Positions 1 to 64,000 of a stretch of DNA of 64,000 bases are shown here, one piece after another. The notes beneath the pieces are model-generated. The model saw only the letters and a list, made by a program, of their open reading frames with translations, was not told where the DNA came from and did no database searches. Positions within the stretch are counted from its first letter, which is position 1. Every line of letters begins with the position of its first letter. The DNA lies in the IMG/VR virus record IMGVR_UViG_3300012928_000001, positions 1 through 64,000 of that record; one strand, written 5' to 3'. The stretch is from a virus. A program made the position numbers and the translations under genes.

Positions 1-18
1 CACCGAGAACACCCCATC

Positions 19-348
19 ATGAGCCTCAACGACGACAACTTCACCCCCCGCTACTTGCTGCGCATCGCCTTCACGGCCGTGTGCATCCTCGGCCTGATCG
101 GCCTCACCACCGCAGCGTTCGGCTCATGTCGCGTCGTCGACACGGCCGTGCAGCGCAAGGTCTTTGAGAACTCGCATCAGTACCAAGAGAGCGCCAACGA
201 ACAGGTCCGCTTGCTCGAAGCGAGTCTCATCGAGATCGACGCCCAACTCTCCAACCCCAACCTGAGCGAGGACACTCGAACCTCGCTCTCGATCCAACGC
301 TCAACCGTCAACGCTCAACTACAGGCCGCCAAGGCCAAGACCCGATGA
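19..348 (+). CDS. Membrane-anchored coiled-coil hypothetical protein
   Basis: N-terminal hydrophobic helix then an amphipathic helical region; stop overlaps next ATG (ATGA). Confidence 0.6.
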   Translation: MSLNDDNFTPRYLLRIAFTAVCILGLIGLTTAAFGSCRVVDTAVQRKVFENSHQYQESANEQVRLLEASLIEIDAQLSNPNLSEDTRTSLSIQRSTVNAQLQAAKAKTR

Positions 349-929
349 GAACGTCCATGCACCGCAAGCCCACCTACACCCTCGCCGCCGTCGCCCTGAC
401 CACGGCTTTCGCCTCCATCCTCGCCTGCGATCCCAGCCCCAGCGCCGAGCAGGCCGACCGCAAGGCCGTCGCCAACCAGCAGGCCCAGTACGCCAAGGGT
501 CAACCCGTCCCCGCCTTCGACTGGTCCCTCGAACGCGAGCTCGTGATCCAGCTGTACAACGCCCGCAACCGCAAGGTCGCCACGCACAGCGTGTGGCGCA
601 GCGACACCGGCGTCATCGAGGGCGACTGCCCCAGCATCGGCTACGGCATCCCCTACGACACGAGCCTCACCAACCCGCTCGCGCCCTCGGTCCACGGGGG
701 AGCGAGCGCGCCCGCGGCCGTTGCCCTCGGGCAGGCCGAGCCCAACGGCGTGTTCGCGTCGACGAACACCTCCGCGACCTTCGTCACCTGCGCGGGTCCG
801 GGAGGCACCATCGCCCCGGTCTACGTCGAGTCGAAGGTCACGGTCTACCCGGGCCCCGTCTCGATCGACCACGACACCAACCGCGTCACCCCGGTCGGCC
901 CCTCGGCGGTCTCGATCTCGCTGGACTGA
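345..929 (+). CDS. Putative lipoprotein
   Basis: Basic N-terminus, hydrophobic stretch, lipobox-like ILAC; GC-rich codon bias. Confidence 0.65.
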   Translation: MRTSMHRKPTYTLAAVALTTAFASILACDPSPSAEQADRKAVANQQAQYAKGQPVPAFDWSLERELVIQLYNARNRKVATHSVWRSDTGVIEGDCPSIGYGIPYDTSLTNPLAPSVHGGASAPAAVALGQAEPNGVFASTNTSATFVTCAGPGGTIAPVYVESKVTVYPGPVSIDHDTNRVTPVGPSAVSISLD

Positions 930-1606
930 TGGACTACATCGCAAGCATGCGATTGGGCGCCGCGGAGTTCCGTGGCGCCTTTTTGCTTTCCAAAAATGAG
1001 CTGGCCGCACTCCTCTCGACGGCCGGACCCAAGCGAGCGCGTCCCGATGAGCGCACGCTTTGGATGTGCTGGGCCGAGCGAGAGGTCATCGCTTCGGATC
1101 GGACCATCATCATCCGCGCGTCGATGCTTCCGCGCGTCGACGTCGAGACCCCGATCAAGCCAAGCCCCGTGCTGGCCGAGGAACTCAAAGCCGCGGCCAA
1201 GGGCGCCAAGGCTTCGCACACCATCGTCATCGCCCGCGGGGTCGCACACACCATCATCGCCGTGGTCGAGACCGCGGCGCTACTGATCGATCGAGACAAC
1301 GACTCCGCGCACACGCTCGAAGACATGGTGCACGTGGATCTACTCCCGCCCGATGGTCTCGTCACGAGCCCGGACCGCATCCGCGCCGAGCTCGAAGGCG
1401 ACCCCGAGCAACCCCCGGCCAGTCACTTCGCGTGGTCGCTCCGCTACACGTCGACGCTGGAGAAGGTGGCCAAGGTCGCGGGCAAGGGCGAGAGCCTCGT
1501 GGTGTGGCCGCCCCTCGGCTCGGGGCCGTTCGTCGTCTCGGTCACCGTCGACGACTCGACCGCGTGGCAAGTCGCCATGATGCCGATGGATGCGGCCGAT
1601 GGCTGA
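929..1606 (+). CDS. Possible divergent DNA sliding-clamp (beta-clamp)-like protein
   Basis: ATG 929 overlaps upstream stop; VIASDRT resembles clamp vATDg motif and C-terminal VAMMPM resembles the clamp C-terminus. Weak, motif-level only. Confidence 0.3.
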   Translation: MDYIASMRLGAAEFRGAFLLSKNELAALLSTAGPKRARPDERTLWMCWAEREVIASDRTIIIRASMLPRVDVETPIKPSPVLAEELKAAAKGAKASHTIVIARGVAHTIIAVVETAALLIDRDNDSAHTLEDMVHVDLLPPDGLVTSPDRIRAELEGDPEQPPASHFAWSLRYTSTLEKVAKVAGKGESLVVWPPLGSGPFVVSVTVDDSTAWQVAMMPMDAADG

Positions 1607-2028
1607 GCTCAGCGGGGACAAGGCGATCACGATCATGGAAGTGCACACCCGCGGCTACACTTCGGAGTCCTGGGAGTGGCGAGATCAGCTGCGCGATGAG
1701 GGCTGGATTTTTTACGACGGGTTTGACCGGCAGTTCAAACTGACCGAGCTTTCGCTCTCCATGCTCGACGGGATCGAGACCATCGCGGTGATCCGACTCG
1801 ACGATCTGCGCGCCCGCGATGGCCCCTTGGACGAAAAAGGGCGAGCCCGCTTTGCGGGCTTCTACGGTGGGTAGCGCGTTCAGCGCTTGTCAAGCAAGAT
1901 CGTACCTGGCACGCCAGGACGATCTTTTTTCGATTTTTGCCAGAAAAGCGCTTGCACAGCCTGCACAACTTCGAGTAAGGTTCTTTCACCGGGCGAGAGA
2001 GACCGCCCGCAAGAAAGCAGACAGAACG

Positions 2029-3189
2029 ATGACCACCGACTCCAAGCTCACCGCCACCGCCCCCAACTTCACCAAGATCGACGACGTCTACTACTGCGCC
2101 GACGCCTACCGCATCGAGCCCTACTACACCAAATCGGGCAAGATCGGCGGTCGCAACCTCTTCGCCCTCACCGACGGCAAGGTCGCCCACGTGGGTTGGT
2201 ACCGCCGGCTCTCTCACGCCAAGACCGCGGCGCACACGCACTGGGTCAACGCTGGCTCGCCCGCCATCGACTTTGACATGCCCGTCAAGATCATCACGGA
2301 GATGACCCCGGTCGACCCCGAGCGCGAGGGCTGGGGCGCCGTGTCCAAGCGCGAGGGCTTGGGCATCGGCCCCGCGAGCACCGGCGACACGATCGAGCTG
2401 CTCACCCCCGCCCCGACCCCCGAGACCGACGAGGAGATTCTGGCCCGGCTCACCGCCCGCTTTGCCGCGATGTCCAACCTGGTCGACTGCATCATCACCG
2501 GGGCCGTTCGCTCCCTGATCATCACCGGCCCCGGCGGCGTCGGCAAAACCTACCCCACTGAGGCCGCCTGTCACGAAGCCATCGACGCCGGGGTGCTCCC
2601 CGCCTTTCAAAAGGTCTCGGGCACCATCTCCGCGAGCAAGCTCTTTCAGGCCCTGCACAACGTCAAGGATGGTGGCGTCCTACTGCTCGACGACGCCGAT
2701 CGGATTTTCGAGGACATCGACGCGCTGAACCTGCTCAAGGCCGCGCTCGACACGTCCAAGGTGCGCACCATCTCGTGGCTGAAAAACTCTAAGTGGCTCG
2801 AAAACGAGGGCATCCCGGCTCAGTTCAACTTTGACGGACAGGTCATTTTCATCAGTAACATCGACTTCCGCCGCGAGCAGTCGCGGACCACGAAGATCGC
2901 CCCCCACCTGAAAGCGCTCGTGAGCCGCTCGCTACTCCTCGACTTGGAAATGTCGAGCCAGCGTGACCTGCTCGTGCGGATCGAAGACATGGTCATCAAT
3001 CAAGGGATGCTCGATGACATGGGAGTCGACAAGGACGGCGCCCGCGAGATCGTCGACTTCATGAAAAAGCACGCCGATAGCTTCCACTCCCTGACCTTGC
3101 GCGAGGCGGTGAAGATCGCCCAGCTGCGCAACGCGGCTCCCTCGTTCTGGTGCGAGATGGCCATGAACACCGTCGCCGGCAAGCGCTAG
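2029..3189 (+). CDS. AAA+ family ATPase
   Basis: Walker A GPGGVGKT, Walker B LLLDDAD, sensor-like FISN, SR motif; start set at the ATG right after class-1 copy 1. Confidence 0.85.
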   Translation: MTTDSKLTATAPNFTKIDDVYYCADAYRIEPYYTKSGKIGGRNLFALTDGKVAHVGWYRRLSHAKTAAHTHWVNAGSPAIDFDMPVKIITEMTPVDPEREGWGAVSKREGLGIGPASTGDTIELLTPAPTPETDEEILARLTARFAAMSNLVDCIITGAVRSLIITGPGGVGKTYPTEAACHEAIDAGVLPAFQKVSGTISASKLFQALHNVKDGGVLLLDDADRIFEDIDALNLLKAALDTSKVRTISWLKNSKWLENEGIPAQFNFDGQVIFISNIDFRREQSRTTKIAPHLKALVSRSLLLDLEMSSQRDLLVRIEDMVINQGMLDDMGVDKDGAREIVDFMKKHADSFHSLTLREAVKIAQLRNAAPSFWCEMAMNTVAGKR

Positions 3190-3218
3190 CACCCACGGGG
3201 AGGGCCCAGCCCTCCCCC

Positions 3219-3277
3219 GGCGTCCGCCCCTGTTGCCGGGGCGCTGACGAGGGCCCGCAAGGCAGGGCCGAAACGCC
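3219..3277 (+). ncRNA. Hammerhead ribozyme, type III (copy A)
   Basis: GGCGUC^ / stem I CGCCCC:GGGGCG / CUGACGA / stem II GGCCC:GGGCC / GAAA / stem III GGCGU:ACGCC; predicted cleavage after C3224. Confidence 0.9.
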
Positions 3278-3291
3278 AAAGGAGAGAGACC

Positions 3292-3498
3292 ATGTCCCGC
3301 AACCGCAATCACGATCAGTCTTCCCCCCGAGCCCGAGCAAAGACCCGCGCCATGATGCGCAAGGCGTGGCGAGCCCGCCGCGAGGCCAAGCGAGCCCGCG
3401 CGGCCGGCCACAACTTCGACGCGGCGCAAGCCGAGATCCGGGCCGCCAAGCTCGACCCCGACGGCGCCCCGACCTTGCTCCCCGCTCCCGCGATCTGA
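3292..3498 (+). CDS. Small basic hypothetical protein downstream of hammerhead A
   Basis: AAGGAG upstream of ATG; 68 aa, Arg/Ala-rich. Confidence 0.6.
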   Translation: MSRNRNHDQSSPRARAKTRAMMRKAWRARREAKRARAAGHNFDAAQAEIRAAKLDPDGAPTLLPAPAI

Positions 3499-3543
3499 CA
3501 CGATCGTCTGTGACTCGCACCCGTGTTTGGCCTACGGTAACGC

Positions 3544-4461
3544 ATGACGCAACCGAACGCATGGACATGGGGCGGGCTCGAAGTTCACTACACAAAGGAC
3601 AACTTGCCCGGCGTGCTCCTGAACGCACTCGCGGTCAAGATCCAGATCAACGCGAGCACGCTCCGCGGGCGATGGCGACGAAGCTTCGCCGCGACGGATG
3701 ACAGCTTGCCGACCGAGTCCAAGACGCCATATCGCACCGTCGTGACCGAGTCGATCGCCGAGACGATCGCCACGGAGTACAACACCGACAACCCCAAGAT
3801 CGCGGCGAGCTTGCGATCGTTGGCCCGCGACCTGTCGGGCCTGTCCGTCATCGCCAAAGCGGGGGTCCAAGTCCCGCCGATCCAAGCCCCGCCGATCCAA
3901 GCCCCGCCGGCCGTGCCCCCGCTCCCCGGCGAGCCCAAGGTCGACCCCTTCGAGCCGGGGCCAACCCCCAGCTTCGATCCCCTCCCGCCTATCGACCGCT
4001 TGGGCCGGCTCCCGCGTCTCTCGCCCGGCCTCCCCCCGGTGCTTCGGACCACGCTCAAAGACACGCTCCGCGAGCTGCTCGCCGAGATGCTGCCCGAGGC
4101 CCTGCACCGCGCCGTGCACGGCCTGAGCGTGAACCTGGGAGACGACGATCTCGGGACGCTCCGGCGGATCGTCCGTGAAGAGCTCGCCGCCGCCCACGGC
4201 CTCGCGGACTACCCCGCCTGGGTGATCGAGGCCGAGCCCCGGTACATCGCGGGCGAGCTCGGGACCTACGCCGCGATCGCGTCCGCCTACGCCGTGCCGC
4301 TCGTCGACGTCGAGGAAGTCGGGCGCGCCCGCTCGTGGCACCGCCGGCAGACCGAGCACGCCCGCGCCAAGCTGGCCGAGGCCCACGCCCGCGCCCGCAA
4401 GGCCGCCGCCGAGACCCCGGCGCCCAAGCCCGCCCCCGGCGTCACCATCGGGCGCTCATGA
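3544..4461 (+). CDS. Putative DNA-binding protein with Pro-rich linker and C-terminal TerS-like HTH
   Basis: C-terminal PAWVIEAEPRYIAGEL...SWHRR matches the HTH region of 18193..19062; starts directly after a class-2 promoter. Confidence 0.5.
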   Translation: MTQPNAWTWGGLEVHYTKDNLPGVLLNALAVKIQINASTLRGRWRRSFAATDDSLPTESKTPYRTVVTESIAETIATEYNTDNPKIAASLRSLARDLSGLSVIAKAGVQVPPIQAPPIQAPPAVPPLPGEPKVDPFEPGPTPSFDPLPPIDRLGRLPRLSPGLPPVLRTTLKDTLRELLAEMLPEALHRAVHGLSVNLGDDDLGTLRRIVREELAAAHGLADYPAWVIEAEPRYIAGELGTYAAIASAYAVPLVDVEEVGRARSWHRRQTEHARAKLAEAHARARKAAAETPAPKPAPGVTIGRS

Positions 4462-4946
4462 GCTTGCGAGGGAAGCTCGAAGCGCTTGCGCGGGTGCTCC
4501 CCCGTCGACAGGTACACGTCGACGGGGAGCTTTACCTTGACCGCTATTACCTGTGGGGCCGGCCGCCCAATCAGGATGGGTGGGATGGGTTGATCGTCCC
4601 GCGCTTGCGCTTGCTCCCGACGGCCTACCTGCATCACTTCCATCGCCCCGACGGTGATCGGCTTTGCCACAATCACCCGTGGCACGCGATGGGCCGAGTC
4701 CTCGCCGGCCACTACACAGAGCAGCGCTATGCAGGGCATCCCGCCGATGGTGTGCCTACTGGGTTGATCAAGCGCGAGCCGGGAGAGTGGTACGGGATCA
4801 CGCCGGACACCTTCCATCGCCTCGCCCGAGTCAGCGAGGGCGGCGCGTGGACCCTGTTCATCATCATCGGGGACAAGCTCCAGTCGTGGGGCTACTGGGA
4901 TCCGGTCGGAAAGTTGTTCATCCCGTGGCGCGAGCGCTGCCACTGA
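4458..4946 (+). CDS. Cupin-like phage protein
   Basis: YLDRYYL...YLHHFHRPD...HNHPW...GHYTE...FHRL...WTLF...WGYW, a His-rich cupin-type pattern. Confidence 0.6.
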   Translation: MSLRGKLEALARVLPRRQVHVDGELYLDRYYLWGRPPNQDGWDGLIVPRLRLLPTAYLHHFHRPDGDRLCHNHPWHAMGRVLAGHYTEQRYAGHPADGVPTGLIKREPGEWYGITPDTFHRLARVSEGGAWTLFIIIGDKLQSWGYWDPVGKLFIPWRERCH

Positions 4947-4970
4947 GCCCCAGGGCGCACACCATCTCGG

Positions 4971-5007
4971 AAGATCGGTCAAGAGAAATCTTGACCGATC
5001 TTTTTTT
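4971..5007 (+). terminator. Intrinsic terminator fused to class-1 copy 2
   Basis: Perfect 14-bp stem AAGATCGGTCAAGA/TCTTGACCGATCTT, GAAA loop, T-tract. A related hairpin lies at 1896-1930 before copy 1. Confidence 0.8.
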
Positions 5008-5106
5008 CGAAAAATCGCCAGATACCGCTTGCACAGCCTGCACAACTTCGACTATATACGTCTGGCGGGGGCGAGAGAGACCGCCCCCGAGAAAGCAGAC
5101 AAGATC

Positions 5107-5400
5107 ATGGCCCGCAAGTTCACCAAAGACCCCGCCCTTACCGCTCGCGTCACCGGCACCATCAAGCTCCAGGCCATCGGAGAGACCAGCGCCATCCCCG
5201 CGGGTGACCTCAAGCCGGGTGACGTCACGATCTGGAACTTTGGCGGACAGAACACCGTGGTGCGCATCGACCGCGAGACCGCGAAAACCGTGTGGATCAC
5301 GTTCTCCTATTACTGCAACGTCAACAAAGAGGTTGTGGTGTCGAGCAAGCCGCGCCGCCTCAAAAAGGATCGTCTGGTCGGATTCAAGACCTGGCACTGA
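5107..5400 (+). CDS. Early array hypothetical protein (SH3/KOW-like beta pattern)
   Basis: ATG follows class-1 copy 2; AGDLKPGDV motif. Confidence 0.7.
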   Translation: MARKFTKDPALTARVTGTIKLQAIGETSAIPAGDLKPGDVTIWNFGGQNTVVRIDRETAKTVWITFSYYCNVNKEVVVSSKPRRLKKDRLVGFKTWH

Positions 5401-5423
5401 TCGAAGGGAAGGGACAAAAGACC

Positions 5424-5690
5424 ATGACCGCCAACACCGCCAAGATCATTAAGCGCCACTCCCGCAAGATCCTCGACGCCCTCACCGGCTGGCGCGAGGA
5501 TGCGGCCCGGCATGGCTACCCTAGCACCGGGATCGACCCGGAGCGGCGCGCGGTGATCGTGCTCGTGCGCGATGGTCGCCGCTACAGCGCGATCCCCCAA
5601 TACCGCACTGAGCCCGTGGGTGCTGAGATCGACTGCACTACTGGCCTCATGGCCGACTATGACTGGGCGGTGGTCGCGCAAGTCGCTTGA
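5424..5690 (+). CDS. Early array hypothetical protein
   Basis: Purine-rich leader before ATG 5424; stop abuts class-1 copy 3. Confidence 0.6.
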   Translation: MTANTAKIIKRHSRKILDALTGWREDAARHGYPSTGIDPERRAVIVLVRDGRRYSAIPQYRTEPVGAEIDCTTGLMADYDWAVVAQVA

Positions 5691-5800
5691 TCAAGATTTT
5701 TTCGAAAAATCGCCAGATACCACTTGCACAGCCTGCACAACTTAGACTAGAGTACTTTCACCGGGCGAGAGAGACCGCCCGCGAGAAAGCAGACAGAACG

Positions 5801-6583
5801 ATGACCACCGAGACTTTCATCCGCGCCAACCCCACCCGCCTCCCCTCCGGTTACTGGGGCGTCAAAGGCACCGGCCGTATTCCCGCGCTGAATGAGCCTG
5901 TTCGCGTCCAGACGCGTGGTGGAAAGACCTGGTACGCGCAGATCACGAGCAAGCCGCAGGTCACGGCTTGGGGCTGGCGCGCGAGCAGCGAGAGCATGAG
6001 CAAGGCCGACGCGCAGTCTTACGTGCGCAAGCTCCGCAACCGCCCCGTGATCCCCATGACTTGGCCCGAGGACCCCACGCCCGAGCCCGCTCCCGAGCGC
6101 AAGCCGGACGCGAACGGCTTCTATCCTGCGCCCCCGGCCAACGGTCGACCCAAGTGGGAGCCCATGACCCCCGCCGTGCACGGTGAGCCCGTGTGGTCCG
6201 GCGAGTGGTCCACGCTCACGCTCAACCGCTCCGGCAAGTTTGATCTGTCGGTGTTCGGGGACACGCACTGCGGGCTTGCCGACCGAGACGGTAACGTCCC
6301 CTGCACGTACGCGCTCACGCTCGTTTGCGAGGCTAGCGGCCTGGATAAGGACGGTTTCCTGGTCGAGCAGGTCGGGATCGATCGGTTCTTTAACGAGGAT
6401 CTCGGCCCCGTGGGTGTGAGCTGCGAACTGCTCGCCCTGAACTGTGCGCGCGAGCTGTACCGCAAGATTCGCCGCGAAAACCCCCACGTCAAGATCAAGG
6501 GCCTGCGTCTCACCATCGCCCCGACCCCCGAGGGTATGCAGGGCGCCGCGGACATGACTTTCGCGTGGGGGGAGGGGCTCTAG
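5801..6583 (+). CDS. Two-domain protein; C-terminal half possibly QueD/PTPS-like T-fold
   Basis: ATG follows copy 3; HCG...YALTL...LDKDGFLVE...SCELLA...LRLTI pattern resembles 6-pyruvoyl-tetrahydropterin synthase spacing but lacks the HGH motif. Confidence 0.4.
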   Translation: MTTETFIRANPTRLPSGYWGVKGTGRIPALNEPVRVQTRGGKTWYAQITSKPQVTAWGWRASSESMSKADAQSYVRKLRNRPVIPMTWPEDPTPEPAPERKPDANGFYPAPPANGRPKWEPMTPAVHGEPVWSGEWSTLTLNRSGKFDLSVFGDTHCGLADRDGNVPCTYALTLVCEASGLDKDGFLVEQVGIDRFFNEDLGPVGVSCELLALNCARELYRKIRRENPHVKIKGLRLTIAPTPEGMQGAADMTFAWGEGL

Positions 6584-6749
6584 CCCGTCCAGGGCTCGCG
6601 CCCGTTCTGCGCCAATCTGAGGGCCCCAAACGGGGCCCTCATTTTTTTTCAAAAATCTGGCGTTTACCCCTTGCACAACCTGCACAACTTAGACTAGAGT
6701 ACTTTCACCGGGGGCGAGAGAGACTGCTCCCAAGAAAGCAGACAAGATC

Positions 6750-6959
6750 ATGACCGCCGCCGACATCGCCATCAAGCTTACCCGCGAGCAACACATCATC
6801 CTCCGTGACTGCACCCACGGCCACACCCGCGAGCTTTCCCGCCTCCCCGCGCCCCTGATCGGGCTGCGCGATTACAAGCTGGCCCTGACTGACCGCGCGT
6901 TCGCGGTCGCCGCGTGCGGCGCGTTCCTGCATGAGGACATTTACTCGGTGGGGAACTGA
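6750..6959 (+). CDS. Early array hypothetical protein
   Basis: ATG follows class-1 copy 4. Confidence 0.7.
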   Translation: MTAADIAIKLTREQHIILRDCTHGHTRELSRLPAPLIGLRDYKLALTDRAFAVAACGAFLHEDIYSVGN

Positions 6960-6961
6960 GC

Positions 6962-7210
6962 ATGGCATCCGAGCACCCGATCACCGAAATCAGCGCCAAG
7001 TGCGTCTCTAACTCCCGCGTCAGGATCACCGCCAACCTCGACGGCCACGCCGAAATCACGATCGAGCTCCGCCGCGATGGCGCGCAGGTGATCGCAGAAT
7101 CGGCCAAGTGGCACAATGGGCAGGGCTTCGCTAGCACCGTGCATGTCTCGCGCGTCCCCCGCAACGTTATGCGCGTCTCGAAGAATCTGGCACGCGATCT
7201 GCTCGCCTAA
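6962..7210 (+). CDS. Early array hypothetical protein
   Basis: Coupled to the upstream ORF; stop abuts copy 5. Confidence 0.6.
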   Translation: MASEHPITEISAKCVSNSRVRITANLDGHAEITIELRRDGAQVIAESAKWHNGQGFASTVHVSRVPRNVMRVSKNLARDLLA

Positions 7211-7316
7211 ACTTTTTTCGAAAAATCGCCAGATTGGGGTTGCACAGCCTGCACAACTTAGACTAGAGTACTTTCACCGGGGGCGAGAGAGTCCCCGCCA
7301 GAAAGCAGACAAGACC

Positions 7317-7517
7317 ATGCCCACCGAGATCACCTACTTCACCTGCGTTCTCTCCTTCCCCACCAACCCCGACCATCGCACCGCGTGGCACCCCTACTAC
7401 GCCACCGGCAAGCGCTCGCGCCTCACCCGCGGCGCCTTCGACACCGAGCAGGAAGCCCACGATTGGGCGAGCGAGCAGGGGATCCACCCGAGCACCTACA
7501 CTGTCCAGGGCTACTGA
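7317..7517 (+). CDS. Early array hypothetical protein
   Basis: ATG follows copy 5; GAFDTEQEAHDWA motif typical of small phage proteins. Confidence 0.7.
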   Translation: MPTEITYFTCVLSFPTNPDHRTAWHPYYATGKRSRLTRGAFDTEQEAHDWASEQGIHPSTYTVQGY

Positions 7518-7545
7518 GCCCGCTCCGGGGCCCACGAGGGCCCCA

Positions 7546-7601
7546 CCCGTCCGACCCCTACCGCTGGGGCGCTGATGATGGCCCAGCAAGGCCGAAACGG
7601 G
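7546..7601 (+). ncRNA. Hammerhead ribozyme, type III (copy B)
   Basis: CCCGUC^ / stem I CG(A)CCCC:GGGGCG / CUGAUGA(U) / stem II GGCC:GGCC / GAAA / stem III CCCGU:ACGGG; predicted cleavage after C7551. Confidence 0.88.
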
Positions 7602-7616
7602 AAAGCAGGCAAGATC

Positions 7617-7823
7617 ATGACCACCACCGAGACTGTAATCGTCGTCACCTACGCGAATGGAGCGTCCAGCGCGTACCGCTCCCCCGAGACCATGCGCGAG
7701 TGGGCGGCCGACGCGGACCCGATCAACGCCCAAGCGTTCCGCACGATGGCCGACATGATTGATAGCGCCGCGTTGTCGGGCTCCGCGGGGGGCTTTCGCT
7801 TCCGCGTGATGCGCGTGCGCTAA
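7617..7823 (+). CDS. Early array hypothetical protein downstream of hammerhead B
   Basis: Leader GAAAGCAGGCAAGATC-ATG is a variant of the class-1 translation-initiation region. Confidence 0.7.
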   Translation: MTTTETVIVVTYANGASSAYRSPETMREWAADADPINAQAFRTMADMIDSAALSGSAGGFRFRVMRVR

Positions 7824-7941
7824 GCTCGCCAAAAGTTTTTTCGAAAATCTGGCGATCTGGGGTTGCACAACCTGCACAACTTAGACTAGAGTACTTTCAC
7901 CGGGGGCGAGAGAGACCGCTCCCAAGAAAGCAGACAGACAA

Positions 7942-8124
7942 ATGCAGATCTTCACCATCTCCGGCGTTACCTACACTTTCGAGATCCTCGGCGCCCTTGC
8001 CAACGCGCGCATTTTGGCCGCCATCGAGATCCGCGCCGAGCGCGGCGAGGACATGAGCTACTTTGACGACCGCATCGCGGCCGTCCAGGCCAAGGCCACG
8101 ATCCGCCCCCGCCGCGCGAACTGA
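7942..8124 (+). CDS. Early array hypothetical protein
   Basis: ATG follows copy 6; followed by hairpin terminator 8131-8162. Confidence 0.7.
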   Translation: MQIFTISGVTYTFEILGALANARILAAIEIRAERGEDMSYFDDRIAAVQAKATIRPRRAN

Positions 8125-8260
8125 GAGATCTAGGGCCCCAGGGATGGGGTCCTAACTTTTTTCAAAAAATCGCCAGATAGCACTTGCACAGCCTGCACAA
8201 CTTCGAGTAATACTTACTCACCGGGCGAGAGAGACCGCCCCCAAGAAAGCAGACAAGATC

Positions 8261-8437
8261 ATGACCATCGACAAGTCCAAGCCCCTCACCACCGGCACCC
8301 GTCACTCCATCGTTTGCATGATTCGCGCCGTTGGCGGCTGCAAAAAGCGCCGCGGACAGGATGTCTGGGACACGGTTGATGGTGATGTCCTCGAAATCCG
8401 CGCACACGGCGACACTCTTGCGCTTTTCGCTCGCTGA
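8261..8437 (+). CDS. 58-aa early array protein (not in the supplied ORF track)
   Basis: ATG follows copy 7; MTIDKSKPLTTGTRHSIVCMIRAVGG...LALFAR, stop TGA 8435-8437. Confidence 0.65.
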   Translation: MTIDKSKPLTTGTRHSIVCMIRAVGGCKKRRGQDVWDTVDGDVLEIRAHGDTLALFAR

Positions 8438-8466
8438 TCACGCACCCCCACCGGAAAGCCAAGATC

Positions 8467-8748
8467 ATGACCACCGCGACGCCCATCACCATCGAGACCC
8501 GCCCACTCGCCTACTTTCGCGCCCACGCGGAGCCCCACCCCGCACGGGTCGACCTGAACAGCTTCCGGGCCGGCTGGATCCTGTGGTGTTACCTGCGCGG
8601 TGACGAGGACTGCAAGAATGGCGCGGAGCTCATGGGCTACCAATACGCGGCCGAGTACAACGACAACGGGGGCGGCGCTCGCCCGAGTGCGGAAGACGCG
8701 CAAGATCTTGACGCGAGCGATATCAAGCAAGCGATCGAGTGGCTCTAA
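8467..8748 (+). CDS. Early array hypothetical protein
   Basis: Partial leader GAAAGCCAAGATC-ATG; stop abuts copy 8. Confidence 0.7.
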   Translation: MTTATPITIETRPLAYFRAHAEPHPARVDLNSFRAGWILWCYLRGDEDCKNGAELMGYQYAAEYNDNGGGARPSAEDAQDLDASDIKQAIEWL

Positions 8749-8855
8749 CTTTTTTCGAAAAATCGCCAGATTGCTCTTGCACAACCTGCACAACTTCGAG
8801 TAAGGTTCTTTCACCGGGGGCGAGAGAGACCGCTCCCAAGAAAGCAGACAAGATC

Positions 8856-9188
8856 ATGGCCCTTCCCAAGACCTCCCCCGCCCTCCCCGCCCTGACCCTC
8901 GCCATCCTCGCCGCCGATGGCCGCGAGCTCCGCGAGGCCATGTTCCCGAGCGCCAAGACCGCGGGCGACGCGCTCAAGGCGCTGGGCGCCAAGCGCCACG
9001 GCCGCTCCCGCGTCTTTGACGTCGAGTACGCCGGGCGCACCATGACCGTTCAGATCCACAAGATGGGGCACAACGCGTTCCGCGTTTGGCGCATCGACCA
9101 GCTTCAGGCTTTCTGGGCCGAGACCGTGAGCGAGAGTGTCCTTTCGGACTACAGCGAGGGCCGCGCCGTGATCGAGTACATCGGCTAG
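8856..9188 (+). CDS. Early array hypothetical protein
   Basis: ATG follows copy 8; stop abuts copy 9. Confidence 0.7.
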   Translation: MALPKTSPALPALTLAILAADGRELREAMFPSAKTAGDALKALGAKRHGRSRVFDVEYAGRTMTVQIHKMGHNAFRVWRIDQLQAFWAETVSESVLSDYSEGRAVIEYIG

Positions 9189-9295
9189 AACTTTTTTCGA
9201 AAAATCGCCAGATACCACTTGCACAACTCGCACAACTTCGAGTAGAGTACTTTCACCGGGCGAGAGAGACCGCCCGCAAGAAAGCAGACAAGATC

Positions 9296-9538
9296 ATGAC
9301 CGCCAAGACCGCTCCCGCCCTCGTCGTCCCCGCCCTCTACGATGTCAAGACCCGCCTGATCCTGGTCCGCGTGAGCGACACGCGCAGCGAGCTTCGCATC
9401 GCTACCAAGCGCGGCGCGGTGCGCCCTTTGGCCAAAAACTCGTTCATCATGGACGCTGCACACGAAAACGCGCTCGCTTACGCCAAAACTCTGCACGCGA
9501 CCCCGGGCGAGCTGTTCGGCTGCGCCATCTACGCCTGA
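9296..9538 (+). CDS. Early array hypothetical protein
   Basis: ATG follows copy 9; stop abuts copy 10. Confidence 0.7.
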   Translation: MTAKTAPALVVPALYDVKTRLILVRVSDTRSELRIATKRGAVRPLAKNSFIMDAAHENALAYAKTLHATPGELFGCAIYA

Positions 9539-9646
9539 ACTTTTTTCGAAAAATCGCCAGATACCACTTGCACAACCTGCACAACTTCGAGTAATACTTA
9601 CTCACCGGGGGCGAGAGAGACCGCTCCCAAGAAAGCAGACAAGATC

Positions 9647-10102
9647 ATGACCACCGAGATCGTTACCACCCCCGCCCTCATCGACATCACCAACATGAGC
9701 GATGCCGCCCTCGACGCCCTACTGGGCCTGGAGCCGGCGCGAGAGCTCTACCGCGTCGAGTGCGGGGAGATGGAGCGCGCCCACGCCAAGTGCCTGTCTG
9801 AGCTCGCCAAGGGCGAGATCGGGGCCAAGGCCCTCCGCGCCGCGGTGGCCCGCGGAGCCCACCCCGTGGAGCTCCAAGACTGGGCGGTCAACGTCCTGCG
9901 CGAGGGCGGGATGCGCCGGGTCGGCCCCGCGCACGTCGCGCTCATGGACAAGGAGCTGCGCGTCGCCCGCTCCCTCAAGATCGAGGCCGACGCCGAGGGC
10001 CTGGAGACCTACCTGCGCGCCCGCCGCGCCAGCCACGGGCTCCCCCGTCTCACCCGCGCCGGCCGTGCGCTCATGTTCGCGCTCATCGCTTACAAGCTCT
10101 AA
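9647..10102 (+). CDS. Early array hypothetical protein
   Basis: ATG follows copy 10. Confidence 0.7.
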   Translation: MTTEIVTTPALIDITNMSDAALDALLGLEPARELYRVECGEMERAHAKCLSELAKGEIGAKALRAAVARGAHPVELQDWAVNVLREGGMRRVGPAHVALMDKELRVARSLKIEADAEGLETYLRARRASHGLPRLTRAGRALMFALIAYKL

Positions 10103-10242
10103 ACCCGGTCCGGGGCCCGATCTAGGGCCCCTCGCAGATTTTTCGAAAAAAGCTGGCGATTTCACTTGCACAACCTGCACAACTTCGGATAAGGTCTCTT
10201 CACCGGGCGAGAGAGACCGCCCGCAAGAAAGCAGACAGCACG

Positions 10243-10701
10243 ATGACCGCCAAGCCCGCCCCCGCCCCCACCTTCACCGACGACGTCACCACCCGCGCCA
10301 CCCTGCTCACCGGCAAGATCGGCGACGACTGCACGGTCCGTTACGATTTCGCCGAGTACTGGATCATGGTCGATGGCGACCATGTCAAGACCGACGGCAC
10401 GCGCGATGCGCTGCTCAACTCGCTTTCCAAGGCGACCACCCTGGCCGAGGCGCAGGAAGACGCGCGCAATGTTCGCAGGGTCCTCTCGGGCCGCGCCGGT
10501 TACGACCTGCGCAGCATCCGCCTGGTCCGTAAAGTCGGTTTCGTGGTCATTGCGTACGGTTTCGAGCAGGATCTGAGCGAGGACGGCGAAGGGGCGATCA
10601 TGGCCACTGAAAAGGTGCTCGCTGGGGAGCGCCCCACGCATGAGCCGCGCTCGCGCGACTTTTTCCGGGAGTTCATCGCGGCCCGCGCTGCCGCGGCTTG
10701 A
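10243..10701 (+). CDS. Early array hypothetical protein
   Basis: ATG follows copy 11; followed by terminator TAGGGCCCC-TGAC-GGGGCCCTA-ACTTTTTT. Confidence 0.7.
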   Translation: MTAKPAPAPTFTDDVTTRATLLTGKIGDDCTVRYDFAEYWIMVDGDHVKTDGTRDALLNSLSKATTLAEAQEDARNVRRVLSGRAGYDLRSIRLVRKVGFVVIAYGFEQDLSEDGEGAIMATEKVLAGERPTHEPRSRDFFREFIAARAAAA

Positions 10702-10841
10702 GGGAAGATCTAGGGCCCCTGACGGGGCCCTAACTTTTTTCTCAAAAATCGCCAGATACCCCTTGCACAACCTGCACAACTTCGAGTAGAGTACTTTCAC
10801 CGGGGGCGAGAGAGACCGCTCCCAAGAAAGCAGACAGACCG

Positions 10842-11231
10842 ATGCAGACCTGGAAATCCGACCACTCCGACGTCACTCCCATCGTTTACCTCATGAACAT
10901 TCTCGACACGTTCATGTCCCTGCTCGCCGTGGACGGCGAGCGCGAGGCCTACGGCGCGCTTTTCCGCTCCCGCTTCGACGGCGCCGAGATCCCGTTTTGC
11001 GAGGAGAGCGCCCGCGAGCTCGCCCTCGCGGAGATCGCGCCCCTGCTTTACGACTCCGCCGTCGACGGTGACCGCGCGCGGCGCGAGGGCTTCGACTTCC
11101 TCTTCGACGCGGAGCCCGCCGACTACTACCCCGGGCGCTACATGCGCGGCACCCCGCTGGACGCCTACGTGTGCCAGATGCTCGATCTCCCCTACCGCTC
11201 CGCCTTTCCCATGATCTTGATCGCCTGCTAA
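10842..11231 (+). CDS. Acidic early array hypothetical protein
   Basis: ATG follows copy 12; stop abuts copy 13. Confidence 0.7.
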   Translation: MQTWKSDHSDVTPIVYLMNILDTFMSLLAVDGEREAYGALFRSRFDGAEIPFCEESARELALAEIAPLLYDSAVDGDRARREGFDFLFDAEPADYYPGRYMRGTPLDAYVCQMLDLPYRSAFPMILIAC

Positions 11232-11335
11232 CTTTTTTCGAAAAATCGCCAGATACCCCTTGCACAACCTGCACAACTTCGACTAGAGTACTTTCACCGG
11301 GGGCGAGAGAGTCCCCGCCGAAAGCAGACAAGATC

Positions 11336-11626
11336 ATGGCCCGCAAGACCCGCAAGCCCGCCCGCGCCTACAAGCCCGCCCGCAAGACCCGCAAGCCCGC
11401 CTCCCGGCGCAAGAGCGGAAAGCAGATCATCGCGGACGCGTGGAACGCGGTTGAGTGCGCGATGGACTGGACCATGGCGTGCCTCGATGACATGCCGGAG
11501 CTGCTGGCCGAGGCCGAGGCCGAGGAAGAAGAGGCGCGCCGCGCGTACAAGCTCGCGGTGGCCACGCACGGCGCCAACATCCCCCCGGCCCTGCGCGCCG
11601 CGGCGATCGCCAAGTTCGCGGCATGA
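11336..11626 (+). CDS. Early array protein with basic repeat N-terminus and acidic helix
   Basis: ATG follows copy 13; (ARKTRKPA)x2 then EAEAEEEE. Confidence 0.7.
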   Translation: MARKTRKPARAYKPARKTRKPASRRKSGKQIIADAWNAVECAMDWTMACLDDMPELLAEAEAEEEEARRAYKLAVATHGANIPPALRAAAIAKFAA

Positions 11627-11737
11627 TCAACTTTTTTCGAAAAATCGCCAGATTGCTCTTGCACAACCTGCACAACTTCGACTAGAGTACTTTCACCGGG
11701 GGCGAGAGAGACCGCCTCCAAGAAAGCAGACAAGATC

Positions 11738-12064
11738 ATGACCATCGAGATCACCGTCACCACGACCGCCCCCGCCCCCCCCCGCGTCACCGCCAACCCC
11801 GAGTGGTCCAGCATCGGCGCCACCCCCGACGCCGAGAACACCTGCCCCGCGGAGCGCGCCCGTCCCGAGCGCAAGGGCCGCCTGGAGATCGTGTCTCTGA
11901 GCAACGACTCGGTTTGGTCCCTGACGGATTGCACCTTGGATCAGGCCCGGCACATCCTGGATCAGGTTCAGGCCACCGGCGACAAGGATGCTGCGCTCAT
12001 GGTGGGCGGCGCGTGGGACGTTCGCCCCGCGAACTACCTGATCACCCTGTACCGCTGCGCCTGA
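11738..12064 (+). CDS. Early array hypothetical protein
   Basis: ATG follows copy 14. Confidence 0.7.
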   Translation: MTIEITVTTTAPAPPRVTANPEWSSIGATPDAENTCPAERARPERKGRLEIVSLSNDSVWSLTDCTLDQARHILDQVQATGDKDAALMVGGAWDVRPANYLITLYRCA

Positions 12065-12164
12065 GATTTTTTTTTTATAAATCGCTTGCACAACCTGCAC
12101 AACTTCGAGTATATAGATCTGGCGGGGGCGAGAGAGACCGCCCCCGCCGAAAGCAGACAAGATC

Positions 12165-12473
12165 ATGCGCTACTCCCAGACCGCCCCCACCAAATCCGAT
12201 CTACAAGCGATCCGCGCGCTTGGAAAGTCCCTCAACCTTTCAAGCCCGCTACGCGTGCGCAAAAACGCCGGATCTCTGCGTTACAGCGCCACGGTCAAGT
12301 GCCTCGATATCTCGACTGGCGAGGCTATCGCCCTCCTTGAAGGACTGAGCGCGCTGGGTTTTGACAGTGGCGTCCCGGGGGGCAAGTTTGATCTGGCGCA
12401 CACCATTGCGCAGACGAAAACGCATGGGTTTACCACCGTCAATCTACAGGTGTCGCGCTGGGTGCGCGGGTAA
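12165..12473 (+). CDS. Early array hypothetical protein
   Basis: ATG follows copy 15. Confidence 0.7.
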   Translation: MRYSQTAPTKSDLQAIRALGKSLNLSSPLRVRKNAGSLRYSATVKCLDISTGEAIALLEGLSALGFDSGVPGGKFDLAHTIAQTKTHGFTTVNLQVSRWVRG

Positions 12474-12497
12474 GCACAACTGAAAGGATCTCGACCG

Positions 12498-12974
12498 ATG
12501 ATCGTCTACCGCGCCAAGATCAATCGTCCCGCCTCCACTCGCCGCCCCGCAACCGACACGCGCGGCATGGATCCTCGCGTCGCCGCGCAGCACCGCAAGC
12601 GCGACAGCACGGGCCTCGCTGCCGAGGGCAGCCACGCGGGCGGACCCTGCCCCGCTGTGTGCCTCGCGTCGCTCACTGGGTGGTCCTACGGGGAGGCCAG
12701 CACCTTCCTCGCCCAGTACGGCTATCGCCGCGCAGGGTTGACGAGCACGGCGATCAACCGGGCGATCGCCAAGGCCATCGACGCACCCACCCGCCGGCTT
12801 TCGATCTCCATTGGGGCCACGGTCGCGCAGGTCGCCCGCGAGTTCCAGCGCCAAGGCGCAACCGGCTGGATCTACTCCAGCAATCATGTGATGCCCGTCA
12901 TTGACGGCGAGATCCAAAACGCATCGAAAACTCAGTTGCGCATGAAGTGTGAGGAGGCCCATGCGTTCGTCTGA
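12498..12974 (+). CDS. Hypothetical protein, possibly papain-like (Cys...His) fold
   Basis: GPCPAVCLASLTGWSYGEA and later NHVMPVIDG; AAGGA upstream. Confidence 0.45.
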   Translation: MIVYRAKINRPASTRRPATDTRGMDPRVAAQHRKRDSTGLAAEGSHAGGPCPAVCLASLTGWSYGEASTFLAQYGYRRAGLTSTAINRAIAKAIDAPTRRLSISIGATVAQVAREFQRQGATGWIYSSNHVMPVIDGEIQNASKTQLRMKCEEAHAFV

Positions 12975-14268
12975 TACTCACCCGAGCTTCGCTATCGTGG
13001 CGGTCCGCGTGACCGCGTCGGAAGCATCAATCATCCAAGACTTACTGGCCCAACGTGGCAAGGATTTTGAACCGCTCGCGCGCAAGTTCGCCGCTGCAAT
13101 GACGCAGTGCATTTTCACTCGCGCCATGGATCGGGACTATCACAACGGACTCGACGAGCGCCGCAAATGGCTTGTCCGTGTCCCGCTGGACAGCAACCGC
13201 AAGCCCGGTGATTTCGTGAACGTCTCGCGCCGAGACTCCACTACATCATCGGTCAAGCTCGGTCCCATGATCCGCAAGGGCCACCGCTACGCCTACCACA
13301 CCACGGACCGCAAGCGAGCCGAGGGCGAGCCCAAGGCCGAACGGAAATACCGCTACTCGGAAGTGTGACTCACGCCCCCATTCGGCCTACAGAGAGATAC
13401 CTCCAATGACCGCTCACCACTACACGCCCGATCCCTCGATCCTCATCATCACCGGCCCGCAGTTCCGAAAGCAGACACGCGCCGAGCAGGTCGCCCAGTA
13501 TGACGCACAGTTGCGATTCATCATGGAGGCCATCGCCAACACTCCGACCACGCCGACAAAGCCCACCGACGTGATCGAGATCCGCGTGCTACTCACGCGG
13601 AAGCTCTTCACCGCCGTGCATGACGTGCTGAATCGGAACGGGTGGGAAGTCCACGAGGGCGAGCCCAACCCCGCGGGTCACCGCGGTGACGGTACATGGC
13701 CGATCATGCTGCGCCCGTCGATCGTGCGCGGGCCCAGCACGCGCACACAGCCCGTAGACACCGTCGAGAGCCCGCCGGCCGGCTGGGCGCCGCCCCCCGA
13801 CTGGATCCGCACTCGGGACGAAGCGCGCGCCCGTCTCGTGGCCGCCACGGAGGGCGAGGAATGAGCGGCGCGTGTCAGGCCTACTACGCCCCGATCACCA
13901 TCGGACCGCGTACCGGCGTGGTCATCGTGAGCGCCCCCGACAAGCCCACCGCGCGGCGCATGATCGCGGAGCACGTGCGGGATAACGTGCCCATTGAATC
14001 GCGCTACATCTCAGGCAAAGGTCTCTACATGGGGCCCAGCATGAACGCGATCCAACCCGTCAACGGCGACCCCGGTAAAGTCGTCTACTTCGATTCGGGG
14101 GTGTCCTGATGAGCCTCGCCGACGCCAAAGTGGGGGACCAGCTTGTCTGGGTTGCTGGGTTCCGCCGCCATCGCACAATCGTCACGGTCACTCGCGTCAC
14201 GGCCACACAGATCATCGTCGGGACGCGCAACAGGGTAGACCGGATCCGCAAGCGCAACGGTAGCGTCA

Positions 14269-16323
14269 TTGGCCGGAAAGGCTATCACTGCCCTACTGTC
14301 CGTGTGCCCCGCGAGGGAGAGCTCGACGAGATTCGAGCGGAGGAACGCAGGTCCGAAGGGCTGCGGCGAATCGTCGACTTCTTCGCCTACGCGGACGAGC
14401 GCCAACATATTTCGATCGAAGATCTCGACAAGATCTGGGAGATCATCAGTGGCTATCAAAAGCCCGATCCTGACAGTTGATCGAGTGGTCGCGGACATCT
14501 TCGTCCAAGATTACGGCGACCGCGAACGCATCATCAACTGGCTTCGAGGATTCTACACAAGCGAAAAAGGCTCGCTACTGACAACGCGGGAACGTGTGTC
14601 TGTCGGGATTGAGTATCTGATTGCTAATGGGTGCATCGAGACCGGTGATCTAGTGTACCTCAACGATCACGACGCATACCGAAACTGGTCCATCACTGAG
14701 TTCGGTCAGCTAGTCTATGAGTGCGTCGAGACCATCGAAAGCATACGGAAAACATGAGCGCGCCTGATCCCGATCTCGTCGACCTGTCCGCGGCGATCGT
14801 CCTCGATGTCCGAAACCCAACCTGGGAAATCGGCTATCGGGCATGGTGGCTAATGCAGCTCGCCAATCACGACGGGGGCGTGCCCGAGGACCTGGCCGGC
14901 TATCTCGATATGCTCAAACGCAAGCGCACCCAAGATTGGGGCGACTTGCAAAGGATGTCGGAGTGGCGGCCCTATGAGTTCAAGCGCTCCCAAGCCTGCC
15001 ACGCGATGCGTCAACTACAGCTCGCCGACGCGGCTCGATGGGAGCGCAACACGTGGCTCGCAACTCCACTCACTGAGCCGGTGCTAGATCGGTGCATGCT
15101 GATCCTGTCGATCAAGAAAGCCACGCACACATGATTACCCCAACACACGAGATGGTCCTCATTAGTGAGGCCGTTCATCGCCTCACAGAGAAGACACCGG
15201 ACGCGCCTATCCTGCTTTTCTGGACCGTGCTCATTGGCGAGTTTCGGGTGATCTCGAATGTCTCCCACTGGACCACCATCACGCACGAAGCGTTGCGGCC
15301 GGTGATTGGCTACACCGACTTTTTCGGGGAGCGTCTAACGGCCTACCAAGTCCGCGCAATGGATCACATCACGCGGATCAACTTCCTCGGCTCACTCGAC
15401 GCGATGCGGGTCATCGAGCGAATCCCCCACCGACGCAGCGGCGACCCCCTCGACTCCCCGCCCCAGGAGGCATGGACCATCACGCGAATCGGGGAGCGGG
15501 TCATCGAGGCAATCGAGACAATCCAGGCCATCCGCAACGATGCCAAGGTCACGGCCAAAGCCGGCACCCCGGAGTGGGCTGTCCAAGCCGCCCGCGTAGC
15601 CCAGCAACGCCAACGCGACTACTCCGTGGCCTATGCCACCCGGGAAGAGCTGGCCCAAGCTAGCGCGGATGCCCTCGGCCAACTATTCAAAAAGTACTAC
15701 CACACAGCGATCAAACTCTAATGCTGAATCACGATCAGATCATCGTTGTGCTGACTGCTAACGACATCTGGGCACGTCATTACGCGCACTGGATTCACAC
15801 AGTCGTTCGGTTCCGTGTTTGGTACGCGATCAAAAATCTCATCCCGGTGTACCACGATCGGAATGTCCGAGGACTCGACGCGGCGAGCTTCCGCCCCCGC
15901 CATTCGCTGCCTACACGCAATGAGCATACTCTCGCCGACGACGCTTTCAAGACTATCGCCGACCTGCGCAAAGCTGGCCTGATCAAGATCGTACACATTG
16001 ATGATGAGCCCTTCTATGCAGTGACCGACCTGTGTAAGCAGGTCGCCGCCACGCTAAAGACCATCGACGCAATCAAGCGCGACACCCGTCGCGCCGAAGC
16101 TGACAAGCTCTGCGAGAGCATCACCATCGAAGTGGACGGCGAGGCCATCGCGTATCAGCTCTCGGACCTACAGCGACAACTACAGTTGCCGGAGAATCAG
16201 AGCGCCAATATGCAGACCATCCTGAATCAGACCATCCTGAATCAGACCGCACACCTGAAAGCACTAGAGCCCCGCTCAGCTCGACTCGAACAGTTCATTG
16301 CCGACTTGGAGAAACCCGAATGA
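14269..16323 (+). CDS. Four tandem winged-helix-like paralogs (?-14757, 14754-15134, 15131-15721, 15721-16323)
   Basis: Each has a W/Y-x-[IAV]-T-x-x-(G) wing motif followed by an ETI-x-[AS]I-[RK]-like helix; overlapping start/stop codons. Start of the first is uncertain. Confidence 0.6.
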
Positions 16324-18192
16324 TCGTAATCAAGATCGAACTCTGGCCCGCCAGCTCTCCCAACCCCGAAGCCAACGCCCACGAGATCGGGCGGATGCAC
16401 ATCTCGAACGATGGGACGTGCACCGACCCCTCCCGCGGCTCCTACGATGTCCGTGTGATGCGTCGAGGGAAGCGCACCCAAGTCCAGCGCACCGCCCACG
16501 TGAGGCACTTCCCGAGGCGCAGCTACAACGTGTGGCGTCTGGTCCTGCGGGCCCTCGCCCTCGCGTTCCCCGAGGACTCGACCGGCCGCGGCCTCGACCC
16601 CTTGCCCAACCTGAACGCCGACCCCGGCGGAGAGCTCCCCACCCCCGCCGAGTGCGAGCCATTCGAGGAGTAGAGACGATGACCATCGAGCCCGACGATC
16701 CAACACTCACCCACGATCTACCCCTCCCCGTAGGAACGCACTACGAAAACCCGCCGATCTGTCCGTGGTGTGAGCAGATCGCAGACGATATCCCGTGGGA
16801 TTGGAACCTCAGTGATGGCGAATCTGCTGAGGCCGAGTGCGCACACTGTGAGAAGCCAATCACCATCACGTGCAACATCTCGGTCACCTACTCGACCACT
16901 GCCCGGCGTGACCCTCCCGACCCCACGCCAGAAGAGGACCCCGACCGATGAGCCCAATCAAGTCCCCCCGCAACCCTCAGTGTGACTCATGCATCCACTA
17001 CACGGAAGGGCCTCCCGTCGACTGTGCAGCTGTCCGCGCTGATCATCCCTACCGCAACATCGCAGTTGTCCACAAACTGTGGTCCGCCGATAACCCTATC
17101 TGCCCCGACCACGATCCTGGCCCCATCATGATCAAGTCCAACACTCCCGCGCTCCCCAACTGCGAGAGCTGCTCCCACTTCGTCGACTGCTACTCAGCCG
17201 AAGCCGACGGATGGTGCTCCGACCACAAGCCCCACCCAGACCTCGACGTCAAAATCGAGCGACTCCGCCGGACCCTACACGGCTCCCCTCCCGAGCCCAC
17301 CGAGCCCAACACCTTCACCCTCCCGCTCCCCCGAGCTCGCTGGGCTTGGGACCCCCGAGGGCTCGCCGTCCTGGGAGTCTCGTGGGAGTCTCACTACATG
17401 CGCGGCATCGACTTGACCCTACACATCATCGGGTTCGAGCTCACGCTACACATCGGCCCACGATGATCATCACCGCCGCGGAGTATGTGCGAGTCGCGTA
17501 TCTCGCCCACAAAGAAGAGATCGAGCAAGCCCTCAATATCGTCGAGCACACGCTAATCGAGAAAGGCCGCATCGTATCGCAAACTCGCGTCAAAATCTCA
17601 TGTACTCCCGAAGCGCGAAGGCTAGTCGTCGCTATCCTGGAGTACCGCGGGTACAGGGTAGAAGTCGACGGAGCGTCTATGTACGTCAATCCAGACCCAT
17701 CCATCACCGCGGAGACCCTCGCGGCCATCATCGACGAGACCCCCGGCCCGAGCCCACTCCCCCCACGAGACGCAGATGCAGCCCCACGAACTAGCTAGCC
17801 GAGTGATGGATGTCGAAGCGTACAAAAACACAGAGTACATCGACACACTACATGTTCGGGTAGAAACACCAAACAATCGGACCGTCGAGGATTGCTTGTT
17901 TGATCTACCCGTCGACGCGCATTTTGAAGATTTCTACAACGATCGTCACTACTGGCGAACTCTCAGTTTCACCGGCCGCACTGCTGACGAAGCGCTACGC
18001 CGGGCGAATGCTTGGATACGTCGACGGGACCGACTCAGGGCAGGGACCTACGGGGGGCAAGGGTGGACCGAGAGGCCCAACACAACGGAGCGCGACCCCG
18101 AGTTTTTGCGCCGGCTCGGTGATGGTGCGGAGTATGACGACGGGGACGAAACTTGACCCGTCACCACTAGTCGGCACACACTCGTCAGGGTC

Positions 18193-19062
18193 ATGAGTGC
18201 CGATCCCAAGACGACGAGCGCCCCGCCTGTCCAAGCCGCACAACTCGGCCCGGTATCCGTGGGGCCGTCGCCCGACAAAGGGCTACTTTGCCAACCTGAC
18301 GATCATGCACAGTCCGATGTGTGCGAACGCGATGGGTGTGAAGTCGAAGAGACCGATTCGAACACACTCGCGGATGACTGGGATGGGGGTACCGACTGCC
18401 CCGCATGGGTGCTCGAAGGCGAAGCGAAGTACCTACGCGGCGAGCTCTCTTCGCAAGGCGCCGTCGCGCAGTTCGTCGACCGCCCGCGGACCACGGTCTC
18501 GTGGTGGGCTACCAAACGCGAGTGGACTACCCGCCGTGCGGCGATCAAGGAAGCGGCTGCCGAGCGCCTGCGCAAGAGCATGGACAGCGCGGCCACTCAG
18601 GATTTGGTCGACAGCTTCGAGGCCATCGACCACGACACGGTCAAGGCCGGTCGCTTCGCTGCCCGGGTCACGCTCACATTCGTGACGCAGGTCGCCCAAG
18701 ATCAAGCGAGGCACGTGCGCCAGAAAAAGCGCGGCGTGTACATCCCCCCGGCGTTCCCTTCGAGCTTCCTCGCCATCGCCGAGCGGGCCGACGCGCTGCG
18801 CCCTCAGACCTCCGAGGAGAGCGAGCAAAAGACCGCGCTCGACGAGATGGCCGAGGCCCTGAACCCTCGCCGTCGTGGTCGCACCGCGCTGGCCCTGCGC
18901 ATGCGCGAGGAGGAGGCCAAGCGAGCTCGCGCCGCCGGCATGATGCCGCCCACGGTGAAAGTCGAGCTCGCCACGGTCGCAAGCGAGGCGGAGATCGCCG
19001 AGGAGAGGCCCGACGACAAGGGGCCGGCTCCAGAGCTCGACAAAGATCGTGTGACTCACTAG
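18193..19062 (+). CDS. Probable terminase small subunit
   Basis: HTH pattern YLRGELSSQGAVAQFVDRPRTTVSWWATKREWTTRR followed by long helices, as in TerS N-terminal domains. Confidence 0.5.
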   Translation: MSADPKTTSAPPVQAAQLGPVSVGPSPDKGLLCQPDDHAQSDVCERDGCEVEETDSNTLADDWDGGTDCPAWVLEGEAKYLRGELSSQGAVAQFVDRPRTTVSWWATKREWTTRRAAIKEAAAERLRKSMDSAATQDLVDSFEAIDHDTVKAGRFAARVTLTFVTQVAQDQARHVRQKKRGVYIPPAFPSSFLAIAERADALRPQTSEESEQKTALDEMAEALNPRRRGRTALALRMREEEAKRARAAGMMPPTVKVELATVASEAEIAEERPDDKGPAPELDKDRVTH

Positions 19063-19088
19063 CCGACATGGGCTAGTTAAGTGGGCCA

Positions 19089-19661
19089 ATGTCTAGCACC
19101 GACAAAGACCCCACTCACCGCACCATCTCGATCAAGGTCGACAACTACACCGCCACGCTCGGCGCCCTCACCCTGCTATTCGCCCTGGGCATCGCGGCCA
19201 TCCTCTTCGGGTGCCCTCGGCCGGAGCAGCCCAAGCCGGAGCCCGACACGACCGAGGCGAGCGACAGCGACGGCGACGGGGCCGACGAGGCCGCCACGGT
19301 CACGGAGAGCGGCGACACGGCGCCCGCCGAGCGCCCGGACCCCAGCATCCCCCAGGGGCAGCTGTGGGGCCCGTGCTTCCCTGACGCGAGCTGTGAGCAG
19401 CCGGCCGGGCTCACCCTGACCTGCGCCGCGACCATCGACGAAGACGGGGTGACGGGGGCCATCTGCGCGCCCATGCTCGACGAGAGCATCACGTGCGCCG
19501 ATCCCTTCCTGACCTTCGGCCAGCCCGAGACCATCGAGGTGATCGAGCAACGGGGCCATTGCATGATCAAGAGCCCGTGTCCCTGGGAGGGGATGATCAT
19601 CGGCACGGGCTCCGTGTGCGTCTGGCCCTGGGCTCTCGACCGAGCCCTCGCGTTGCTGTGA
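19089..19661 (+). CDS. Cys-rich putative lipoprotein, myxobacterial style
   Basis: Hydrophobic helix ending LFGC, acidic D/G/S/T linker, Cys-rich C-terminal domain. Confidence 0.6.
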   Translation: MSSTDKDPTHRTISIKVDNYTATLGALTLLFALGIAAILFGCPRPEQPKPEPDTTEASDSDGDGADEAATVTESGDTAPAERPDPSIPQGQLWGPCFPDASCEQPAGLTLTCAATIDEDGVTGAICAPMLDESITCADPFLTFGQPETIEVIEQRGHCMIKSPCPWEGMIIGTGSVCVWPWALDRALALL

Positions 19662-19691
19662 CTCGCTGACCTGCTCGGCCTACGGTAGGGC

Positions 19692-19979
19692 GTGACCCCG
19701 CGCCCTGAGACCGTCGCCCTTTTGGAGTTGCCCGCATCGGCCTTTGCGCTGTTGCGGGCTCTTGACATACACAGCCCTCAAACGGGCAGCGGCCTAATGG
19801 CGTGGACTCGGGACGCGACATTCATCATTCTTGCAGAGCTTCGAGAGTTAGGCCTCATTCGGAATGACGCTAAGCCCCCGCGCCGCCACGCGCTCTGGCA
19901 AATCACTGAATTGGGCCAGCAGGTCTTTGCCGAAGCGAAGCCCATCGTCGAGACCCTCCGCGCGGTCAAAGAGGCCTAG
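19692..19979 (+). CDS. Winged-helix-like paralog
   Basis: LAELRELGLI...LWQITELGQQV...ETLRAVKEA; GTG right after a class-2 promoter. Confidence 0.65.
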   Translation: MTPRPETVALLELPASAFALLRALDIHSPQTGSGLMAWTRDATFIILAELRELGLIRNDAKPPRRHALWQITELGQQVFAEAKPIVETLRAVKEA

Positions 19980-20619
19980 CTGTGACTCGCATCGCCGAGC
20001 GGCCTACGGTAGGACCATGACCCCGATTCCCATCATGCTGATCCTCGACCGTTGCGGCGAGGGTACTCCTGATCTCTACTTTCTCACCGACCCGCCCGAT
20101 TGGCTCGTCGAGATTGACGGTGTGTACTTGGGCCAGTGGGTTGGCTCGGATGATCCGTCTCCCGAGCAGAAAGCCAATCACGAGCGACGGCAAGAGCTGT
20201 GTTTGCGGGTCTACACCGCAACCTGCGAGAACGCGAAGTACCTCGACGAAGACGCCGACCCGGAGCTGGCCCAGGCGTGGGTCAAACACAAGGTCGGGAC
20301 CGAGTTCACGCCCCCGCGCTCGACGGCTCGCTACTCGGTCCGCGTCGTGCGGACAGGCATCCTCCCCTAGGGCGAGCTCATGGCACACACGCCAGTATTC
20401 ACCGCCCGCGTTGTCGGGACCTTCCAGAGCAGCGAGGGCACGCTCGACAGCGCGGCGCGTCGACTCGCCACCGTCCAGTGGCGCAACGCCATGTGTGCGG
20501 CCGGTTATGTGTTTGTTGAGGAGACCGAGTTACAACTCTACGGCGGAGTCGAGGTCAAGATCGTCATGGAGCTTCCCACCTAGCTGTGACTCGCATACCG
20601 GATTGGCCTACAGTAGGGC

Positions 20620-20907
20620 ATGCAATCGGACAAGCCCATCGCGGCTATCTTCCTCGCGGCGCTGATCGTGTTCAGCGTCTCGGCCATCACCACTCTCGCA
20701 AGCTGCTCCGCGCCGGACAAGTCCCGTGAGACGCTCGAAGCGGCCGGCTACAAGGACATCGAGATCACGGGCTATCGCCCGCTCATGTGCAGCGAGGACG
20801 ACAGCCTCAGGACCGGCTTCACGGCCAAGGGCGCCAACGGGGCCCGGGTCTCCGGCGCCGTGTGCTGTCGGTACCTGTTCAAGGGCTGCACGATCCGCAC
20901 CGACTGA
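20620..20907 (+). CDS. Small Cys-containing phage lipoprotein
   Basis: LASC lipobox; LEAAGYKDIEITGY...CSEDD...TGF...VSGAVCC...KGCTIR. Confidence 0.65.
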   Translation: MQSDKPIAAIFLAALIVFSVSAITTLASCSAPDKSRETLEAAGYKDIEITGYRPLMCSEDDSLRTGFTAKGANGARVSGAVCCRYLFKGCTIRTD

Positions 20908-21646
20908 GGAACACACCATGTCCAACTACCACCCCACGACCGCCGCCGAGATCTTCCTACCCACCCTGCGCGACCCGACCATGGGCCTAGTGGCCACCAT
21001 GGTCGAGCTCGACCAGCTCATGCGTCGCCGCCCCGACATGCTGCGCACCGACGCCCCCCTGCCGGCGGTCCCCTTCGCCGACCTGCGCGTCGTCTGGGTC
21101 ACCCCCGACGACATCACCACGACCAAGGAGCGGACCCCCGGGGGCAAGACCACGCGGACCGTCTCCATCCCCATCGGCAAGAGCGACTCTCACCCCCGCG
21201 TCGTCGAGCTCCAGACCTTCTCAAACGAGATGACCCTCAACCCCATGACCGCGGTGCTGTGGAGCACGGCCGAGGAGATCATCAAGGCCGTGTCCGCCGA
21301 GCTGTATACCGTGCTCGTCGAGAGCGACCCGGAGCACGCCAACGACTGGCTCACCCAGTTCGAGGGCATCAACCTGCGGCACGAGCAGGGCAAGCCCGTG
21401 ACCACCCTCGTGCTGTGCCTCGACTCGCTCGACATCCTGTGGGGGACCAAGGGCAAGGAGGCAGGCCCCCCGCTCGCGGTCATGACCCGCACGGCGCTCA
21501 GCATCGGGCTGGCCTGAGTAGCTCATGCCCGAGCTACCCTGCCCCCGCGACGATCCGTTACCGCACCGACCCGGGCCCCCGGAGCACACCGCTCCGGGGG
21601 CTTTGTTGATCTGTGACTGACATCCCAGATTGGCCTACAGTAGATT

Positions 21647-22021
21647 ATGCAGATGCACAAATCAGTCCGCACCGCGTTGGTCCTCACCTTCGCCGCCGCG
21701 TGTACCACCACGGACGTCGACGGCGGCTACTCGGACAGCTCCGTCCCCGTCGACCCGTACGTGCAGCGCCTGCGCAATAGCAACGACTACCTCGGGTTCG
21801 CCGTGTTCGAGAACGGCGAGATCGTCGGCTTCGTCGACGGCGACGGCAACACCACCGAGGCCCTCGGGGGCGAGTGCTACGGCGAGCGTCTGTGCTGCGA
21901 CGTCGTCACCCTGGGGTGCTTTTGCGCCCCGGACAGCGAGCACAACGCGGTGTGCCCCTCGGGCTCCGTGGCGGCCCCCGAGACCACGGGGAGCCAGGTC
22001 GACGCGGGCGACGAAGACTAG
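21647..22021 (+). CDS. Putative Cys-rich lipoprotein
   Basis: AAAC lipobox; flanked by two near-identical terminator+promoter junctions. Confidence 0.6.
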   Translation: MQMHKSVRTALVLTFAAACTTTDVDGGYSDSSVPVDPYVQRLRNSNDYLGFAVFENGEIVGFVDGDGNTTEALGGECYGERLCCDVVTLGCFCAPDSEHNAVCPSGSVAAPETTGSQVDAGDED

Positions 22022-22469
22022 TCCGCGCTCGAACACAAAGCCCCCGGAGTGGTCATGCTCCGGGGGCTTTGTTGATCTGTGACTCGCACTCCCGATTGGC
22101 CTACAGTAGATCGATGCACTCGCTTGCTGTCAGCACCGGACCCAACGACGTCCACCCCGAGCACGCTCGACAGATCATGCGCCACCGCAAGAGTCTGCCC
22201 CGCATGAGCTCCGCCGACATGCACACGGCCTGGGGACTCGTCGATGAGCTCGCCTGCACATACCGTGCGGTCGATACAGTCCACGCGATGCGCATCGCAA
22301 AGGTGCTCGTCGACTCGCGCAACATCGGCAAGGCGGGCTTGCGGACGATGCAAAAGCTTCGGCCAGCGATGCACGCGATCCGGTGGACGGGCAAAGCACA
22401 GCACCCGGCGCCGCCCGTCCACGGCAACCCGGGGATGATCCTCGCCCTCCGCCGCGCCGGGTGGCTCAA

Positions 22470-24461
22470 GTGAGCATCTACCCCGCCGGGGCCAAGCTCA
22501 CCCGAGGAGAGCTCGCAGCGCTCCCCCTGGAGCGTCGCCGGGCCCTCGCGGTCGCGTGCCTCTCGTCGTGGCACATCGCCTCTCAGAACGCTTTGGAGCT
22601 GCTCCGTCTGTGCGTATATCGCAGCGAGCACGGCGTGAGTGTGGCGCTCATCGAGTCGGATCTACTGACCACCGAGACCCGCGCCGCGCAGGCCATGAAC
22701 ACGCTACAGCGATTCGAGCTTGTCCGGCTTGGGCCTCACCCCATACGGGGTTACCCGACTCTATGGGCGACCGAGGAAGGACAAGCCGTGTTCGAAGCGG
22801 TAGAGACAATCAAGGCAATCAGGAACTCATGAGCGCGCAAGCCTACACTGAGGAAGAGGCCAAACTGGCCGAGGTCTTGCTCGATTACCCTACAGCGATT
22901 GCGCTGTTCCGTGCGCTACTGGACAACCCGGGGGTTAGCGGTAGCGCCCTCGTGTTGACCGCCTATCACGGTCACCGCCGCGACATGGCGAAGCAAATCA
23001 TCGCCGCAGCTGAGTTCGGGCTCATCGAGCCGATCGACTCTTCCCAGGGCCTCGATTGGTACAAGAATCGATGGCGCATCACGACGAAGGGCTATCGTGT
23101 TTGGGACCTAGCGCTCATGCTTCGATCCGTGAGGGATGCATGAGGCCGAATCACGTCAACTTTGTTGAATACCTACTGCACGAGGGCCTTGTGTTCTCGG
23201 TGCTCGAAGCCATTGCACGGCCTCACTCTAAACCCCCGACAGGGACGCATATTGCAATAGCCTGCCGGACAACTAGCGTTCACGACAACACGAAAGTCGC
23301 AACCGCAATGGAAGGCGCCCAGCAGCTCGGGCTGATCACCCAAGTCGGTCCGCGTTCCTCGAATTGGTGGCGGCGCCGATGGGAGCTCACCGCGGAGGGG
23401 CGCGCCGCCTTCGAGGTTGCGGAGACCCTCCGCGCTGTGAGGGACGCATGATGCTTTGGACCATGCCCACTGACCCCCAAAAGTGCGCCTCGCTATCCAT
23501 CGCTGACGCGGTGACGCCGTGGCTCGACCAAGCGCGCGAGGGCTGGGCCCACGGGCACGACTTGACCGAGATCATCGCCCGGATGCCCTACACCCAAGCG
23601 CCGCGCGACGCGGACGATTTGCTCGTTTGGTGGCACCACAACGGTCTGGTCCGCCCGTCGGATCTCAGCTGCCCCACGACGTCACAACGCACGCTCGGTC
23701 ATGGGGGACGGCTCATGGGCTACGGCGGGAAGGGCAAGCCCAACGGAGAGCACCCACCGACGTGGCACCATTGGAAGATGTGCGGCCCTTTCTGGATTCG
23801 CGGATACTCCCCATGAGCGATTACCCCTATACCGAAAAGGACGCAGAACTGGCCCGACAGATCGCAGCCGATGGGCCCATGTTGCGCACGCTCTTGAAGC
23901 TCGCGCAGCACGGGCCCGGCGAAGCGTGGGTTGCCCACGACCTCGCCCGGAGCTTGCGACACGTGCACGGCATAACCCAACAATGCCTCCACGGCGCACT
24001 CAATGAGCGGCTCGTGGTCTTTGACGACCGCGGCGAGAGCCGATGGTGGCGTCACCTGTGGACCATGACACGGCGGGGGCGCGCCATCACGGAGCTCGCC
24101 GGGACCCTCGCCGCCGTCTCGCAGGCTGCCCAGGATCAGCTCGATGGCCGATGACTCCGAGCTCGCTCGCGCGAGCGAACTGCTCACCCGCACCAACCTG
24201 CACTACGCCGCATTCATGATGCGCATGCTTCGTGCGCTCAAAGAAAAGCCAGCATCTGCGTCTGACCTACAATACGAAGTGGTCTGTTCAGCTCGCACGA
24301 TTGAGGCGACGCTCAATAGCGCAGTCGGCTATGGGTTGATCGTTGGAACGGTCGCACACGTGTCGGTGTGCAATACGATCTACACGGTCTATGGGCTGAC
24401 CGACTTTGGTCGCACAGTTACTGAGCTCGCCGAGATGCTGATTGCTGTGACTCGCGCCTGA
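22470..24461 (+). CDS. Cluster of five winged-helix-like paralogs (22470-22832, 22829-23143, 23140-23451, 23813-24154, 24144-24461) plus one unrelated ORF (23448-23816)
   Basis: Shared (G)L[IV]...W/Y-x-[LIMA]-T-x-x-G...[TM][LI]-x-[AS][VI] C-terminus; translational coupling. Confidence 0.65.
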
Positions 24462-25184
24462 GATTGGCCTACGGTAGATCGATGCAAGACCACGACCCCT
24501 ACTCGACCCCGCGCTACTATGACGCTCTGCTGTCGGAAGACGACCGCCGCAAGCCGGTGCGCCCGCGCAAGCGGCCCGCTCGCCGCGAGCCCGAGCCCGC
24601 TCCCGAGCCCAACGCCTGGGAGAACGTGAAGGGTGGAGCGCTCAACTTGATCATCGGTTGCCTCGCCTTCGTGTTGGTGGTCGGGACCCTCGGCGCCGCC
24701 GCGGGCGTGGGGAACTACGCCTACACCGCGATCACTGGGGAGTGCTTCGGCCGATGACCGCTGAGGATCGCCCCTACAGCTCGACCTACCCGCATCCCAC
24801 GTGGGGCAAGTCGACGCTCACCCTGCAAGAGGGCCTCGATCTCGTCGAGTCCAACCCACGCGGCGTGATCGAGGCATGGCTAGAGCTGCTCGACGAGACG
24901 CCACAGAGCCAGCAAAGGGCCGGCGTCTTTGACTCCATCCGCGGCAGCGACGGGTGCACCCATTGCGCGATGGGCCTGCTGTACGCAGCCCTCGGCATCC
25001 CGAGCTGCAAACCGATGCTGACAATCGAGGTCAACGGGATGCTGCGCAGCTTCGGCATTCAGGTGTCCATCGTCATTCGGCACAACGACCGGTTGAACGC
25101 CCCATTCGACGGTTCCCGCTACGCGTCGGCCGCGGACTACATCCGCCGGCGCCTCGCCGTCTACGACAAAAAGCAGCTCCAGCA

Positions 25185-25691
25185 ATGATCACTCATCGCT
25201 ATCTCTTTCTCGACATCGACGGAGTGCTCAACTCCTCGATCTACCACAATCGGGTCACGTTCCTGCGCAACGCAAAGTGGCCTGAGATCAACGGCGTGCC
25301 CGTCCGGCTGGAGCCGTCCAAGATCCCGCTGCTCAATCAGCTGGTCCATCCGAGTGTGCAGATTGTGCTGAGCTCGATGTGGCGAGTGAAGGGGCACGCG
25401 CAGGTCGAGTCGTGGCTCCGCCACCTGGGATTCACCGGCCGGCTCGTCGACGCGACCGCGCTCGACATCACCGACCCCCGCCGCTGCCGGGGAAAGGAGA
25501 TCGCCGCGTGGCTCAAAGCGGCGGGCCACGAAGAGCGCGACTGGGGCGGGGCCGTCCGCTTCGCATGCCTCGACGACGATCGCCGCATGGAACCCGTCCG
25601 GCCCCACTGGGTGCCCGTTGACAGCGTCGACGGGCTCACCGGTAACGACGTCGAAAAGGCCCTCAAACTTCTGGCCCTGGACAAGGTCTGA
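25185..25691 (+). CDS. HAD-superfamily protein (phage RNA-repair-associated HAD type)
   Basis: FLDIDGVLN, IVLSSMWR, RGKEIAAWL, CLDDD, GLT motifs. Confidence 0.85.
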   Translation: MITHRYLFLDIDGVLNSSIYHNRVTFLRNAKWPEINGVPVRLEPSKIPLLNQLVHPSVQIVLSSMWRVKGHAQVESWLRHLGFTGRLVDATALDITDPRRCRGKEIAAWLKAAGHEERDWGGAVRFACLDDDRRMEPVRPHWVPVDSVDGLTGNDVEKALKLLALDKV

Positions 25692-25894
25692 TGCGGTTCT
25701 CTGAGGCTGAGGTGAGGGGTGCGGGAGCACTGCTCGGCGCTATCGCGTGTGCGTGTATCGCCGCGCATGCGTTCGAGAGTGGCGAATGGTCGTCTGGGAT
25801 CAACGCGACATTCGTGTGCCTGCTCTACGGTGCCTGCGCGGTGGCGTGGCATCGCAAGCTGTGACTCGCACACACGATTGGCCTACGGTAGATC

Positions 25895-28800
25895 GTGTCG
25901 CGGTCACCACCTGATCCAATCGGACAAGCGCTCGGGTTCATGGCCGTGTGGAACGGCCTTTTGTTCTCGTGGCGCCCGCAGCCCATGAACAAGTGGGCGG
26001 AGTTGGTGGCTGCTCCGCCCCTGCCATTGGACATCGATTTCACAACGCAACAGTGGGACCGGTGGGTGCATAATCACACCACTGGGATCTACATCGCGTT
26101 GACGGTGGTCGACACCATGCACCTGTGTACCGAGAAAATCGACTACGGCAGGTACGGCCCCAACGTCTGGCGATTGTCTGATAGGGGAATCGAGTTGGTA
26201 CGGGCCAACAATCTAGACGTGATTGCGGCGATCAAGCTGGACGGACGAGTCGGTAACAAGCCCCACTATGTTTGGGATTCGCGCTTGCAGTCATACGAGC
26301 TTTCACGGAGTGAACCGAAAGATGGATGATCACGGATACGAATGCGGAACGTGTGGCTACGTGCCCACCTACGAAGAGCTCCACAACGGCACGTGCCCGC
26401 AGTGCGAGCTGAATCGACAGATTGATCGCGCACGCGAGGAGACCGAGAATGGAGACTGAGCCCGACGAGGAAATCGTTACGGTCGCCATGCCGGCGAGCA
26501 TGGCCCGACTCGTGGCGTCGCTACTACTAGCATTCGACCTGTACGAGGCGGCGGAGGGCTTCGCAGAAATGCAACGGCCGTGCATCTTCGTGAGCGCAGA
26601 CGTTTCGCCAGACCCGGATACAGAGTGTAGGGAATGGTTTATTCGCGCTCCCAAGAATACATTCGCGGTCGGTGACTTGGTCATGGTCCGTCGACGGGAT
26701 GGAAGCAACCCGGTGATCGTGCAGCTCACCGGCCTAGTGCGCACGCGTCGGCTGTACGAATGGTACACATTCGAGAACGTCTGAGATGGCAAACACAACC
26801 GAAGTCAAGTGCATCGAGACCCTTACGCACAACGACGCTCTATTTGATCGTGAAGTGCTGCGCAAGCTGTCGGGATTCCAGCTGACCGCTACTGCGCTCA
26901 CGGCCTGCATGGATGAAGAGTTCCTAGACGCATTCTCCGCCGATGCTGTGATCGATGCTTTGGGCAACCTGCGCGTCCTCGGTCTGGTCCGACGTCGCGG
27001 TGACGAATACGTCGTGACGAAAAAGGGCAAGGCGGTGCTCGAGGTTGTGAACACGCTCTGTGCGGTGCGAAGCGCCGCCGAGACCTTGCCTGGGGGCTCG
27101 CTGTGAACGTGGGTCGCGGCGATCCTCCGGGGCTTTGGCGTCGGATCAGCAGTACCCCGGTCGCGCTTGGGTTGCTGACTCCCGCTGATCGGTATTTCAC
27201 ATTTCCACGGACCGGTGAGCTACCTGCTCACGCCGGGGAGCTGCTAAAGTGCGCCCGAGATCCGTGGGATTGCGTTATCTGGCGTCGCGAGGAGAGTGGG
27301 GAGCTGCTAAAGTGCGCCCGAGATCCGTGGGATTGCGTTATCTGGCGTCGCGAGGAGAGTGGGGCCTATAACGTTTTGGTCTTCTTTGGCGACACGGAGC
27401 TCGTTCCTAGGTCGGCGCTGCGTTTGGCTCAGTGCGCCGAGCCTGATGTTTACGAGCTCACCGACGAAGCGCGGGCCGACGCCCTCGCGCAAAACTTCGA
27501 TGTCCTCGCCGCGGTTTTTCTTTCAGATGGCCTGTGACTCGCACCGCCGACCGGGCTACAGTAGATTGTCGCCGGTCGAGCAAACTGCGACCGTGGCCGA
27601 CCTACCTCCTAGGCTTGGGTTGGGTTCCAGCGGCCACGTAAGTCTCGGATTTCGATCCTCCTTCCAACACGACGCGTCCGAGACTAGAACGCTCCCGGGA
27701 ATGGTCCCGGGAGCGTTCACCTTTTGAGGGGACCAAAACAAATGAACGCGTACACCATCCAAGAAATGATCTCATCTGCCGAAGTGCTGCAAGGGCTCAT
27801 GGTCACGCCTGGACGTGTCCTGCATTTGTGCACAGCCGGAATGGTCTCTGGCGAGCTTTGGGATTGTGCCCCGGTTCAACTTCGTCTCAACGACAGAACG
27901 TCTCTCGGTCAGGCCAGCCAAGCCATCGGGGGTGCTCCCTCCAAATGGACCTACATGGGGCCGGTGAGCGCGACTGTACTCGATGTGCTCGGCTTTTCTC
28001 CCGAGTCTGCGCCTCCCGGATTTGTCGCGGTGGAAAGCACGGTCCACGATATCGGACGCACCCGATTTCAGGGCCCGCTGTATGTGCTCACGGATGCTGG
28101 CCGACAACGTGCGCAAGAGCAGAACTTCGATACACTCGCGGCCGTGTTCCTAGCTTAGGCCTGTGACCCGCACGCGCTTTCGGCCTACAGTAAAGCGCAT
28201 GCGGACCATCATCCAAAAGCACACGATCATCGAGGTTCCCGGCAGGCCCTACGATCCGCACACGCTCAACGCGGAGATGATCGAGCGGTTCGCCGCGGAT
28301 CACAGCGACGACCCTGCACCGCTCTGGAAGCTGCGCATGATCGCCGGGTTCCCCATCGTGCTGGAGTGGCTCGCTAGGGTGCTCTCGCCAATCGTGGGCG
28401 CGTCGTGGCTGTACTTGATGGCGTATCCGCTGCTCCCGTGGTGGCTCGCGGGGGGCATGTTCGCGTTCGCAGCATGGCCGACCCTCACGGCGCACGTCGG
28501 GCTCATGGGCGAGCTTCGATCTCTCAAGACCATTCGCTACAGGACCCCTGAGGATGACGAAAAGTACGATCTATGACCGTCTTTCAGCGCTGTTTTCGGA
28601 GGTTCACGATATCACCGCTGAAAGCGTAGACCTGTCGCACCCTTCTCCACGGGTTAGCGACCAACAACTCGTGCTCGGGATGCTGGCTTTGCCTGATACG
28701 GTGCTGCTAATGCTCGACACGCCGAAGCTGGACACCTGCCCTATTCGGCAAGAGATCGAGCCCACGTCGATGAGAGGCCCTTGGGGTTACGTGGACATCG

Positions 28801-30234
28801 CTAGGATTCCGCGCACGCTCGCGGAGCGCCTTGTCGATAGCGGGTACTTTCGAGGCAAAGAAGGCTTCGGGCGCTACCGGTTGCGCGCTAGCGTGCGCAG
28901 GTATTGTCGCCAGTATAACTACGATGTCCTCGCGTCGATCCGCTTGCAGGACCACCCCGATGGATGAGAAGAGCATCGCCCTCGGGCTACTCGCTAATCC
29001 GGCGCATCAGATTTTTGCGGGGTTCAGTTGGTGGCTCATCGCAAACGTCGAAACGAATACCACAGTTATGCGCATGTCCGATAGCCTATTTAAGGTACTT
29101 GGCGCCGACGGTTGGCTTGAGCGTGACGAGGAATACCGCGAAGTTTGGCGGCTCGCGCCGGAGCGGCGGGCCGAGCTCGTCGAGCAAAATCTTGACGTAC
29201 TGGCCACAGTTCACCTGATGCAGGATGTCGATTAGTGGATCATCTCAAATACCGGGGGTTCATGATAGCGCTTGGCCTACTAGCCAAGGGTGGGGGTGGG
29301 CGTATACGGTGCTCCGGTTCCGGCGATGTCGTGATTCTTCAACCGGCCGAAACGGGGGTCCACTGCCGTGCGCTCGCTCTCGCTACACGTGAAGTGTTTG
29401 CCGATCTGTGCGATAGCGGTTGCTTGTCTGAACTCGTCGCTAAACCTGGGGTGTACGTAATCACGGAGCATGGTAAGAAGCTGGCGCGCGAGCTCAATGC
29501 TGACATCGTCGCATTGCTCGCCAAGGAGTCGGCCGGCCAAACTATGCTCGAGTGCGGCGGACGTGCTTGGCCGCCGGAGTCGGAGGATCCGCCGGAGCCG
29601 GATCCCGATTTTCGGTGATCGCCTGTGACTCCCTCCGCCGTTCGGCCTACAGTACATCGAGGGCGGCGCGGAACCTGTCTGCTCTGCGCTGACCTCACGG
29701 GGGTGAGAGTGTCTCTCTCTCTCTCTTTCTCTCACTGCCCAACCGAGGGCCCGGGACGCCCCTCCCGGGCCCTCACCTATTTGAGCCATGCACGATCTCA
29801 GCCCAGCCATGATTCAGCAGCTCTCAGTTGCCTTCGAAAAGCCGCCGCTTTTGGAGATAGGTACTGATTCAATCAAGGCATGGGAAAAGCTGGTCGAACT
29901 TGGCTACTTGCTCCCGATCTATGCCCCGGCAAAGTGGCCCGACGAGGAGTTTCTCGCGGTCGAGCTTTGCGAGGGCGGGGTGTGGGAAAATCATGTCCAG
30001 CTGCGCCCGACCATGCGGGCCGAACGGTGGCGCGATTCGATCGAGACGGTCGCCGCAATCGCCCTCATGGACCGCCAACCCTATCGCGTACTGGCAAAGA
30101 CCGCGCGCTTTGGGATTGACTACGGCACCGCGGAGATGCGGGCTCTCGCGCACGCGAGCGCATCGATCCGCGCGCAAATCGAGATGACCCATGAGAGGCT
30201 TCGCCAGTTCGCTGATCGGTGGGGGAAGCTGTGA
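25895..30234 (+). CDS. Cluster of winged-helix-like paralogs (25895-26329, 26786-27106, 27103-27537, 27742-28158, 28554-28967, 28960-29235, 29235-29618, 29788-30234) with interspersed ORFs
   Basis: Mostly Y/W-x-[LIV]-[TS]-x-x-[GA] followed by N-[FLYA]-D-[VTI]-[LIV]-A; 26786 and 29788 have the ET/NT-type helix. Confidence 0.6.
27235..27360 (+). repeat. Exact 63-bp in-frame tandem duplication
   Basis: 27235-27297 equals 27298-27360; bounded by GGGG microhomology; duplicates GELLKCARDPWDCVIWRREES. Confidence 0.95.
27567..27726 (+). ncRNA. Candidate sRNA 1 (anti-Shine-Dalgarno loops)
   Basis: Class-2 promoter at 27533, no credible ORF, stems CGTGGCCG/CGGCCACG and AGTCTCGGA/TCCGAGACT, 14-bp terminator stem + ACCTTTTG. 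Confidence 0.65.
29659..29783 (+). ncRNA. Candidate sRNA 2 (antisense to class-1 early leaders)
   Basis: Class-2 promoter at 29624, three hairpins, last one GAGGGCCCGGGA/TCCCGGGCCCTC + ACCTATTTG; loop regions contain CTGTCTGCT and GTCTCTCTC. Confidence 0.7.
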
Positions 30235-32645
30235 CTCGCGCCTGCCCTCGGCCTACAGTAGGCCGTGAGCATGTCCCCCACAAAGCCTGACCATCTCGCG
30301 GTCTTCCGGTCGAGCCACGCAAGCGTGCGCCGAAAATACTACGCTGTCGATCAAGGCGTGGGAGAGCTCCCCCATGTCTGCCACGACCACCCCGTGACGG
30401 GAGAGCGCCGCATCACGGAGAGCCTCGAATCGCGCGAGTTGGCCTACATCGTGTTGCATGGCTCCGCCCGAAAAACTCTGGCCCCCAAAGCGCGCGAGCG
30501 GTTGACCCTGCGCGCGCGGGCGGTCGAGCTCTGCGGCATCGAGCACACCGTGCGCACCGCGGGCGGATGGATCACGACCACGATCGTTTTCGCCGATGGC
30601 AAGTTCGAATCCGCGGAAGCCGAGTACTTCCGTGAGCAAGCTCCGAATCAACACAGTGAACAAACGGTCGTGTCATGATCAAGCCTGAGCCTCCCAGCTT
30701 TACGTACCCGCTGACTCCCGAGCACGCGCAGTCAATCGCGCGCTTTGTCCTGCACAGCTTCGAGCGAGCAACCCTGCATCCGCGTCTGGTCTCGATATTC
30801 ACCGACGGGCTCGTCGGCGCCGGAGATCTCGCCGAGATCCGCGAGCGCTTGCTAGAGCTCATGGTGGACAACATCGATCTCATCGTCACGGCTAACGGCG
30901 CGACGCTTTCCCCCGGGTCTCTCGTCAACATCAAGAAGCACCTGCGGAAAGTCCTGCGGGCCCGTGCGAGCAAAATCGATGAGGGCTTTGTGCACGATCT
31001 TCGAGTCTTGCACTGATAGCTGTGACCCGCATCGCTGCACGGCCTACAGTAGGACACCATGAGCAAGTCTCAGTTCACCTACACACTCCGCGGACGCAAG
31101 TTCCGGCGCCTGGACCCCCCAGCCATCATGGCCAAAGTCGACGGGCGCACGTGGCCGCGAAAGGTCCCGCTGCTCGACGCGGAGGACATCTACACCGGCG
31201 CCTACGCGTCCCCGGAGAACCCGGAGTGCCGGTGCCTGCTCGGCCACGCGCGGCACGTCTTCGGCGCCAAGACGGCGCGGCTCAAGGCCGTCAAGGTGGC
31301 GCTTGTCAACCGGATCCGCGACATCACCGACGCCGCCCCCGTCGGTGGAGAGTTCGGCACGATCACGAACTTCAACGACTGCTACGCGTCCCCGGGTCTC
31401 GTCGCTCGGGTGTGGAATGAGACCATGGCGGATCTCGGCTACACCCAGACCGTGAGCGCCTGATGTTCCGCAACGGCTACTACATCGTCGACAGTTCAGA
31501 CATCTACCGGCTGCCCACACTGCACACGGGCGAGTCGCTAGAGCTCGACCTCTCGAAGCCGCGCGGCTTCTACATGGTGCGCGTGATTCAGACTGCTCAG
31601 TTGCGCCACCGCAGTCAGCACGAATACCGCGAGTCCTACATCGGCGATGGCTGGGCTCAAGACTACCACGAGGTATACAGCTATCGCGCTACCATCATTC
31701 AGTCGTGCGATGAGAACACCTTCAAGGTGGCAGCAATGCTGCACCGCGGGGACAAGGTCTTTACCGACGTGCAGCTGCCCGCGGTGGTGTTCAAGCGCAA
31801 TGGGTCTCTCACGACATTTCGCACCGCCACCGGCCACGACATCATCCATCGGCATGGATTCTTGACGCCGGACCCGATCGCCCGGAGCATCGGATACTAC
31901 ATGATCAACATCGACGACATGGGAGAGATCTCCGTCGGCGACAAGATCAGCGAGACCGTGTTCATGGCTCATTACGCCATGTACCAAAAACTGGTCGGAC
32001 TCAGGATCCCTGACTACGATTCAGAGACACACAACCTCGAAGCGCGCGAGCGCATCGAGGCCGCGGGCAAGCGCAAGCAAAAGCCCGTGCAACCCAAGCC
32101 CCAACCCCAACCCCAACCCGAGATCAAAGACAACGCGGAGACCAAGCCCATGAGCAAGCCCACCGAGACCACCACCGACCCCAACCCCTTCGGCGACCTC
32201 AAAGACGCCTTCACCGAGGGCGCCAAGGATGGCACCGCCGCCGGCTTCGCCCAGATCGCCGGCAAGTCCCTGGCCCGCCACGCCGGCCGGAGCCTGGGCA
32301 TCCCCTCGACCTTCTTCGAGGGCCCGCTCGCCGCCGCCTTGCTCGGGGTCCTCGCGCCGCTCTTCATCATCGCGCTCGGGTGGCTCTGGGCCGACATGCC
32401 CCGCCGCGCGTGGCTGCTGGAGCAGAGCAACCGGGCCCTGCGCGGCGCCGCGACGCAGCACTCCGCCAAGCTCATCGAGTTCGCGGGCGGGTGGCTCGTC
32501 GAGCTCTTCTCGGCCGTCGACGGCGAGCCCCCGAAGGGCAAGGACAAGGGCAAGCCGGCCAGCGACGACATCGACGACACGGGCCCCCACGACTCGCCCA
32601 ACTGAACCTCTCGCGCAGCTCATGGATGAGCGCGAAGGCCATCGC

Positions 32646-32678
32646 AAAGAGCCGCCCACGGATGGGCGGCTCTTTTTT
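32646..32678 (+). terminator. Intrinsic terminator
   Basis: AAAGAGCCGCCC-ACGGAT-GGGCGGCTCTTT-TTT, directly upstream of a class-2 promoter. Confidence 0.8.
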
Positions 32679-32855
32679 GTGTCTCGCACTCGGTTTTGGC
32701 CTACGGTAGATCGACATGATCGAACTCTGGAATCGCTACCTGCACGACCCGACCGTGTTTGTGGAATACACATTCTGCGGCGGTCTGATCTTGGTCTTTG
32801 TCGCCTGCGCGCTGCGGTCGGCCTGGGTCGAGCTACTCAAAAAGGCGGGGTGGTG

Positions 32856-33308
32856 ATGGCTGACCTGCTCGTCGAGGTCACCACGGCGCCCCAGGCCCCG
32901 ACCAAGGGCACGCCGCTCGCCGCTGGGTGGGACTGCTACGCGCCCACCCCCGGCTGCGTCCGGCCGGGCGAGACCGCCGTCATTCCGCTGGGGATCAAGC
33001 TGGCCCCCTCGATCGGCCTGACCCGCGACACGGCGCACGGCCACGACTTCATGGTCGAGCTGCGCGGGCGGTCGAGCCTCGCCGCTCAGGGCGTCCTGAC
33101 GCACGTCGGGACCATCGACGCGGACTACCGCGGCGAGGTCTCGGCCATCGTCACCAACCTCGGCGGCGCCCCCTTCGAGTGGCGCCGCGGCGACCGGGTC
33201 TGCCAGCTCGTCGTGGTCCCGCTGATCCCCGTCGAGATGCGCCGCGTCGAGCGAGTCGAGGCCGACACGGAGCGCGGCGACGGAGCCATGGGGAGCACGG
33301 GACGATGA
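32856..33308 (+). CDS. dut: dUTPase (trimeric type)
   Basis: AAGWDC, GRSSLA, GTIDADYRGEV, GDRVCQL, TERGDGAMGSTG: all five motifs. Confidence 0.95.
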   Translation: MADLLVEVTTAPQAPTKGTPLAAGWDCYAPTPGCVRPGETAVIPLGIKLAPSIGLTRDTAHGHDFMVELRGRSSLAAQGVLTHVGTIDADYRGEVSAIVTNLGGAPFEWRRGDRVCQLVVVPLIPVEMRRVERVEADTERGDGAMGSTGR

Positions 33309-33873
33309 GCGACCCGACGGCGCCCTCGAAGCTGCCCGAGACCTACGCGCCCCACTCCAGCCCCGCCCGCGCGTGGCGGCTCCTGGAGTGGCACGCCCGC
33401 GGGCGCCTGCTCGTGCACGGGGCCGAGGCCTATCGCTGCATGCACGGCGACGGCTACGATCTCAAAGACGTGATCAAGGCCATGGTCGAGGCCAAGATCC
33501 TGGTCCCGTGCAAGGTCGACTTGACCGGCACCGCGACGTTCCGCGGCGGACGTTTGGCGTTGCAGTTCAAGAGCCCAAAGCACATCGCCAAGGCGCCATG
33601 GTGCACCGACCATGCAACTTTCTGGACCTACACGCCCGGCAACCCGGTACCGATGATCTCGCCGCACACGCCCACGCGGGCGCAACGAATCGAGGCCTAC
33701 GAACGCGCCACCGAGCAAGCCCTCTCCGTGCGTGACGCGTGCAAGCTGCTCAACCTCTCCGTGGTCCCCACCCAAGTGCAGCCGCACTCGCGTGCGGTGA
33801 TCCTGGACGCGGCATCCATCGAGCACGCGGAGGGCACCCCGTCGATGTTGTGGGAGTGGCTCCGGGGCGGGAA

Positions 33874-34959
33874 GTGATCCGCGACGCCGCGACCTTTTGG
33901 TACTGCTTCGGCAGGCTCCCCGATCACCGAAAGCGGATGGTCGGGGAGCTCGCTGCTAGGGGCCGGGTTGAGTGGTCGCTACAGCGCGACTTTCTTGGCG
34001 ACCATTTCGGCGTTGAGGTTGTCTCTCGCGGGTCGGTGATTAGTGCGGTGCTCATCATCGAAGCGTCCCCACTACTGCGCGAGCTGTCCGATCAAGTCTT
34101 GACCATGATCGCAGTACTCGACTCGTGACTCGCATGCTCGATCGGCCTACGGTAGATCGATGGCAAAGCCCGCCATAGCACTACGCATACGTCGCACCCT
34201 GATTGTGCTCGGCCAAGGCGGCGAGCTGCGCGAGATAATCCGCCTCCCGAAAGACACCTACAGGCGCAGCGCCAACATAGCGTATTCGTTCTACGGCAAA
34301 GATAGGACGCTGAACACCTACGCGCTTTTTCTGGACGGCAACCCGTACGCATTCAAGGGCAAGCCGATAGAGCTCGGCCACAAAGTGCTCAGCATCTTGC
34401 TCGAACTGGACCTGATCACGAACGAATGGCCAGAGTTTGCGTGCTCGAAAACCTACGTGATTTCAGATGCCGGGCGGGCCCTCATCGAGGCGACCAACAT
34501 GGACGTGATCGACGCGGTGAAACAGCTATGACCAAAGGACCCACAAAGAAAGATCGAAAGGCTCGGGCCCTGCGCAAGCGATTGCAGGGTCTACCGGATG
34601 ATCATATCATGGTACTGGGCGGGCTGCTGGCATGGTATCCCGTGCTGTTGCCTGAGTCGGCGGGCACTGTTGCCGAGGCCCATGAGTACCTGACGCGCGG
34701 GTACTCGCCCATTTGCTGGCCCCACTACAAGACCTCGCTCGGTGCGCTGTTCTCCCGAAATCTGTTGACTCTCGCACGGTGGACTGTCGAATATAGGTTC
34801 GACGATTGGACCACAAAAGAGCGGCGCTTTTCAGTTGAGCTATGCGATGATTTGGCCGAACTGGCGAAAGCGCGTAACTTCGATGTGCTGTTTGCAATCA
34901 AGCATGGAGAGTCACGCGACGGCGTGAGCAGGTACATGGAGAGTCACGCGACGGCGTGA
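33874..34959 (+). CDS. Three further paralogs of the wHTH/C-terminal-helix family (33874-34128, 34160-34531, 34528-34959)
   Basis: YVISDAGRALIEATNMDVIDAV; NFDVLFAIK; VLTMIAVLDS. Confidence 0.5.
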
Positions 34960-34966
34960 GCAGGTA
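34903..34966 (+). repeat. Exact 32-bp tandem duplication
   Basis: CATGGAGAGTCACGCGACGGCGTGAGCAGGTA x2, followed by CAT. Confidence 0.95.
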
Positions 34967-35231
34967 CATTGGGAAAACGGCCGTACGATGATCGCAACAT
35001 GGGACCAAGCGCGCGCGACCTTTGAACACATGATGGATTTGCGCGAGCAGATGGCCGCCGTCAAAGCGGTGATTGCTGATCTCTACTTTTGGGAGTGGCG
35101 CGAACGCAGACGGCTCAATGCGCAACTGAACCGGCTAGCCGGTTTGGAAGCGGAATGCGCACGCATGTATTGGTGGTCGATCCGTCAGCTTACCGTGTGA
35201 CTAGCAGGTCTATTCGGCCTACAGTCATTCG

Positions 35232-36014
35232 ATGCTGATTCACCCAAAACTGATCATACCCCTCCTGATAGCTAGCCTCGCGGGCTGTGTCATCGACGAT
35301 GGCACGACGCCTTGCGAGGAATCGGCCGACGAAGACGGGGGCGACGAGAACGGCGAAGAGGGAGCGACGTGCGAGGCTCTGATCATGCCCGAGTACACCC
35401 GTAACGGGTACATGTACTGCGGGCAATCGGAGTCTCTCGGCGAGCACCTTCCCGATGGCACGGTCACGGCCTACGGCGTGACCGACTACGTCTTCGAGAC
35501 GAGCACGCACACCCAGACGATGCTCTGGGATTACGTGGATCTCAACTGGCAATCGCCAGACCCGTGGTCGGCCGAGTACAACGCCTATGTGCAGTTGCCG
35601 GGCGTCGTCTCGCACACCGTGCTCGGGCAAGAGTACATGGCCTTCATGTCGCGCGGTTGCTGCCCGCAACGCGTGATCGAAGGTTGGTACGGCGACCCGC
35701 TGCCCAACGCCGCGTGCAGCGGCGGGCACCAACTCAACGACACGCCGATGGCGTGGTGCCTCGACCTGCTCGACGGCACCGACTCGGGTGCGTGCGTGTA
35801 CCCGTGCGACGACGATCTCGACTGCCCCAACCCCGCGCAAGAGTTCTGCGACACGACCGTCCAGGACTTCTACGGCACCGCCGCGGGCGTGTGTCGCTAC
35901 GATGCGACGTGGCAGGTTCCCACGTCGCTGGAGATGATCGGCGACCCGATGCCCCCGCCCCCGCCCTCGCCCGAGGGCCAGCCTTCCACCCACACCCCCA
36001 ACGTCAACCGCTGA
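35232..36014 (+). CDS. Cys-rich lipoprotein, myxobacterial style
   Basis: LAGC lipobox, acidic linker, GACVYPCDDDLDCP...FC...GVC motif. Confidence 0.7.
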   Translation: MLIHPKLIIPLLIASLAGCVIDDGTTPCEESADEDGGDENGEEGATCEALIMPEYTRNGYMYCGQSESLGEHLPDGTVTAYGVTDYVFETSTHTQTMLWDYVDLNWQSPDPWSAEYNAYVQLPGVVSHTVLGQEYMAFMSRGCCPQRVIEGWYGDPLPNAACSGGHQLNDTPMAWCLDLLDGTDSGACVYPCDDDLDCPNPAQEFCDTTVQDFYGTAAGVCRYDATWQVPTSLEMIGDPMPPPPPSPEGQPSTHTPNVNR

Positions 36015-36025
36015 CCCACAAGCCC

Positions 36026-37837
36026 ATGAACACGACCAAGACCAAGATCAAGCTTCGCCTCGCCGCGCTCCTGCTCGGCCTCCCCATCGCCGCGTGCGGC
36101 GTCCTGGAGGGCGAGCAGAACGACGGACAGATCGGCGACGACGACATCGGAGCCGCCGACGAGGTGGGCGACGAGGCCGACGGCGGCGACGAGTGGAACG
36201 AGCCCGAGCCCGTGGTCGACCACGGCGTCGCTGACTTCTGCGTCGAGCGGGTGCAGGACCACACGGAGAACGGGACCTACTTCGTCCCCGGCGCCGAGCA
36301 GATCGCAGACCACGAGCGCTGGGCGACGCACATCGGGCGGACCTACGATGGCCACTTGTCGATCAAGGACAAGCCCTCGCCCAAGCAAGTTCCGCTCATG
36401 TGCCCCATCGACTGGCCGCACTTCGAGGACTACGCCGGACAGGCGCTCAAGGATGGCGGCTCGCCGTCCTGCCTGAACGCGAACTACCACTTGCAACTCC
36501 CCTTCCTCGGGTTCTCGGACTGGTCCGATCCGGGCTACCGCGTGCACGGCTACAGCCGCGACATCATGGTGTCCACGATCGGCAACCCGCCCGAGAGCGG
36601 TCGGCACACGCTCATGGACGTGGGGTGCTGCGCGGTCCCGCCGACCGAGCTCGAACTCGACTCGCCGACGTGGCATCCCGTCGTGTCGACCTACGGGCTG
36701 ACGGCCTTCGCCGGCAAGCCCGATGCCGACTGTGCGGCCTACGTCGGTTCGGTGGGCGTGCACAGCGACGCGGAGGGCTACCCGGCCTTGTACGCGCCGG
36801 CCGAGAACATCTCGGGCGTGATGACGTTCTCGACGTGCAACAACTCGACGAGTTACGACGGGATTCACGATGCGATGTTCGGCGCGCTCAAGATCGGCGC
36901 CCCGATCCACTTCCACCCGACGCGCTCGGCGGACCAGGCCCCGATCAACCTCAACTATGAGTATATGGTGAAGTTCAACACCTTCTCGTGGGAGGACTTC
37001 GCCGCCTTCGGGCCGATCATCGACGGCGCGATCAAGTGGCTGATCGGCAAGCTGTACTTGCCCCCGGGCGAGGAGGACTACCCCCACGCCCGCATGCGCG
37101 CGGGCGGGTTCTGTCACTTCCCGGTGGCGCTGCGTTGGTCCAACAGCAGCAACACGATCGGGGCGCGCTTCACCTGCCCGCTCGGCTACTACGCGGATTT
37201 CCCCAACTTCTACGTGGCCGAGGAGACCACGCAAATCAACGGCGTGGTCGGGACGTGTCGTCTCGACGGCGGCGAGTACGGGAGCGGCTCCGGCTTCGCT
37301 CCCCAAGGCCGCGTGGTCGACTACATCGACGGGCACAACAGCGGCTTCGGGCAGGTCGGGCAGGGCGGGGCCTACTACGTCGTGTCGGACCCGGCCAAGC
37401 TCGGCGAGCTCTTCGAGGCCGCCGAGGGCGACGGGCGCATCGGCCCCGAGCTCGCCCAGCTGCTCTCGGCCGTCGACGCCGACGGGAGCGAGCTCGACGT
37501 GGTGAGCGAGAACGCGGCGATCGAGTGGTGGAGCTCGCCCCACCGCGCCGACCCGCAGCCCATCGCCGACGCCCTCGTGCAGACCTTCGAGTATGACCTC
37601 GACGCGCTGCTGGCCGAGGGCATCGACGCCGACGATGCCAAGCGCTGGGCGGACGGCCCGATCCAGCGGCTCTCTGAGCTCGTCGAGGGCCTGCCCGAGC
37701 ACCTCGCCGACCGCTCGACCGTGACGCTGCGGGAGCACCACACGTGGCACCTGCGCGTCCGCGATCGGGTCGACGGCCAAGAGGTGATCAAGTTCCTCCA
37801 CTTCGTGGAGAACCCGAACCTCGACAACCCCGAGTGA
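36026..37837 (+). CDS. Large Cys-containing lipoprotein (603 aa)
   Basis: ATG 36026, MNTTKTKIKLRLAALLLGLPIAAC lipobox, acidic GDDDIGAADEVGDEADGGDE linker. Confidence 0.7.
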   Translation: MNTTKTKIKLRLAALLLGLPIAACGVLEGEQNDGQIGDDDIGAADEVGDEADGGDEWNEPEPVVDHGVADFCVERVQDHTENGTYFVPGAEQIADHERWATHIGRTYDGHLSIKDKPSPKQVPLMCPIDWPHFEDYAGQALKDGGSPSCLNANYHLQLPFLGFSDWSDPGYRVHGYSRDIMVSTIGNPPESGRHTLMDVGCCAVPPTELELDSPTWHPVVSTYGLTAFAGKPDADCAAYVGSVGVHSDAEGYPALYAPAENISGVMTFSTCNNSTSYDGIHDAMFGALKIGAPIHFHPTRSADQAPINLNYEYMVKFNTFSWEDFAAFGPIIDGAIKWLIGKLYLPPGEEDYPHARMRAGGFCHFPVALRWSNSSNTIGARFTCPLGYYADFPNFYVAEETTQINGVVGTCRLDGGEYGSGSGFAPQGRVVDYIDGHNSGFGQVGQGGAYYVVSDPAKLGELFEAAEGDGRIGPELAQLLSAVDADGSELDVVSENAAIEWWSSPHRADPQPIADALVQTFEYDLDALLAEGIDADDAKRWADGPIQRLSELVEGLPEHLADRSTVTLREHHTWHLRVRDRVDGQEVIKFLHFVENPNLDNPE

Positions 37838-37842
37838 TCCGA

Positions 37843-37870
37843 AGGGCCCGCGAGAGCGGGCCCTTTTTCT
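37843..37870 (+). terminator. Intrinsic terminator
   Basis: AGGGCCCGC-GAGA-GCGGGCCCT-TTTT; a near-identical hairpin follows the tail tube gene (62705-62733). Confidence 0.8.
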
Positions 37871-37907
37871 GTGACTTGCACTCGTCTACGGCCTACGGTA
37901 GGGCACC

Positions 37908-38177
37908 ATGCCCAAAGACCCCAAGACCAAGACCAAACCCCGCCTCGACCTCAAAGACAAGGCCTTGATCACCGGCGTCGTGATGTCGCTGATCGCCGGG
38001 CTCTGTCTCTTGCTGATCCCCAGTCTCGTGTGGTCCGTGATGACGTACATCATCATCGCCCTCATCGGGATGAGCTTTCCGCACATGTACAACATGCGGA
38101 ACGCGACCAACCTCGCCCTGGTCATCGACCTGCTGTTTCTGCTCGCGTGGGCCCTCTTGCAGGTCCAGCAAAACTAG
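37908..38177 (+). CDS. Small multi-pass membrane protein
   Basis: Three hydrophobic segments in 89 aa; own class-2 promoter. Confidence 0.65.
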   Translation: MPKDPKTKTKPRLDLKDKALITGVVMSLIAGLCLLLIPSLVWSVMTYIIIALIGMSFPHMYNMRNATNLALVIDLLFLLAWALLQVQQN

Positions 38178-38211
38178 CTGTGACTCGCAGGCCCGAGCGG
38201 CCTACAGTAGG

Positions 38212-38346
38212 GTGCCCGGATGGTCCGGGCATGCGCGCCGAGTTCAAAAAACTTTGGCGAGTGGAGGGCTCGGCGCGTTTCGGGGAGAAGTCGCAAGACA
38301 CCCAACGAACCCCGGAGATCGGTGGATCTCCGGGGTTCACCTTTTG
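38212..38346 (+). ncRNA. Candidate sRNA 3
   Basis: Class-2 promoter at 38179; stems GTGCCCGGA/TCCGGGCAT and GCGCGCCGAG/CTCGGCGCGT; terminator GAACCCCGGAGATC/GATCTCCGGGGTTC + ACCTTTTG. Confidence 0.6.
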
Positions 38347-38363
38347 TGTGCTACCATGATTAG

Positions 38364-39098
38364 ATGCGCTACGTAGGCGGCAAGACTCGGATCGCAAAAG
38401 AGCTCACCCCGTTCATCCTCGCGGCGGCCAAGAAAGCTGGCACATCGACGATCATCGAGCCCTTTTGCGGGGGCCTGGGCATGACGTGCGCACTCGTGAA
38501 AGCGTCGCCGTTCGTTCGCGTCGAGGCCAGTGATTACGCGCCCGGACTCATCACGCTCTATCGCAGCATCCGCGCCGGATGGAAGCCGCCCACCGATCTA
38601 GACAAAGCGCAGTGGGCGGAGCTCAAAAAGCGCGCGGGCGAAGATCACCGCCTAGTTGCATTCGCGGGGTTCGGGTGCAGCTTCAATGGGATCTACTTTT
38701 GCGGGTACGGGACCGAAAAGTTCCCCGGACAGGCCGCGCGAGGGCTCCGCAAAAAGCTCGACATCTGCACGCCCAAGCGGGTCACCCTAGAGTCCCGCAG
38801 CTATGCGGACATCGAGGTCACCGGCCCGTGTGTGATCTACTGCGATCCGCCCTATCGTGGCTGTGACCGCGACTCCTATCGCGCCCTGCACGGCACCCCA
38901 CACGAGCGATTCGACAGCGACGCGTTTTGGGAGTGGGCTCGCGTGTGCGCGGACAAGGGCGCGCATGTGCTCGTGAGCGAGTACGTAGGCCCGGACTGGG
39001 CGCGCGTACTGTGGCAGCGCGAGATCGTCTCCATGACCGGGAATCACAACGGTAAGGGCGACAAGGCAACCGAGAGGTTGTTTTACGTCGCGCCTTGA
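38364..39098 (+). CDS. DNA adenine methyltransferase (Dam/D12 class)
   Basis: MRYVGGK, EPFCGG, IYCDPPY, VLVSEY motifs. Confidence 0.9.
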   Translation: MRYVGGKTRIAKELTPFILAAAKKAGTSTIIEPFCGGLGMTCALVKASPFVRVEASDYAPGLITLYRSIRAGWKPPTDLDKAQWAELKKRAGEDHRLVAFAGFGCSFNGIYFCGYGTEKFPGQAARGLRKKLDICTPKRVTLESRSYADIEVTGPCVIYCDPPYRGCDRDSYRALHGTPHERFDSDAFWEWARVCADKGAHVLVSEYVGPDWARVLWQREIVSMTGNHNGKGDKATERLFYVAP

Positions 39099-40639
39099 TT
39101 CATGCTGGTCCCACCATGGGCGTACCAAAAGAGCAATTCGATGAATGGGTAGAGATCCCCTGGACGTTTCCCGAGGACACCATGTGTTGGGACGGCGACC
39201 GAGGTGGGACGGCGCCGCTACTCCTCGAAGACTATCAGCGGCAGTTCATGGACTGTCCGGCGAAGTATCGGGGTGTGAACAAATCGCGCCAGGTGGGGTA
39301 CTCATTCGTGTTCGCGGTCGAGTCGCTCACTCGGGCGATCATGGACCCCGGCCACACGTCGATGTTTGTCAGCTACAACCTCGACGACGCGCGAGAGAAG
39401 ATCACGATCATCCACAAGCTGCTCGATCTCAGCCCGGCGCTGCACGGTCTCGCTGATTTCGACGCGCTGAAAAATGACGTGAAAGTGAAGCCCAAGTGGG
39501 CGCGCAAGTGGTCGCTGATTCGGTCCCTCCCGTGCAGGCCCGTGCGAGGAAAGACCAAGGCTGATCTGTACCTCGACGAGATCGCCCACTATCAGGACGC
39601 AGAGCAGGTCTATCTCGGCAGCGCGCCCGCGACCGTGCGCTCCCTGACCGGTGGACAGATCACCGTTGCCAGTACCCCGAACGGGCGTGCTGGCATTTTC
39701 TGGGAGTGCATCGAGGGCCCGCGCTCGCGCCCGTACTGGAAGCAAAACGTCCCGTGGTGGGAGAGCCGGTATCTGTGCAGCGATGTCGAGCTCGCGCGCC
39801 GCGAGGCCGGGCTCATGACCACGGACGCGCGCATCTCAAAGTTCGCGCTGCCCAACCTCGTCGAGCTCTACGATGGCATGGCGCTGATCGACTTCCAGCA
39901 GGAATTCGAATGCGATTTTGTCGACGATGGATCGTCATACTTCCCGATGGACCTTCTCAACAAGAACGTCTGTCGGGATCGCCGATTGTGCCGAGATTTT
40001 GATGAGGTCTTGGAGAAGCGCCACCCCAAGGGCCAGCTTTTCGCCGGGGTCGACATCGGGCGATTCAAGGACACCACCGAAGTGGTGATTCTCGATCGGT
40101 GGCCTACGGAAAGCGCGTCAACGGGGTACGCCTATAGCCCGATGATGGTCATGACCATGGACCGCGTGAACACTCAGGAGCAAGGCGACCGGCTAGAGAC
40201 GCTCTTGAAGCATCCTGCGATTGAGCGGCTCTGGATCGACACTACTGGCATTGGTCTCGCCATCGGCGAGCGCCTGCGCAACGCCTTCCCTCGCAAGGTT
40301 GTGGGCGTCATGTTCACGACCCCGAGTAAAGAGCTCATGTGCGTGCTAGCTCGGCGCTCGTTCGAAAGGCTACTCGTCGACTTGCCTGATCCCGAGCACG
40401 AGGACAGCCGCGCCGGCCGTGAGGCCCGACTGTTCATCGATCACATCCACTCGATCAAGCGCCACGCGGGGACGGGCCGGCACGCTCGCTATGAGGCCGA
40501 GAGCACGACACACCACGGCGATCAGTTCTGGGCCTTTGCGCTCGTCATGCTGTGCGCCCATGAGGACCTGAAACCGCGACGCGATACGGCAACCCTGCGA
40601 GACGTTATCGACGTTTCGCTAGAGGCGAGTTTGGTATGA
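39095..40639 (+). CDS. terL: Terminase large subunit
   Basis: KSRQVGYS (Walker A), LYLDE (Walker B), ASTPNG, nuclease GVDIGRFKD, IDTTGIG, HGDQFWA. Start may be ATG 39116. Confidence 0.93.
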   Translation: MIHAGPTMGVPKEQFDEWVEIPWTFPEDTMCWDGDRGGTAPLLLEDYQRQFMDCPAKYRGVNKSRQVGYSFVFAVESLTRAIMDPGHTSMFVSYNLDDAREKITIIHKLLDLSPALHGLADFDALKNDVKVKPKWARKWSLIRSLPCRPVRGKTKADLYLDEIAHYQDAEQVYLGSAPATVRSLTGGQITVASTPNGRAGIFWECIEGPRSRPYWKQNVPWWESRYLCSDVELARREAGLMTTDARISKFALPNLVELYDGMALIDFQQEFECDFVDDGSSYFPMDLLNKNVCRDRRLCRDFDEVLEKRHPKGQLFAGVDIGRFKDTTEVVILDRWPTESASTGYAYSPMMVMTMDRVNTQEQGDRLETLLKHPAIERLWIDTTGIGLAIGERLRNAFPRKVVGVMFTTPSKELMCVLARRSFERLLVDLPDPEHEDSRAGREARLFIDHIHSIKRHAGTGRHARYEAESTTHHGDQFWAFALVMLCAHEDLKPRRDTATLRDVIDVSLEASLV

Positions 40640-41214
40640 GCAAACGGAACATCAACGCACTGATTGAAAAGCGCTACCAACAGCACGTCGCCGCGGCGCG
40701 CAAGCGCAATGGGGGCAAGTCGCTGACGCCGATAGAGCAATCGAAGCTGCGCCAATTCGCCGAGCTCGACGTGCTCGGAACCGATCGCACGTCACTCGCC
40801 GACTACGACAAGGAGCAGGCCGAGAAACGGCGTCACGAGCAAGTGGTCAGCGATTTGAAGCGCGACGAAGCGCGCGAGGTGTTCGAGGCCCGGCGACTGC
40901 TGGAGCTTTTTCCTGACGATCCATTGTGACTCGCATTGCTGGCCAGCCTACAGTCGAGCATGGAGAACGCGATCCCCGATCGACTGTACACACTCGCGCA
41001 AGCTGGCCTCGCTACCGACGACCCCGATTCAGGGCTAGAAGTCACGTTTGAGCTGCGCCGCGGCATCACGGAGCAGGCCGCGAGCGGCTACTTGACCCCG
41101 TGGCGCCTCGCGGGGTGGCGCGTGCACGTGGCCATGCGCCGCAAGCGAGTTCGCGTCACCCTCGACGGGCGGCTCCCCCGTGCGCCCCGTTGCCGGCTCG
41201 TGTAAGCTCGCCTC

Positions 41215-42474
41215 GTGGCAACGCTCACCGATGCTGATTGGTACACGCTCACCGGGGATACGTATGTCCAAAACACGGCGCAGCTTTTTGCCGCTAGTTT
41301 CGAGGACACGATCACTCGTGCGCTCGCAGTCTTTGGCCCACGCACTGGACCGTTTGGCGCCGAGCTGGACAACGCGCAGCTTTACGGGATCTTGCAGACG
41401 CAGGGGATCACGTTCACGTCCGCGCAAGTGATCGACTCGGTCAACGTGCTTTTGCAGCGCGGGATCTTCTACCGCACGCTCGGCCCGAACCGTGCCGAGT
41501 ACATCAAAGCCGAGAATCAGGTGCCGCCTTTTTCCGAGGGTGGTGCTGGCTTTGGCGACGCGGCCACGAGCACGGCCGTCCCGGTGATCCGCCGCGGCCC
41601 TCAGGGGGAGCCCGGGCTGCAAGGCCCCGCCGGCCCCCAGGGGCCGCGAGGAATTCAGGGCACGACCGGCGTCCAGGGTCCCCAGGGAGCCACAGGCCCG
41701 GCCGGTGCCATGGGACCCCCAGGGCCCCAGGGCGACCCAGGGCCCGCGCTCGTGCCCGAGTCGTTCGCGTGGGCGTCGACGCAGCTCATCACCGCGGTCG
41801 CCAACACCTTCTACCTCATCTTCCCGGGGGCGCCCTCGGGCATGTTGACGCTTCGGCTCCCGGTCACGCCCCCGAACGGGACGCGGATCGGCCTGAGTCT
41901 CCCGACGAGCTCGCTCGCGGCGGCGGGGCAGCCCCTGACCTTGCTCGGCGGCGGCGCGACCATCTCGCTCCCGGTGGCCAATGAAGCCATGACTGTCCTC
42001 CTACAGCCAACCGATCCGCTGCTCCGCCCCGGCTTCGGATTGATCTTGACCTACTCGCAGAATGGCAATAGGTGGGTTACGTCTACCTGGTTTCAGGATG
42101 AGATCAATTTGCCGATTGGGCCTGATCGGCGAAACTCGTTTACGTCGACCGGAACTTACATCGATCTCGAAACACTCGGTACGGTTGCCGAAGGCGAAGC
42201 GTTCACATTCGAGGGGTCGGTGTCCGCGAGCTATCAGACCGGAGCGGGCGCGCGCTTCGTGGACATCATCCAAGTTCGTGGCACTGCTCGGCGCAACATG
42301 GGTGCACCCGGAACAACCGTGACAAGCAACATGCTTCCGAGCGGCAACCTACCCGGCGGCGACGCGCGGATCTTCGTGGTCGCCGGACAGAACGACGTGC
42401 GTCTACAGGTTCGCACGACCACCGCGGGCCAGACGTTGATCGTCGCGTGGAATGGAATTTGGCGATCGCTGTGA
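41215..42474 (+). CDS. Collagen-repeat virion/fiber-like protein
   Basis: About 17 Gly-X-Y triplets followed by beta-rich domains. Confidence 0.75.
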
Positions 42475-43188
42475 CTCGCATGATCGTTCGGCCTACAGTA
42501 GGCCGTGCCACGCAAAAAGACATACGACCCCAGCCGGGGTAAGCAGACCTGCAAGCGCTGCGGCACCGAAGCCCGGCCGCTCCGCCACAACAAAACGTGC
42601 GCGCTTTGTGGGGTCACGTGTTGCATGAATCAGCCCGGCACCGTCTCCGGCTTGGTCTGCGAAAAGCCGACCCGGCAGTCTCGCCGTAGCCGCCGGATAA
42701 ACCCGGAGGGCGTGTGGGTGACCAAGGTTTTTTGCTCACAAAAATGCGTCGACAACTTCGCCGTTGTGCAGACGATCAGAGGTCTTTGACATGAACGAAA
42801 ACGAGCTACTTCAATCCGTATTCAGCAAATGCCCCGTGTGCGAGGGCCCGGTCGACATCACCACGGCGGAGACCGTGAGCGTGCCGCGAACAGACGGGGG
42901 CGACTTCACCGAAGTCGTGGTGGTCTGCTCGGAGAGCTGCGCCGCCGCGGCCGAGACCATCGCAGCGATCGAGGCCGACGACGGCCGCCACCGCGAGCAC
43001 GAGGAAGAGCCCGAGGCCGACGTGAAGCCCGGAGCCAAGTTCCACGCGTACACGCTCGACGAGTTCAAGCGGCCCGAGCCTGACGAGGCCGACGACATCT
43101 CGCGCAAGTCGATGGCCGAGCTCATGGCCGGCGAGCTCCAAGAGCGCAGCGACGCATACTGACTCGGGTGTGGTAGGCTGGGCGCTCC

Positions 43189-43755
43189 ATGACCGCGCCT
43201 AACCTCGAACACATCGTGACGCCGTTGCGCCAGTTCGCCGTCCCGATTTCCGACCTGACCCCGGACCCGAAAAACGTCCGAATCCACAGCAAGCGCAACC
43301 GCGATGCGCTGCGCGTCAGCTTGACGAAATACGGGTTCATTGAGCCGATCATCGTCCAGCGGCAGGGCATGATCATCCGCGCGGGGAACTGTCGCACGAA
43401 GCTCGCGGGAGAGCTCGGATGGACCCACGTCCCCGCGCTCATCGTCGACCACAACGACGTCGAGGCGACGGCCTTCGCCATCACGCACAATCGCACAGGC
43501 GAGCTCGGCGAGTGGGATGAGAAGGCCCTCGCGCAACAGCTCGCGGAGCTGCAAGCGAGCTCGATCGAGCTGTTCACGACGACGGGTTTTGACGCGGCCG
43601 AGGTCGATAGGCTGCTCGGGACCCCGCTCGTGATTCCTGACGACCCCGTCGAAGAGCTGACCCCGCCGGACAGCTTCCCGGAGATCGACGGGACCGAGCC
43701 CACCGATCACCGCTGCCCCTCGTGCGGCTACGAATGGAACGGGAAGTCGAAGTGA
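43189..43755 (+). CDS. ParB/Srx-like N-terminal domain protein with C-terminal CPSCG
   Basis: ISDLTPDPKNVRIH, SLTKYGFIEPIIV, AGNCR, NRTGELGEWD, CPSCGYEW; family commonly adjacent to phage DNA-modification genes. Confidence 0.85.
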   Translation: MTAPNLEHIVTPLRQFAVPISDLTPDPKNVRIHSKRNRDALRVSLTKYGFIEPIIVQRQGMIIRAGNCRTKLAGELGWTHVPALIVDHNDVEATAFAITHNRTGELGEWDEKALAQQLAELQASSIELFTTTGFDAAEVDRLLGTPLVIPDDPVEELTPPDSFPEIDGTEPTDHRCPSCGYEWNGKSK

Positions 43756-44006
43756 TCGAGCAGCTCCGCCGTCGGCTCGACTATACCGACCGCCTACTGG
43801 TCCGGCTGCTCTCGCAGCGGTCGGGTCTCGTGGCCAAGGTCCAGCGCGCCCGCGCAGCCGGGGGCGGGCCCTCGCGGGACCCTGAGCGTGAGGAGGTCGT
43901 GCGAGCCCGCGCCGAGCAGCTCGCCCGCGAGCTCGGGGGCTACCCGCCCGATGTTGTGCTCACGATCTTCGAGATTCTGTTCGCCAACGCGGAGCGGGCC
44001 CAATGA
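43752..44006 (+). CDS. Chorismate mutase, AroQ class
   Basis: IEQLRRRLDYTDRLLVRLLSQR...RDPEREEVV...IFEILFANAERAQ retains the AroQ Arg/Arg/RDxxRE/terminal Gln pattern; GTGA and ATGA overlaps with both neighbours. Confidence 0.85.
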   Translation: MIEQLRRRLDYTDRLLVRLLSQRSGLVAKVQRARAAGGGPSRDPEREEVVRARAEQLARELGGYPPDVVLTIFEILFANAERAQ

Positions 44007-45091
44007 AGCCGCCGTACTACGTGCCGACCATGGCTGTGGTCGAGGCCGCGCGGGGGACCAATGGCTACACCGCGGTCTCGACGTTCTCGGGCGCGGGCGG
44101 CAGCTGTCTCGGGCACACCCTCGCCGGCTTCGCTGTGCTGTGGGCGAATGAGTTCATTCCCGCTGCGCAAGATACCTACATGCGGAATCATCCTACCTCG
44201 CATCTCGATACCCGAGACGTGCGAGAGGTGCAGGGCGCCGACATCCTGAACGCGGTCGGAAAAGACATCGGGGAGATCGATCTTTTCGATGGCAGCCCGC
44301 CGTGCTCCGCGTTCTCGAATGCGGGGAGTCGGGGCCAGCAGTGGGGAAAGATCAAAGGCTACAGCGACACCAAACAGCGGGTTGATGATCTGCTCTTCGA
44401 GTTCGCGCGTCTCGTCGCGTTCACGCGCCCGCGGGTGTTCGTCGCTGAGAACGTTGGGGGGTTGCTCCGCGGTAAGGGGTTGGGACGGTTTCGGGAGCTC
44501 GTCAAGCGTCTGCCGGGGTACACGATCCGCGCTCAGACCATGGACGCGGTTTGGATGGGCGTCCCCCAACGCCGCGAGCGGGCGATCATCATCGGTGTTC
44601 GCAGTGATCTAGGAGTGCCGCCAGCATTCCCGAAGCCGCTGAAATACTACTACACGGCCGGAGACGCGCTCCCGTGGCTACGCGCTCCCGCGGGCACCCG
44701 CGTTGCGCGTCTGGGCGAGATCACCGATCGCGTCCCTCTAGCCAAGAGCCGGCGCGAGGGCAAAAAGTACAACACCTACGAAGTGCTCCCACATAGGCCC
44801 TGTCCCACCGTCACCGTGGCGAGCGATGGCAATGACCTGTTTATCATCGGTCCGACTGAGCAGGAAGCCAATGCTGGCATCATCGCGCCCGCGGACCCGC
44901 GGAAGATCAATATCTCCGAGCTCCGCCGCCTGTGTGGCTTTCCTCCAGACTTCCAGCCTACTGGGTCGTTCTCGAAGCAATATGAGCGACTCGGCCGCGC
45001 TGTTCCGCCACCCATGATGTGCGCCGTAGCCTCGACGATCCGCGATGCTGTGCTACGAAAAGCAGACCATGGGCAGCAACAGCAGCATTGA
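44003..45091 (+). CDS. DNA cytosine-C5 methyltransferase-family enzyme, probable carboxymethyltransferase
   Basis: FSGAGG (I), GSPPC (IV), ENV (VI), QRRER (VIII); motif X reads GRAVPP instead of the usual GNAVPP. Confidence 0.9.
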   Translation: MKPPYYVPTMAVVEAARGTNGYTAVSTFSGAGGSCLGHTLAGFAVLWANEFIPAAQDTYMRNHPTSHLDTRDVREVQGADILNAVGKDIGEIDLFDGSPPCSAFSNAGSRGQQWGKIKGYSDTKQRVDDLLFEFARLVAFTRPRVFVAENVGGLLRGKGLGRFRELVKRLPGYTIRAQTMDAVWMGVPQRRERAIIIGVRSDLGVPPAFPKPLKYYYTAGDALPWLRAPAGTRVARLGEITDRVPLAKSRREGKKYNTYEVLPHRPCPTVTVASDGNDLFIIGPTEQEANAGIIAPADPRKINISELRRLCGFPPDFQPTGSFSKQYERLGRAVPPPMMCAVASTIRDAVLRKADHGQQQQH

Positions 45092-45782
45092 TCACACCCC
45101 CGAGGACCGCTGGGTCTTTGACGAGTCCGTCGCGGATTGCTTCGAGGACATGTTGTCCCGATCCATCCCACAACACGACGAGATGCGCCGACTCGTCGGC
45201 AACGTCGGCGGGGTCGGGGTGGCCGACGGGACCCTTGTCGTTGACTTGGGATGTAGCCTCGGTCAGGCGATTGTCGACGTGCGCCGAGTAGCTCTCTCGC
45301 GTGGCATCAATGCGGTGTATCATGGGCTGGAGACGAGCGCTCCGATGCTTGATCGTGCCAAAGCGCGATTCGACTCTGTCGATGTCTTTGTAACGAACGA
45401 AGATGTGCGGACATGGAACGGCGACAACTGTAGCGTGGTGCTGGCAGTGCTTACGCTACAGTTCATCCCGATCAACTACCGACAGCAAATCATCCGCAAC
45501 GTATTCGAGTCCCTGAACCCCGGTGGGCGCTTCGTGCTCGTCGAGAAAGTGCTGGGCGAAGGGGCGCAGGTCGATGATCTCATGGTCGCGCACTATCACC
45601 ACAACAAACTCCAACAGGGCTATTCGAGGCAAGCTGTACGAGCGAAAGCGGAGTCCCTCGAAGGTGTGTTGGTCCCGGTGACTGCTGGCATGAACGAATC
45701 GATGCTTCGCCGTGCGGGCTTCCGTGAGGTAGACTGCTTTTGGCGATGGATGAATTTCGCGGCATGGGTGGCGATCAAGTAG
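45069..45782 (+). CDS. cmoA: CmoA-like carboxy-S-adenosylmethionine synthase
   Basis: WVFDESVADCFEDMLSRSIP, DLGCSLG, LTLQFI, LNPGG..VLVEK, GYS...K..SLEGV, AGF...NF match the CmoA family pattern end to end. Confidence 0.8.
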   Translation: MGSNSSIDHTPEDRWVFDESVADCFEDMLSRSIPQHDEMRRLVGNVGGVGVADGTLVVDLGCSLGQAIVDVRRVALSRGINAVYHGLETSAPMLDRAKARFDSVDVFVTNEDVRTWNGDNCSVVLAVLTLQFIPINYRQQIIRNVFESLNPGGRFVLVEKVLGEGAQVDDLMVAHYHHNKLQQGYSRQAVRAKAESLEGVLVPVTAGMNESMLRRAGFREVDCFWRWMNFAAWVAIK

Positions 45783-46490
45783 CCTGCGAACACCCGAGCC
45801 CCACAGAGCTCGTGCCCGGCGTGAAGTTGTGTCGGGGCTGTGGGGCTCTCCATGTGAACGGTCGATGGGGGCGCGTCCCGTTGCCCCCAAAGCCGTGCTG
45901 TGAGGAGTGCGAGCAGAACCGTCGACGGCTCGCCGATACTTGGTACAGAGAGCGTAAGTGTGCAGGTTGCAAATGAGATCCGGCGCGCGTTTCTCCGCGC
46001 CCAAATGCGCGTTGATCTGGAGCGCAACCTAGACGCGCTAGCAGATGCGCATGGGGTGAGCGTCGAGTACGTCGCGGGTATGATCAAACACGTGATCGAG
46101 ACCTGCGCGGGGGACCACGTTGACATGCTCTTCGCCGTAGACAGTCGGCTCCAGCGGGGCGTGCATGTCGAGCCCGTCGCGCCCCTGACCGAGACCGTCA
46201 ACAAAGTACAGGCGGCGCTGTCGTCAGGCCTGAAAGACGTGGTATCGTCTGGCCCGAATGCGCTACAGCGTGAAAGTCTTCGCCGTCCGGTGTGACGAGA
46301 AGGGCCGGCGCCTGCCCACCCCCGAGGGCAAAAAGCCCTACGTCGCCCAGGACCGGGTTCACGTCGAGGCCCAGGGACACGATGCCGCCAAGGCAGCTGC
46401 GCGCGCCGAGCTGTCCAAGGGCCGTGGCCGGGTCATCTCGATCAACTTCGAAAGCGATACCGCGCTCGTGGCGTACGTGGAGAGCAGCAA

Positions 46491-47791
46491 ATGAGTCGCC
46501 GTGCAATCATTGGTAACGAGGCCGATCTAACGCGGCATCTCCCGACCGACCCCAACGACCCCGACACGCTCGTCACGGGCAATTCGGAGACCTACGATGT
46601 GTCGCGGTTTCAGATGCAGACGGCGGCGGTACACTTCGGTTTTGACGCGGGCTCTTCTGGCGACTACACGCTACAGGGAGCCGTTGGTAGTTCGAGTCCT
46701 TGGGTGGATATTCAATCGAACATCACAAGCGATACGCTGATCAACTTCTCGGAGCCGCCGAATAATCATTACTGGGCTCGGTTGCGTGTTGTTGTGAATA
46801 CTGTAGGCGCCGAAGATGATACAATCACCCTCGGCGCGCACGAGTACGTTTGGTAGTCGCAAAAAGGAAATAAAAGATGCCCGGCCGCAATCCAGTTTTT
46901 CCTGCCCCGCGAGATATTCGTCGTCAAACGTACTATCCCGGCGTTTCGCTATCGCTTGCCGAGATGGTCGCGCTCGGCCATATCGCGGGCGCAAAAATTG
47001 TGCACTTTACCGGACGCCGAGAAGATGTAGACGGTGAGGCCGAAGCATGGTCGGCACTCCTACCGACTACGCGTGCCCCATACCGGCCCGATATTTCTGG
47101 CGGACCTATTGGGTGGACTCCCGAGCCTTTGACGGCGCAGAGTACTTCGTCAGATGACGGGGGCGCCGGATCGGGTGCGCAGGTACTACTAGTTGAATAC
47201 CTGAACGCGGATGGGTTTGAACGCATTGGTCTCGCACTGCTCGCGGGAACGGGGACAGTACCGGTTCTCGAAGCAACGTCACAAGGTGTTGGTAATGCAA
47301 ACACCATTGTCCCGTTGATGCCTCCAACGCCTGCTACGGGAGTACGCGTAAACCGCGTAACAGTAGTTGCCGGTGGTGTGCCAGCAGGGAACTGCACCGT
47401 CGAACTTGGTGGTCAAGCTGCACAGCGGCTGCTTCCGGGTCAAGCGCTGTCATCGACAAGTCGCTTTACTGTGCCACGTGGATTTATTGGGTTGATTCAC
47501 GGTCTCGGCTATGGTGTTGATCGTGAACAGCGGGGGCTCGTGCGTGTTTATGCACAGCCGCTCGGGCGGCTGGACTATGAGTTCACCGCCTACGAGGCCA
47601 GTAACGGTGCCCTTGCGGTACCGCTTGCAGAGCCAATTCGGCTAGCACCGCTGGGTGAGTTGGGACTAACTTTTGAAAAGGACTCGGGTGGTGGAAACAT
47701 CGATGTATCCAGCATTCTGCAACCGATCTTCCTCCCGGATCCCAACGACCCTGATCCAGCGCCAGAACGACAAGCGCCGCCGTTGGGCTGA
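46491..47791 (+). CDS. Two beta-rich putative virion proteins (46491-46856, 46877-47791)
   Basis: G/S/T/V-rich beta-strand composition; immediately upstream of portal. Confidence 0.5.
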
Positions 47792-47798
47792 GTAGAAC

Positions 47799-49778
47799 AT
47801 GAGTGCTCTAGACGCTTTTTTTGCTACTGAGTTGCCGCCTCAACGCTCCTCGGTAGAAAAAGTCGACACAGCAAATGACGCCGTAAGTAAGGGGTCTGTG
47901 CGTACGTCATACACGGGACGAGACGGTACAGAGCGAAGCAACGTACTACAGACAGACGCAGGGACGCGACGGTTGTTCGCACGGCATGGTGCCATTGAGC
48001 CGCCTTTGGACCCTATTATGCTTGCGCATTTGCACGAGATGAGTGGGGCGCTGCGCTCAAACATCGATGCATATGTCACTAACATTGACGGTTTCAGCCA
48101 CACGTTTGAGCCGTCACTAGATCTTGACGATGACGAGACCCGCGAGCGCATCGCCCAGGCCATGCTCGAAGAGCGGATCCTCGGGGTGGTCCAAGAGGCG
48201 AGTGTCGAGGAGCAGGCCAAGCGCCTGCTGAAAGAGTTCGCCGCCGCGAATGATGGGGAGGATGGAGAGCCGACCGGGGCCGACGATCAAGCCCCCCTCG
48301 ACGTCACGCCACCGACCGATGCCGAGGTCGAGGCACGGATCGACGCCATCCGCCGGGAGATGATCCGCGAGCGCATGCGGCTCGAACGGTTTTTTGAGTT
48401 CTGCTGCGTCACGGAGAGTTTCATGTCTCTTCGCATGCGCACGCGGCAGGACATCGAGCTGATCGGGAATGGCTATTGGGAGGTGCTGCGCAACTCCAAC
48501 GGCGACATCGTGCAGTTCACGTATGTGCCAGCATTCACGGTGCGACTACTCCCGGCCGACAAGGACCCGATCGAGGTCGAGATGCCGGTGAAGCTCACCG
48601 CCATCACGGAGAACACCGAGACCGTCGTTCGCCGCTTCCGCCGATTCTTGCAGATCAGCGAGACCCGCGAGCGCACGGTGATCTACTTCAAGGAGTTCGG
48701 CGACCCACGCGTGGTGAGCTCGAAGACCGGCGAGGTCTACGAAACCCCCGAACTACTGGCAAAGGCGGAGGGCGACACTCGCCCCGCTACCGAGATGATC
48801 CACTTCAAAGTTCACAACTCCCGGACGCCCTACGGCGTGCCCCGGTGGGCGAGTGAGCTGCTCGGAGTGCTCGGCAACCGCAACGCCGACGAGGTCAACC
48901 TCGCGTACTTCGAGAACCGTGCGATCCCGCCGATGATCCTCACCGTCTCGGGTGGTCGTCTCGCGGGTGACTCCGCGACGGTCTTTGAGAACTACTTCAA
49001 ATCCCAGATCCGCGGCAAGCGGCACCATCACAGTGTGGCGATTGTCGAGGCCGAGCCCCCGGGACTCGCGGGCGGCATGACGAACGGCACCGTCAAGCTC
49101 GACGTGATCAAGCTGCGCGATGTCCAGCAGGATGACGCGATGTTCATGGGCTACCGCGAGGCCAACGTCGACGCGATCGGCTCCGTGTTCCGCATGCCCC
49201 GGCTGCTCCGCGGCGACGTGCGAGACTTCAACCGCGCGACCGCCCAGACCGCCCTCGACTTCGCCGAAATGCAGGTGTTCGCACCGCTCCGCGCTGAGTT
49301 CGATTTCACGATCAACCGGCAGATCCTCGCCGACTTTGGCGTGCGGTTTTGGAAGTTCAAGAGCGGCACGCCGGACTTCTCCGACCCCGCCGAAGTGCTG
49401 CAAAATCTCCAGCTCGCGGAGAAGTACCTCGTGCCCAACGAACAGCGCGAGGCGGCCGCGGGAGCCCTCGGCCGCGAGCTCGAAAAGCTCGACGCGGCCT
49501 GGGCCCGGGAGCGTCCTCTCGCCGTCACGCTCGCCGCCATCGAGCGCAAGACGAACCTGGTCGACGTCGACGGCGAGGCCCTGCCCGAGCAGGAGCCCCC
49601 GCCCCCACCCGAGGCCAAGCCGCTCGCGGGCGGGCCCCCAGGAGTCGACGAGGGCGAGGAAGAGCAGGCCAAGGCTATCCGCAAGAGCGTCGACGAGCGC
49701 GTGCGCGACCTGATCGAGCTGCGCGACGCCGCCGATCGGCTCGGGTTCCTGTCGACCAAGGACATGCTCGATGTGTGA
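47799..49778 (+). CDS. Portal protein (PBSX/XkdE-like)
   Basis: IEPPLDP, GNGYWEVLRN, EMIHFK, YGVPRW, YFENRAIP, FRMPRLLRG, NRATA motifs. Confidence 0.92.
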   Translation: MSALDAFFATELPPQRSSVEKVDTANDAVSKGSVRTSYTGRDGTERSNVLQTDAGTRRLFARHGAIEPPLDPIMLAHLHEMSGALRSNIDAYVTNIDGFSHTFEPSLDLDDDETRERIAQAMLEERILGVVQEASVEEQAKRLLKEFAAANDGEDGEPTGADDQAPLDVTPPTDAEVEARIDAIRREMIRERMRLERFFEFCCVTESFMSLRMRTRQDIELIGNGYWEVLRNSNGDIVQFTYVPAFTVRLLPADKDPIEVEMPVKLTAITENTETVVRRFRRFLQISETRERTVIYFKEFGDPRVVSSKTGEVYETPELLAKAEGDTRPATEMIHFKVHNSRTPYGVPRWASELLGVLGNRNADEVNLAYFENRAIPPMILTVSGGRLAGDSATVFENYFKSQIRGKRHHHSVAIVEAEPPGLAGGMTNGTVKLDVIKLRDVQQDDAMFMGYREANVDAIGSVFRMPRLLRGDVRDFNRATAQTALDFAEMQVFAPLRAEFDFTINRQILADFGVRFWKFKSGTPDFSDPAEVLQNLQLAEKYLVPNEQREAAAGALGRELEKLDAAWARERPLAVTLAAIERKTNLVDVDGEALPEQEPPPPPEAKPLAGGPPGVDEGEEEQAKAIRKSVDERVRDLIELRDAADRLGFLSTKDMLDV

Positions 49779-50832
49779 CCTGCACGTCGACTGGCACGAG
49801 GCTGCCAAGGCGGCCGATGATCTGTTGCGGATGCTCCGAATCGACGTCTCGAAGGCGCTCGATCCGATGGACCCGGACGACTTTATCAAGATCACCGCTC
49901 AGCTCTCGCGGGATCTCGAAGCAAAGCGCCGCGAGCTTGTCGCTGCCGATGTCGACGAAGCGCTCGCCGGCCTCGACGTCGATTGGGTCGGCCTCGATCC
50001 AGCGAGCCGGGACGCGCTCGTGCAGGCGACGAATCTTGCGATCACACAAGCCGAGCTCCGCACGCTGCCGACCATCAACGCCACGATCACGACCAAGGCC
50101 GAGGCCACGATCAAGGGCGCCAAACAATCGGTATCCTCGACTTTCGATCTCAACATCGGAATCAGCACAGACTTGATCGACGAGACGGTGGTCAACTCGG
50201 TCGCTCGCCAAGATGTCTACTTTCGAACCGAGATCGGCAACCGCTCGCAGGCGTTCACACAGAAAGGTCAAAAGATCATTCGTGATGGTCTCGACCAAGG
50301 ATTGCGCTCCGCCGACATCACCGCGGACCTTGTGAAGGCCGGACGGGCTGTCCACTTCGAGCGGTCCGCTCACTACATGCGCGTTGTGGCGACCCAGGCG
50401 ATGAACTCCAGTCGCGTGTTTGGAGCGCTGCGCAGCTTCGACGCGGCGGGCTTCGAAACCTACGCCTTCGACGCGGTGCTCGACGAGCGCACCACCGAGA
50501 TTTGCCGAATGCTCGACGGCTCCGTGTTCCGTGTGGGCGCCGCTCTACAGCGCTTTGCAGACATCGCGGCCAACCCCGACCCGGAAGCGGTGCGCGACCT
50601 GAAACCGTGGGTGCGCGAGCGCATCGACCCCGTGACCGGCAAGCGCGAGCTCTTCGTGCAGGACCGGCAGGGCCACCGCACCAGGCTCGCCGTGGTCGAG
50701 TCCCCGGGCTTTGGGGTGGCCGATCGCGTCGGTGTGTACTCCGACAAATTGGCGATCCCGACCATGGAGCAGCTCGGGATTAGCTATCCCCCCTTGCATG
50801 GATTGTGTCGGTCCACCATCATCCCAGAGTGA
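49771..50832 (+). CDS. Minor head morphogenesis protein (SPP1 gp7/Mu gpF family)
   Basis: AVLDERTTEICRMLDG and PPLHGLCRSTI motifs. Confidence 0.9.
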   Translation: MCDLHVDWHEAAKAADDLLRMLRIDVSKALDPMDPDDFIKITAQLSRDLEAKRRELVAADVDEALAGLDVDWVGLDPASRDALVQATNLAITQAELRTLPTINATITTKAEATIKGAKQSVSSTFDLNIGISTDLIDETVVNSVARQDVYFRTEIGNRSQAFTQKGQKIIRDGLDQGLRSADITADLVKAGRAVHFERSAHYMRVVATQAMNSSRVFGALRSFDAAGFETYAFDAVLDERTTEICRMLDGSVFRVGAALQRFADIAANPDPEAVRDLKPWVRERIDPVTGKRELFVQDRQGHRTRLAVVESPGFGVADRVGVYSDKLAIPTMEQLGISYPPLHGLCRSTIIPE

Positions 50833-51175
50833 CCATGCAGCTGGCGGACCTACACGACCAAGCCAACTTGGACCGCGTCGCCTCGGCCATCGCGCGCGCC
50901 GTGTCGATGTCCTATCTCGACGAGGACATCGGCGGCACGCAAACCGCCGACGAGACCAAGCGGCGCACCCAGCTGTGCACCGAGTATTTCAAGATCATGC
51001 GACACGACATGAACTGGTCGATCGCCAAGATCTGTGACCTCATGCCGCGTGTCCTCTTCGCCGCGATGATGGGCGAGGCTGACAAGTACATCGAATCCAT
51101 GAACAAGCGCGCCTGGGCGCGGCCCGTTGAGTACCGCACCCCCGCGGGCCTGATCATCCCCAACTGAGAGCCATC

Positions 51176-51850
51176 ATGAAGAGCCAACTGACCGCCCTCC
51201 AGACCTCGCTTGCCGAAGTGCTCGGCGAGACGCCCGACACCGGCTTCGCCTGCGAGGTCATGACTCCCGAGCAGCTGCTCACCTACGCCCACAGCGAAGT
51301 CGATCTCAGCAAGGCCGAGACCGACGACGAGGCGCGCCCGCGCCTGAGCCACCTGCTCAAGAACGTCACGACGATGCTGAGCAAGAACGCCTTCGACGGC
51401 ATGGGCACCGCCGTCCCCGTCTACCGCGGCGAGAACTCGCGCACGTCCATGACGGCCGCGTCCGAGATGAAGGCCGCCGACATGGGCAAGGGCATGGGCA
51501 TGCGCGTCAGCTTCGAGTCCGCGAACACCGAGGCCAACCCGGGCAGCAACGCCTTCGGCCGCGGCGGCCCGCAGCACGGGAACATCGGCTACAGCTTCCG
51601 CGGCATGATCGGCAAGTCGGCCGACGGCGGCGGCGAGGAGCCGACCGAGGAGAACCGCTCCGAGACCGTCGAGGCCATCGCCAAGGCCGCCAAGAGCGAC
51701 GCCAAGTTCCGCGAGATGCTGCTGGCGCAGCTCGCCGGTGAGGCCGACGACCCCGACGGCTCGCCCGCGACCAAGAGCAACCTCGGCGACGGGTGGCCCC
51801 GGGACATGGCCGCCGACGAGATCGACAACGATCCCGACCTCCAGTTCTGA
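51176..51850 (+). CDS. Putative internal head/scaffold-like protein
   Basis: Located in head module; C-terminal motif shared with 52791..53960. Confidence 0.5.
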   Translation: MKSQLTALQTSLAEVLGETPDTGFACEVMTPEQLLTYAHSEVDLSKAETDDEARPRLSHLLKNVTTMLSKNAFDGMGTAVPVYRGENSRTSMTAASEMKAADMGKGMGMRVSFESANTEANPGSNAFGRGGPQHGNIGYSFRGMIGKSADGGGEEPTEENRSETVEAIAKAAKSDAKFREMLLAQLAGEADDPDGSPATKSNLGDGWPRDMAADEIDNDPDLQF

Positions 51851-51858
51851 GGGCCAGC

Positions 51859-52749
51859 ATGCGCGCCCGAGTCCGCAAAGACAGGGGCGGCGAGCAGCTG
51901 CCCCCTTGGCCCGCGTTGGTGGCCGCCACGCTCCCGCGCGGGGTCGCCGTCGTCTCGCCCTACGATGAGCCCGACGTTCCCGCGGCGCTGATCAAGGCGA
52001 TGGCGAGCGACGCGGTGATCGTCCTCGACACGCCGAACGGCGAGCTCACCCCGGTGCTCGGCCTGCTCCCGACCCGCAAGGCCGGGAGCTTGGTCGGGTG
52101 CGCCGACTCGGCGGTCAACCGCCGGGCCCTGCTCGGCGCGGGCTTCAACGTCTTCAAGGTCCACGGCGCCGCGTCGCGGTTGTTCGGGGCGACCTACGAT
52201 CTCGCTGCCGCGCCGTGGGTCGACGTGATCAAGGCCGACCCCGTCTCGAAGCCCTTCGCCGGCTTCGAGGACTTCGGTGCGTGCGTCTCGGCTCAGCTCG
52301 CCGCGGGCAAGAGCCAAGAGAGCGCGGAGAGGATCTGCGGCTCCCTGCAAGCCGAGACCAAAAAGGCTTTTGATGATCGTCCCGTTCGCTTGATCAAGAC
52401 GGCAGACGAGGGCGAAGAGCGGTTGGTGTACGGAATCGTGTTGGAGCCCAATGGGGTCGACGCACAAGACGACACCATCTCCCCCGAGGAGATTCGACAG
52501 GCCGCGCACAAGTTCATGCAGTCCTACGGCAACGTGGGGCTACAGCATCAGACATTCATCAACGGGCAGGCCCGGATCCTCGAAAGCTACATCGCTCCCG
52601 CCGACATGGTGATCGGTGGCTACGCGGTCCGCAAAGGGACTTGGCTGATGGCGATGCGCGTCATCAGTGACGACATTTGGAAGGCCGTGAAGAGCGGTCT
52701 AATCACCGGGTTCTCGATTGGTGGGAGCGCCGTGCGAAAGCCGGCTTGA
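51859..52749 (+). CDS. XkdF-like prohead serine protease
   Basis: RLVYGIVLEPNGVDAQDD, AAHKFM, QH, ESYIAP, KGTWL, IWKAVKSGLITGFSIGG. Confidence 0.9.
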   Translation: MRARVRKDRGGEQLPPWPALVAATLPRGVAVVSPYDEPDVPAALIKAMASDAVIVLDTPNGELTPVLGLLPTRKAGSLVGCADSAVNRRALLGAGFNVFKVHGAASRLFGATYDLAAAPWVDVIKADPVSKPFAGFEDFGACVSAQLAAGKSQESAERICGSLQAETKKAFDDRPVRLIKTADEGEERLVYGIVLEPNGVDAQDDTISPEEIRQAAHKFMQSYGNVGLQHQTFINGQARILESYIAPADMVIGGYAVRKGTWLMAMRVISDDIWKAVKSGLITGFSIGGSAVRKPA

Positions 52750-52790
52750 CAACCCACCAATCGCCAGACCAGAATCAGAGCACTCTCCCG

Positions 52791-53960
52791 ATGCCCGAGA
52801 TGCAAACCGGCACCGTCTACCGCCTCCATGACCTCCTCGTGAAAGAGGTGTCCATGGTGGACGTCCCGGCCAACGAACGCCCCTTCTTGATCGTCAAGAG
52901 CGACGACATGACCAACCCCACCGCCACCACGAAGACCGACGAGAACGTCGACGCGGCCATGGGCGCGAAGGCAGCCACCGAGACGGCGCTGCTCACCGCG
53001 ATCCACCCCGAGATCCAGCTCGCTTTTGGCGAGACGCTGGAGAAGGCCGGGCAACGAATCCTCGCGCTCGCGGGCGCGGTGAAGTCGGCCAAGGCCGCGG
53101 ACACCGAGAAGCCGCAGATCCCCGCGAAGCTCATGGAGGAAGTCGTGAACATCACGGCCGCGCTCGGTGGGCTCGTGGGCGTCGACAAGGCCCCCGCGCC
53201 CCCGCAGCCCCCGGGTAAGAAGCCGCCCGGCGCCGGCCAGGGCCAGGCTCGCCCCGAGGGCGAGAGCACCGACGACGAGCTGCCCGAAGGCGGGAGCAAC
53301 GTCGCCGGGGGCAAGGGCAAGGGCAAGCCGCAGTACAAGGCCGAGGAGCTCGACGCCCTCGTCAAGAGCATCGCCACCATGGAGAAGCTCGGCGACATCG
53401 ACATGTCCGCGATGGGCATGCTCTACATGACCGCGGGCAAGGAAGCTCTCCGCACGGCGATGGACGCTTGCTACGATGGCGACTACGCCAAGGCCGGCAA
53501 CTACGCGGGCATGGCCTACAAGCTGCTCGGCAAGTACACCGGCGGCATGTCGATGGACATGACGATGGCGGCCAAGATCGACGCGCTGCACAAGCAGCTC
53601 GGCGAGATGGTCGAGAACGGCGTCAGCAAGGCCGGGCGCAAGATGAGCTCGGCCCGCTTCGCCGAGTTCGACAAGTCGATCCGCGCCCTCCTGGAGCTCG
53701 CCGAGCAGGTCTCGCCCGGCTACCTGGAGTCGCTCGGCACCGTCGCCAAGGCGGCCCAACCCAAGCTCATGCGCGGGCTCGTCGAGCTCGTGCGCAAGCA
53801 AAAGGCCGAGCTCGCGGCGGCCACGGCCGCGCGCACCGAGAGCAACGCCAACCCCGTCGGCGAAGGTTCCGCCGCGCCCGAGGACAAGGACCCGGGCTGG
53901 CAAGTGGACATGGCCGCCGACTACAACGGGGAGGACTTCCCCGCTGACCTCAAGTTCTGA
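52791..53960 (+). CDS. Capsid scaffolding protein
   Basis: N-terminal RLHDLLVKEVSMVDVPAN..FLIVKS, helical low-complexity body; lies between protease and capsid. Confidence 0.7.
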   Translation: MPEMQTGTVYRLHDLLVKEVSMVDVPANERPFLIVKSDDMTNPTATTKTDENVDAAMGAKAATETALLTAIHPEIQLAFGETLEKAGQRILALAGAVKSAKAADTEKPQIPAKLMEEVVNITAALGGLVGVDKAPAPPQPPGKKPPGAGQGQARPEGESTDDELPEGGSNVAGGKGKGKPQYKAEELDALVKSIATMEKLGDIDMSAMGMLYMTAGKEALRTAMDACYDGDYAKAGNYAGMAYKLLGKYTGGMSMDMTMAAKIDALHKQLGEMVENGVSKAGRKMSSARFAEFDKSIRALLELAEQVSPGYLESLGTVAKAAQPKLMRGLVELVRKQKAELAAATAARTESNANPVGEGSAAPEDKDPGWQVDMAADYNGEDFPADLKF

Positions 53961-53984
53961 TCCAGATCGAGACGAGACAAAACC

Positions 53985-54944
53985 ATGCGAGTGACCACCA
54001 ACCGTGAAATTCTGACCAAGGCCAACCTGGAGCTCGCCGACCTCCAGAGCGACGGCGGCCTCCTCGTGCCTGAGCAGGCTCGACGGTTCATGCGGATTCT
54101 GATCTTGCGCTCTGTCGTGATCGGGATGAGCACGGTCGAGCCGATGAAGTCGCCCCGCAAGGAGATCGACAAGATCAACTTCGGGTCCCGCGTGCTCCGG
54201 GCCGCGAGCCCCGGCGTCGCCCTCGGCCACAACGACCGCAGCAAGCCCGACCTGTCCAAGGTCGAGCTCGACTCGAAGCTGTTCAAGGCCGAAGTGCGCC
54301 TGAACAACGAGGTCCTCGAAGACTCGATCGAGCAAGGCAACCTCCGCAACACGGTCATGCAAGAGTTGACCAAGGCCGTCGCGCGCGACATGGAGGACAT
54401 GGTCATCAACGGCGACACCGACAGCTCGGTGCCCTTCTACGCCCAGTTCGACGGCATCCTCAAGCAGGCCACGAGCAACGTCGTCAACGCCAACGGGGCC
54501 AAGCTGTCCAAGTCGATCCTGCGCGACCTGAAGAAGGTCATGCCCAACCAGTTCCTGGTCTCGCCCAGCTCGATGCGCTACTACACGAGCGTCGACGCCG
54601 AGATCGACTTCCGCGACTCGATCGCGGACCGGGCCACCGACCTCGGCGACGTCGGCTTCGGCGGCAAGGTCGGCTCCGCGCCGACGGTCGCCTACACGGG
54701 CATCCCCGTGATGCCCGTGCCGATCTTCCCGGAGAACCTCGGCGCCAACACCAACCAGACCAACGTGCTGTTCCTCGACCCGAAGAACGTGCACATCGGC
54801 ATCCACCGCGAGATCCGCATGGAGACCGACAAGGACATCTCCGCGGGTCAGGTGATCATCGTGGTCACCCTCCGCTTCGACACCCGCTACGCGCACGAGC
54901 CCGCGGTCGCCAAGGCCACCAACGTCCTGACCGGCGTCGGCTGA
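53985..54944 (+). CDS. Major capsid protein (HK97 fold, XkdG-like)
   Basis: GGLLVPEQARRF, EVLEDSIE, ARDMEDMVINGD, DGILKQA, GIPVMPVP, LDPKN motifs. Confidence 0.92.
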   Translation: MRVTTNREILTKANLELADLQSDGGLLVPEQARRFMRILILRSVVIGMSTVEPMKSPRKEIDKINFGSRVLRAASPGVALGHNDRSKPDLSKVELDSKLFKAEVRLNNEVLEDSIEQGNLRNTVMQELTKAVARDMEDMVINGDTDSSVPFYAQFDGILKQATSNVVNANGAKLSKSILRDLKKVMPNQFLVSPSSMRYYTSVDAEIDFRDSIADRATDLGDVGFGGKVGSAPTVAYTGIPVMPVPIFPENLGANTNQTNVLFLDPKNVHIGIHREIRMETDKDISAGQVIIVVTLRFDTRYAHEPAVAKATNVLTGVG

Positions 54945-55001
54945 TCCTCGCCTCGCTACGCCAACCCCTACCCGGTTCAACACCAACAGGAAGGACAGAT
55001 C

Positions 55002-55572
55002 ATGCCCCTTGGAACTGCCACCCTCGGCTCTCGCTCCGGCGAGTCGGCGAGCCAGCCGACCTTCACCGAGATCCTCACCTTCGCGGGCGACGACGCCTAC
55101 CCGGCCGGCGGCACCACCGGCTTCGCGGCCTACGTCGCGGCGGCGCGCTCGATCGAGAACTTCGAGGTACTCTCGGTCGTCACCCTCAACGCCCCCGCCA
55201 ACCCCAACTACATGGAGTACGACAAGGCCAACGAAAAGCTGGTCGTGTACGTCCGCGCGACGGGGCTCCAGCGGGCCGCGGGCGACGACTCGGCCAACTC
55301 CTACACCGTCGCGGTCACGGGGCGCTGAGACCATGGCCACCATCACCTCGAACATGTTCTCGGGTGGGGCCAACATCACCCCGAACGACTCCGCCGGTGT
55401 GCCGTCGCTCGCCACGGTCCTGCAAGACGTGGCCGACGACCTGACCGCGATCCGCACCGCGCTCACCGGTGCCGCGGCCAAGCTCGACGCGGACACGGGA
55501 GTCACCGACACCGACTACGCGGCGAACCTCAACACCGCGCTTGGCACCCAGAAGACGATCAACGGCGGCTAG
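55002..55572 (+). CDS. Two small head-associated proteins (55002-55328, 55333-55572)
   Basis: Follow the capsid gene; AYPAGG motif typical of decoration-type proteins. Confidence 0.55.
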
Positions 55573-55651
55573 CCGCTGACAACGACCGACCGTGCATTCG
55601 CACGGTCGGATTTTTGTGGACCCTGACAAAACCCAAACCAGGAGATCATCG

Positions 55652-56188
55652 ATGCCCTACTACGTTCGCCTCAAGCCCTACGACAAGTCGAAGGGATTCA
55701 CCTGTCGCCGCTACATCACGCACGGCGTCCTCTTCGAGGGCGGCAAGTGGATGAAGCTCGCCAAGGATGCCGCGAGGGAACTCGCCAAGCACACGCAGCC
55801 GGGCTCGCGCCCGCACGTGCCGATCCCTCTCTTCGACATCGCGCCGAACCGCAAGGCCGCGCTCGCCATGGACCGCAAGGCGATCCCGCAGACCGAGGTG
55901 GACGGCGCCGTCGCGGTGACCGAGATGCGAGCCCTCCCCGTCGACAACCTCGCCGCCGACGACGGCGAGCTCGACTTCGACCGGGCGCTCGCCGTCGAGA
56001 AAGCCCGCATGGCCCTCGAACAGGCCGAGGCCGTGGCCGCCGAGGGGGCCCAGGCCGACGCCCAGGCCCTCGCGCAGCTGGAGACCCAGGACCTGCCGAC
56101 CGTCGCCGCCGCGGCCGAGACCGCGGCGCCCGAGGACGAGTCCAAGGCCGACGCGGACGCGCGCGCCCGCATGCGCCCGCGCAAGTAG
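55652..56188 (+). CDS. Hypothetical head-module protein
   Basis: AGGAG upstream; followed by hairpin/T-tract terminator at about 56258-56297. Confidence 0.6.
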   Translation: MPYYVRLKPYDKSKGFTCRRYITHGVLFEGGKWMKLAKDAARELAKHTQPGSRPHVPIPLFDIAPNRKAALAMDRKAIPQTEVDGAVAVTEMRALPVDNLAADDGELDFDRALAVEKARMALEQAEAVAAEGAQADAQALAQLETQDLPTVAAAAETAAPEDESKADADARARMRPRK

Positions 56189-56338
56189 TTGCGGCACACC
56201 GTCGCGCCGGGCACCATGGGATCGGCGCTCATGGACTCGGCGCCTCGCCAGCGTCACCGCTGCCCCCTTCGCACTCGCGTTGGGGGCAGCACTTTTTGCC
56301 CGAGGGACGCGCGCCCTCGCGTGGGGTAGACTGAGCCC

Positions 56339-57475
56339 GTGGCCGCGTTGAAGCCTGGACAGAGCAGCTCGAAGACCGACCCCGCGCCCGCGGGCCTGTT
56401 CGGCTATCAGGAGCGCGACGTCGACGAGGGAGGCTTTTTCCGAGACCTCGCAGAGCTGGAGTACCGGCTGGTCGACAGCAACGGAGCAGAGGCGCAGGCG
56501 TGGACCGTGGTCATCGTCGACCGCGACGCGGCGAACACCGACGCGGTGCTCGACGTCAAGCAAGGCCTGTACGCGCCGACCATCACGATCCCCGACCCGG
56601 CCGCGGTGGGGGAGTGGCGGATCGAGTGGCGCTTTCGCGTCGAGACCGGCGACCCGCAAAAGACGAGCTTCACCCCGCTGTATGTCGTGGCCGCGGACCA
56701 CCCGATCGCGGACGGCTACGTGCAGGTGCAAGAGATGCTCGACGAGGGCGTGCCCGTGGCCATGTTCACGTTCACCCGGATCGCTCGCGCGATCAAGACG
56801 GCGAGCGAGCTCTTCGAGACTTGGACCGGCCGCCACTTCGAGCCCCGCTTGATCACCGTGGACGTCGATGGCGAGGGCAGCCCGATCAAGCAAATGGGAA
56901 TGCCCATCATCGGGCTCGCCAATGTTGAGTTCACGTTCACCACGTTCTCGCCCGCCGACCTGCCGATCGAAGAGGGCGATTTGCGGGTGTACAATCGGCA
57001 CATCCGAAACGCGATGACCCAGCCCGACGACCGCGATGATCCGCGGATCGAGTTCCTGCGCATCGAGAACTTTCGCTACCCCCGTGAAACCCTGCTCGGC
57101 GACACCGACTTGCTGAGCTCGACTATCGGCTTTCCCCTAAGCCAGCAGAACATCAAGATCTCGGGCATGTTCGGATTCACCGACCCCGACGGCTCCGCGT
57201 TCGGGCGCACGCCCTCGCTCGTGAAAGAGGCCGTGATGCGAATCGCCATGGGCAAGCTACAGCCCCTGTGGGTGACCACCGGCGGCGGGGCAAACATCGG
57301 AGTCACCGGCCCGGTTGCGAGCGAGCGCACCATTGATCAACACGTCACCTATGGTGACCTCGCGGACAAGGGAACGACGGGTGCATTCACCGGCTATTTC
57401 ACGGGTGATCCTGCCATCGATCAGATCATCTCCACTTTCCGCCGCCCCCCGCGGCTGCGCTCGACGAGTCCCTGA
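56339..57475 (+). CDS. Head-tail connector/adaptor with N-terminal extension
   Basis: YVQVQE...IKTASELFETWTGRHF, FG, TPSLVKEAV, TGDPAIDQIISTFR patterns; gene order. Confidence 0.7.
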   Translation: MAALKPGQSSSKTDPAPAGLFGYQERDVDEGGFFRDLAELEYRLVDSNGAEAQAWTVVIVDRDAANTDAVLDVKQGLYAPTITIPDPAAVGEWRIEWRFRVETGDPQKTSFTPLYVVAADHPIADGYVQVQEMLDEGVPVAMFTFTRIARAIKTASELFETWTGRHFEPRLITVDVDGEGSPIKQMGMPIIGLANVEFTFTTFSPADLPIEEGDLRVYNRHIRNAMTQPDDRDDPRIEFLRIENFRYPRETLLGDTDLLSSTIGFPLSQQNIKISGMFGFTDPDGSAFGRTPSLVKEAVMRIAMGKLQPLWVTTGGGANIGVTGPVASERTIDQHVTYGDLADKGTTGAFTGYFTGDPAIDQIISTFRRPPRLRSTSP

Positions 57476-57993
57476 TGCCCAACTATCGCGGACGCCTGAT
57501 CTGGCCTTTCGTGGCCGACATCGCACGCCTCGACACGGCCGGCACCGTCGCGGAGCCTGGGGCGGGCAACGTCGTGACCGGCTATGACCCCGACTTCCGC
57601 GAGCCGGTGGTGTACGCGGCCGGAGACAGCCCACGCGCCGAGATCGAGGTGCTCGGCTTGCCCTGCCAAGTGCACCCAGACAAGGGCGATTTCAACAACC
57701 TGCAAATGATGCTGTCCGGCGCCGTCAAAGCGTACAGCCTGCATTTGTGCTTTCACTACATCGACCTCGAAGCCCGCAATCTCGTCGACACGGACGGATC
57801 AGCGCTGATCAAGAACAACGATCGCCTGATTCGGATTCGGCACTTGATTACCGGTCAAATCGTGTCTGACTTCACCAACCGCCCGGTCTACGTGACCCAG
57901 CCGCAGGATCGCGGAATGGGCATGTCGGCGCTCAGTCGGAACCTGCTCATGGTGCGATTCGAAGAGCGCGAGACCAGCATTTTGTCTGTCTAA
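57475..57993 (+). CDS. Putative head closure protein
   Basis: Synteny in the neck module; GYDPDFREP motif. Confidence 0.5.
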   Translation: MPNYRGRLIWPFVADIARLDTAGTVAEPGAGNVVTGYDPDFREPVVYAAGDSPRAEIEVLGLPCQVHPDKGDFNNLQMMLSGAVKAYSLHLCFHYIDLEARNLVDTDGSALIKNNDRLIRIRHLITGQIVSDFTNRPVYVTQPQDRGMGMSALSRNLLMVRFEERETSILSV

Positions 57994-58604
57994 TGGTCGC
58001 CACCGTCAAACGCACTGGGGATTGGAAGCTGCTCAAGCGCACGCTGAGCGGGCTACCCACGCGCGTGAAGGCGGCACAGAAAATCGCCACCTTCGAGGAA
58101 GCGCATCACTATCGCCGGATGGTGCTCAAGGCGTTCAAAACCTCGGGCCGATCCAACGGCAAAGCGTGGGAGCCAAACAAGCGATCTGTGCTCGCAAACA
58201 AGGGGTCAAGCAAGCCACTGATCGACCGCGGCGACCTGCGAAACTCGATCGTGGTCGTGAAGCGCGGTAAAGGCTTTTGGGTGGGCGTGTCGAGCCGCAA
58301 GCGCAGCCGCGACGGCTCCCGGCTTGTCGACATCGCAGCGGTGCACGAGTTCGGCCGAGTCATCGCTATGCAGGTCACCCCGAAAATGCACGCTTACGTG
58401 ATGGCGCAGCTCGCCAAAAACGGGGGAGGTGGTGGCGGTGGCTCGGGCAAATTCAAGCCCGGTGCGATCATCGTGATCAAGATCCCTGAGCGGTCATTCC
58501 TCCGCGCTACCGCGAAAGCCCACTTCAAACCGGCGCAAGTTCAGGTTCGGATGGTCAAGCGTATGTCTCGGCTACTCGGGGGCGCATTCAGGGGGCCCCG
58601 CTAA
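57993..58604 (+). CDS. Virion morphogenesis/neck protein (HK97 gp10/Mu gpG-like)
   Basis: KPLIDRGDLRNSI, AAVHEFG, IPERSFLR. Confidence 0.8.
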   Translation: MVATVKRTGDWKLLKRTLSGLPTRVKAAQKIATFEEAHHYRRMVLKAFKTSGRSNGKAWEPNKRSVLANKGSSKPLIDRGDLRNSIVVVKRGKGFWVGVSSRKRSRDGSRLVDIAAVHEFGRVIAMQVTPKMHAYVMAQLAKNGGGGGGGSGKFKPGAIIVIKIPERSFLRATAKAHFKPAQVQVRMVKRMSRLLGGAFRGPR

Positions 58605-59581
58605 TGGCTGTCCCGACTATCGACACCATCGCGCCCACCGAGGGCGCGCCCACGGGCGGGCAGGTGATCGAGATCAACGGCACCAACTTTCAGATGCCGC
58701 CCGCGCCTCCGGCTGAGGGCGTTGTTCCGATCCCCGCCCCGACGGTCCGGGTCACCTTCGCTGGAGTCGCGGCACCCGTCGTGGCTGTCGTGAGCGAGAC
58801 GCGGTTGTTTGTCCGCGTGCCTCGAATCTCCATGCCCGTGGTCAGCGGTCTGACTCAGGGCAGCTTGGCCGCTGACGTCGTGGTCGAGAACATCGACACC
58901 GACGGCGTGCTGATTCCCGGCGAGACCGTGACGCTCGCGGGCGGGTACACCTACCAACGGCCGCGCCTCGGGACCGCGGCCGAGTCGTCGCTTGCGTCGG
59001 TGGTCCGGCAGCTGTTGCGCCGCCTCAAGTCGGAGGTGATCGGCGAGGTCATCCTCTCGATGCACACCGATTACGACCGCGACACTGGCACGATTGCAAC
59101 CGACGTTGCGGTCGTTCCCGCGATGGTCCTCGTCGGCCCAACGCTGACCAAAAACACGATCTTCACTGAGAACGCGCCGACCACTAACATTTTCGGGAAT
59201 GACGAATTCGGGGAGCGTCGACGCGCGATTTATTTCGACGTTGGATTCGACGTCATCTTGATCACGCAAAGCGATGTCCAGCTTTTGAACTTGATGGAGC
59301 TGACGACTACGGTCATTGATCGAAGCTCTGCGTTTCAGTTCTCCAGCCCGGCATTGCCAGCAGGATTCCAGCTCAACTTGGAGTGGACCGACGGGCTCGC
59401 GGTCTCAAAGCAGACGAATCAGCTGAATTCCAATGTGCGCGTGGCCGAGGGAACGTTTACAATCATCGGGCTCCCGTTCAACACCCTGATTGGCAGCACC
59501 CGCGACGCGATTCAGGAAGTCGGCGCCGCGCTTGCTGGCTCGCCCAGCTTGCAAACCCCCCAGAACTTCGGCGACACTTAG
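58604..59581 (+). CDS. IPT/TIG-domain protein, probable tail terminator
   Basis: PTIDTIAPTEGAPTGGQVIEINGTNF is an IPT/TIG start; located before sheath. Confidence 0.7.
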   Translation: MAVPTIDTIAPTEGAPTGGQVIEINGTNFQMPPAPPAEGVVPIPAPTVRVTFAGVAAPVVAVVSETRLFVRVPRISMPVVSGLTQGSLAADVVVENIDTDGVLIPGETVTLAGGYTYQRPRLGTAAESSLASVVRQLLRRLKSEVIGEVILSMHTDYDRDTGTIATDVAVVPAMVLVGPTLTKNTIFTENAPTTNIFGNDEFGERRRAIYFDVGFDVILITQSDVQLLNLMELTTTVIDRSSAFQFSSPALPAGFQLNLEWTDGLAVSKQTNQLNSNVRVAEGTFTIIGLPFNTLIGSTRDAIQEVGAALAGSPSLQTPQNFGDT

Positions 59582-59596
59582 GTCGCCGGTCGAGTC

Positions 59597-59944
59597 ATGC
59601 CCAAGTTGTACACGCTCAAGTCCCGGGCGAAGCGCATCCTCACGGTGCAGCTCCCCGCCAGCCTCGCGTCGCCGCGCTTCCCCGCGCAGACCCAGACCGT
59701 CTACCGCACGCGCCGGGTCCCGAAGTCGGACGAGCGCGTCGTGCGTGGCGAGGCGCACCGCTTCCCGCCCACGATGACCATCCTCCCCGGCGAGGCCCTC
59801 GACAACCTGCCCCAGACCATCGCCGAGCTCCCGGCGGTGCGAGCCCTCGCCCTGGGCCGCGAGCTCGTCATCATCGAGCAGACGCCCGCCCCCGCGCCCA
59901 CCCGCGCCCCCTCGACTCGCCGCGTCCGTCGGCGCAAGGACTGA
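59597..59944 (+). CDS. Hypothetical pre-sheath protein
   Basis: Basic 115-aa ORF between tail terminator and sheath. Confidence 0.55.
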   Translation: MPKLYTLKSRAKRILTVQLPASLASPRFPAQTQTVYRTRRVPKSDERVVRGEAHRFPPTMTILPGEALDNLPQTIAELPAVRALALGRELVIIEQTPAPAPTRAPSTRRVRRRKD

Positions 59945-59947
59945 CCC

Positions 59948-62200
59948 ATGCCCGAGCTGCTTTCGTCCAAGATCATCATCCGCGAAGAGCCCCCGCAGAT
60001 CCGCAGCATCACCGCGCTGCCCACCGCCGTCCTCGGCATGATCGGCATCACCCAACGGGGCCCCGTGGGCCAGCCGGTGCTCGTGCTGTCCTTCGAGGAA
60101 TGGCGCAACACCTTCGGCGGCTACACCCTCACGAGCCGCGACACGATCGCCGCGGTCGAGGGCTTTTTCGAAGAGGGCGGCCAGTTCCTCTGGTTCACCC
60201 GGACGGTGCACTACACCGACGTCACCGACAACACCACGAGCACGTCGACGCGTGGCTCGGTCGACCTGAGCACGCTGCTACTCGCGGCCCAGGGCGCCCA
60301 GGCCCTGAGCACCCTCGCCGGCCCCTTCTCGCTCCCCGACGGCGCCACCATCACCACGAGCGAGGACGGCAACGCCGCGGTCACCACGACGATCAACGGC
60401 GGCCCCGCGCAGGTCACCGCCGTGGCCGCGGGCAACGTCGCGCTCGCCGACGGACAGACGCTCACCCTGCGCGTGAACAACGGGCCCGAGCAGACGCTCA
60501 CCCTGCAAGCCGCGAGCTTCGCCAACATCGCCGCCGCGACCCCGGCCGAGGTGGCTACGGTGATCTCCGCCTTCACGGGGGCCACGGGCGACGTCGATGG
60601 GACTTCGCCGCGCCTGTCCACCGACGGGGCCGGCAACGGATTCTCGATCCAGGTCACCGGCGGCACCGCCAACGCCGTACTGCAATTCCCGACCACCGTC
60701 CAGAACGGCACGGGCAACGTCGGCAACCTCGCCGCCATCTCGAACGCCGAGCTCATCTCGCTGGTCGAGGCCGCGACCACGGGCCTCTCGGGCTCGGAGA
60801 TCAACAGCCGACTCGCCATCACCACCGACGCCACCGGGGCCGCCAAGACCCTGACCATCGGCGGCACTGCGGCGGCCACCCTCGGGCTCCCGACCGCCGA
60901 GCAGACCGGCGCCGACGCGGTGGCGGCTACGCCAACCCTGCGCGTCCAGGGACGCTGGGATGGGGCCTACACCGACGACCTCACGGTGAGCATCACCGCC
61001 GCGAGCTCGGGCGAGGCCGACCGCTTCAACCTCGTCATCCGCGAGAGCGGGGTCATCCGCGAGACCTGGGCCAACCTGTCCATGCTCGACACGGACCCCA
61101 ACTACGTCGAGACGGTGATCAACGCGGAGATCCCCGCGGGCTCGGTCTACATCACCGTGACCGACCTCGACGCGGGCCTGGGCTCGCCCACCAACGACCG
61201 CCCCGCGACGCTCGCCAACACGGCGATCCCCGGCGGCGGCGACGGGCTCGTGGGCATCGCGGACACCGACTTCATCGGCGATGTCGACGAAAAGACCGGT
61301 CTCTACGCCCTCGACGCGGACAACTCCCAGCCGATCACGCTGCTCGCCTCGCCGGCTCGCATCACTGCGGTCGTGCACAACGCGATGTTGACCTACGCGG
61401 AGATCCACCGGAACGGCTCGATGCTCGCGCTCATCGACGCGCCCGCGGGGAGCACCGCCCAGGGCATCGTCGACTACGTGCGCGAGCAAGCGCTACTCGA
61501 AGGCGCGAGCGAGTTCGGGGCGCTCTACTGGCCCCACGTCCGCGTGATCAACCCGAACACCACGCTGTTTGGGGATCAGGACTACATCACCATCCCCCCG
61601 TGTGGGCACGTGGCGGGCGCCATGGCGCGCACCGACGCGAGTCAGCCGGGCGGCGTATACCTGACTCCCGCGGGGCAGGAGAACGGCCGGCTGCGGTCGA
61701 TCGTGGGCTTCGAGATCCTGCCCGGTCGGCAGATCCCCGAGAGCTTCGACGAGACCAAACGCGATCTCGTCGTGCCCGCGCGCGTCAACCCGCTCGACGC
61801 GAACGGAGGACTCCGCATCATCGACGGCGCGCGCACGCTCCGGGCCGACGGGTCCTTCCCCTTCGTGGGTGAACGCCGCGGCGTGATCTTCATCGAGCAG
61901 AGCGTCAAGGCGGGGATCGAGTTCGCTCGCTTCGCCAATCACGACGCCCGCTTGCGGGCCGAGGTGGCGCGCGTGATCGACAAGTTCCTCGCGGACCAGA
62001 TGAGCGTCGGAGCCTTCCGCACGCGCAACCCCGAGACCGCCTACTTCGTCGACGTCGGCGAAGGCCTCAACCCGCCCAGCGTCGTCTTCAACGGCGAGCT
62101 TCGGGCGCGCATCGGGCTCGCCACGCAAAAGCCGGCCGAGTTCATCACCCTGACCTTCACCCAAGACACGCGCGCGCTCACCCAAGAGCTCTCGCAGTAA
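59948..62200 (+). CDS. Contractile tail sheath protein
   Basis: GITQRGPVGQPVLV.SFEEW..TFGG, FFEEGG, ALYWPHV, PPCGHVAG, VNPL, GARTL, KPAEFI; large Ala/Thr-rich insertion. Confidence 0.95.
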   Translation: MPELLSSKIIIREEPPQIRSITALPTAVLGMIGITQRGPVGQPVLVLSFEEWRNTFGGYTLTSRDTIAAVEGFFEEGGQFLWFTRTVHYTDVTDNTTSTSTRGSVDLSTLLLAAQGAQALSTLAGPFSLPDGATITTSEDGNAAVTTTINGGPAQVTAVAAGNVALADGQTLTLRVNNGPEQTLTLQAASFANIAAATPAEVATVISAFTGATGDVDGTSPRLSTDGAGNGFSIQVTGGTANAVLQFPTTVQNGTGNVGNLAAISNAELISLVEAATTGLSGSEINSRLAITTDATGAAKTLTIGGTAAATLGLPTAEQTGADAVAATPTLRVQGRWDGAYTDDLTVSITAASSGEADRFNLVIRESGVIRETWANLSMLDTDPNYVETVINAEIPAGSVYITVTDLDAGLGSPTNDRPATLANTAIPGGGDGLVGIADTDFIGDVDEKTGLYALDADNSQPITLLASPARITAVVHNAMLTYAEIHRNGSMLALIDAPAGSTAQGIVDYVREQALLEGASEFGALYWPHVRVINPNTTLFGDQDYITIPPCGHVAGAMARTDASQPGGVYLTPAGQENGRLRSIVGFEILPGRQIPESFDETKRDLVVPARVNPLDANGGLRIIDGARTLRADGSFPFVGERRGVIFIEQSVKAGIEFARFANHDARLRAEVARVIDKFLADQMSVGAFRTRNPETAYFVDVGEGLNPPSVVFNGELRARIGLATQKPAEFITLTFTQDTRALTQELSQ

Positions 62201-62213
62201 TCGGAGCTGATCA

Positions 62214-62681
62214 ATGCCAGTCGTCGGAGCCCCTCGCGTTTTTGAGGATCGATTCAAGTACCGCGTCGAGATCGATGGGGTCGCGCACGCGGGATTCAAC
62301 AAGTGCAGCGCCCTCGAAGCTGAGATCGACAAGATCGAGTACCGGGAGGGCGGGCGGCTCACGCCGCAAAAGAGTCCCGGGCTCGTCAACATTTCCGACA
62401 TCACGCTCGAACGCGGCGCCGTCTCGTCGGATTCGGATCTCTACGATTGGTTCACGCAGGTCGTGGATCTCGTGGCGAACACCGGACAGATCGAGGACAC
62501 CTTTCGGCGCAACTTCGACATCGTGGTGCTCGACCGGGACAACAACCCGATCAAGCGGTGGCGGTGCACCGACGCGTGGCCGACCAAGTTCACCGCGGGC
62601 GATTGGGACAACGACGCGAGCGAGCACAACATCGAGATGGTCGTGGTCACCATGAACTCGTTCCGTCGCGTGCCTGTCTGA
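62214..62681 (+). CDS. Tail tube protein (T4 gp19-like)
   Basis: FKYRVEIDG, F..CSALE, IEYREGG, KSPG, ITLERG, LYDWF, AWPTKF motifs. Confidence 0.95.
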   Translation: MPVVGAPRVFEDRFKYRVEIDGVAHAGFNKCSALEAEIDKIEYREGGRLTPQKSPGLVNISDITLERGAVSSDSDLYDWFTQVVDLVANTGQIEDTFRRNFDIVVLDRDNNPIKRWRCTDAWPTKFTAGDWDNDASEHNIEMVVVTMNSFRRVPV

Positions 62682-62775
62682 GCCTCGCCGGCTCGTGGCG
62701 ACCTAGGGCCTGCGAGAGCGGGCCCTTTGTCTTGGGCTGCGCCAGCCCCCGACCGCGTGTATCATTGCCAGCACC

Positions 62776-63594
62776 ATGGGACGCCAAATCACCACCACCA
62801 CCCCGTCTGGACTCATCGCCACCGTGCGCGGCTTGAAGGGCGCCGAAATCAACCTCTTCGCCAACAAGACCGAGGCCGAGCAGCGCAACGTCGGCATGGA
62901 GCTGCTCGACAGCATCACGCTCTCGGTCGAGGACGCGGGCCCGCTGTACGAGCTCGACGACAAGGGCCGCCCGGACTGGGAAAAGCTGATCGACGCCGAT
63001 CGCTTTTGGCTCTACATGTTCGGGCGGATCGCCACCTACGGGGCCGACTACGTCTTCCGCTACCAATGCGGCAAGGCGACGTGTCGGCATCGCTTCGGAT
63101 GGGGCGTGCAGCTCGATCGGGACTTGAAGCAAAAGCAGCTGCCCGCAAGGAGCATCGAGCAGTTCCTCGAAGGGAACTGCTTTGGTCCGATCCACTTCGG
63201 CGACGACGAGATCCACTTTCAGCTGCTCACGGGTGAGATCGAAAAGGCCGGACTCGCCATGAAGAACCGGCGCCCCGACGAAGCGACTACGCTCACCGTG
63301 GCCAACCGGATCAAGGCCCTCAACGCCGACGAGTCAAAGGTCAACATCCACAATTGGGTGAAGGCGCTCGACCTGCTCGACCTGCTCGACCTGATCGACG
63401 AGCTCGATCGGGTCGACGGCGGCATCGACACGGACATTGAAATCCAGTGTCCCAAATGCGGGCACATCCAGGAGGTGCGCCTCCCTTTGGGCGTCGATTT
63501 CTGGACCCCGGACAAGCGGCTGCGCTCGCTCGTGAAGAAGGGCGTGAAGATCCCGGAGGGCGGTGGGCATATCCGGCTGAGCTCGGATTCCTGA
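62776..63594 (+). CDS. Tail assembly chaperone/baseplate-hub-assembly-like protein with two CxxC-type motifs
   Basis: DR..L...RIATYG, QCGKATC, IQCPKCGH; between tube and tape measure. Confidence 0.75.
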   Translation: MGRQITTTTPSGLIATVRGLKGAEINLFANKTEAEQRNVGMELLDSITLSVEDAGPLYELDDKGRPDWEKLIDADRFWLYMFGRIATYGADYVFRYQCGKATCRHRFGWGVQLDRDLKQKQLPARSIEQFLEGNCFGPIHFGDDEIHFQLLTGEIEKAGLAMKNRRPDEATTLTVANRIKALNADESKVNIHNWVKALDLLDLLDLIDELDRVDGGIDTDIEIQCPKCGHIQEVRLPLGVDFWTPDKRLRSLVKKGVKIPEGGGHIRLSSDS

Positions 63595-63830
63595 GCGTCT
63601 TTCCTCTCCCAGATCTCAAAGACTACTGGGAGATGGCGTTCAATCTCACCTATCAGCGATACCCCGGTTCAGGTACTACGCTTACCCTCGCCGATGTACA
63701 CGCAATGGATTGGGATCAGATTCTGTGGTGGTCAAAGCGACTACGTCGCGCGTGGGATGAGGAAGTCTCCGCACTGAGTGGGCGCAAAGAACTCGATCAA
63801 CTGAACGACGATCACCAACTAGACGAATGA
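63447..63830 (+). CDS. Probable frameshift-accessed chaperone extension
   Basis: -1 frame relative to 62776..63594, overlaps its end, ends just before tape measure. Confidence 0.5.
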   Translation: MSQMRAHPGGAPPFGRRFLDPGQAAALAREEGREDPGGRWAYPAELGFLSVFPLPDLKDYWEMAFNLTYQRYPGSGTTLTLADVHAMDWDQILWWSKRLRRAWDEEVSALSGRKELDQLNDDHQLDE

Positions 63831-63848
63831 CAGCAGAGGTGTGAGCAC

Positions 63849-64000
63849 ATGGCATTGAACGGACTCGGCCTAGGGCTCACCTTTTCCGCGGCGGATCTTG
63901 CTAGCGGACCGATCCGGCGACTGACTCACTCGGTCGCTTCCTTGGACATCGCGTTGACGCGAGTGACCAAGCGGATCGCAGGATTCAACGCTTCGCAGCG
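63849..64000 (+). CDS. Tape measure protein, N-terminus (truncated by window)
   Basis: MALNGLGLGLTFSAADLASGPIRRL; expected position after the chaperones. Confidence 0.75.
   Translation, partial: MALNGLGLGLTFSAADLASGPIRRLTHSVASLDIALTRVTKRIAGFNASQ

Follow-up and report, generated by a model that had tools for sequence, protein, structure and literature searches.

The class-2 promoter at position 29624 of the phage genome analyzed here is followed by a predicted structured RNA, two loops of which expose short segments complementary to the two conserved motifs of the leaders that precede 15 presumed early gene cassettes. The feature is real, non-random, and statistically unusual. As its best single explanation we propose, tentatively and with slightly less than even confidence, an antisense small RNA (sRNA) that possibly doubles as the 5′ leader of the downstream gene 29788. 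The phage genome is a single contig of 105,163 bp with a GC content of ~64%, and the window comprises its first 64 kb (64,000 nucleotides). Nearly all genes of this genome are carried by the plus strand, as are all features described below unless indicated otherwise, and most of the genes lack a Shine-Dalgarno sequence.

The predicted targets are the leaders of 15 class-1 promoter-leader cassettes (1925..12170), which share one layout: stem, AGAGAGAC loop, stem, AAGAA, AGCAGACA, ~5 nt, and ATG. An exact AGCAGACA occurs 16 times on the plus strand, once at 13470 and otherwise in the class-1 leaders, all 15 of which contain it upstream of the ATG, as the preliminary description had claimed. Within the leaders, this motif occupies positions −13 to −6 of the ATG and starts at 2016, 5094, 5788, 6737, 7304, 7929, 8248, 8843, 9283, 9634, 10230, 10829, 11323, 11725, and 12152. 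The second motif, GAGAGAGAC, has 14 exact copies, at 3282 and in the hairpin loops of 13 of the 15 leaders, where it stands 21 nt upstream of AGCAGACA. The leader stems vary in length (5–10 bp) and sequence, whereas the AGAGAGAC loop is constant in 13 of the 15, as would suit a loop that is displayed by the RNA. The probability of being unpaired was 0.29–0.86 for the loops of three of the four leaders tested and 0.01–0.35 for AGCAGACA; in the variant leader at 7304, the loop is predicted to be paired. Because the leaders repeat one another almost exactly, all 15 together represent a single independent target.

Two additional genes each carry one of the motifs, in agreement with the preliminary description, according to which both genes (3293 and 7617) follow ribozymes. 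The site GGAGAGAGAC (3282..3290), at −12 to −3 of ATG 3293, could form 9 bp and one G.U pair with the CU loop of the candidate RNA. The site AGCAGGCA (7604..7611), at −13 to −6 of ATG 7617, differs from the class-1 motif by an A-to-G change and, given that G.U wobble is possible opposite the sRNA U, should still be able to pair with the candidate at the RNA level.

The promoter of the candidate RNA, TGTGAC-N18-TACAGT (29624..29653), fits the class-2 consensus, as previously proposed. There are ~28 class-2 promoters of the form TGTGAC-N18-TAC[A/G]GT genome-wide (counted by eye), and nearly all of these have an ATG or GTG 5–8 nt behind the −10 element (12 nt in the case of 13364), such that nearly all class-2 promoters appear to produce leaderless mRNAs. 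The 29624 copy is among the very few of the ~28 without a start codon 5–12 nt behind the −10 element and is the clearest exception among these otherwise leaderless units. It reads ...TACAGTACATCGAGG, four other class-2 copies read ...TAGATCGATG, and the first start codon behind it is that of 29788, so that 29624 is a promoter without its leaderless start codon. If the unit follows the pattern of the leaderless class-2 genes, its transcription would start at about A29660. That class-2 promoters fire later than class-1 promoters is an assumption made from position and architecture only.

The observation that the ~125 nt behind the promoter contain no credible open reading frame (ORF) withstood scrutiny: the leaderless position contains none of the codons ATG, GTG, and TTG, and the sole ORF that spans the stretch (29625–29867, 80 aa) begins 5′ of the putative start site and runs into gene 29788 in a different frame. 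As expected of an sRNA gene, the 29624 unit thus appears, as far as can be read from its sequence, to possess its own promoter and no translated ORF. The minimum free energy (MFE) fold of 29655–29790 (136 nt; −66 kcal/mol, z −4.48, none of 200 shuffles as good) reproduces the three hairpins originally described. Hairpin 1 (29659..29696; stems 29659–62/29693–96 and 29664–72/29683–91), on which the MFE and centroid folds agree, has a 10-nt loop, ACCUGUCUGC, at 29673–82. Hairpin 2 (29699..29739; stem GGGGUGAGAG / CUCUCAC.CC) presents a 19-nt CU pyrimidine loop at 29710–28. Hairpin 3 and its tail (29745..29783) consist of a 12-bp hairpin at 29745–29774, with the loop CGCCCC, and the tail ACCUAUUUG; this U-tract is poor, being offset and interrupted, and a discrete 3′ end is accordingly uncertain. 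The folding model supports exposure of both complementary segments: the CU tract is unpaired with a probability of 0.91–0.95 and UGUCUGC of hairpin 1 with one of 0.36. In the leaders, too, the motifs are presented in a loop or in single-stranded RNA. No Rfam family was detected at the gathering score in the 64-kb window, and at E ≤ 5 over 27500–29850, there were three chance-level, sub-threshold matches, none within the candidate RNA.

The complementarity of the two loops to the leaders was found to be as initially reported: TGTCTGCT in loop 1 is the reverse complement of the leader motif AGCAGACA, GTCTCTCTC in loop 2 is the reverse complement of the leader loop GAGAGAGAC, and the two sites are in the correct antiparallel order (29676–83, then 29711–19). 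Site 1, CUGUCUGCU (29675..29683), complements AGCAGACA(G) and can pair over 8 nt with 10 leaders and over 9 nt with 5; site 2, GUCUCUCUC (29711..29719), complements the leader hairpin loop GAGAGAGAC. On the minus strand of the window, each motif has a single exact copy, AGCAGACA at 29676–83 and GAGAGAGAC at 29711–19. A scan of both strands of the whole genome for exact matches, with the single-stranded part and the loop of the leader as the reference, recovered this locus as the sole ordered pair of complements of at least 8 nt each outside the array. The plus strand of the 105-kb genome contains 14 (GA)≥4 tracts, all within the early array, and the genome contains a single (CT)≥4 tract, at 29713–26, which encompasses part of site 2. 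In dinucleotide shuffles of 29657–29745, ordered 9 + 9-nt complementarity was obtained with P = 0.0012 and 8 + 8-nt complementarity with P = 0.013; an accessible seed directed at the initiation region of the predicted target is therefore present beyond chance, at P ~0.001. An origin of the candidate as an inverted copy of the leader was considered and rejected, the reverse-complement local alignment being no better than those of shuffles.

Interaction energies were computed with a windowed RNAup-style script as the sum of the duplex energy and the opening energies of both partners; plain duplex folding of the whole RNAs, which yields long artefactual hybrids, was discarded. The accessibility-corrected two-site energies for the 15 leaders range from −13 to −25 kcal/mol, with small opening penalties. 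Random plus-strand windows had a mean of −9.3 (sd 2.3, best −15.8, n = 260), compared to −22.7 for the real RNA. When the candidate was scored against 2,622 plus-strand windows of 80 nt, the top 7 ranks all went to class-1 leaders (non-leader windows: mean −6.4, sd 3.2, best −20.4). In the converse scan for regulators, performed with 4,195 windows of both strands against one leader together with 30 nt of coding sequence, the candidate ranked only tenth because nine windows gained higher scores by pairing with C-rich codons specific to the gene rather than with the leader. Rescoring of the top 420 of the 4,195 windows against the conserved leader (mean over three leaders) placed the 29624 locus first, at −22.6, the next being at −16.1 kcal/mol. 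By these scores, the phage has no better predicted targets than the class-1 leaders, and the conserved leader has no better predicted partner than the 29624 locus.

Under the mechanism that we infer, from the start site and the 3′ end to the timing, the pairing in vivo, and the repression, the class-2 promoter at 29624 would drive the synthesis of a ~125-nt non-coding RNA, roughly 29660–29783, with a fraction of the transcripts ending at hairpin 3. The CU loop of hairpin 2 would kiss the AGAGAGAC loop of the leader as the nucleating contact, and the hairpin 1 loop UGUCUGCU would then cover positions −13 to −6 of the start codon, the place needed by the 30S subunit; the overlap of site 1 with the initiation region, asserted at the outset, is indeed exact over these positions. 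Together, the two contacts would keep the ribosome off the class-1 mRNAs, which have no Shine-Dalgarno sequence. Transcripts that extend past hairpin 3 would provide the mRNA for gene 29788, which would make one stretch both a 5′ leader and an sRNA source. A full 9-bp helix cannot form within an 8-nt loop.

In its strongest form, to which we give somewhat less credence, the proposal is that a dedicated sRNA of a lytic phage silences the whole early program. It would recognize the leader module, of which each of 15 otherwise unrelated early cassettes carries a copy, by both loop-loop kissing and occlusion of the initiation region, and the early genes 3293 and 7617 by the one motif that each of them carries. 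A single promoter would have to keep pace with 15 strong early promoters, which is unfavorable for array-wide silencing by a stoichiometric regulator.

A literature search found no described equivalent of such an sRNA; several known systems are partially similar. OxyS of Escherichia coli is a trans-encoded, three-hairpin sRNA, two loops of which contact two short sites in the fhlA mRNA, one of them overlapping the ribosome-binding region, such that translation is blocked. The candidate RNA is likewise predicted to have three hairpins, with two loops complementary to two sites. OxyS, however, is encoded by the host as a stress sRNA and acts on targets present in a single copy, whereas the predicted target of the candidate RNA is a leader that recurs before 15 phage transcription units, and one of the predicted contacts is a loop-loop interaction with the conserved leader hairpin. 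The c4 RNA of phages P1 and P7 (immI region, c4-icd-ant) also acts via two short complementary segments, one of them over the ribosome-binding site, but it is processed out of the very operon transcript it represses, and its role is in lysogenic immunity. Full repression of ant requires the C4 antisense RNA (PMC8198154). The 29624 RNA resembles c4 as a proposed two-segment antisense repressor of a phage but differs in that it has its own promoter, lies 17–27 kb from its predicted targets, which stand behind promoters of their own, and belongs to an apparently lytic phage; no Rfam match places it in the c4 type.

Phage T4 shuts off early genes with proteins: RegB cuts GGAG in the ribosome-binding sites of early mRNAs, and RegA is a translational repressor. 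The proposed post-transcriptional shut-off of many early mRNAs via a short common element of the initiation region is similar, except that the effector would be a base-pairing RNA. If the proposal is correct, the 29624 RNA would be an RNA counterpart of RegA and RegB, an RNA temporal switch in which one regulator acts on a repeated, modular target, so that any gene placed in the cassette would inherit early-off control. It would also demonstrate translation control in a genome where Shine-Dalgarno sequences are few and leaderless mRNAs are many, and the promoter, leader, and sRNA would constitute a compact, portable regulatory kit. The functions of lytic-phage sRNAs are barely characterized; in a dRNA-seq study of phage phiKZ, the functional characterization of the phage-encoded sRNAs was stated to "need further investigations" (PMC8244752).

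The 29624 locus is one of three paralogous units (27533–27730, 29624–29787, and 38179–38350), a membership that is absent from the preliminary description. Each unit consists of a class-2 promoter, a structured RNA of 130–160 nt, a perfect 12–14-bp GC hairpin, the tail ACCU(U/A)UUUG, and a gene that lacks its own promoter and starts within 14–26 nt. In the unit at 27533..27730, a ~160-nt structured RNA with CCUCC-containing loops is followed by a 14-bp hairpin with ACCUUUUG and then gene 27742; in the unit at 38179..38350, a ~130-nt structured RNA is followed by a 14-bp hairpin, again with ACCUUUUG, and then a methyltransferase-like gene (38364) and the terminase (39095). Hairpin 3 is paralogous to the terminator-like elements of these units, at 27687–27726 and 38307–38346, and a weaker hairpin with ACCUUUU is located at the end of a minus-strand gene, at 85097. 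A class-2-like site at 92647 was considered as a fourth unit and rejected, as it sits within a coding sequence.

Because the three units are paralogous and each stands in front of a promoterless gene, a cis-acting leader or attenuator has to be taken seriously as a rival of the antisense sRNA, or else as a second role, and the 29624 unit may also, or only, function in this capacity. Its exclusive form, in which a promoter-proximal terminator gates the downstream gene or genes until an antitermination factor or another signal arrives and the complementarity is incidental, we regard as unlikely, although it commands real consideration. Gene 29788 (29788..30234), an ORFan that encodes a protein of 148 aa (or 141 aa from ATG 29809) and that matched only itself in a homolog search, begins 14 nt behind hairpin 3 and, having no promoter of its own, must be read through this hairpin, and the closure of the gene at 85097 by a hairpin with ACCUUUU indicates that the element probably terminates transcription. 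A precedent is the PR′-tR′ region of phage lambda, where a promoter, a short structured transcript (6S RNA), and a promoter-proximal terminator precede genes that require read-through by Q antitermination. The three units share with this region a probable promoter-proximal terminator before promoterless genes, and the 38179 unit also directly precedes the packaging and structural genes. Counterparts of the lambda Q protein, of its QBE, and of the sigma-dependent pause element were not identified here, and we know of no antisense target of the lambda 6S RNA. Against a purely cis-acting leader, the unit bodies are unrelated, with no motif in common beyond the promoter and the terminator, no −10-like pause element was seen by eye in the initially transcribed regions, a search of the nascent leaders for an antiterminator revealed no clear structure that would compete for the 5′ arm of the terminator, and no riboswitch or leader family of Rfam matches the candidate at E ≤ 5. 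This explanation also leaves unaccounted for a complementarity that has P ~0.001 and is the best in the genome. Judging by their sequences, the unrelated unit bodies resemble distinct RNA genes on a shared chassis more than they do a cis element that all three have in common, and the 29624 RNA may be one of three sRNAs with the same promoter and terminator; for the 27533 and 38179 units, a search of the phage found no multi-copy complementarity. Should the unit act solely as a cis leader, the family of three would represent a distinct attenuation layer in an otherwise leaderless, one-promoter-per-gene genome.

The two motifs could instead be DNA operators. A phage protein, perhaps gp29788 or one of the many winged-helix paralogs, would bind GAGAGAGAC and AGCAGACA as a roadblock, which we deem improbable, and would autoregulate via the inverted copies in its own leader, which is no more probable. 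The locations of the motifs, at +10 to +45 of the early promoters and between the promoter and the start codon of gene 29788, suit such a role, a binder of double-stranded DNA would be indifferent to orientation, and structural comparison of a gp29788 model (pLDDT 0.50) yields weak leads to winged helix-turn-helix (wHTH) proteins of the PadR/MarR/HxlR type (TM 0.43–0.52). The wHTH assignment, however, falls below the level of evidence. Furthermore, the motifs do not form palindromes or clean repeats, their order is inverted between the leaders and the 29624 unit, and the gap between them is 12 nt in the leaders versus 27 nt here, a difference of ~1.5 helical turns. At both places, inverted repeats frame the motifs into RNA loops, which is unnecessary for a DNA site.

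Chance is a still weaker contender: an accidental link between the loops and the leaders is very unlikely, yet it would take a single event, given that the 15 leaders were copied from one sequence and the targets are effectively one. The argument for a low-complexity CU tract plus one 8–9-mer match, chosen post hoc from 64 kb, is that site 2 alone is expected in 16–42% of composition-matched shuffles, a non-significant result (P 0.16–0.42) that reflects the retention of CU richness by shuffling, that site 1 alone is expected in 2–8%, and that the plus strand contains 24 chance complements of at least 8 nt to the single-stranded part of the leader. Even granting the odd composition, though, the joint ordered occurrence retains its low probability, the CU tract is unique in 105 kb, and both sites fall into loops of a class-2 unit whose promoter is followed by no possible start codon. 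The least probable reading reverses the direction, with abundant early leader RNAs binding the 29624 leader to tune the termination, stability, or translation of gene 29788, in which case the leader would, no more plausibly, be a sensor of the early transcript load and not a silencer; the complementarity statistics are identical, the leaders would be in excess with 15 promoters against one, and gene 29788 depends on the 29624 leader, but the paired loops are 30–70 nt upstream of hairpin 3 and 70–110 nt upstream of the ATG, and no structural switch connects them with either.

The phage itself is uncultured and derives from marine metagenomes. Comparison with INPHARED by blastn detected no nucleotide-level relative, pattern and protein scans of IMG/VR yielded nothing beyond chance or ~30%-identity matches (L001–L023 are unrelated), a pattern scan of JGI metagenomes gave 4 matches, all attributable to chance, and a search of GTDB contigs gave a single match, at 31%. 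Among 20 window proteins scanned against Pfam and PHROG, a set from which the packaging and structural genes were excluded, there were no matches. The portal protein is 35–37% identical to the portals of Rhizobium and Rhodobacter siphoviruses with genomes of ~100 kb; relatives of the terminase exist at 66–71% identity (P0003 and P0005), and more distant ones are labeled Polyangiaceae and Haliangium. Two marine metagenome DNA runs cover the genome at 100–340x depth, and both carry the 29624 locus in an invariant form.

The class-2 promoters, which fit the pattern TGTGAC-N18-TAC[A/G]GT, number about 28 across the whole genome, and nearly all are followed by an ATG or GTG located 5-8 nt past the -10 element (examples within the window are at 3509, 19657, 20585, 22078, 28162, 30230, 31021, 34124, and 42470). 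From this spacing, the class-2 genes are predicted to be leaderless, with one promoter per gene. Shine-Dalgarno sequences are missing from most of the remaining genes, whose start codons repeatedly occur in the context 'AGATC ATG'.

Two other units in the window, at 27533-27730 and 38179-38350, share the layout of the candidate RNA (29624-29783, plus strand), namely, a class-2 promoter, a structured RNA, and a GC hairpin with ACCUUUUG, although the bodies of the units are unrelated. The 27533 unit has loops with CCUCC and contains a 53-codon open reading frame with a TTG start that looks like a chance ORF. Neither the 27533 unit nor the 38179 unit shows multi-copy complementarity to phage sequence. 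After the candidate, the conserved class-1 leader (the 5' leader shared by 15 presumed early cassettes) is predicted to pair best with minus-strand segments at 79,4xx-79,7xx of the genome, beyond the 64,000-nt window, at energies of -16.1 and -14.4 kcal/mol, far weaker than the -22.6 kcal/mol of the candidate.

In the first class-2 gene beyond the early array (13364-13480), both leader motifs recur in degenerate form, with GAGAGATAC at its start site (13392) and an exact CGAAAGCAGACA at 13466-77, 64 nt into the ORF; the locus may be a remnant of a 16th cassette. Within the array, the two sites that the preliminary description called hammerheads (3224-3280 and 7548-7603) do have cores of the form GUC ... 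CUGA(C/U)GA ... stem II ... GAAAC; Rfam gave no hammerhead match, either at its gathering score or with the cut-off relaxed to E<=1.

The large terminase (39095-40639) has relatives at 66-71% on long metagenomic contigs and others, at ~37%, that are labelled Polyangiaceae, Haliangium or Myxococcales, labels that weakly hint at a marine myxobacterium as the phage host.

A perfect 64-bp tandem duplication lies at ~27239-27366 of the window, within a gene; the Logan contigs are interrupted there, and depth increases to ~1.5x. At ~32061-32143, the summed contig depth rises ~40-fold (4,381 vs 104) in both metagenome runs; a short segment here also occurs in sequences that are far more abundant in the samples.

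Follow-up and report, generated by a model that had tools for sequence, protein, structure and literature searches.

Carboxymethylation of phage DNA was described recently, in a system where a phage-encoded CmoA makes carboxy-SAM (Cx-SAM) and CmoX, a C5-methyltransferase (C5-MTase) whose motif X Asn is replaced by Arg, introduces 5-carboxymethylcytosine (5cxmC) (Yang et al., Nat Commun 2025, PMC12783734). The reported candidates comprise 5,615 CmoX, 4,257 CmoA and 1,660 ParBc genes, the last of these occurring in CmoX contexts (PMC12783734). In SpCmoX, Arg350 occupies the position of HhaI Asn304 and contacts the carboxymethyl group of Cx-SAM, the wild-type enzyme accepted Cx-SAM only, and DNA modified by it resists HhaI (PMC12783734). 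The virion DNA of Synechococcus phage S-B43 was found to contain the glycine amide 5gcxmC and not free 5cxmC, and the availability of prephenate was called an open question needing investigation (PMC12783734). In vitro, the spontaneous rearrangement of chorismate sufficed to feed CmoA, so that the chorismate mutase (CM) could be omitted (Herbert et al., 2020, PMC7496830). The use of Cx-SAM by M.MpeI N374K and the natural carboxymethylation of cytosine in a cyanophage, both of which the first-pass annotation of the locus described here had brought forward, are confirmed by the published work, the latter being due to a CmoA/CmoX pair (PMC12783734).

Here we describe a ParB-like–CM–CmoX–CmoA operon in the complete genome of an uncultured marine phage of 105 kb (IMGVR_UViG_3300012928_000001), the first 64,000 nucleotides of which make up the window analysed. 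The four ORFs lie on the + strand at positions 43189-45782, in the order ParB-CM-CmoX-CmoA, and are flanked by the large terminase and portal genes. The stop codon of the ParB-like gene and the start codon of the CM gene overlap in GTGA, the CM stop and the MTase start overlap in ATGA, and the MTase and CmoA genes share 23 nt, or 47 nt if an alternative CmoA start is used. The overlapping starts and stops seen at first reading were thus recovered for all four genes, and the operon is translationally coupled. The sigma-70 promoter scan of positions 40500-48000 gave no match and the terminator-like matches in the same interval are weak. The terminase is only distantly related to described ones, its best identity being 31% to Brevibacillus phage Emery. 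The stretch is contained in just two sequencing runs, both of them marine metagenomes from which it may derive, and no RNA runs are listed among them.

Judged by its gene content the operon belongs to the CmoA/CmoX system already published. The 5cxmC pathway proposed in the first-pass annotation fits each sequence test that was run, although as a headline it is not new, having been published in December 2025 (PMC12783734). The other part of that proposal, that the embedded CM might be a new arrangement, has held: it is mentioned neither in the paper and its supplements (PMC12783734) nor in the searchable literature, and a CM embedded in a CmoA/CmoX operon thus appears to be new.

The first gene (43189..43755, + strand) encodes a protein of 188 aa, consisting of a ParB N-terminal domain, which scores above the gathering threshold of PF02195 (29.4 bits, cut-off 26.3), and a C-terminal tail with a CxxC motif; the protein also matches phrog_620 with 126.6 bits. 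In 75 of 80 related loci the gene immediately preceding CmoX codes for a ParB homologue, and CmoX cassettes usually open with such a gene. The protein probably acts in DNA binding or loading.

The MTase gene (44003..45091, + strand; PF00145, 155.9 bits) encodes 362 aa with SPPC at residues 98-101, ENV at 149-151 and QRR at 189-191, the codon of the catalytic Cys101 being located at 44303-44305. The best match among solved structures is SpCmoX (8YF3; 177.4 bits, E 4e-51), followed by HaeIII with 72.9 bits, a score that none of the other solved MTases exceeds. SPPC, the motif by which Yang et al. defined CmoX candidates (PMC12783734), aligns to the SPPC of 8YF3. Overall identity to SpCmoX is about 34%, no alignment being obtained in the target-recognition region, while residues 288-353 can be placed without gaps on 306-371 of 8YF3. 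The Arg of GRAVPP, noted at first reading as replacing the canonical motif X Asn, is indeed Arg332 (codon CGC, 44996..44998, + strand), and pairwise alignments place it opposite Arg350 of SpCmoX and the motif X Asn of HaeIII. Motif X Arg is found in 88 of 90 related CmoX ORFs, and the two having Asn (L046 and L047) are without an adjoining CmoA, whereas 73 of 80 related loci have a CmoA neighbour; these Asn-type homologues serve as a natural control supporting the link between Arg and CmoA. The enzyme, the sole C5-MTase of the 105-kb genome, is accordingly named here a predicted CmoX-type DNA cytosine C5-carboxymethyltransferase.

The CmoA gene (45069..45782, + strand) overlaps the 3' end of the MTase gene and encodes 237 aa, or 245 aa from the ATG at 45045. 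Its TIGR00740 score of 163.8 bits is below the cut-off (193.3) and above that of the biochemically validated SpCmoA (115.6 bits); the best match among solved structures is E. coli CmoA (4GEK, 122.7 bits), and phrog_4752 is matched with 227 bits. The SAM-binding residues Asp62, Gly64, Ser66, Asp117 and Phe137, as well as Glu164, are all identical, while Tyr39 of the E. coli enzyme is replaced by His and Asn132 by Val. In E. coli CmoA, Arg199 is salt-bridged to the carboxylate of the cofactor (PMC3663124). The column of this residue holds Ala in the phage CmoA and Glu in the active SpCmoA, and among 65 cassette CmoAs it is occupied by Arg (32), Glu (20), Lys (5) or Ala (4); the adjoining Lys198 is kept in 64 of the 65, including that of this phage. 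That the loss of Arg199 disqualifies the protein as a CmoA was considered and rejected, since the proven SpCmoA also lacks it.

The same two genes could in principle be read as an ordinary 5-methylcytosine enzyme and a CmoA serving either host tRNA modification or the depletion of SAM against SAM-dependent defences. The identity of only about 34% between SpCmoX and the MTase leaves some room for this, and SAM depletion was raised as a possible side effect by Yang et al. (PMC12783734). Such a reading is nevertheless extremely unlikely, given that Arg332 stands at the carboxylate-binding position of an enzyme type which in its wild-type SpCmoX form took Cx-SAM only (PMC12783734), that Arg-type MTases and CmoA co-occur tightly while the Asn-type homologues go without CmoA, and that the genome has no CmoB. 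The whole 105-kb genome was found to contain no MetK, type I DAHP synthase, second C5-MTase or CmoB, and with CmoB absent the tRNA route is not encoded.

The gene between ParB and CmoX (43752..44006, + strand) encodes 84 aa from the GTG at 43752, or 90 or 94 aa if translation begins further upstream at ATG 43734 or GTG 43722, and matches PF01817 with 52.3 bits on the ORF and 51.5 bits in a six-frame search (gathering score 27). It is a predicted small monofunctional AroQ-class CM. Its residues R6, R23, D43, R46 and E47 are invariant in the alignment of nine phage CMs and correspond to Arg11', Arg28, Asp48, Arg51 and Glu52 of EcCM; the mapping is based on the conserved PxxD spacing. A chance reading frame in GC-rich DNA, which so short an ORF could have been, was rejected in view of the Pfam match, the invariance of the catalytic residues and the dN/dS of roughly 0.2 in the sister lineage. 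A homodimer model of the CM reached an ipSAE of 0.87, compared to 0.01 for the best of three controls, which may just mirror the likeness to solved AroQ dimers; the runs agreed to at least 98% with pLDDT of at least 89, and in calibration 20 of the 30 solved pairs reached the mark, as did 1 of the 23 single chains.

The column of the catalytic EcCM Lys39 is occupied by Arg34 (codon 43851-43853), which aligns with an Arg in 5MPV from C. glutamicum, so the Lys itself is not present, and the equivalent of EcCM Ser84 is Ala. Arg for Lys39 marks, among natural enzymes, the AroQ-delta mutases, for example MtCM with Arg46, which catalyse poorly unless paired with a DAHP synthase, MtCM alone having less than 1% of typical activity (PMC7762937). 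It could therefore be argued that the phage CM is weak or regulatory, needing a host DAHP synthase partner in the AroQ-delta manner or acting as a chorismate/prephenate sensor, and is not an autonomous source of prephenate. The pairing of a CM with a phage DAHP synthase in one related locus (L080, see below) fits with this, and the CM-like domain of B. subtilis-type DAHP synthase has been called functionally homologous to the pathway CM (PMC5526877). On the other hand, the loop between H1 and H2 reads PSRD, a Pro-x-x-Asp loop of the type tied to autonomous high activity (PVRD in EcCM, PRLD in evolved MtCM; PMC7762937), Lys is kept at the Lys39 column in six of the nine phage CMs, and no type I DAHP synthase is encoded by this phage. 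We regard a weak or regulatory CM as quite unlikely, and an enzyme making the prephenate that the pathway consumes as most likely.

CM genes within CmoX/CmoA cassettes were found in 16 IMG/VR contigs, this phage included, so that the neighbourhood search for AroQ, C5-MTase and CmoA suggested by the first-pass annotation yielded 15 further contigs with this co-occurrence. PF01817 matches are present in 8 of the 80 records with the closest CmoX relatives, seven of them directly adjoining CmoX and none lying elsewhere in those records. A query of the L033-type CM added seven contigs, and all 11 contigs found with it have the order ParB-CM-CmoX-CmoA. By sequence the CMs fall into five lineages, whose identity to the CM of this phage is 23-32% in each case, and the cassettes show three gene orders; the chance of such CM placement over five lineages was roughly estimated as 2.5e-5. 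Six changes of the CM label are required on the CmoX tree, of which the starred branches force only two, and 12 of the 16 CM-bearing contigs form one clade, which means that independent events are few. Purifying selection acts on the L033-type CM (median dN/dS 0.195). One relative (L080) has a true DAHP synthase between CmoA and CM (TIGR01361, 374 bits, cut-off 268), and another (L062) has a DAHP synthase fragment just upstream of the cassette.

The CM is not a constant part of these cassettes. None of the nine cultured phages with CmoA/CmoX that were examined has a CM above the Pfam cut-off, and with approximately 90% of the 80 sampled cassettes also going without, the CM is an accessory and not a requirement. 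No AroH-type mutase (PF07736) was detected in the first 50 CmoX records. Scanning the collection with the L080 DAHP synthase, the L080 CM and the L061 CM returned self-matches only, and the alignment of nine CM sequences was too divergent as a seed for a collection scan. For the CM of this phage, the IMG/VR pattern scan revealed no relative, the word-index protein search returned only the query itself, and the full HMMER search of 1.84 billion representatives returned no sequence above 50% identity, the top matches being anonymous small mutases.

It may be asked whether the CM is simply a general auxiliary metabolic gene, for instance one that reroutes the flux of host aromatic amino acids or withdraws chorismate from the synthesis of siderophores, folate or quinones, with an incidental position in the operon. 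Phages do carry many metabolic genes of unclear use, and most CmoX cassettes have no CM. Yet in the 15 other records each CM match is inside the cassette or at most about 1.1 kb away, with none elsewhere; five differing CM lineages share this one context; the CM start and stop codons overlap the neighbouring genes; and tblastn with this CM against 50,697 cultured phage records gave no match. This reading is thus very improbable.

As to the final base, an amide ligase resembling Asn synthetase is present in 29 of the 80 related loci (about 40%) and in none of the eight CM-bearing loci among them (Fisher p = 0.046, uncorrected for relatedness). A search of the complete 105-kb genome gave no PF00733 match, and homologues of SpCmoY and of the ligase of Streptomyces phage TurkishDelight are likewise absent. 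With no amide ligase of the searched kinds, plain 5cxmC is the predicted end product, and it may be the final base of this phage. The alternative is that 5cxmC is an intermediate which the product of one of the small unannotated genes on either side (within 42505-43162 and 45740-46856) converts further, for example by amidation, esterification or decarboxylation. The finding of the glycine amide alone in S-B43 virions (PMC12783734) speaks for it, as do the frequency of ligases in related loci and the several small ORFs on both sides of the operon which have no family match; the lack of the known ligases here and their non-occurrence beside CM make further conversion unlikely.

From the gene identities, the motifs and the recurrent linkage, which are read from the sequence, we infer the activities of all the enzymes, the supply-limitation rationale and the final base. 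The small, presumably homodimeric AroQ CM would convert host chorismate to free prephenate, and CmoA would combine SAM with prephenate to give carboxy-SAM. In the CmoX-type MTase, Arg332 would hold the cofactor carboxylate while Cys101 attacks cytosine C6, and the carboxymethyl group would be moved to cytosine C5, resulting in 5cxmC in phage DNA. By analogy with the HhaI resistance of SpCmoX-modified DNA we infer an anti-restriction role, in which 5cxmC most likely shields the phage DNA from host nucleases. One prephenate is spent per Cx-SAM, and modifying many progeny genomes should therefore outrun the tightly regulated pool of the host, a bottleneck that the phage CM would lift. We consider it probable that this is a CmoA/CmoX operon making 5cxmC, with the CM supplying prephenate and relieving the bottleneck.

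A broader proposition is favoured with some reserve. Carboxymethylating phages would have repeatedly recruited enzymes of the shikimate pathway, a mini CM in at least five lineages and a DAHP synthase in one, and prephenate, not SAM or enzyme, would limit genome-wide 5cxmC. This phage would be self-sufficient from chorismate to 5cxmC and the first phage predicted to have unligated 5cxmC in its virions, and its CM a natural Arg-for-Lys enzyme with the autonomy loop.

The CM in the operon, together with the DAHP synthase in one relative, offers a concrete and testable answer to the question of the prephenate source, and would be another case of a phage bringing its own precursor supply for DNA modification. 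Bare 5cxmC, as predicted here, has so far not been seen in any natural genome. Sequencing chemistry already makes use of DNA labelling with Cx-SAM (PMC12015181, PMC13288465), and it is suggested by the natural operon that cellular Cx-SAM and 5cxmC yields could be raised if a small CM free of regulation were co-expressed. If the CM were inactive or irrelevant, the locus would merely be one more member of a family with thousands of candidates.

Compared with the described systems, the operon shares with the CmoA-CmoX-CmoY system of S-B43 (PMC12783734; 8YF3) a CmoA and a C5-MTase with SPPC and motif X Arg, a phage-borne location, a context in which ParB-domain genes are common and, for this phage by analogy, the resistance of the modified DNA to restriction. 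S-B43 differs in having the amide ligase CmoY, no CM and the order CmoA-CmoY-CmoX, whereas ParB-CM-CmoX-CmoA and no ligase are found here. The closest cultured relative is gp122-125 of Streptomyces phage TurkishDelight, similar in genome size and high GC, in which the order is ParB-CmoX-...-CmoA as here and CmoX is 43% identical; a ligase of the glutamine-amidotransferase/Asn-synthetase type lies between its CmoX and CmoA, and its genome has no CM_2 match anywhere. The E. coli CmoA/CmoB pathway to tRNA cmo5U (4GEK) has in common with the phage the CmoA fold and family and the predicted conversion of SAM and prephenate to Cx-SAM, but its acceptor is tRNA ho5U, reached via CmoB, while that of the phage would be DNA cytosine, reached via a Dcm-like enzyme with no CmoB, and Arg199 of E. 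coli is Ala in the phage CmoA. The known AroQ CMs (EcCM of AroQ-alpha and MtCM of AroQ-delta) resemble the phage CM in length (approximately 84-90 residues) and in the catalytic Arg, Asp and Glu of the family; the known fold of the family is an intertwined homodimer of three-helix chains, of which only the dimer was predicted for the phage CM. The phage CM is a hybrid in this company, combining the AroQ-delta-like Arg for Lys with the Pro-x-x-Asp loop and C-terminal Gln of autonomous enzymes, and is encoded in a DNA-modification operon instead of an amino-acid pathway. Finally, the engineered cascade of CM, CmoA and a methyltransferase (Herbert et al., 2020, PMC7496830) runs from chorismate through prephenate and Cx-SAM to a carboxymethylated product, as is proposed here, and in M.MpeI N374K a basic residue at the motif X Asn likewise switches the cofactor; both are artificial, whereas the phage has the three enzymes in one natural operon.

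The window comprises the first 64 kb of a complete phage genome of 105,163 bp, which has direct terminal repeats and a G+C content of 64%; the stretch is present in two marine metagenome runs and in no other sequencing runs. The operon (43189-45782) consists of four + strand genes arranged head to tail with stop/start overlaps, the junctions being GTGA, then ATGA, and then a 23- or 47-nt overlap. It is bounded by the large terminase gene (39095-40639) on one side and the portal gene (47799-49778) on the other, and the promoter/terminator scan revealed no sigma-70-like promoter or convincing terminator inside the block. Directly upstream of the large terminase lies a gene for a D12-class (Dam-like) N6-adenine DNA methyltransferase (38364-39098), and therefore the phage probably has a second DNA modification. 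Between the terminase gene and the operon lies a gene (41215-42474) for a 419-aa protein that contains a block of collagen-like Gly-X-Y repeats and matches tail-fibre PHROGs. The operon is flanked by three small ORFs (42505-43162 and 45740-45976) that are rich in Cys, with CxxC pairs; they had no match in the family search and may encode zinc-ribbon proteins.

Gene 1 (43189-43755) encodes a ParB N-terminal domain protein (PF02195, 29.4 bits; phrog_620, 126.6 bits) and gene 3 (44003-45091) a C5 DNA methyltransferase homologue (PF00145, 155.9 bits). The closest solved structure to the latter is CmoX of Synechococcus phage S-B43 (8YF3, 177.4 bits), followed by HaeIII (72.9 bits). In S-B43, CmoA is a fast carboxy-SAM (Cx-SAM) synthase, and CmoX (SpCmoX), which uses Cx-SAM as the sole cofactor and requires CmoA in vivo, forms 5-carboxymethylcytosine (5cxmC) at GC sites, its Arg350 contacting the carboxymethyl group (Yang et al., PMC12783734). 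In a gap-free alignment segment Arg350 corresponds to Arg332 of gene 3 (CGC, 44996-44998), the HaeIII residue being the canonical Asn, and the motifs SPPC (98-101), ENV and QRR are all intact. The first-pass annotation had placed the four overlapping genes and this Arg codon correctly to the base, and the precedent it named, Cx-SAM use by M.MpeI N374K, is confirmed in Yang et al. (PMC12783734).

Among related CmoX ORFs, 88 of 90 have Arg at the motif position. The Asn-bearing exceptions, L046 (565-1644, GNSVPP) and L047 (1607-3103, GNAVPP), are close CmoX homologues from two of the few loci without an adjoining CmoA, and neither locus contains one. They have the appearance of natural reversions or of the ancestral state, and serve as a natural control for the link between Arg and CmoA. 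On phage contigs, Yang et al. counted 5,615 candidate CmoX (defined by SPPC plus Arg350), 4,257 CmoA, 2,251 ligases and 1,660 ParBc genes (PMC12783734). Our sample of 80 IMG/VR loci, whose CmoX proteins share 40-59% identity with that of the window, agrees with this picture of CmoA/CmoX contexts (ParB upstream in 75, CmoA in 73, ligase in 29).

Gene 4 (45069-45782) encodes a CmoA homologue, for which the best structure is E. coli CmoA (4GEK). Its TIGR00740 score, 163.8 bits, is under the NCBIfam trusted cut-off; the biochemically proven S-B43 protein (SpCmoA) scores lower (115.6 bits). The carboxylate partner in E. coli CmoA, Arg199 (PMC3663124), corresponds to Ala in the window protein and Glu in SpCmoA, and the column is variable among 65 cassette CmoAs (R 32, E 20, K 5, A 4). 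Lys198, Asp62, Gly64 and Phe137, essentially invariant across these 65, are all present in the window protein, which is taken to be a Cx-SAM synthase despite the low score and the missing Arg199. The phage genome contains no CmoB, and thus no tRNA route is encoded. A divergent CmoA subtype, scoring only 45-54 bits on TIGR00740 with CmoA still the best family, occurs in the main clade bearing chorismate mutase (L033, L065, L040, L023, L070, L095-L101) and in many loci without the mutase, e.g., L027-L037.

Gene 2 (43752-44006) encodes an AroQ-class chorismate mutase (CM) of 84 aa (PF01817, 52.3 bits vs. a cut-off of 27). Equivalents of Arg11', Arg28, Asp48, Arg51 and Glu52 of the E. coli enzyme are retained, and the catalytic Lys39 is replaced by Arg34. 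Arg at this site is a hallmark of AroQ-delta enzymes such as the M. tuberculosis mutase (MtCM), which have weak activity when no DAHP synthase is bound, while a Pro-x-x-Asp H1-H2 loop marks autonomous mutases, and directed evolution of MtCM reached PRLD (PMC7762937). The window CM has the loop PSRD and a C-terminal Gln, features that suggest a natural mutase of the Arg type able to act autonomously. A two-copy model scored an ipSAE of 0.87 (best of three controls, 0.01), with run agreement of at least 98% and pLDDT of at least 89. In calibration, solved pairs reached the mark in 20 of 30 cases and single chains in 1 of 23. The score indicates likeness to solved AroQ dimers rather than proof of binding. 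No relatives more than 50% identical were found among 1.84 billion representatives.

The co-occurrence of CM with CmoX/CmoA, raised in the first-pass annotation, was found in 16 contigs including the window, representing five sequence lineages (23-32% identical each to the window CM) and three gene orders. Pfam CM_2 matches were obtained in 8 of the 80 related records: six have the match between ParB and CmoX, a seventh between CmoX and CmoA, and the eighth approximately 0.8 kb past CmoA, with no match elsewhere in those records. A scan with the commonest CM type added seven contigs, and the order is ParB-CM-CmoX-CmoA in all 11 that this query found. With each lineage represented by one record, a gene placed at random would fall within or next to the cassette in all five with a probability of approximately 2.5e-5. 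The large CM lineage is under purifying selection (median dN/dS 0.195). Mapping the CM label on a quick CmoX tree requires six changes, but well-supported branches force only two. The mutase, located between ParB and CmoX in the sister locus L100 and in the 10 remaining members of that clade, is missing from L069, which suggests recent loss. Every CM-bearing locus is fairly rich in G+C (53-67%), and all of them lack a ligase; each of these trends is weak and confounded by relatedness. A CM above the cut-off is absent from nine cultured phages that have CmoA, a CmoX-like methyltransferase or both, among them S-B43, TurkishDelight, PaBG, an Erwinia jumbo phage and Alcaligenes phage Afa-NA1. The cultured jumbo phage fHe-Yen9-02 of Yersinia (L109, OR620964.1:212880-213047) has a sub-threshold CM_2 match (26.4 bits vs. 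27), approximately 26 kb from its cmoA.

In one related locus (L080, IMGVR_UViG_3300045116_000113) a full-length type I-beta DAHP synthase is encoded between CmoA and CM (8569-9405). The enzyme is a genuine DAHP synthase, scoring 374 bits on TIGR01361 (cut-off 268) and only 98 on the KDO8P synthase model. The context is phage-like, with MT-A70, DnaB, SSB and sugar-nucleotide genes following. The related L062 carries the C-terminal part of a DAHP synthase at the contig edge (3-323), approximately 0.8 kb upstream of a ParB-CmoX-ligase-CmoA cassette. A phage that carries the enzyme opening the shikimate pathway within an operon for DNA modification seems to be unreported.

In the proposed pathway the phage mutase would turn host chorismate into prephenate, from which, together with SAM, CmoA would form Cx-SAM, and CmoX would then move the carboxymethyl group onto C5 of cytosine. 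The CmoA/CmoX part is very likely, and the pathway as a whole is probable, as is a prephenate-supplying role for the mutase. Each modified base would cost one prephenate, and therefore a mutase outside host control, which we infer the phage enzyme to be, would relieve a shortage. In vitro, the spontaneous rearrangement of chorismate is fast enough to feed CmoA (PMC7496830), and most cassettes have no mutase; the enzyme would thus be a booster and not a necessity. Since no ligase of the Asn-synthetase type is encoded in the window phage genome, the modification is predicted to end at bare 5cxmC. In S-B43 the ligase CmoY adds glycine, and the glycine amide alone was seen in virions (PMC12783734). 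The complete 92-kb phage L063, whose CmoX is nearest to that of the window on the quick tree, encodes between CmoX and CmoA (7301-10557) an Asn-synthase-like ligase, a DegT/DnrJ-type aminotransferase (266 bits) and a myo-inositol-1-phosphate-synthase-like protein (111 bits), which hints at an amino-sugar or aminocyclitol amine ligated onto 5cxmC.

The initial reading of the operon as 5cxmC-making with its own prephenate supply was thus largely right, its main claim having already been published: because Yang et al. described CmoA/CmoX, the operon core is a new member of their system (PMC12783734). The embedded mutase, suspected from the outset to be a new arrangement, is a different matter, as CM together with CmoA or CmoX in phages is mentioned neither in the discovery paper and its three supplementary files nor in the searchable literature. 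With the DAHP synthase of a relative, it is a recurrent accessory hitherto undescribed in that literature. According to Yang et al., prephenate availability needs investigation (PMC12783734), and it is on this question, named by the discoverers of CmoA/CmoX, that the embedded mutase bears.
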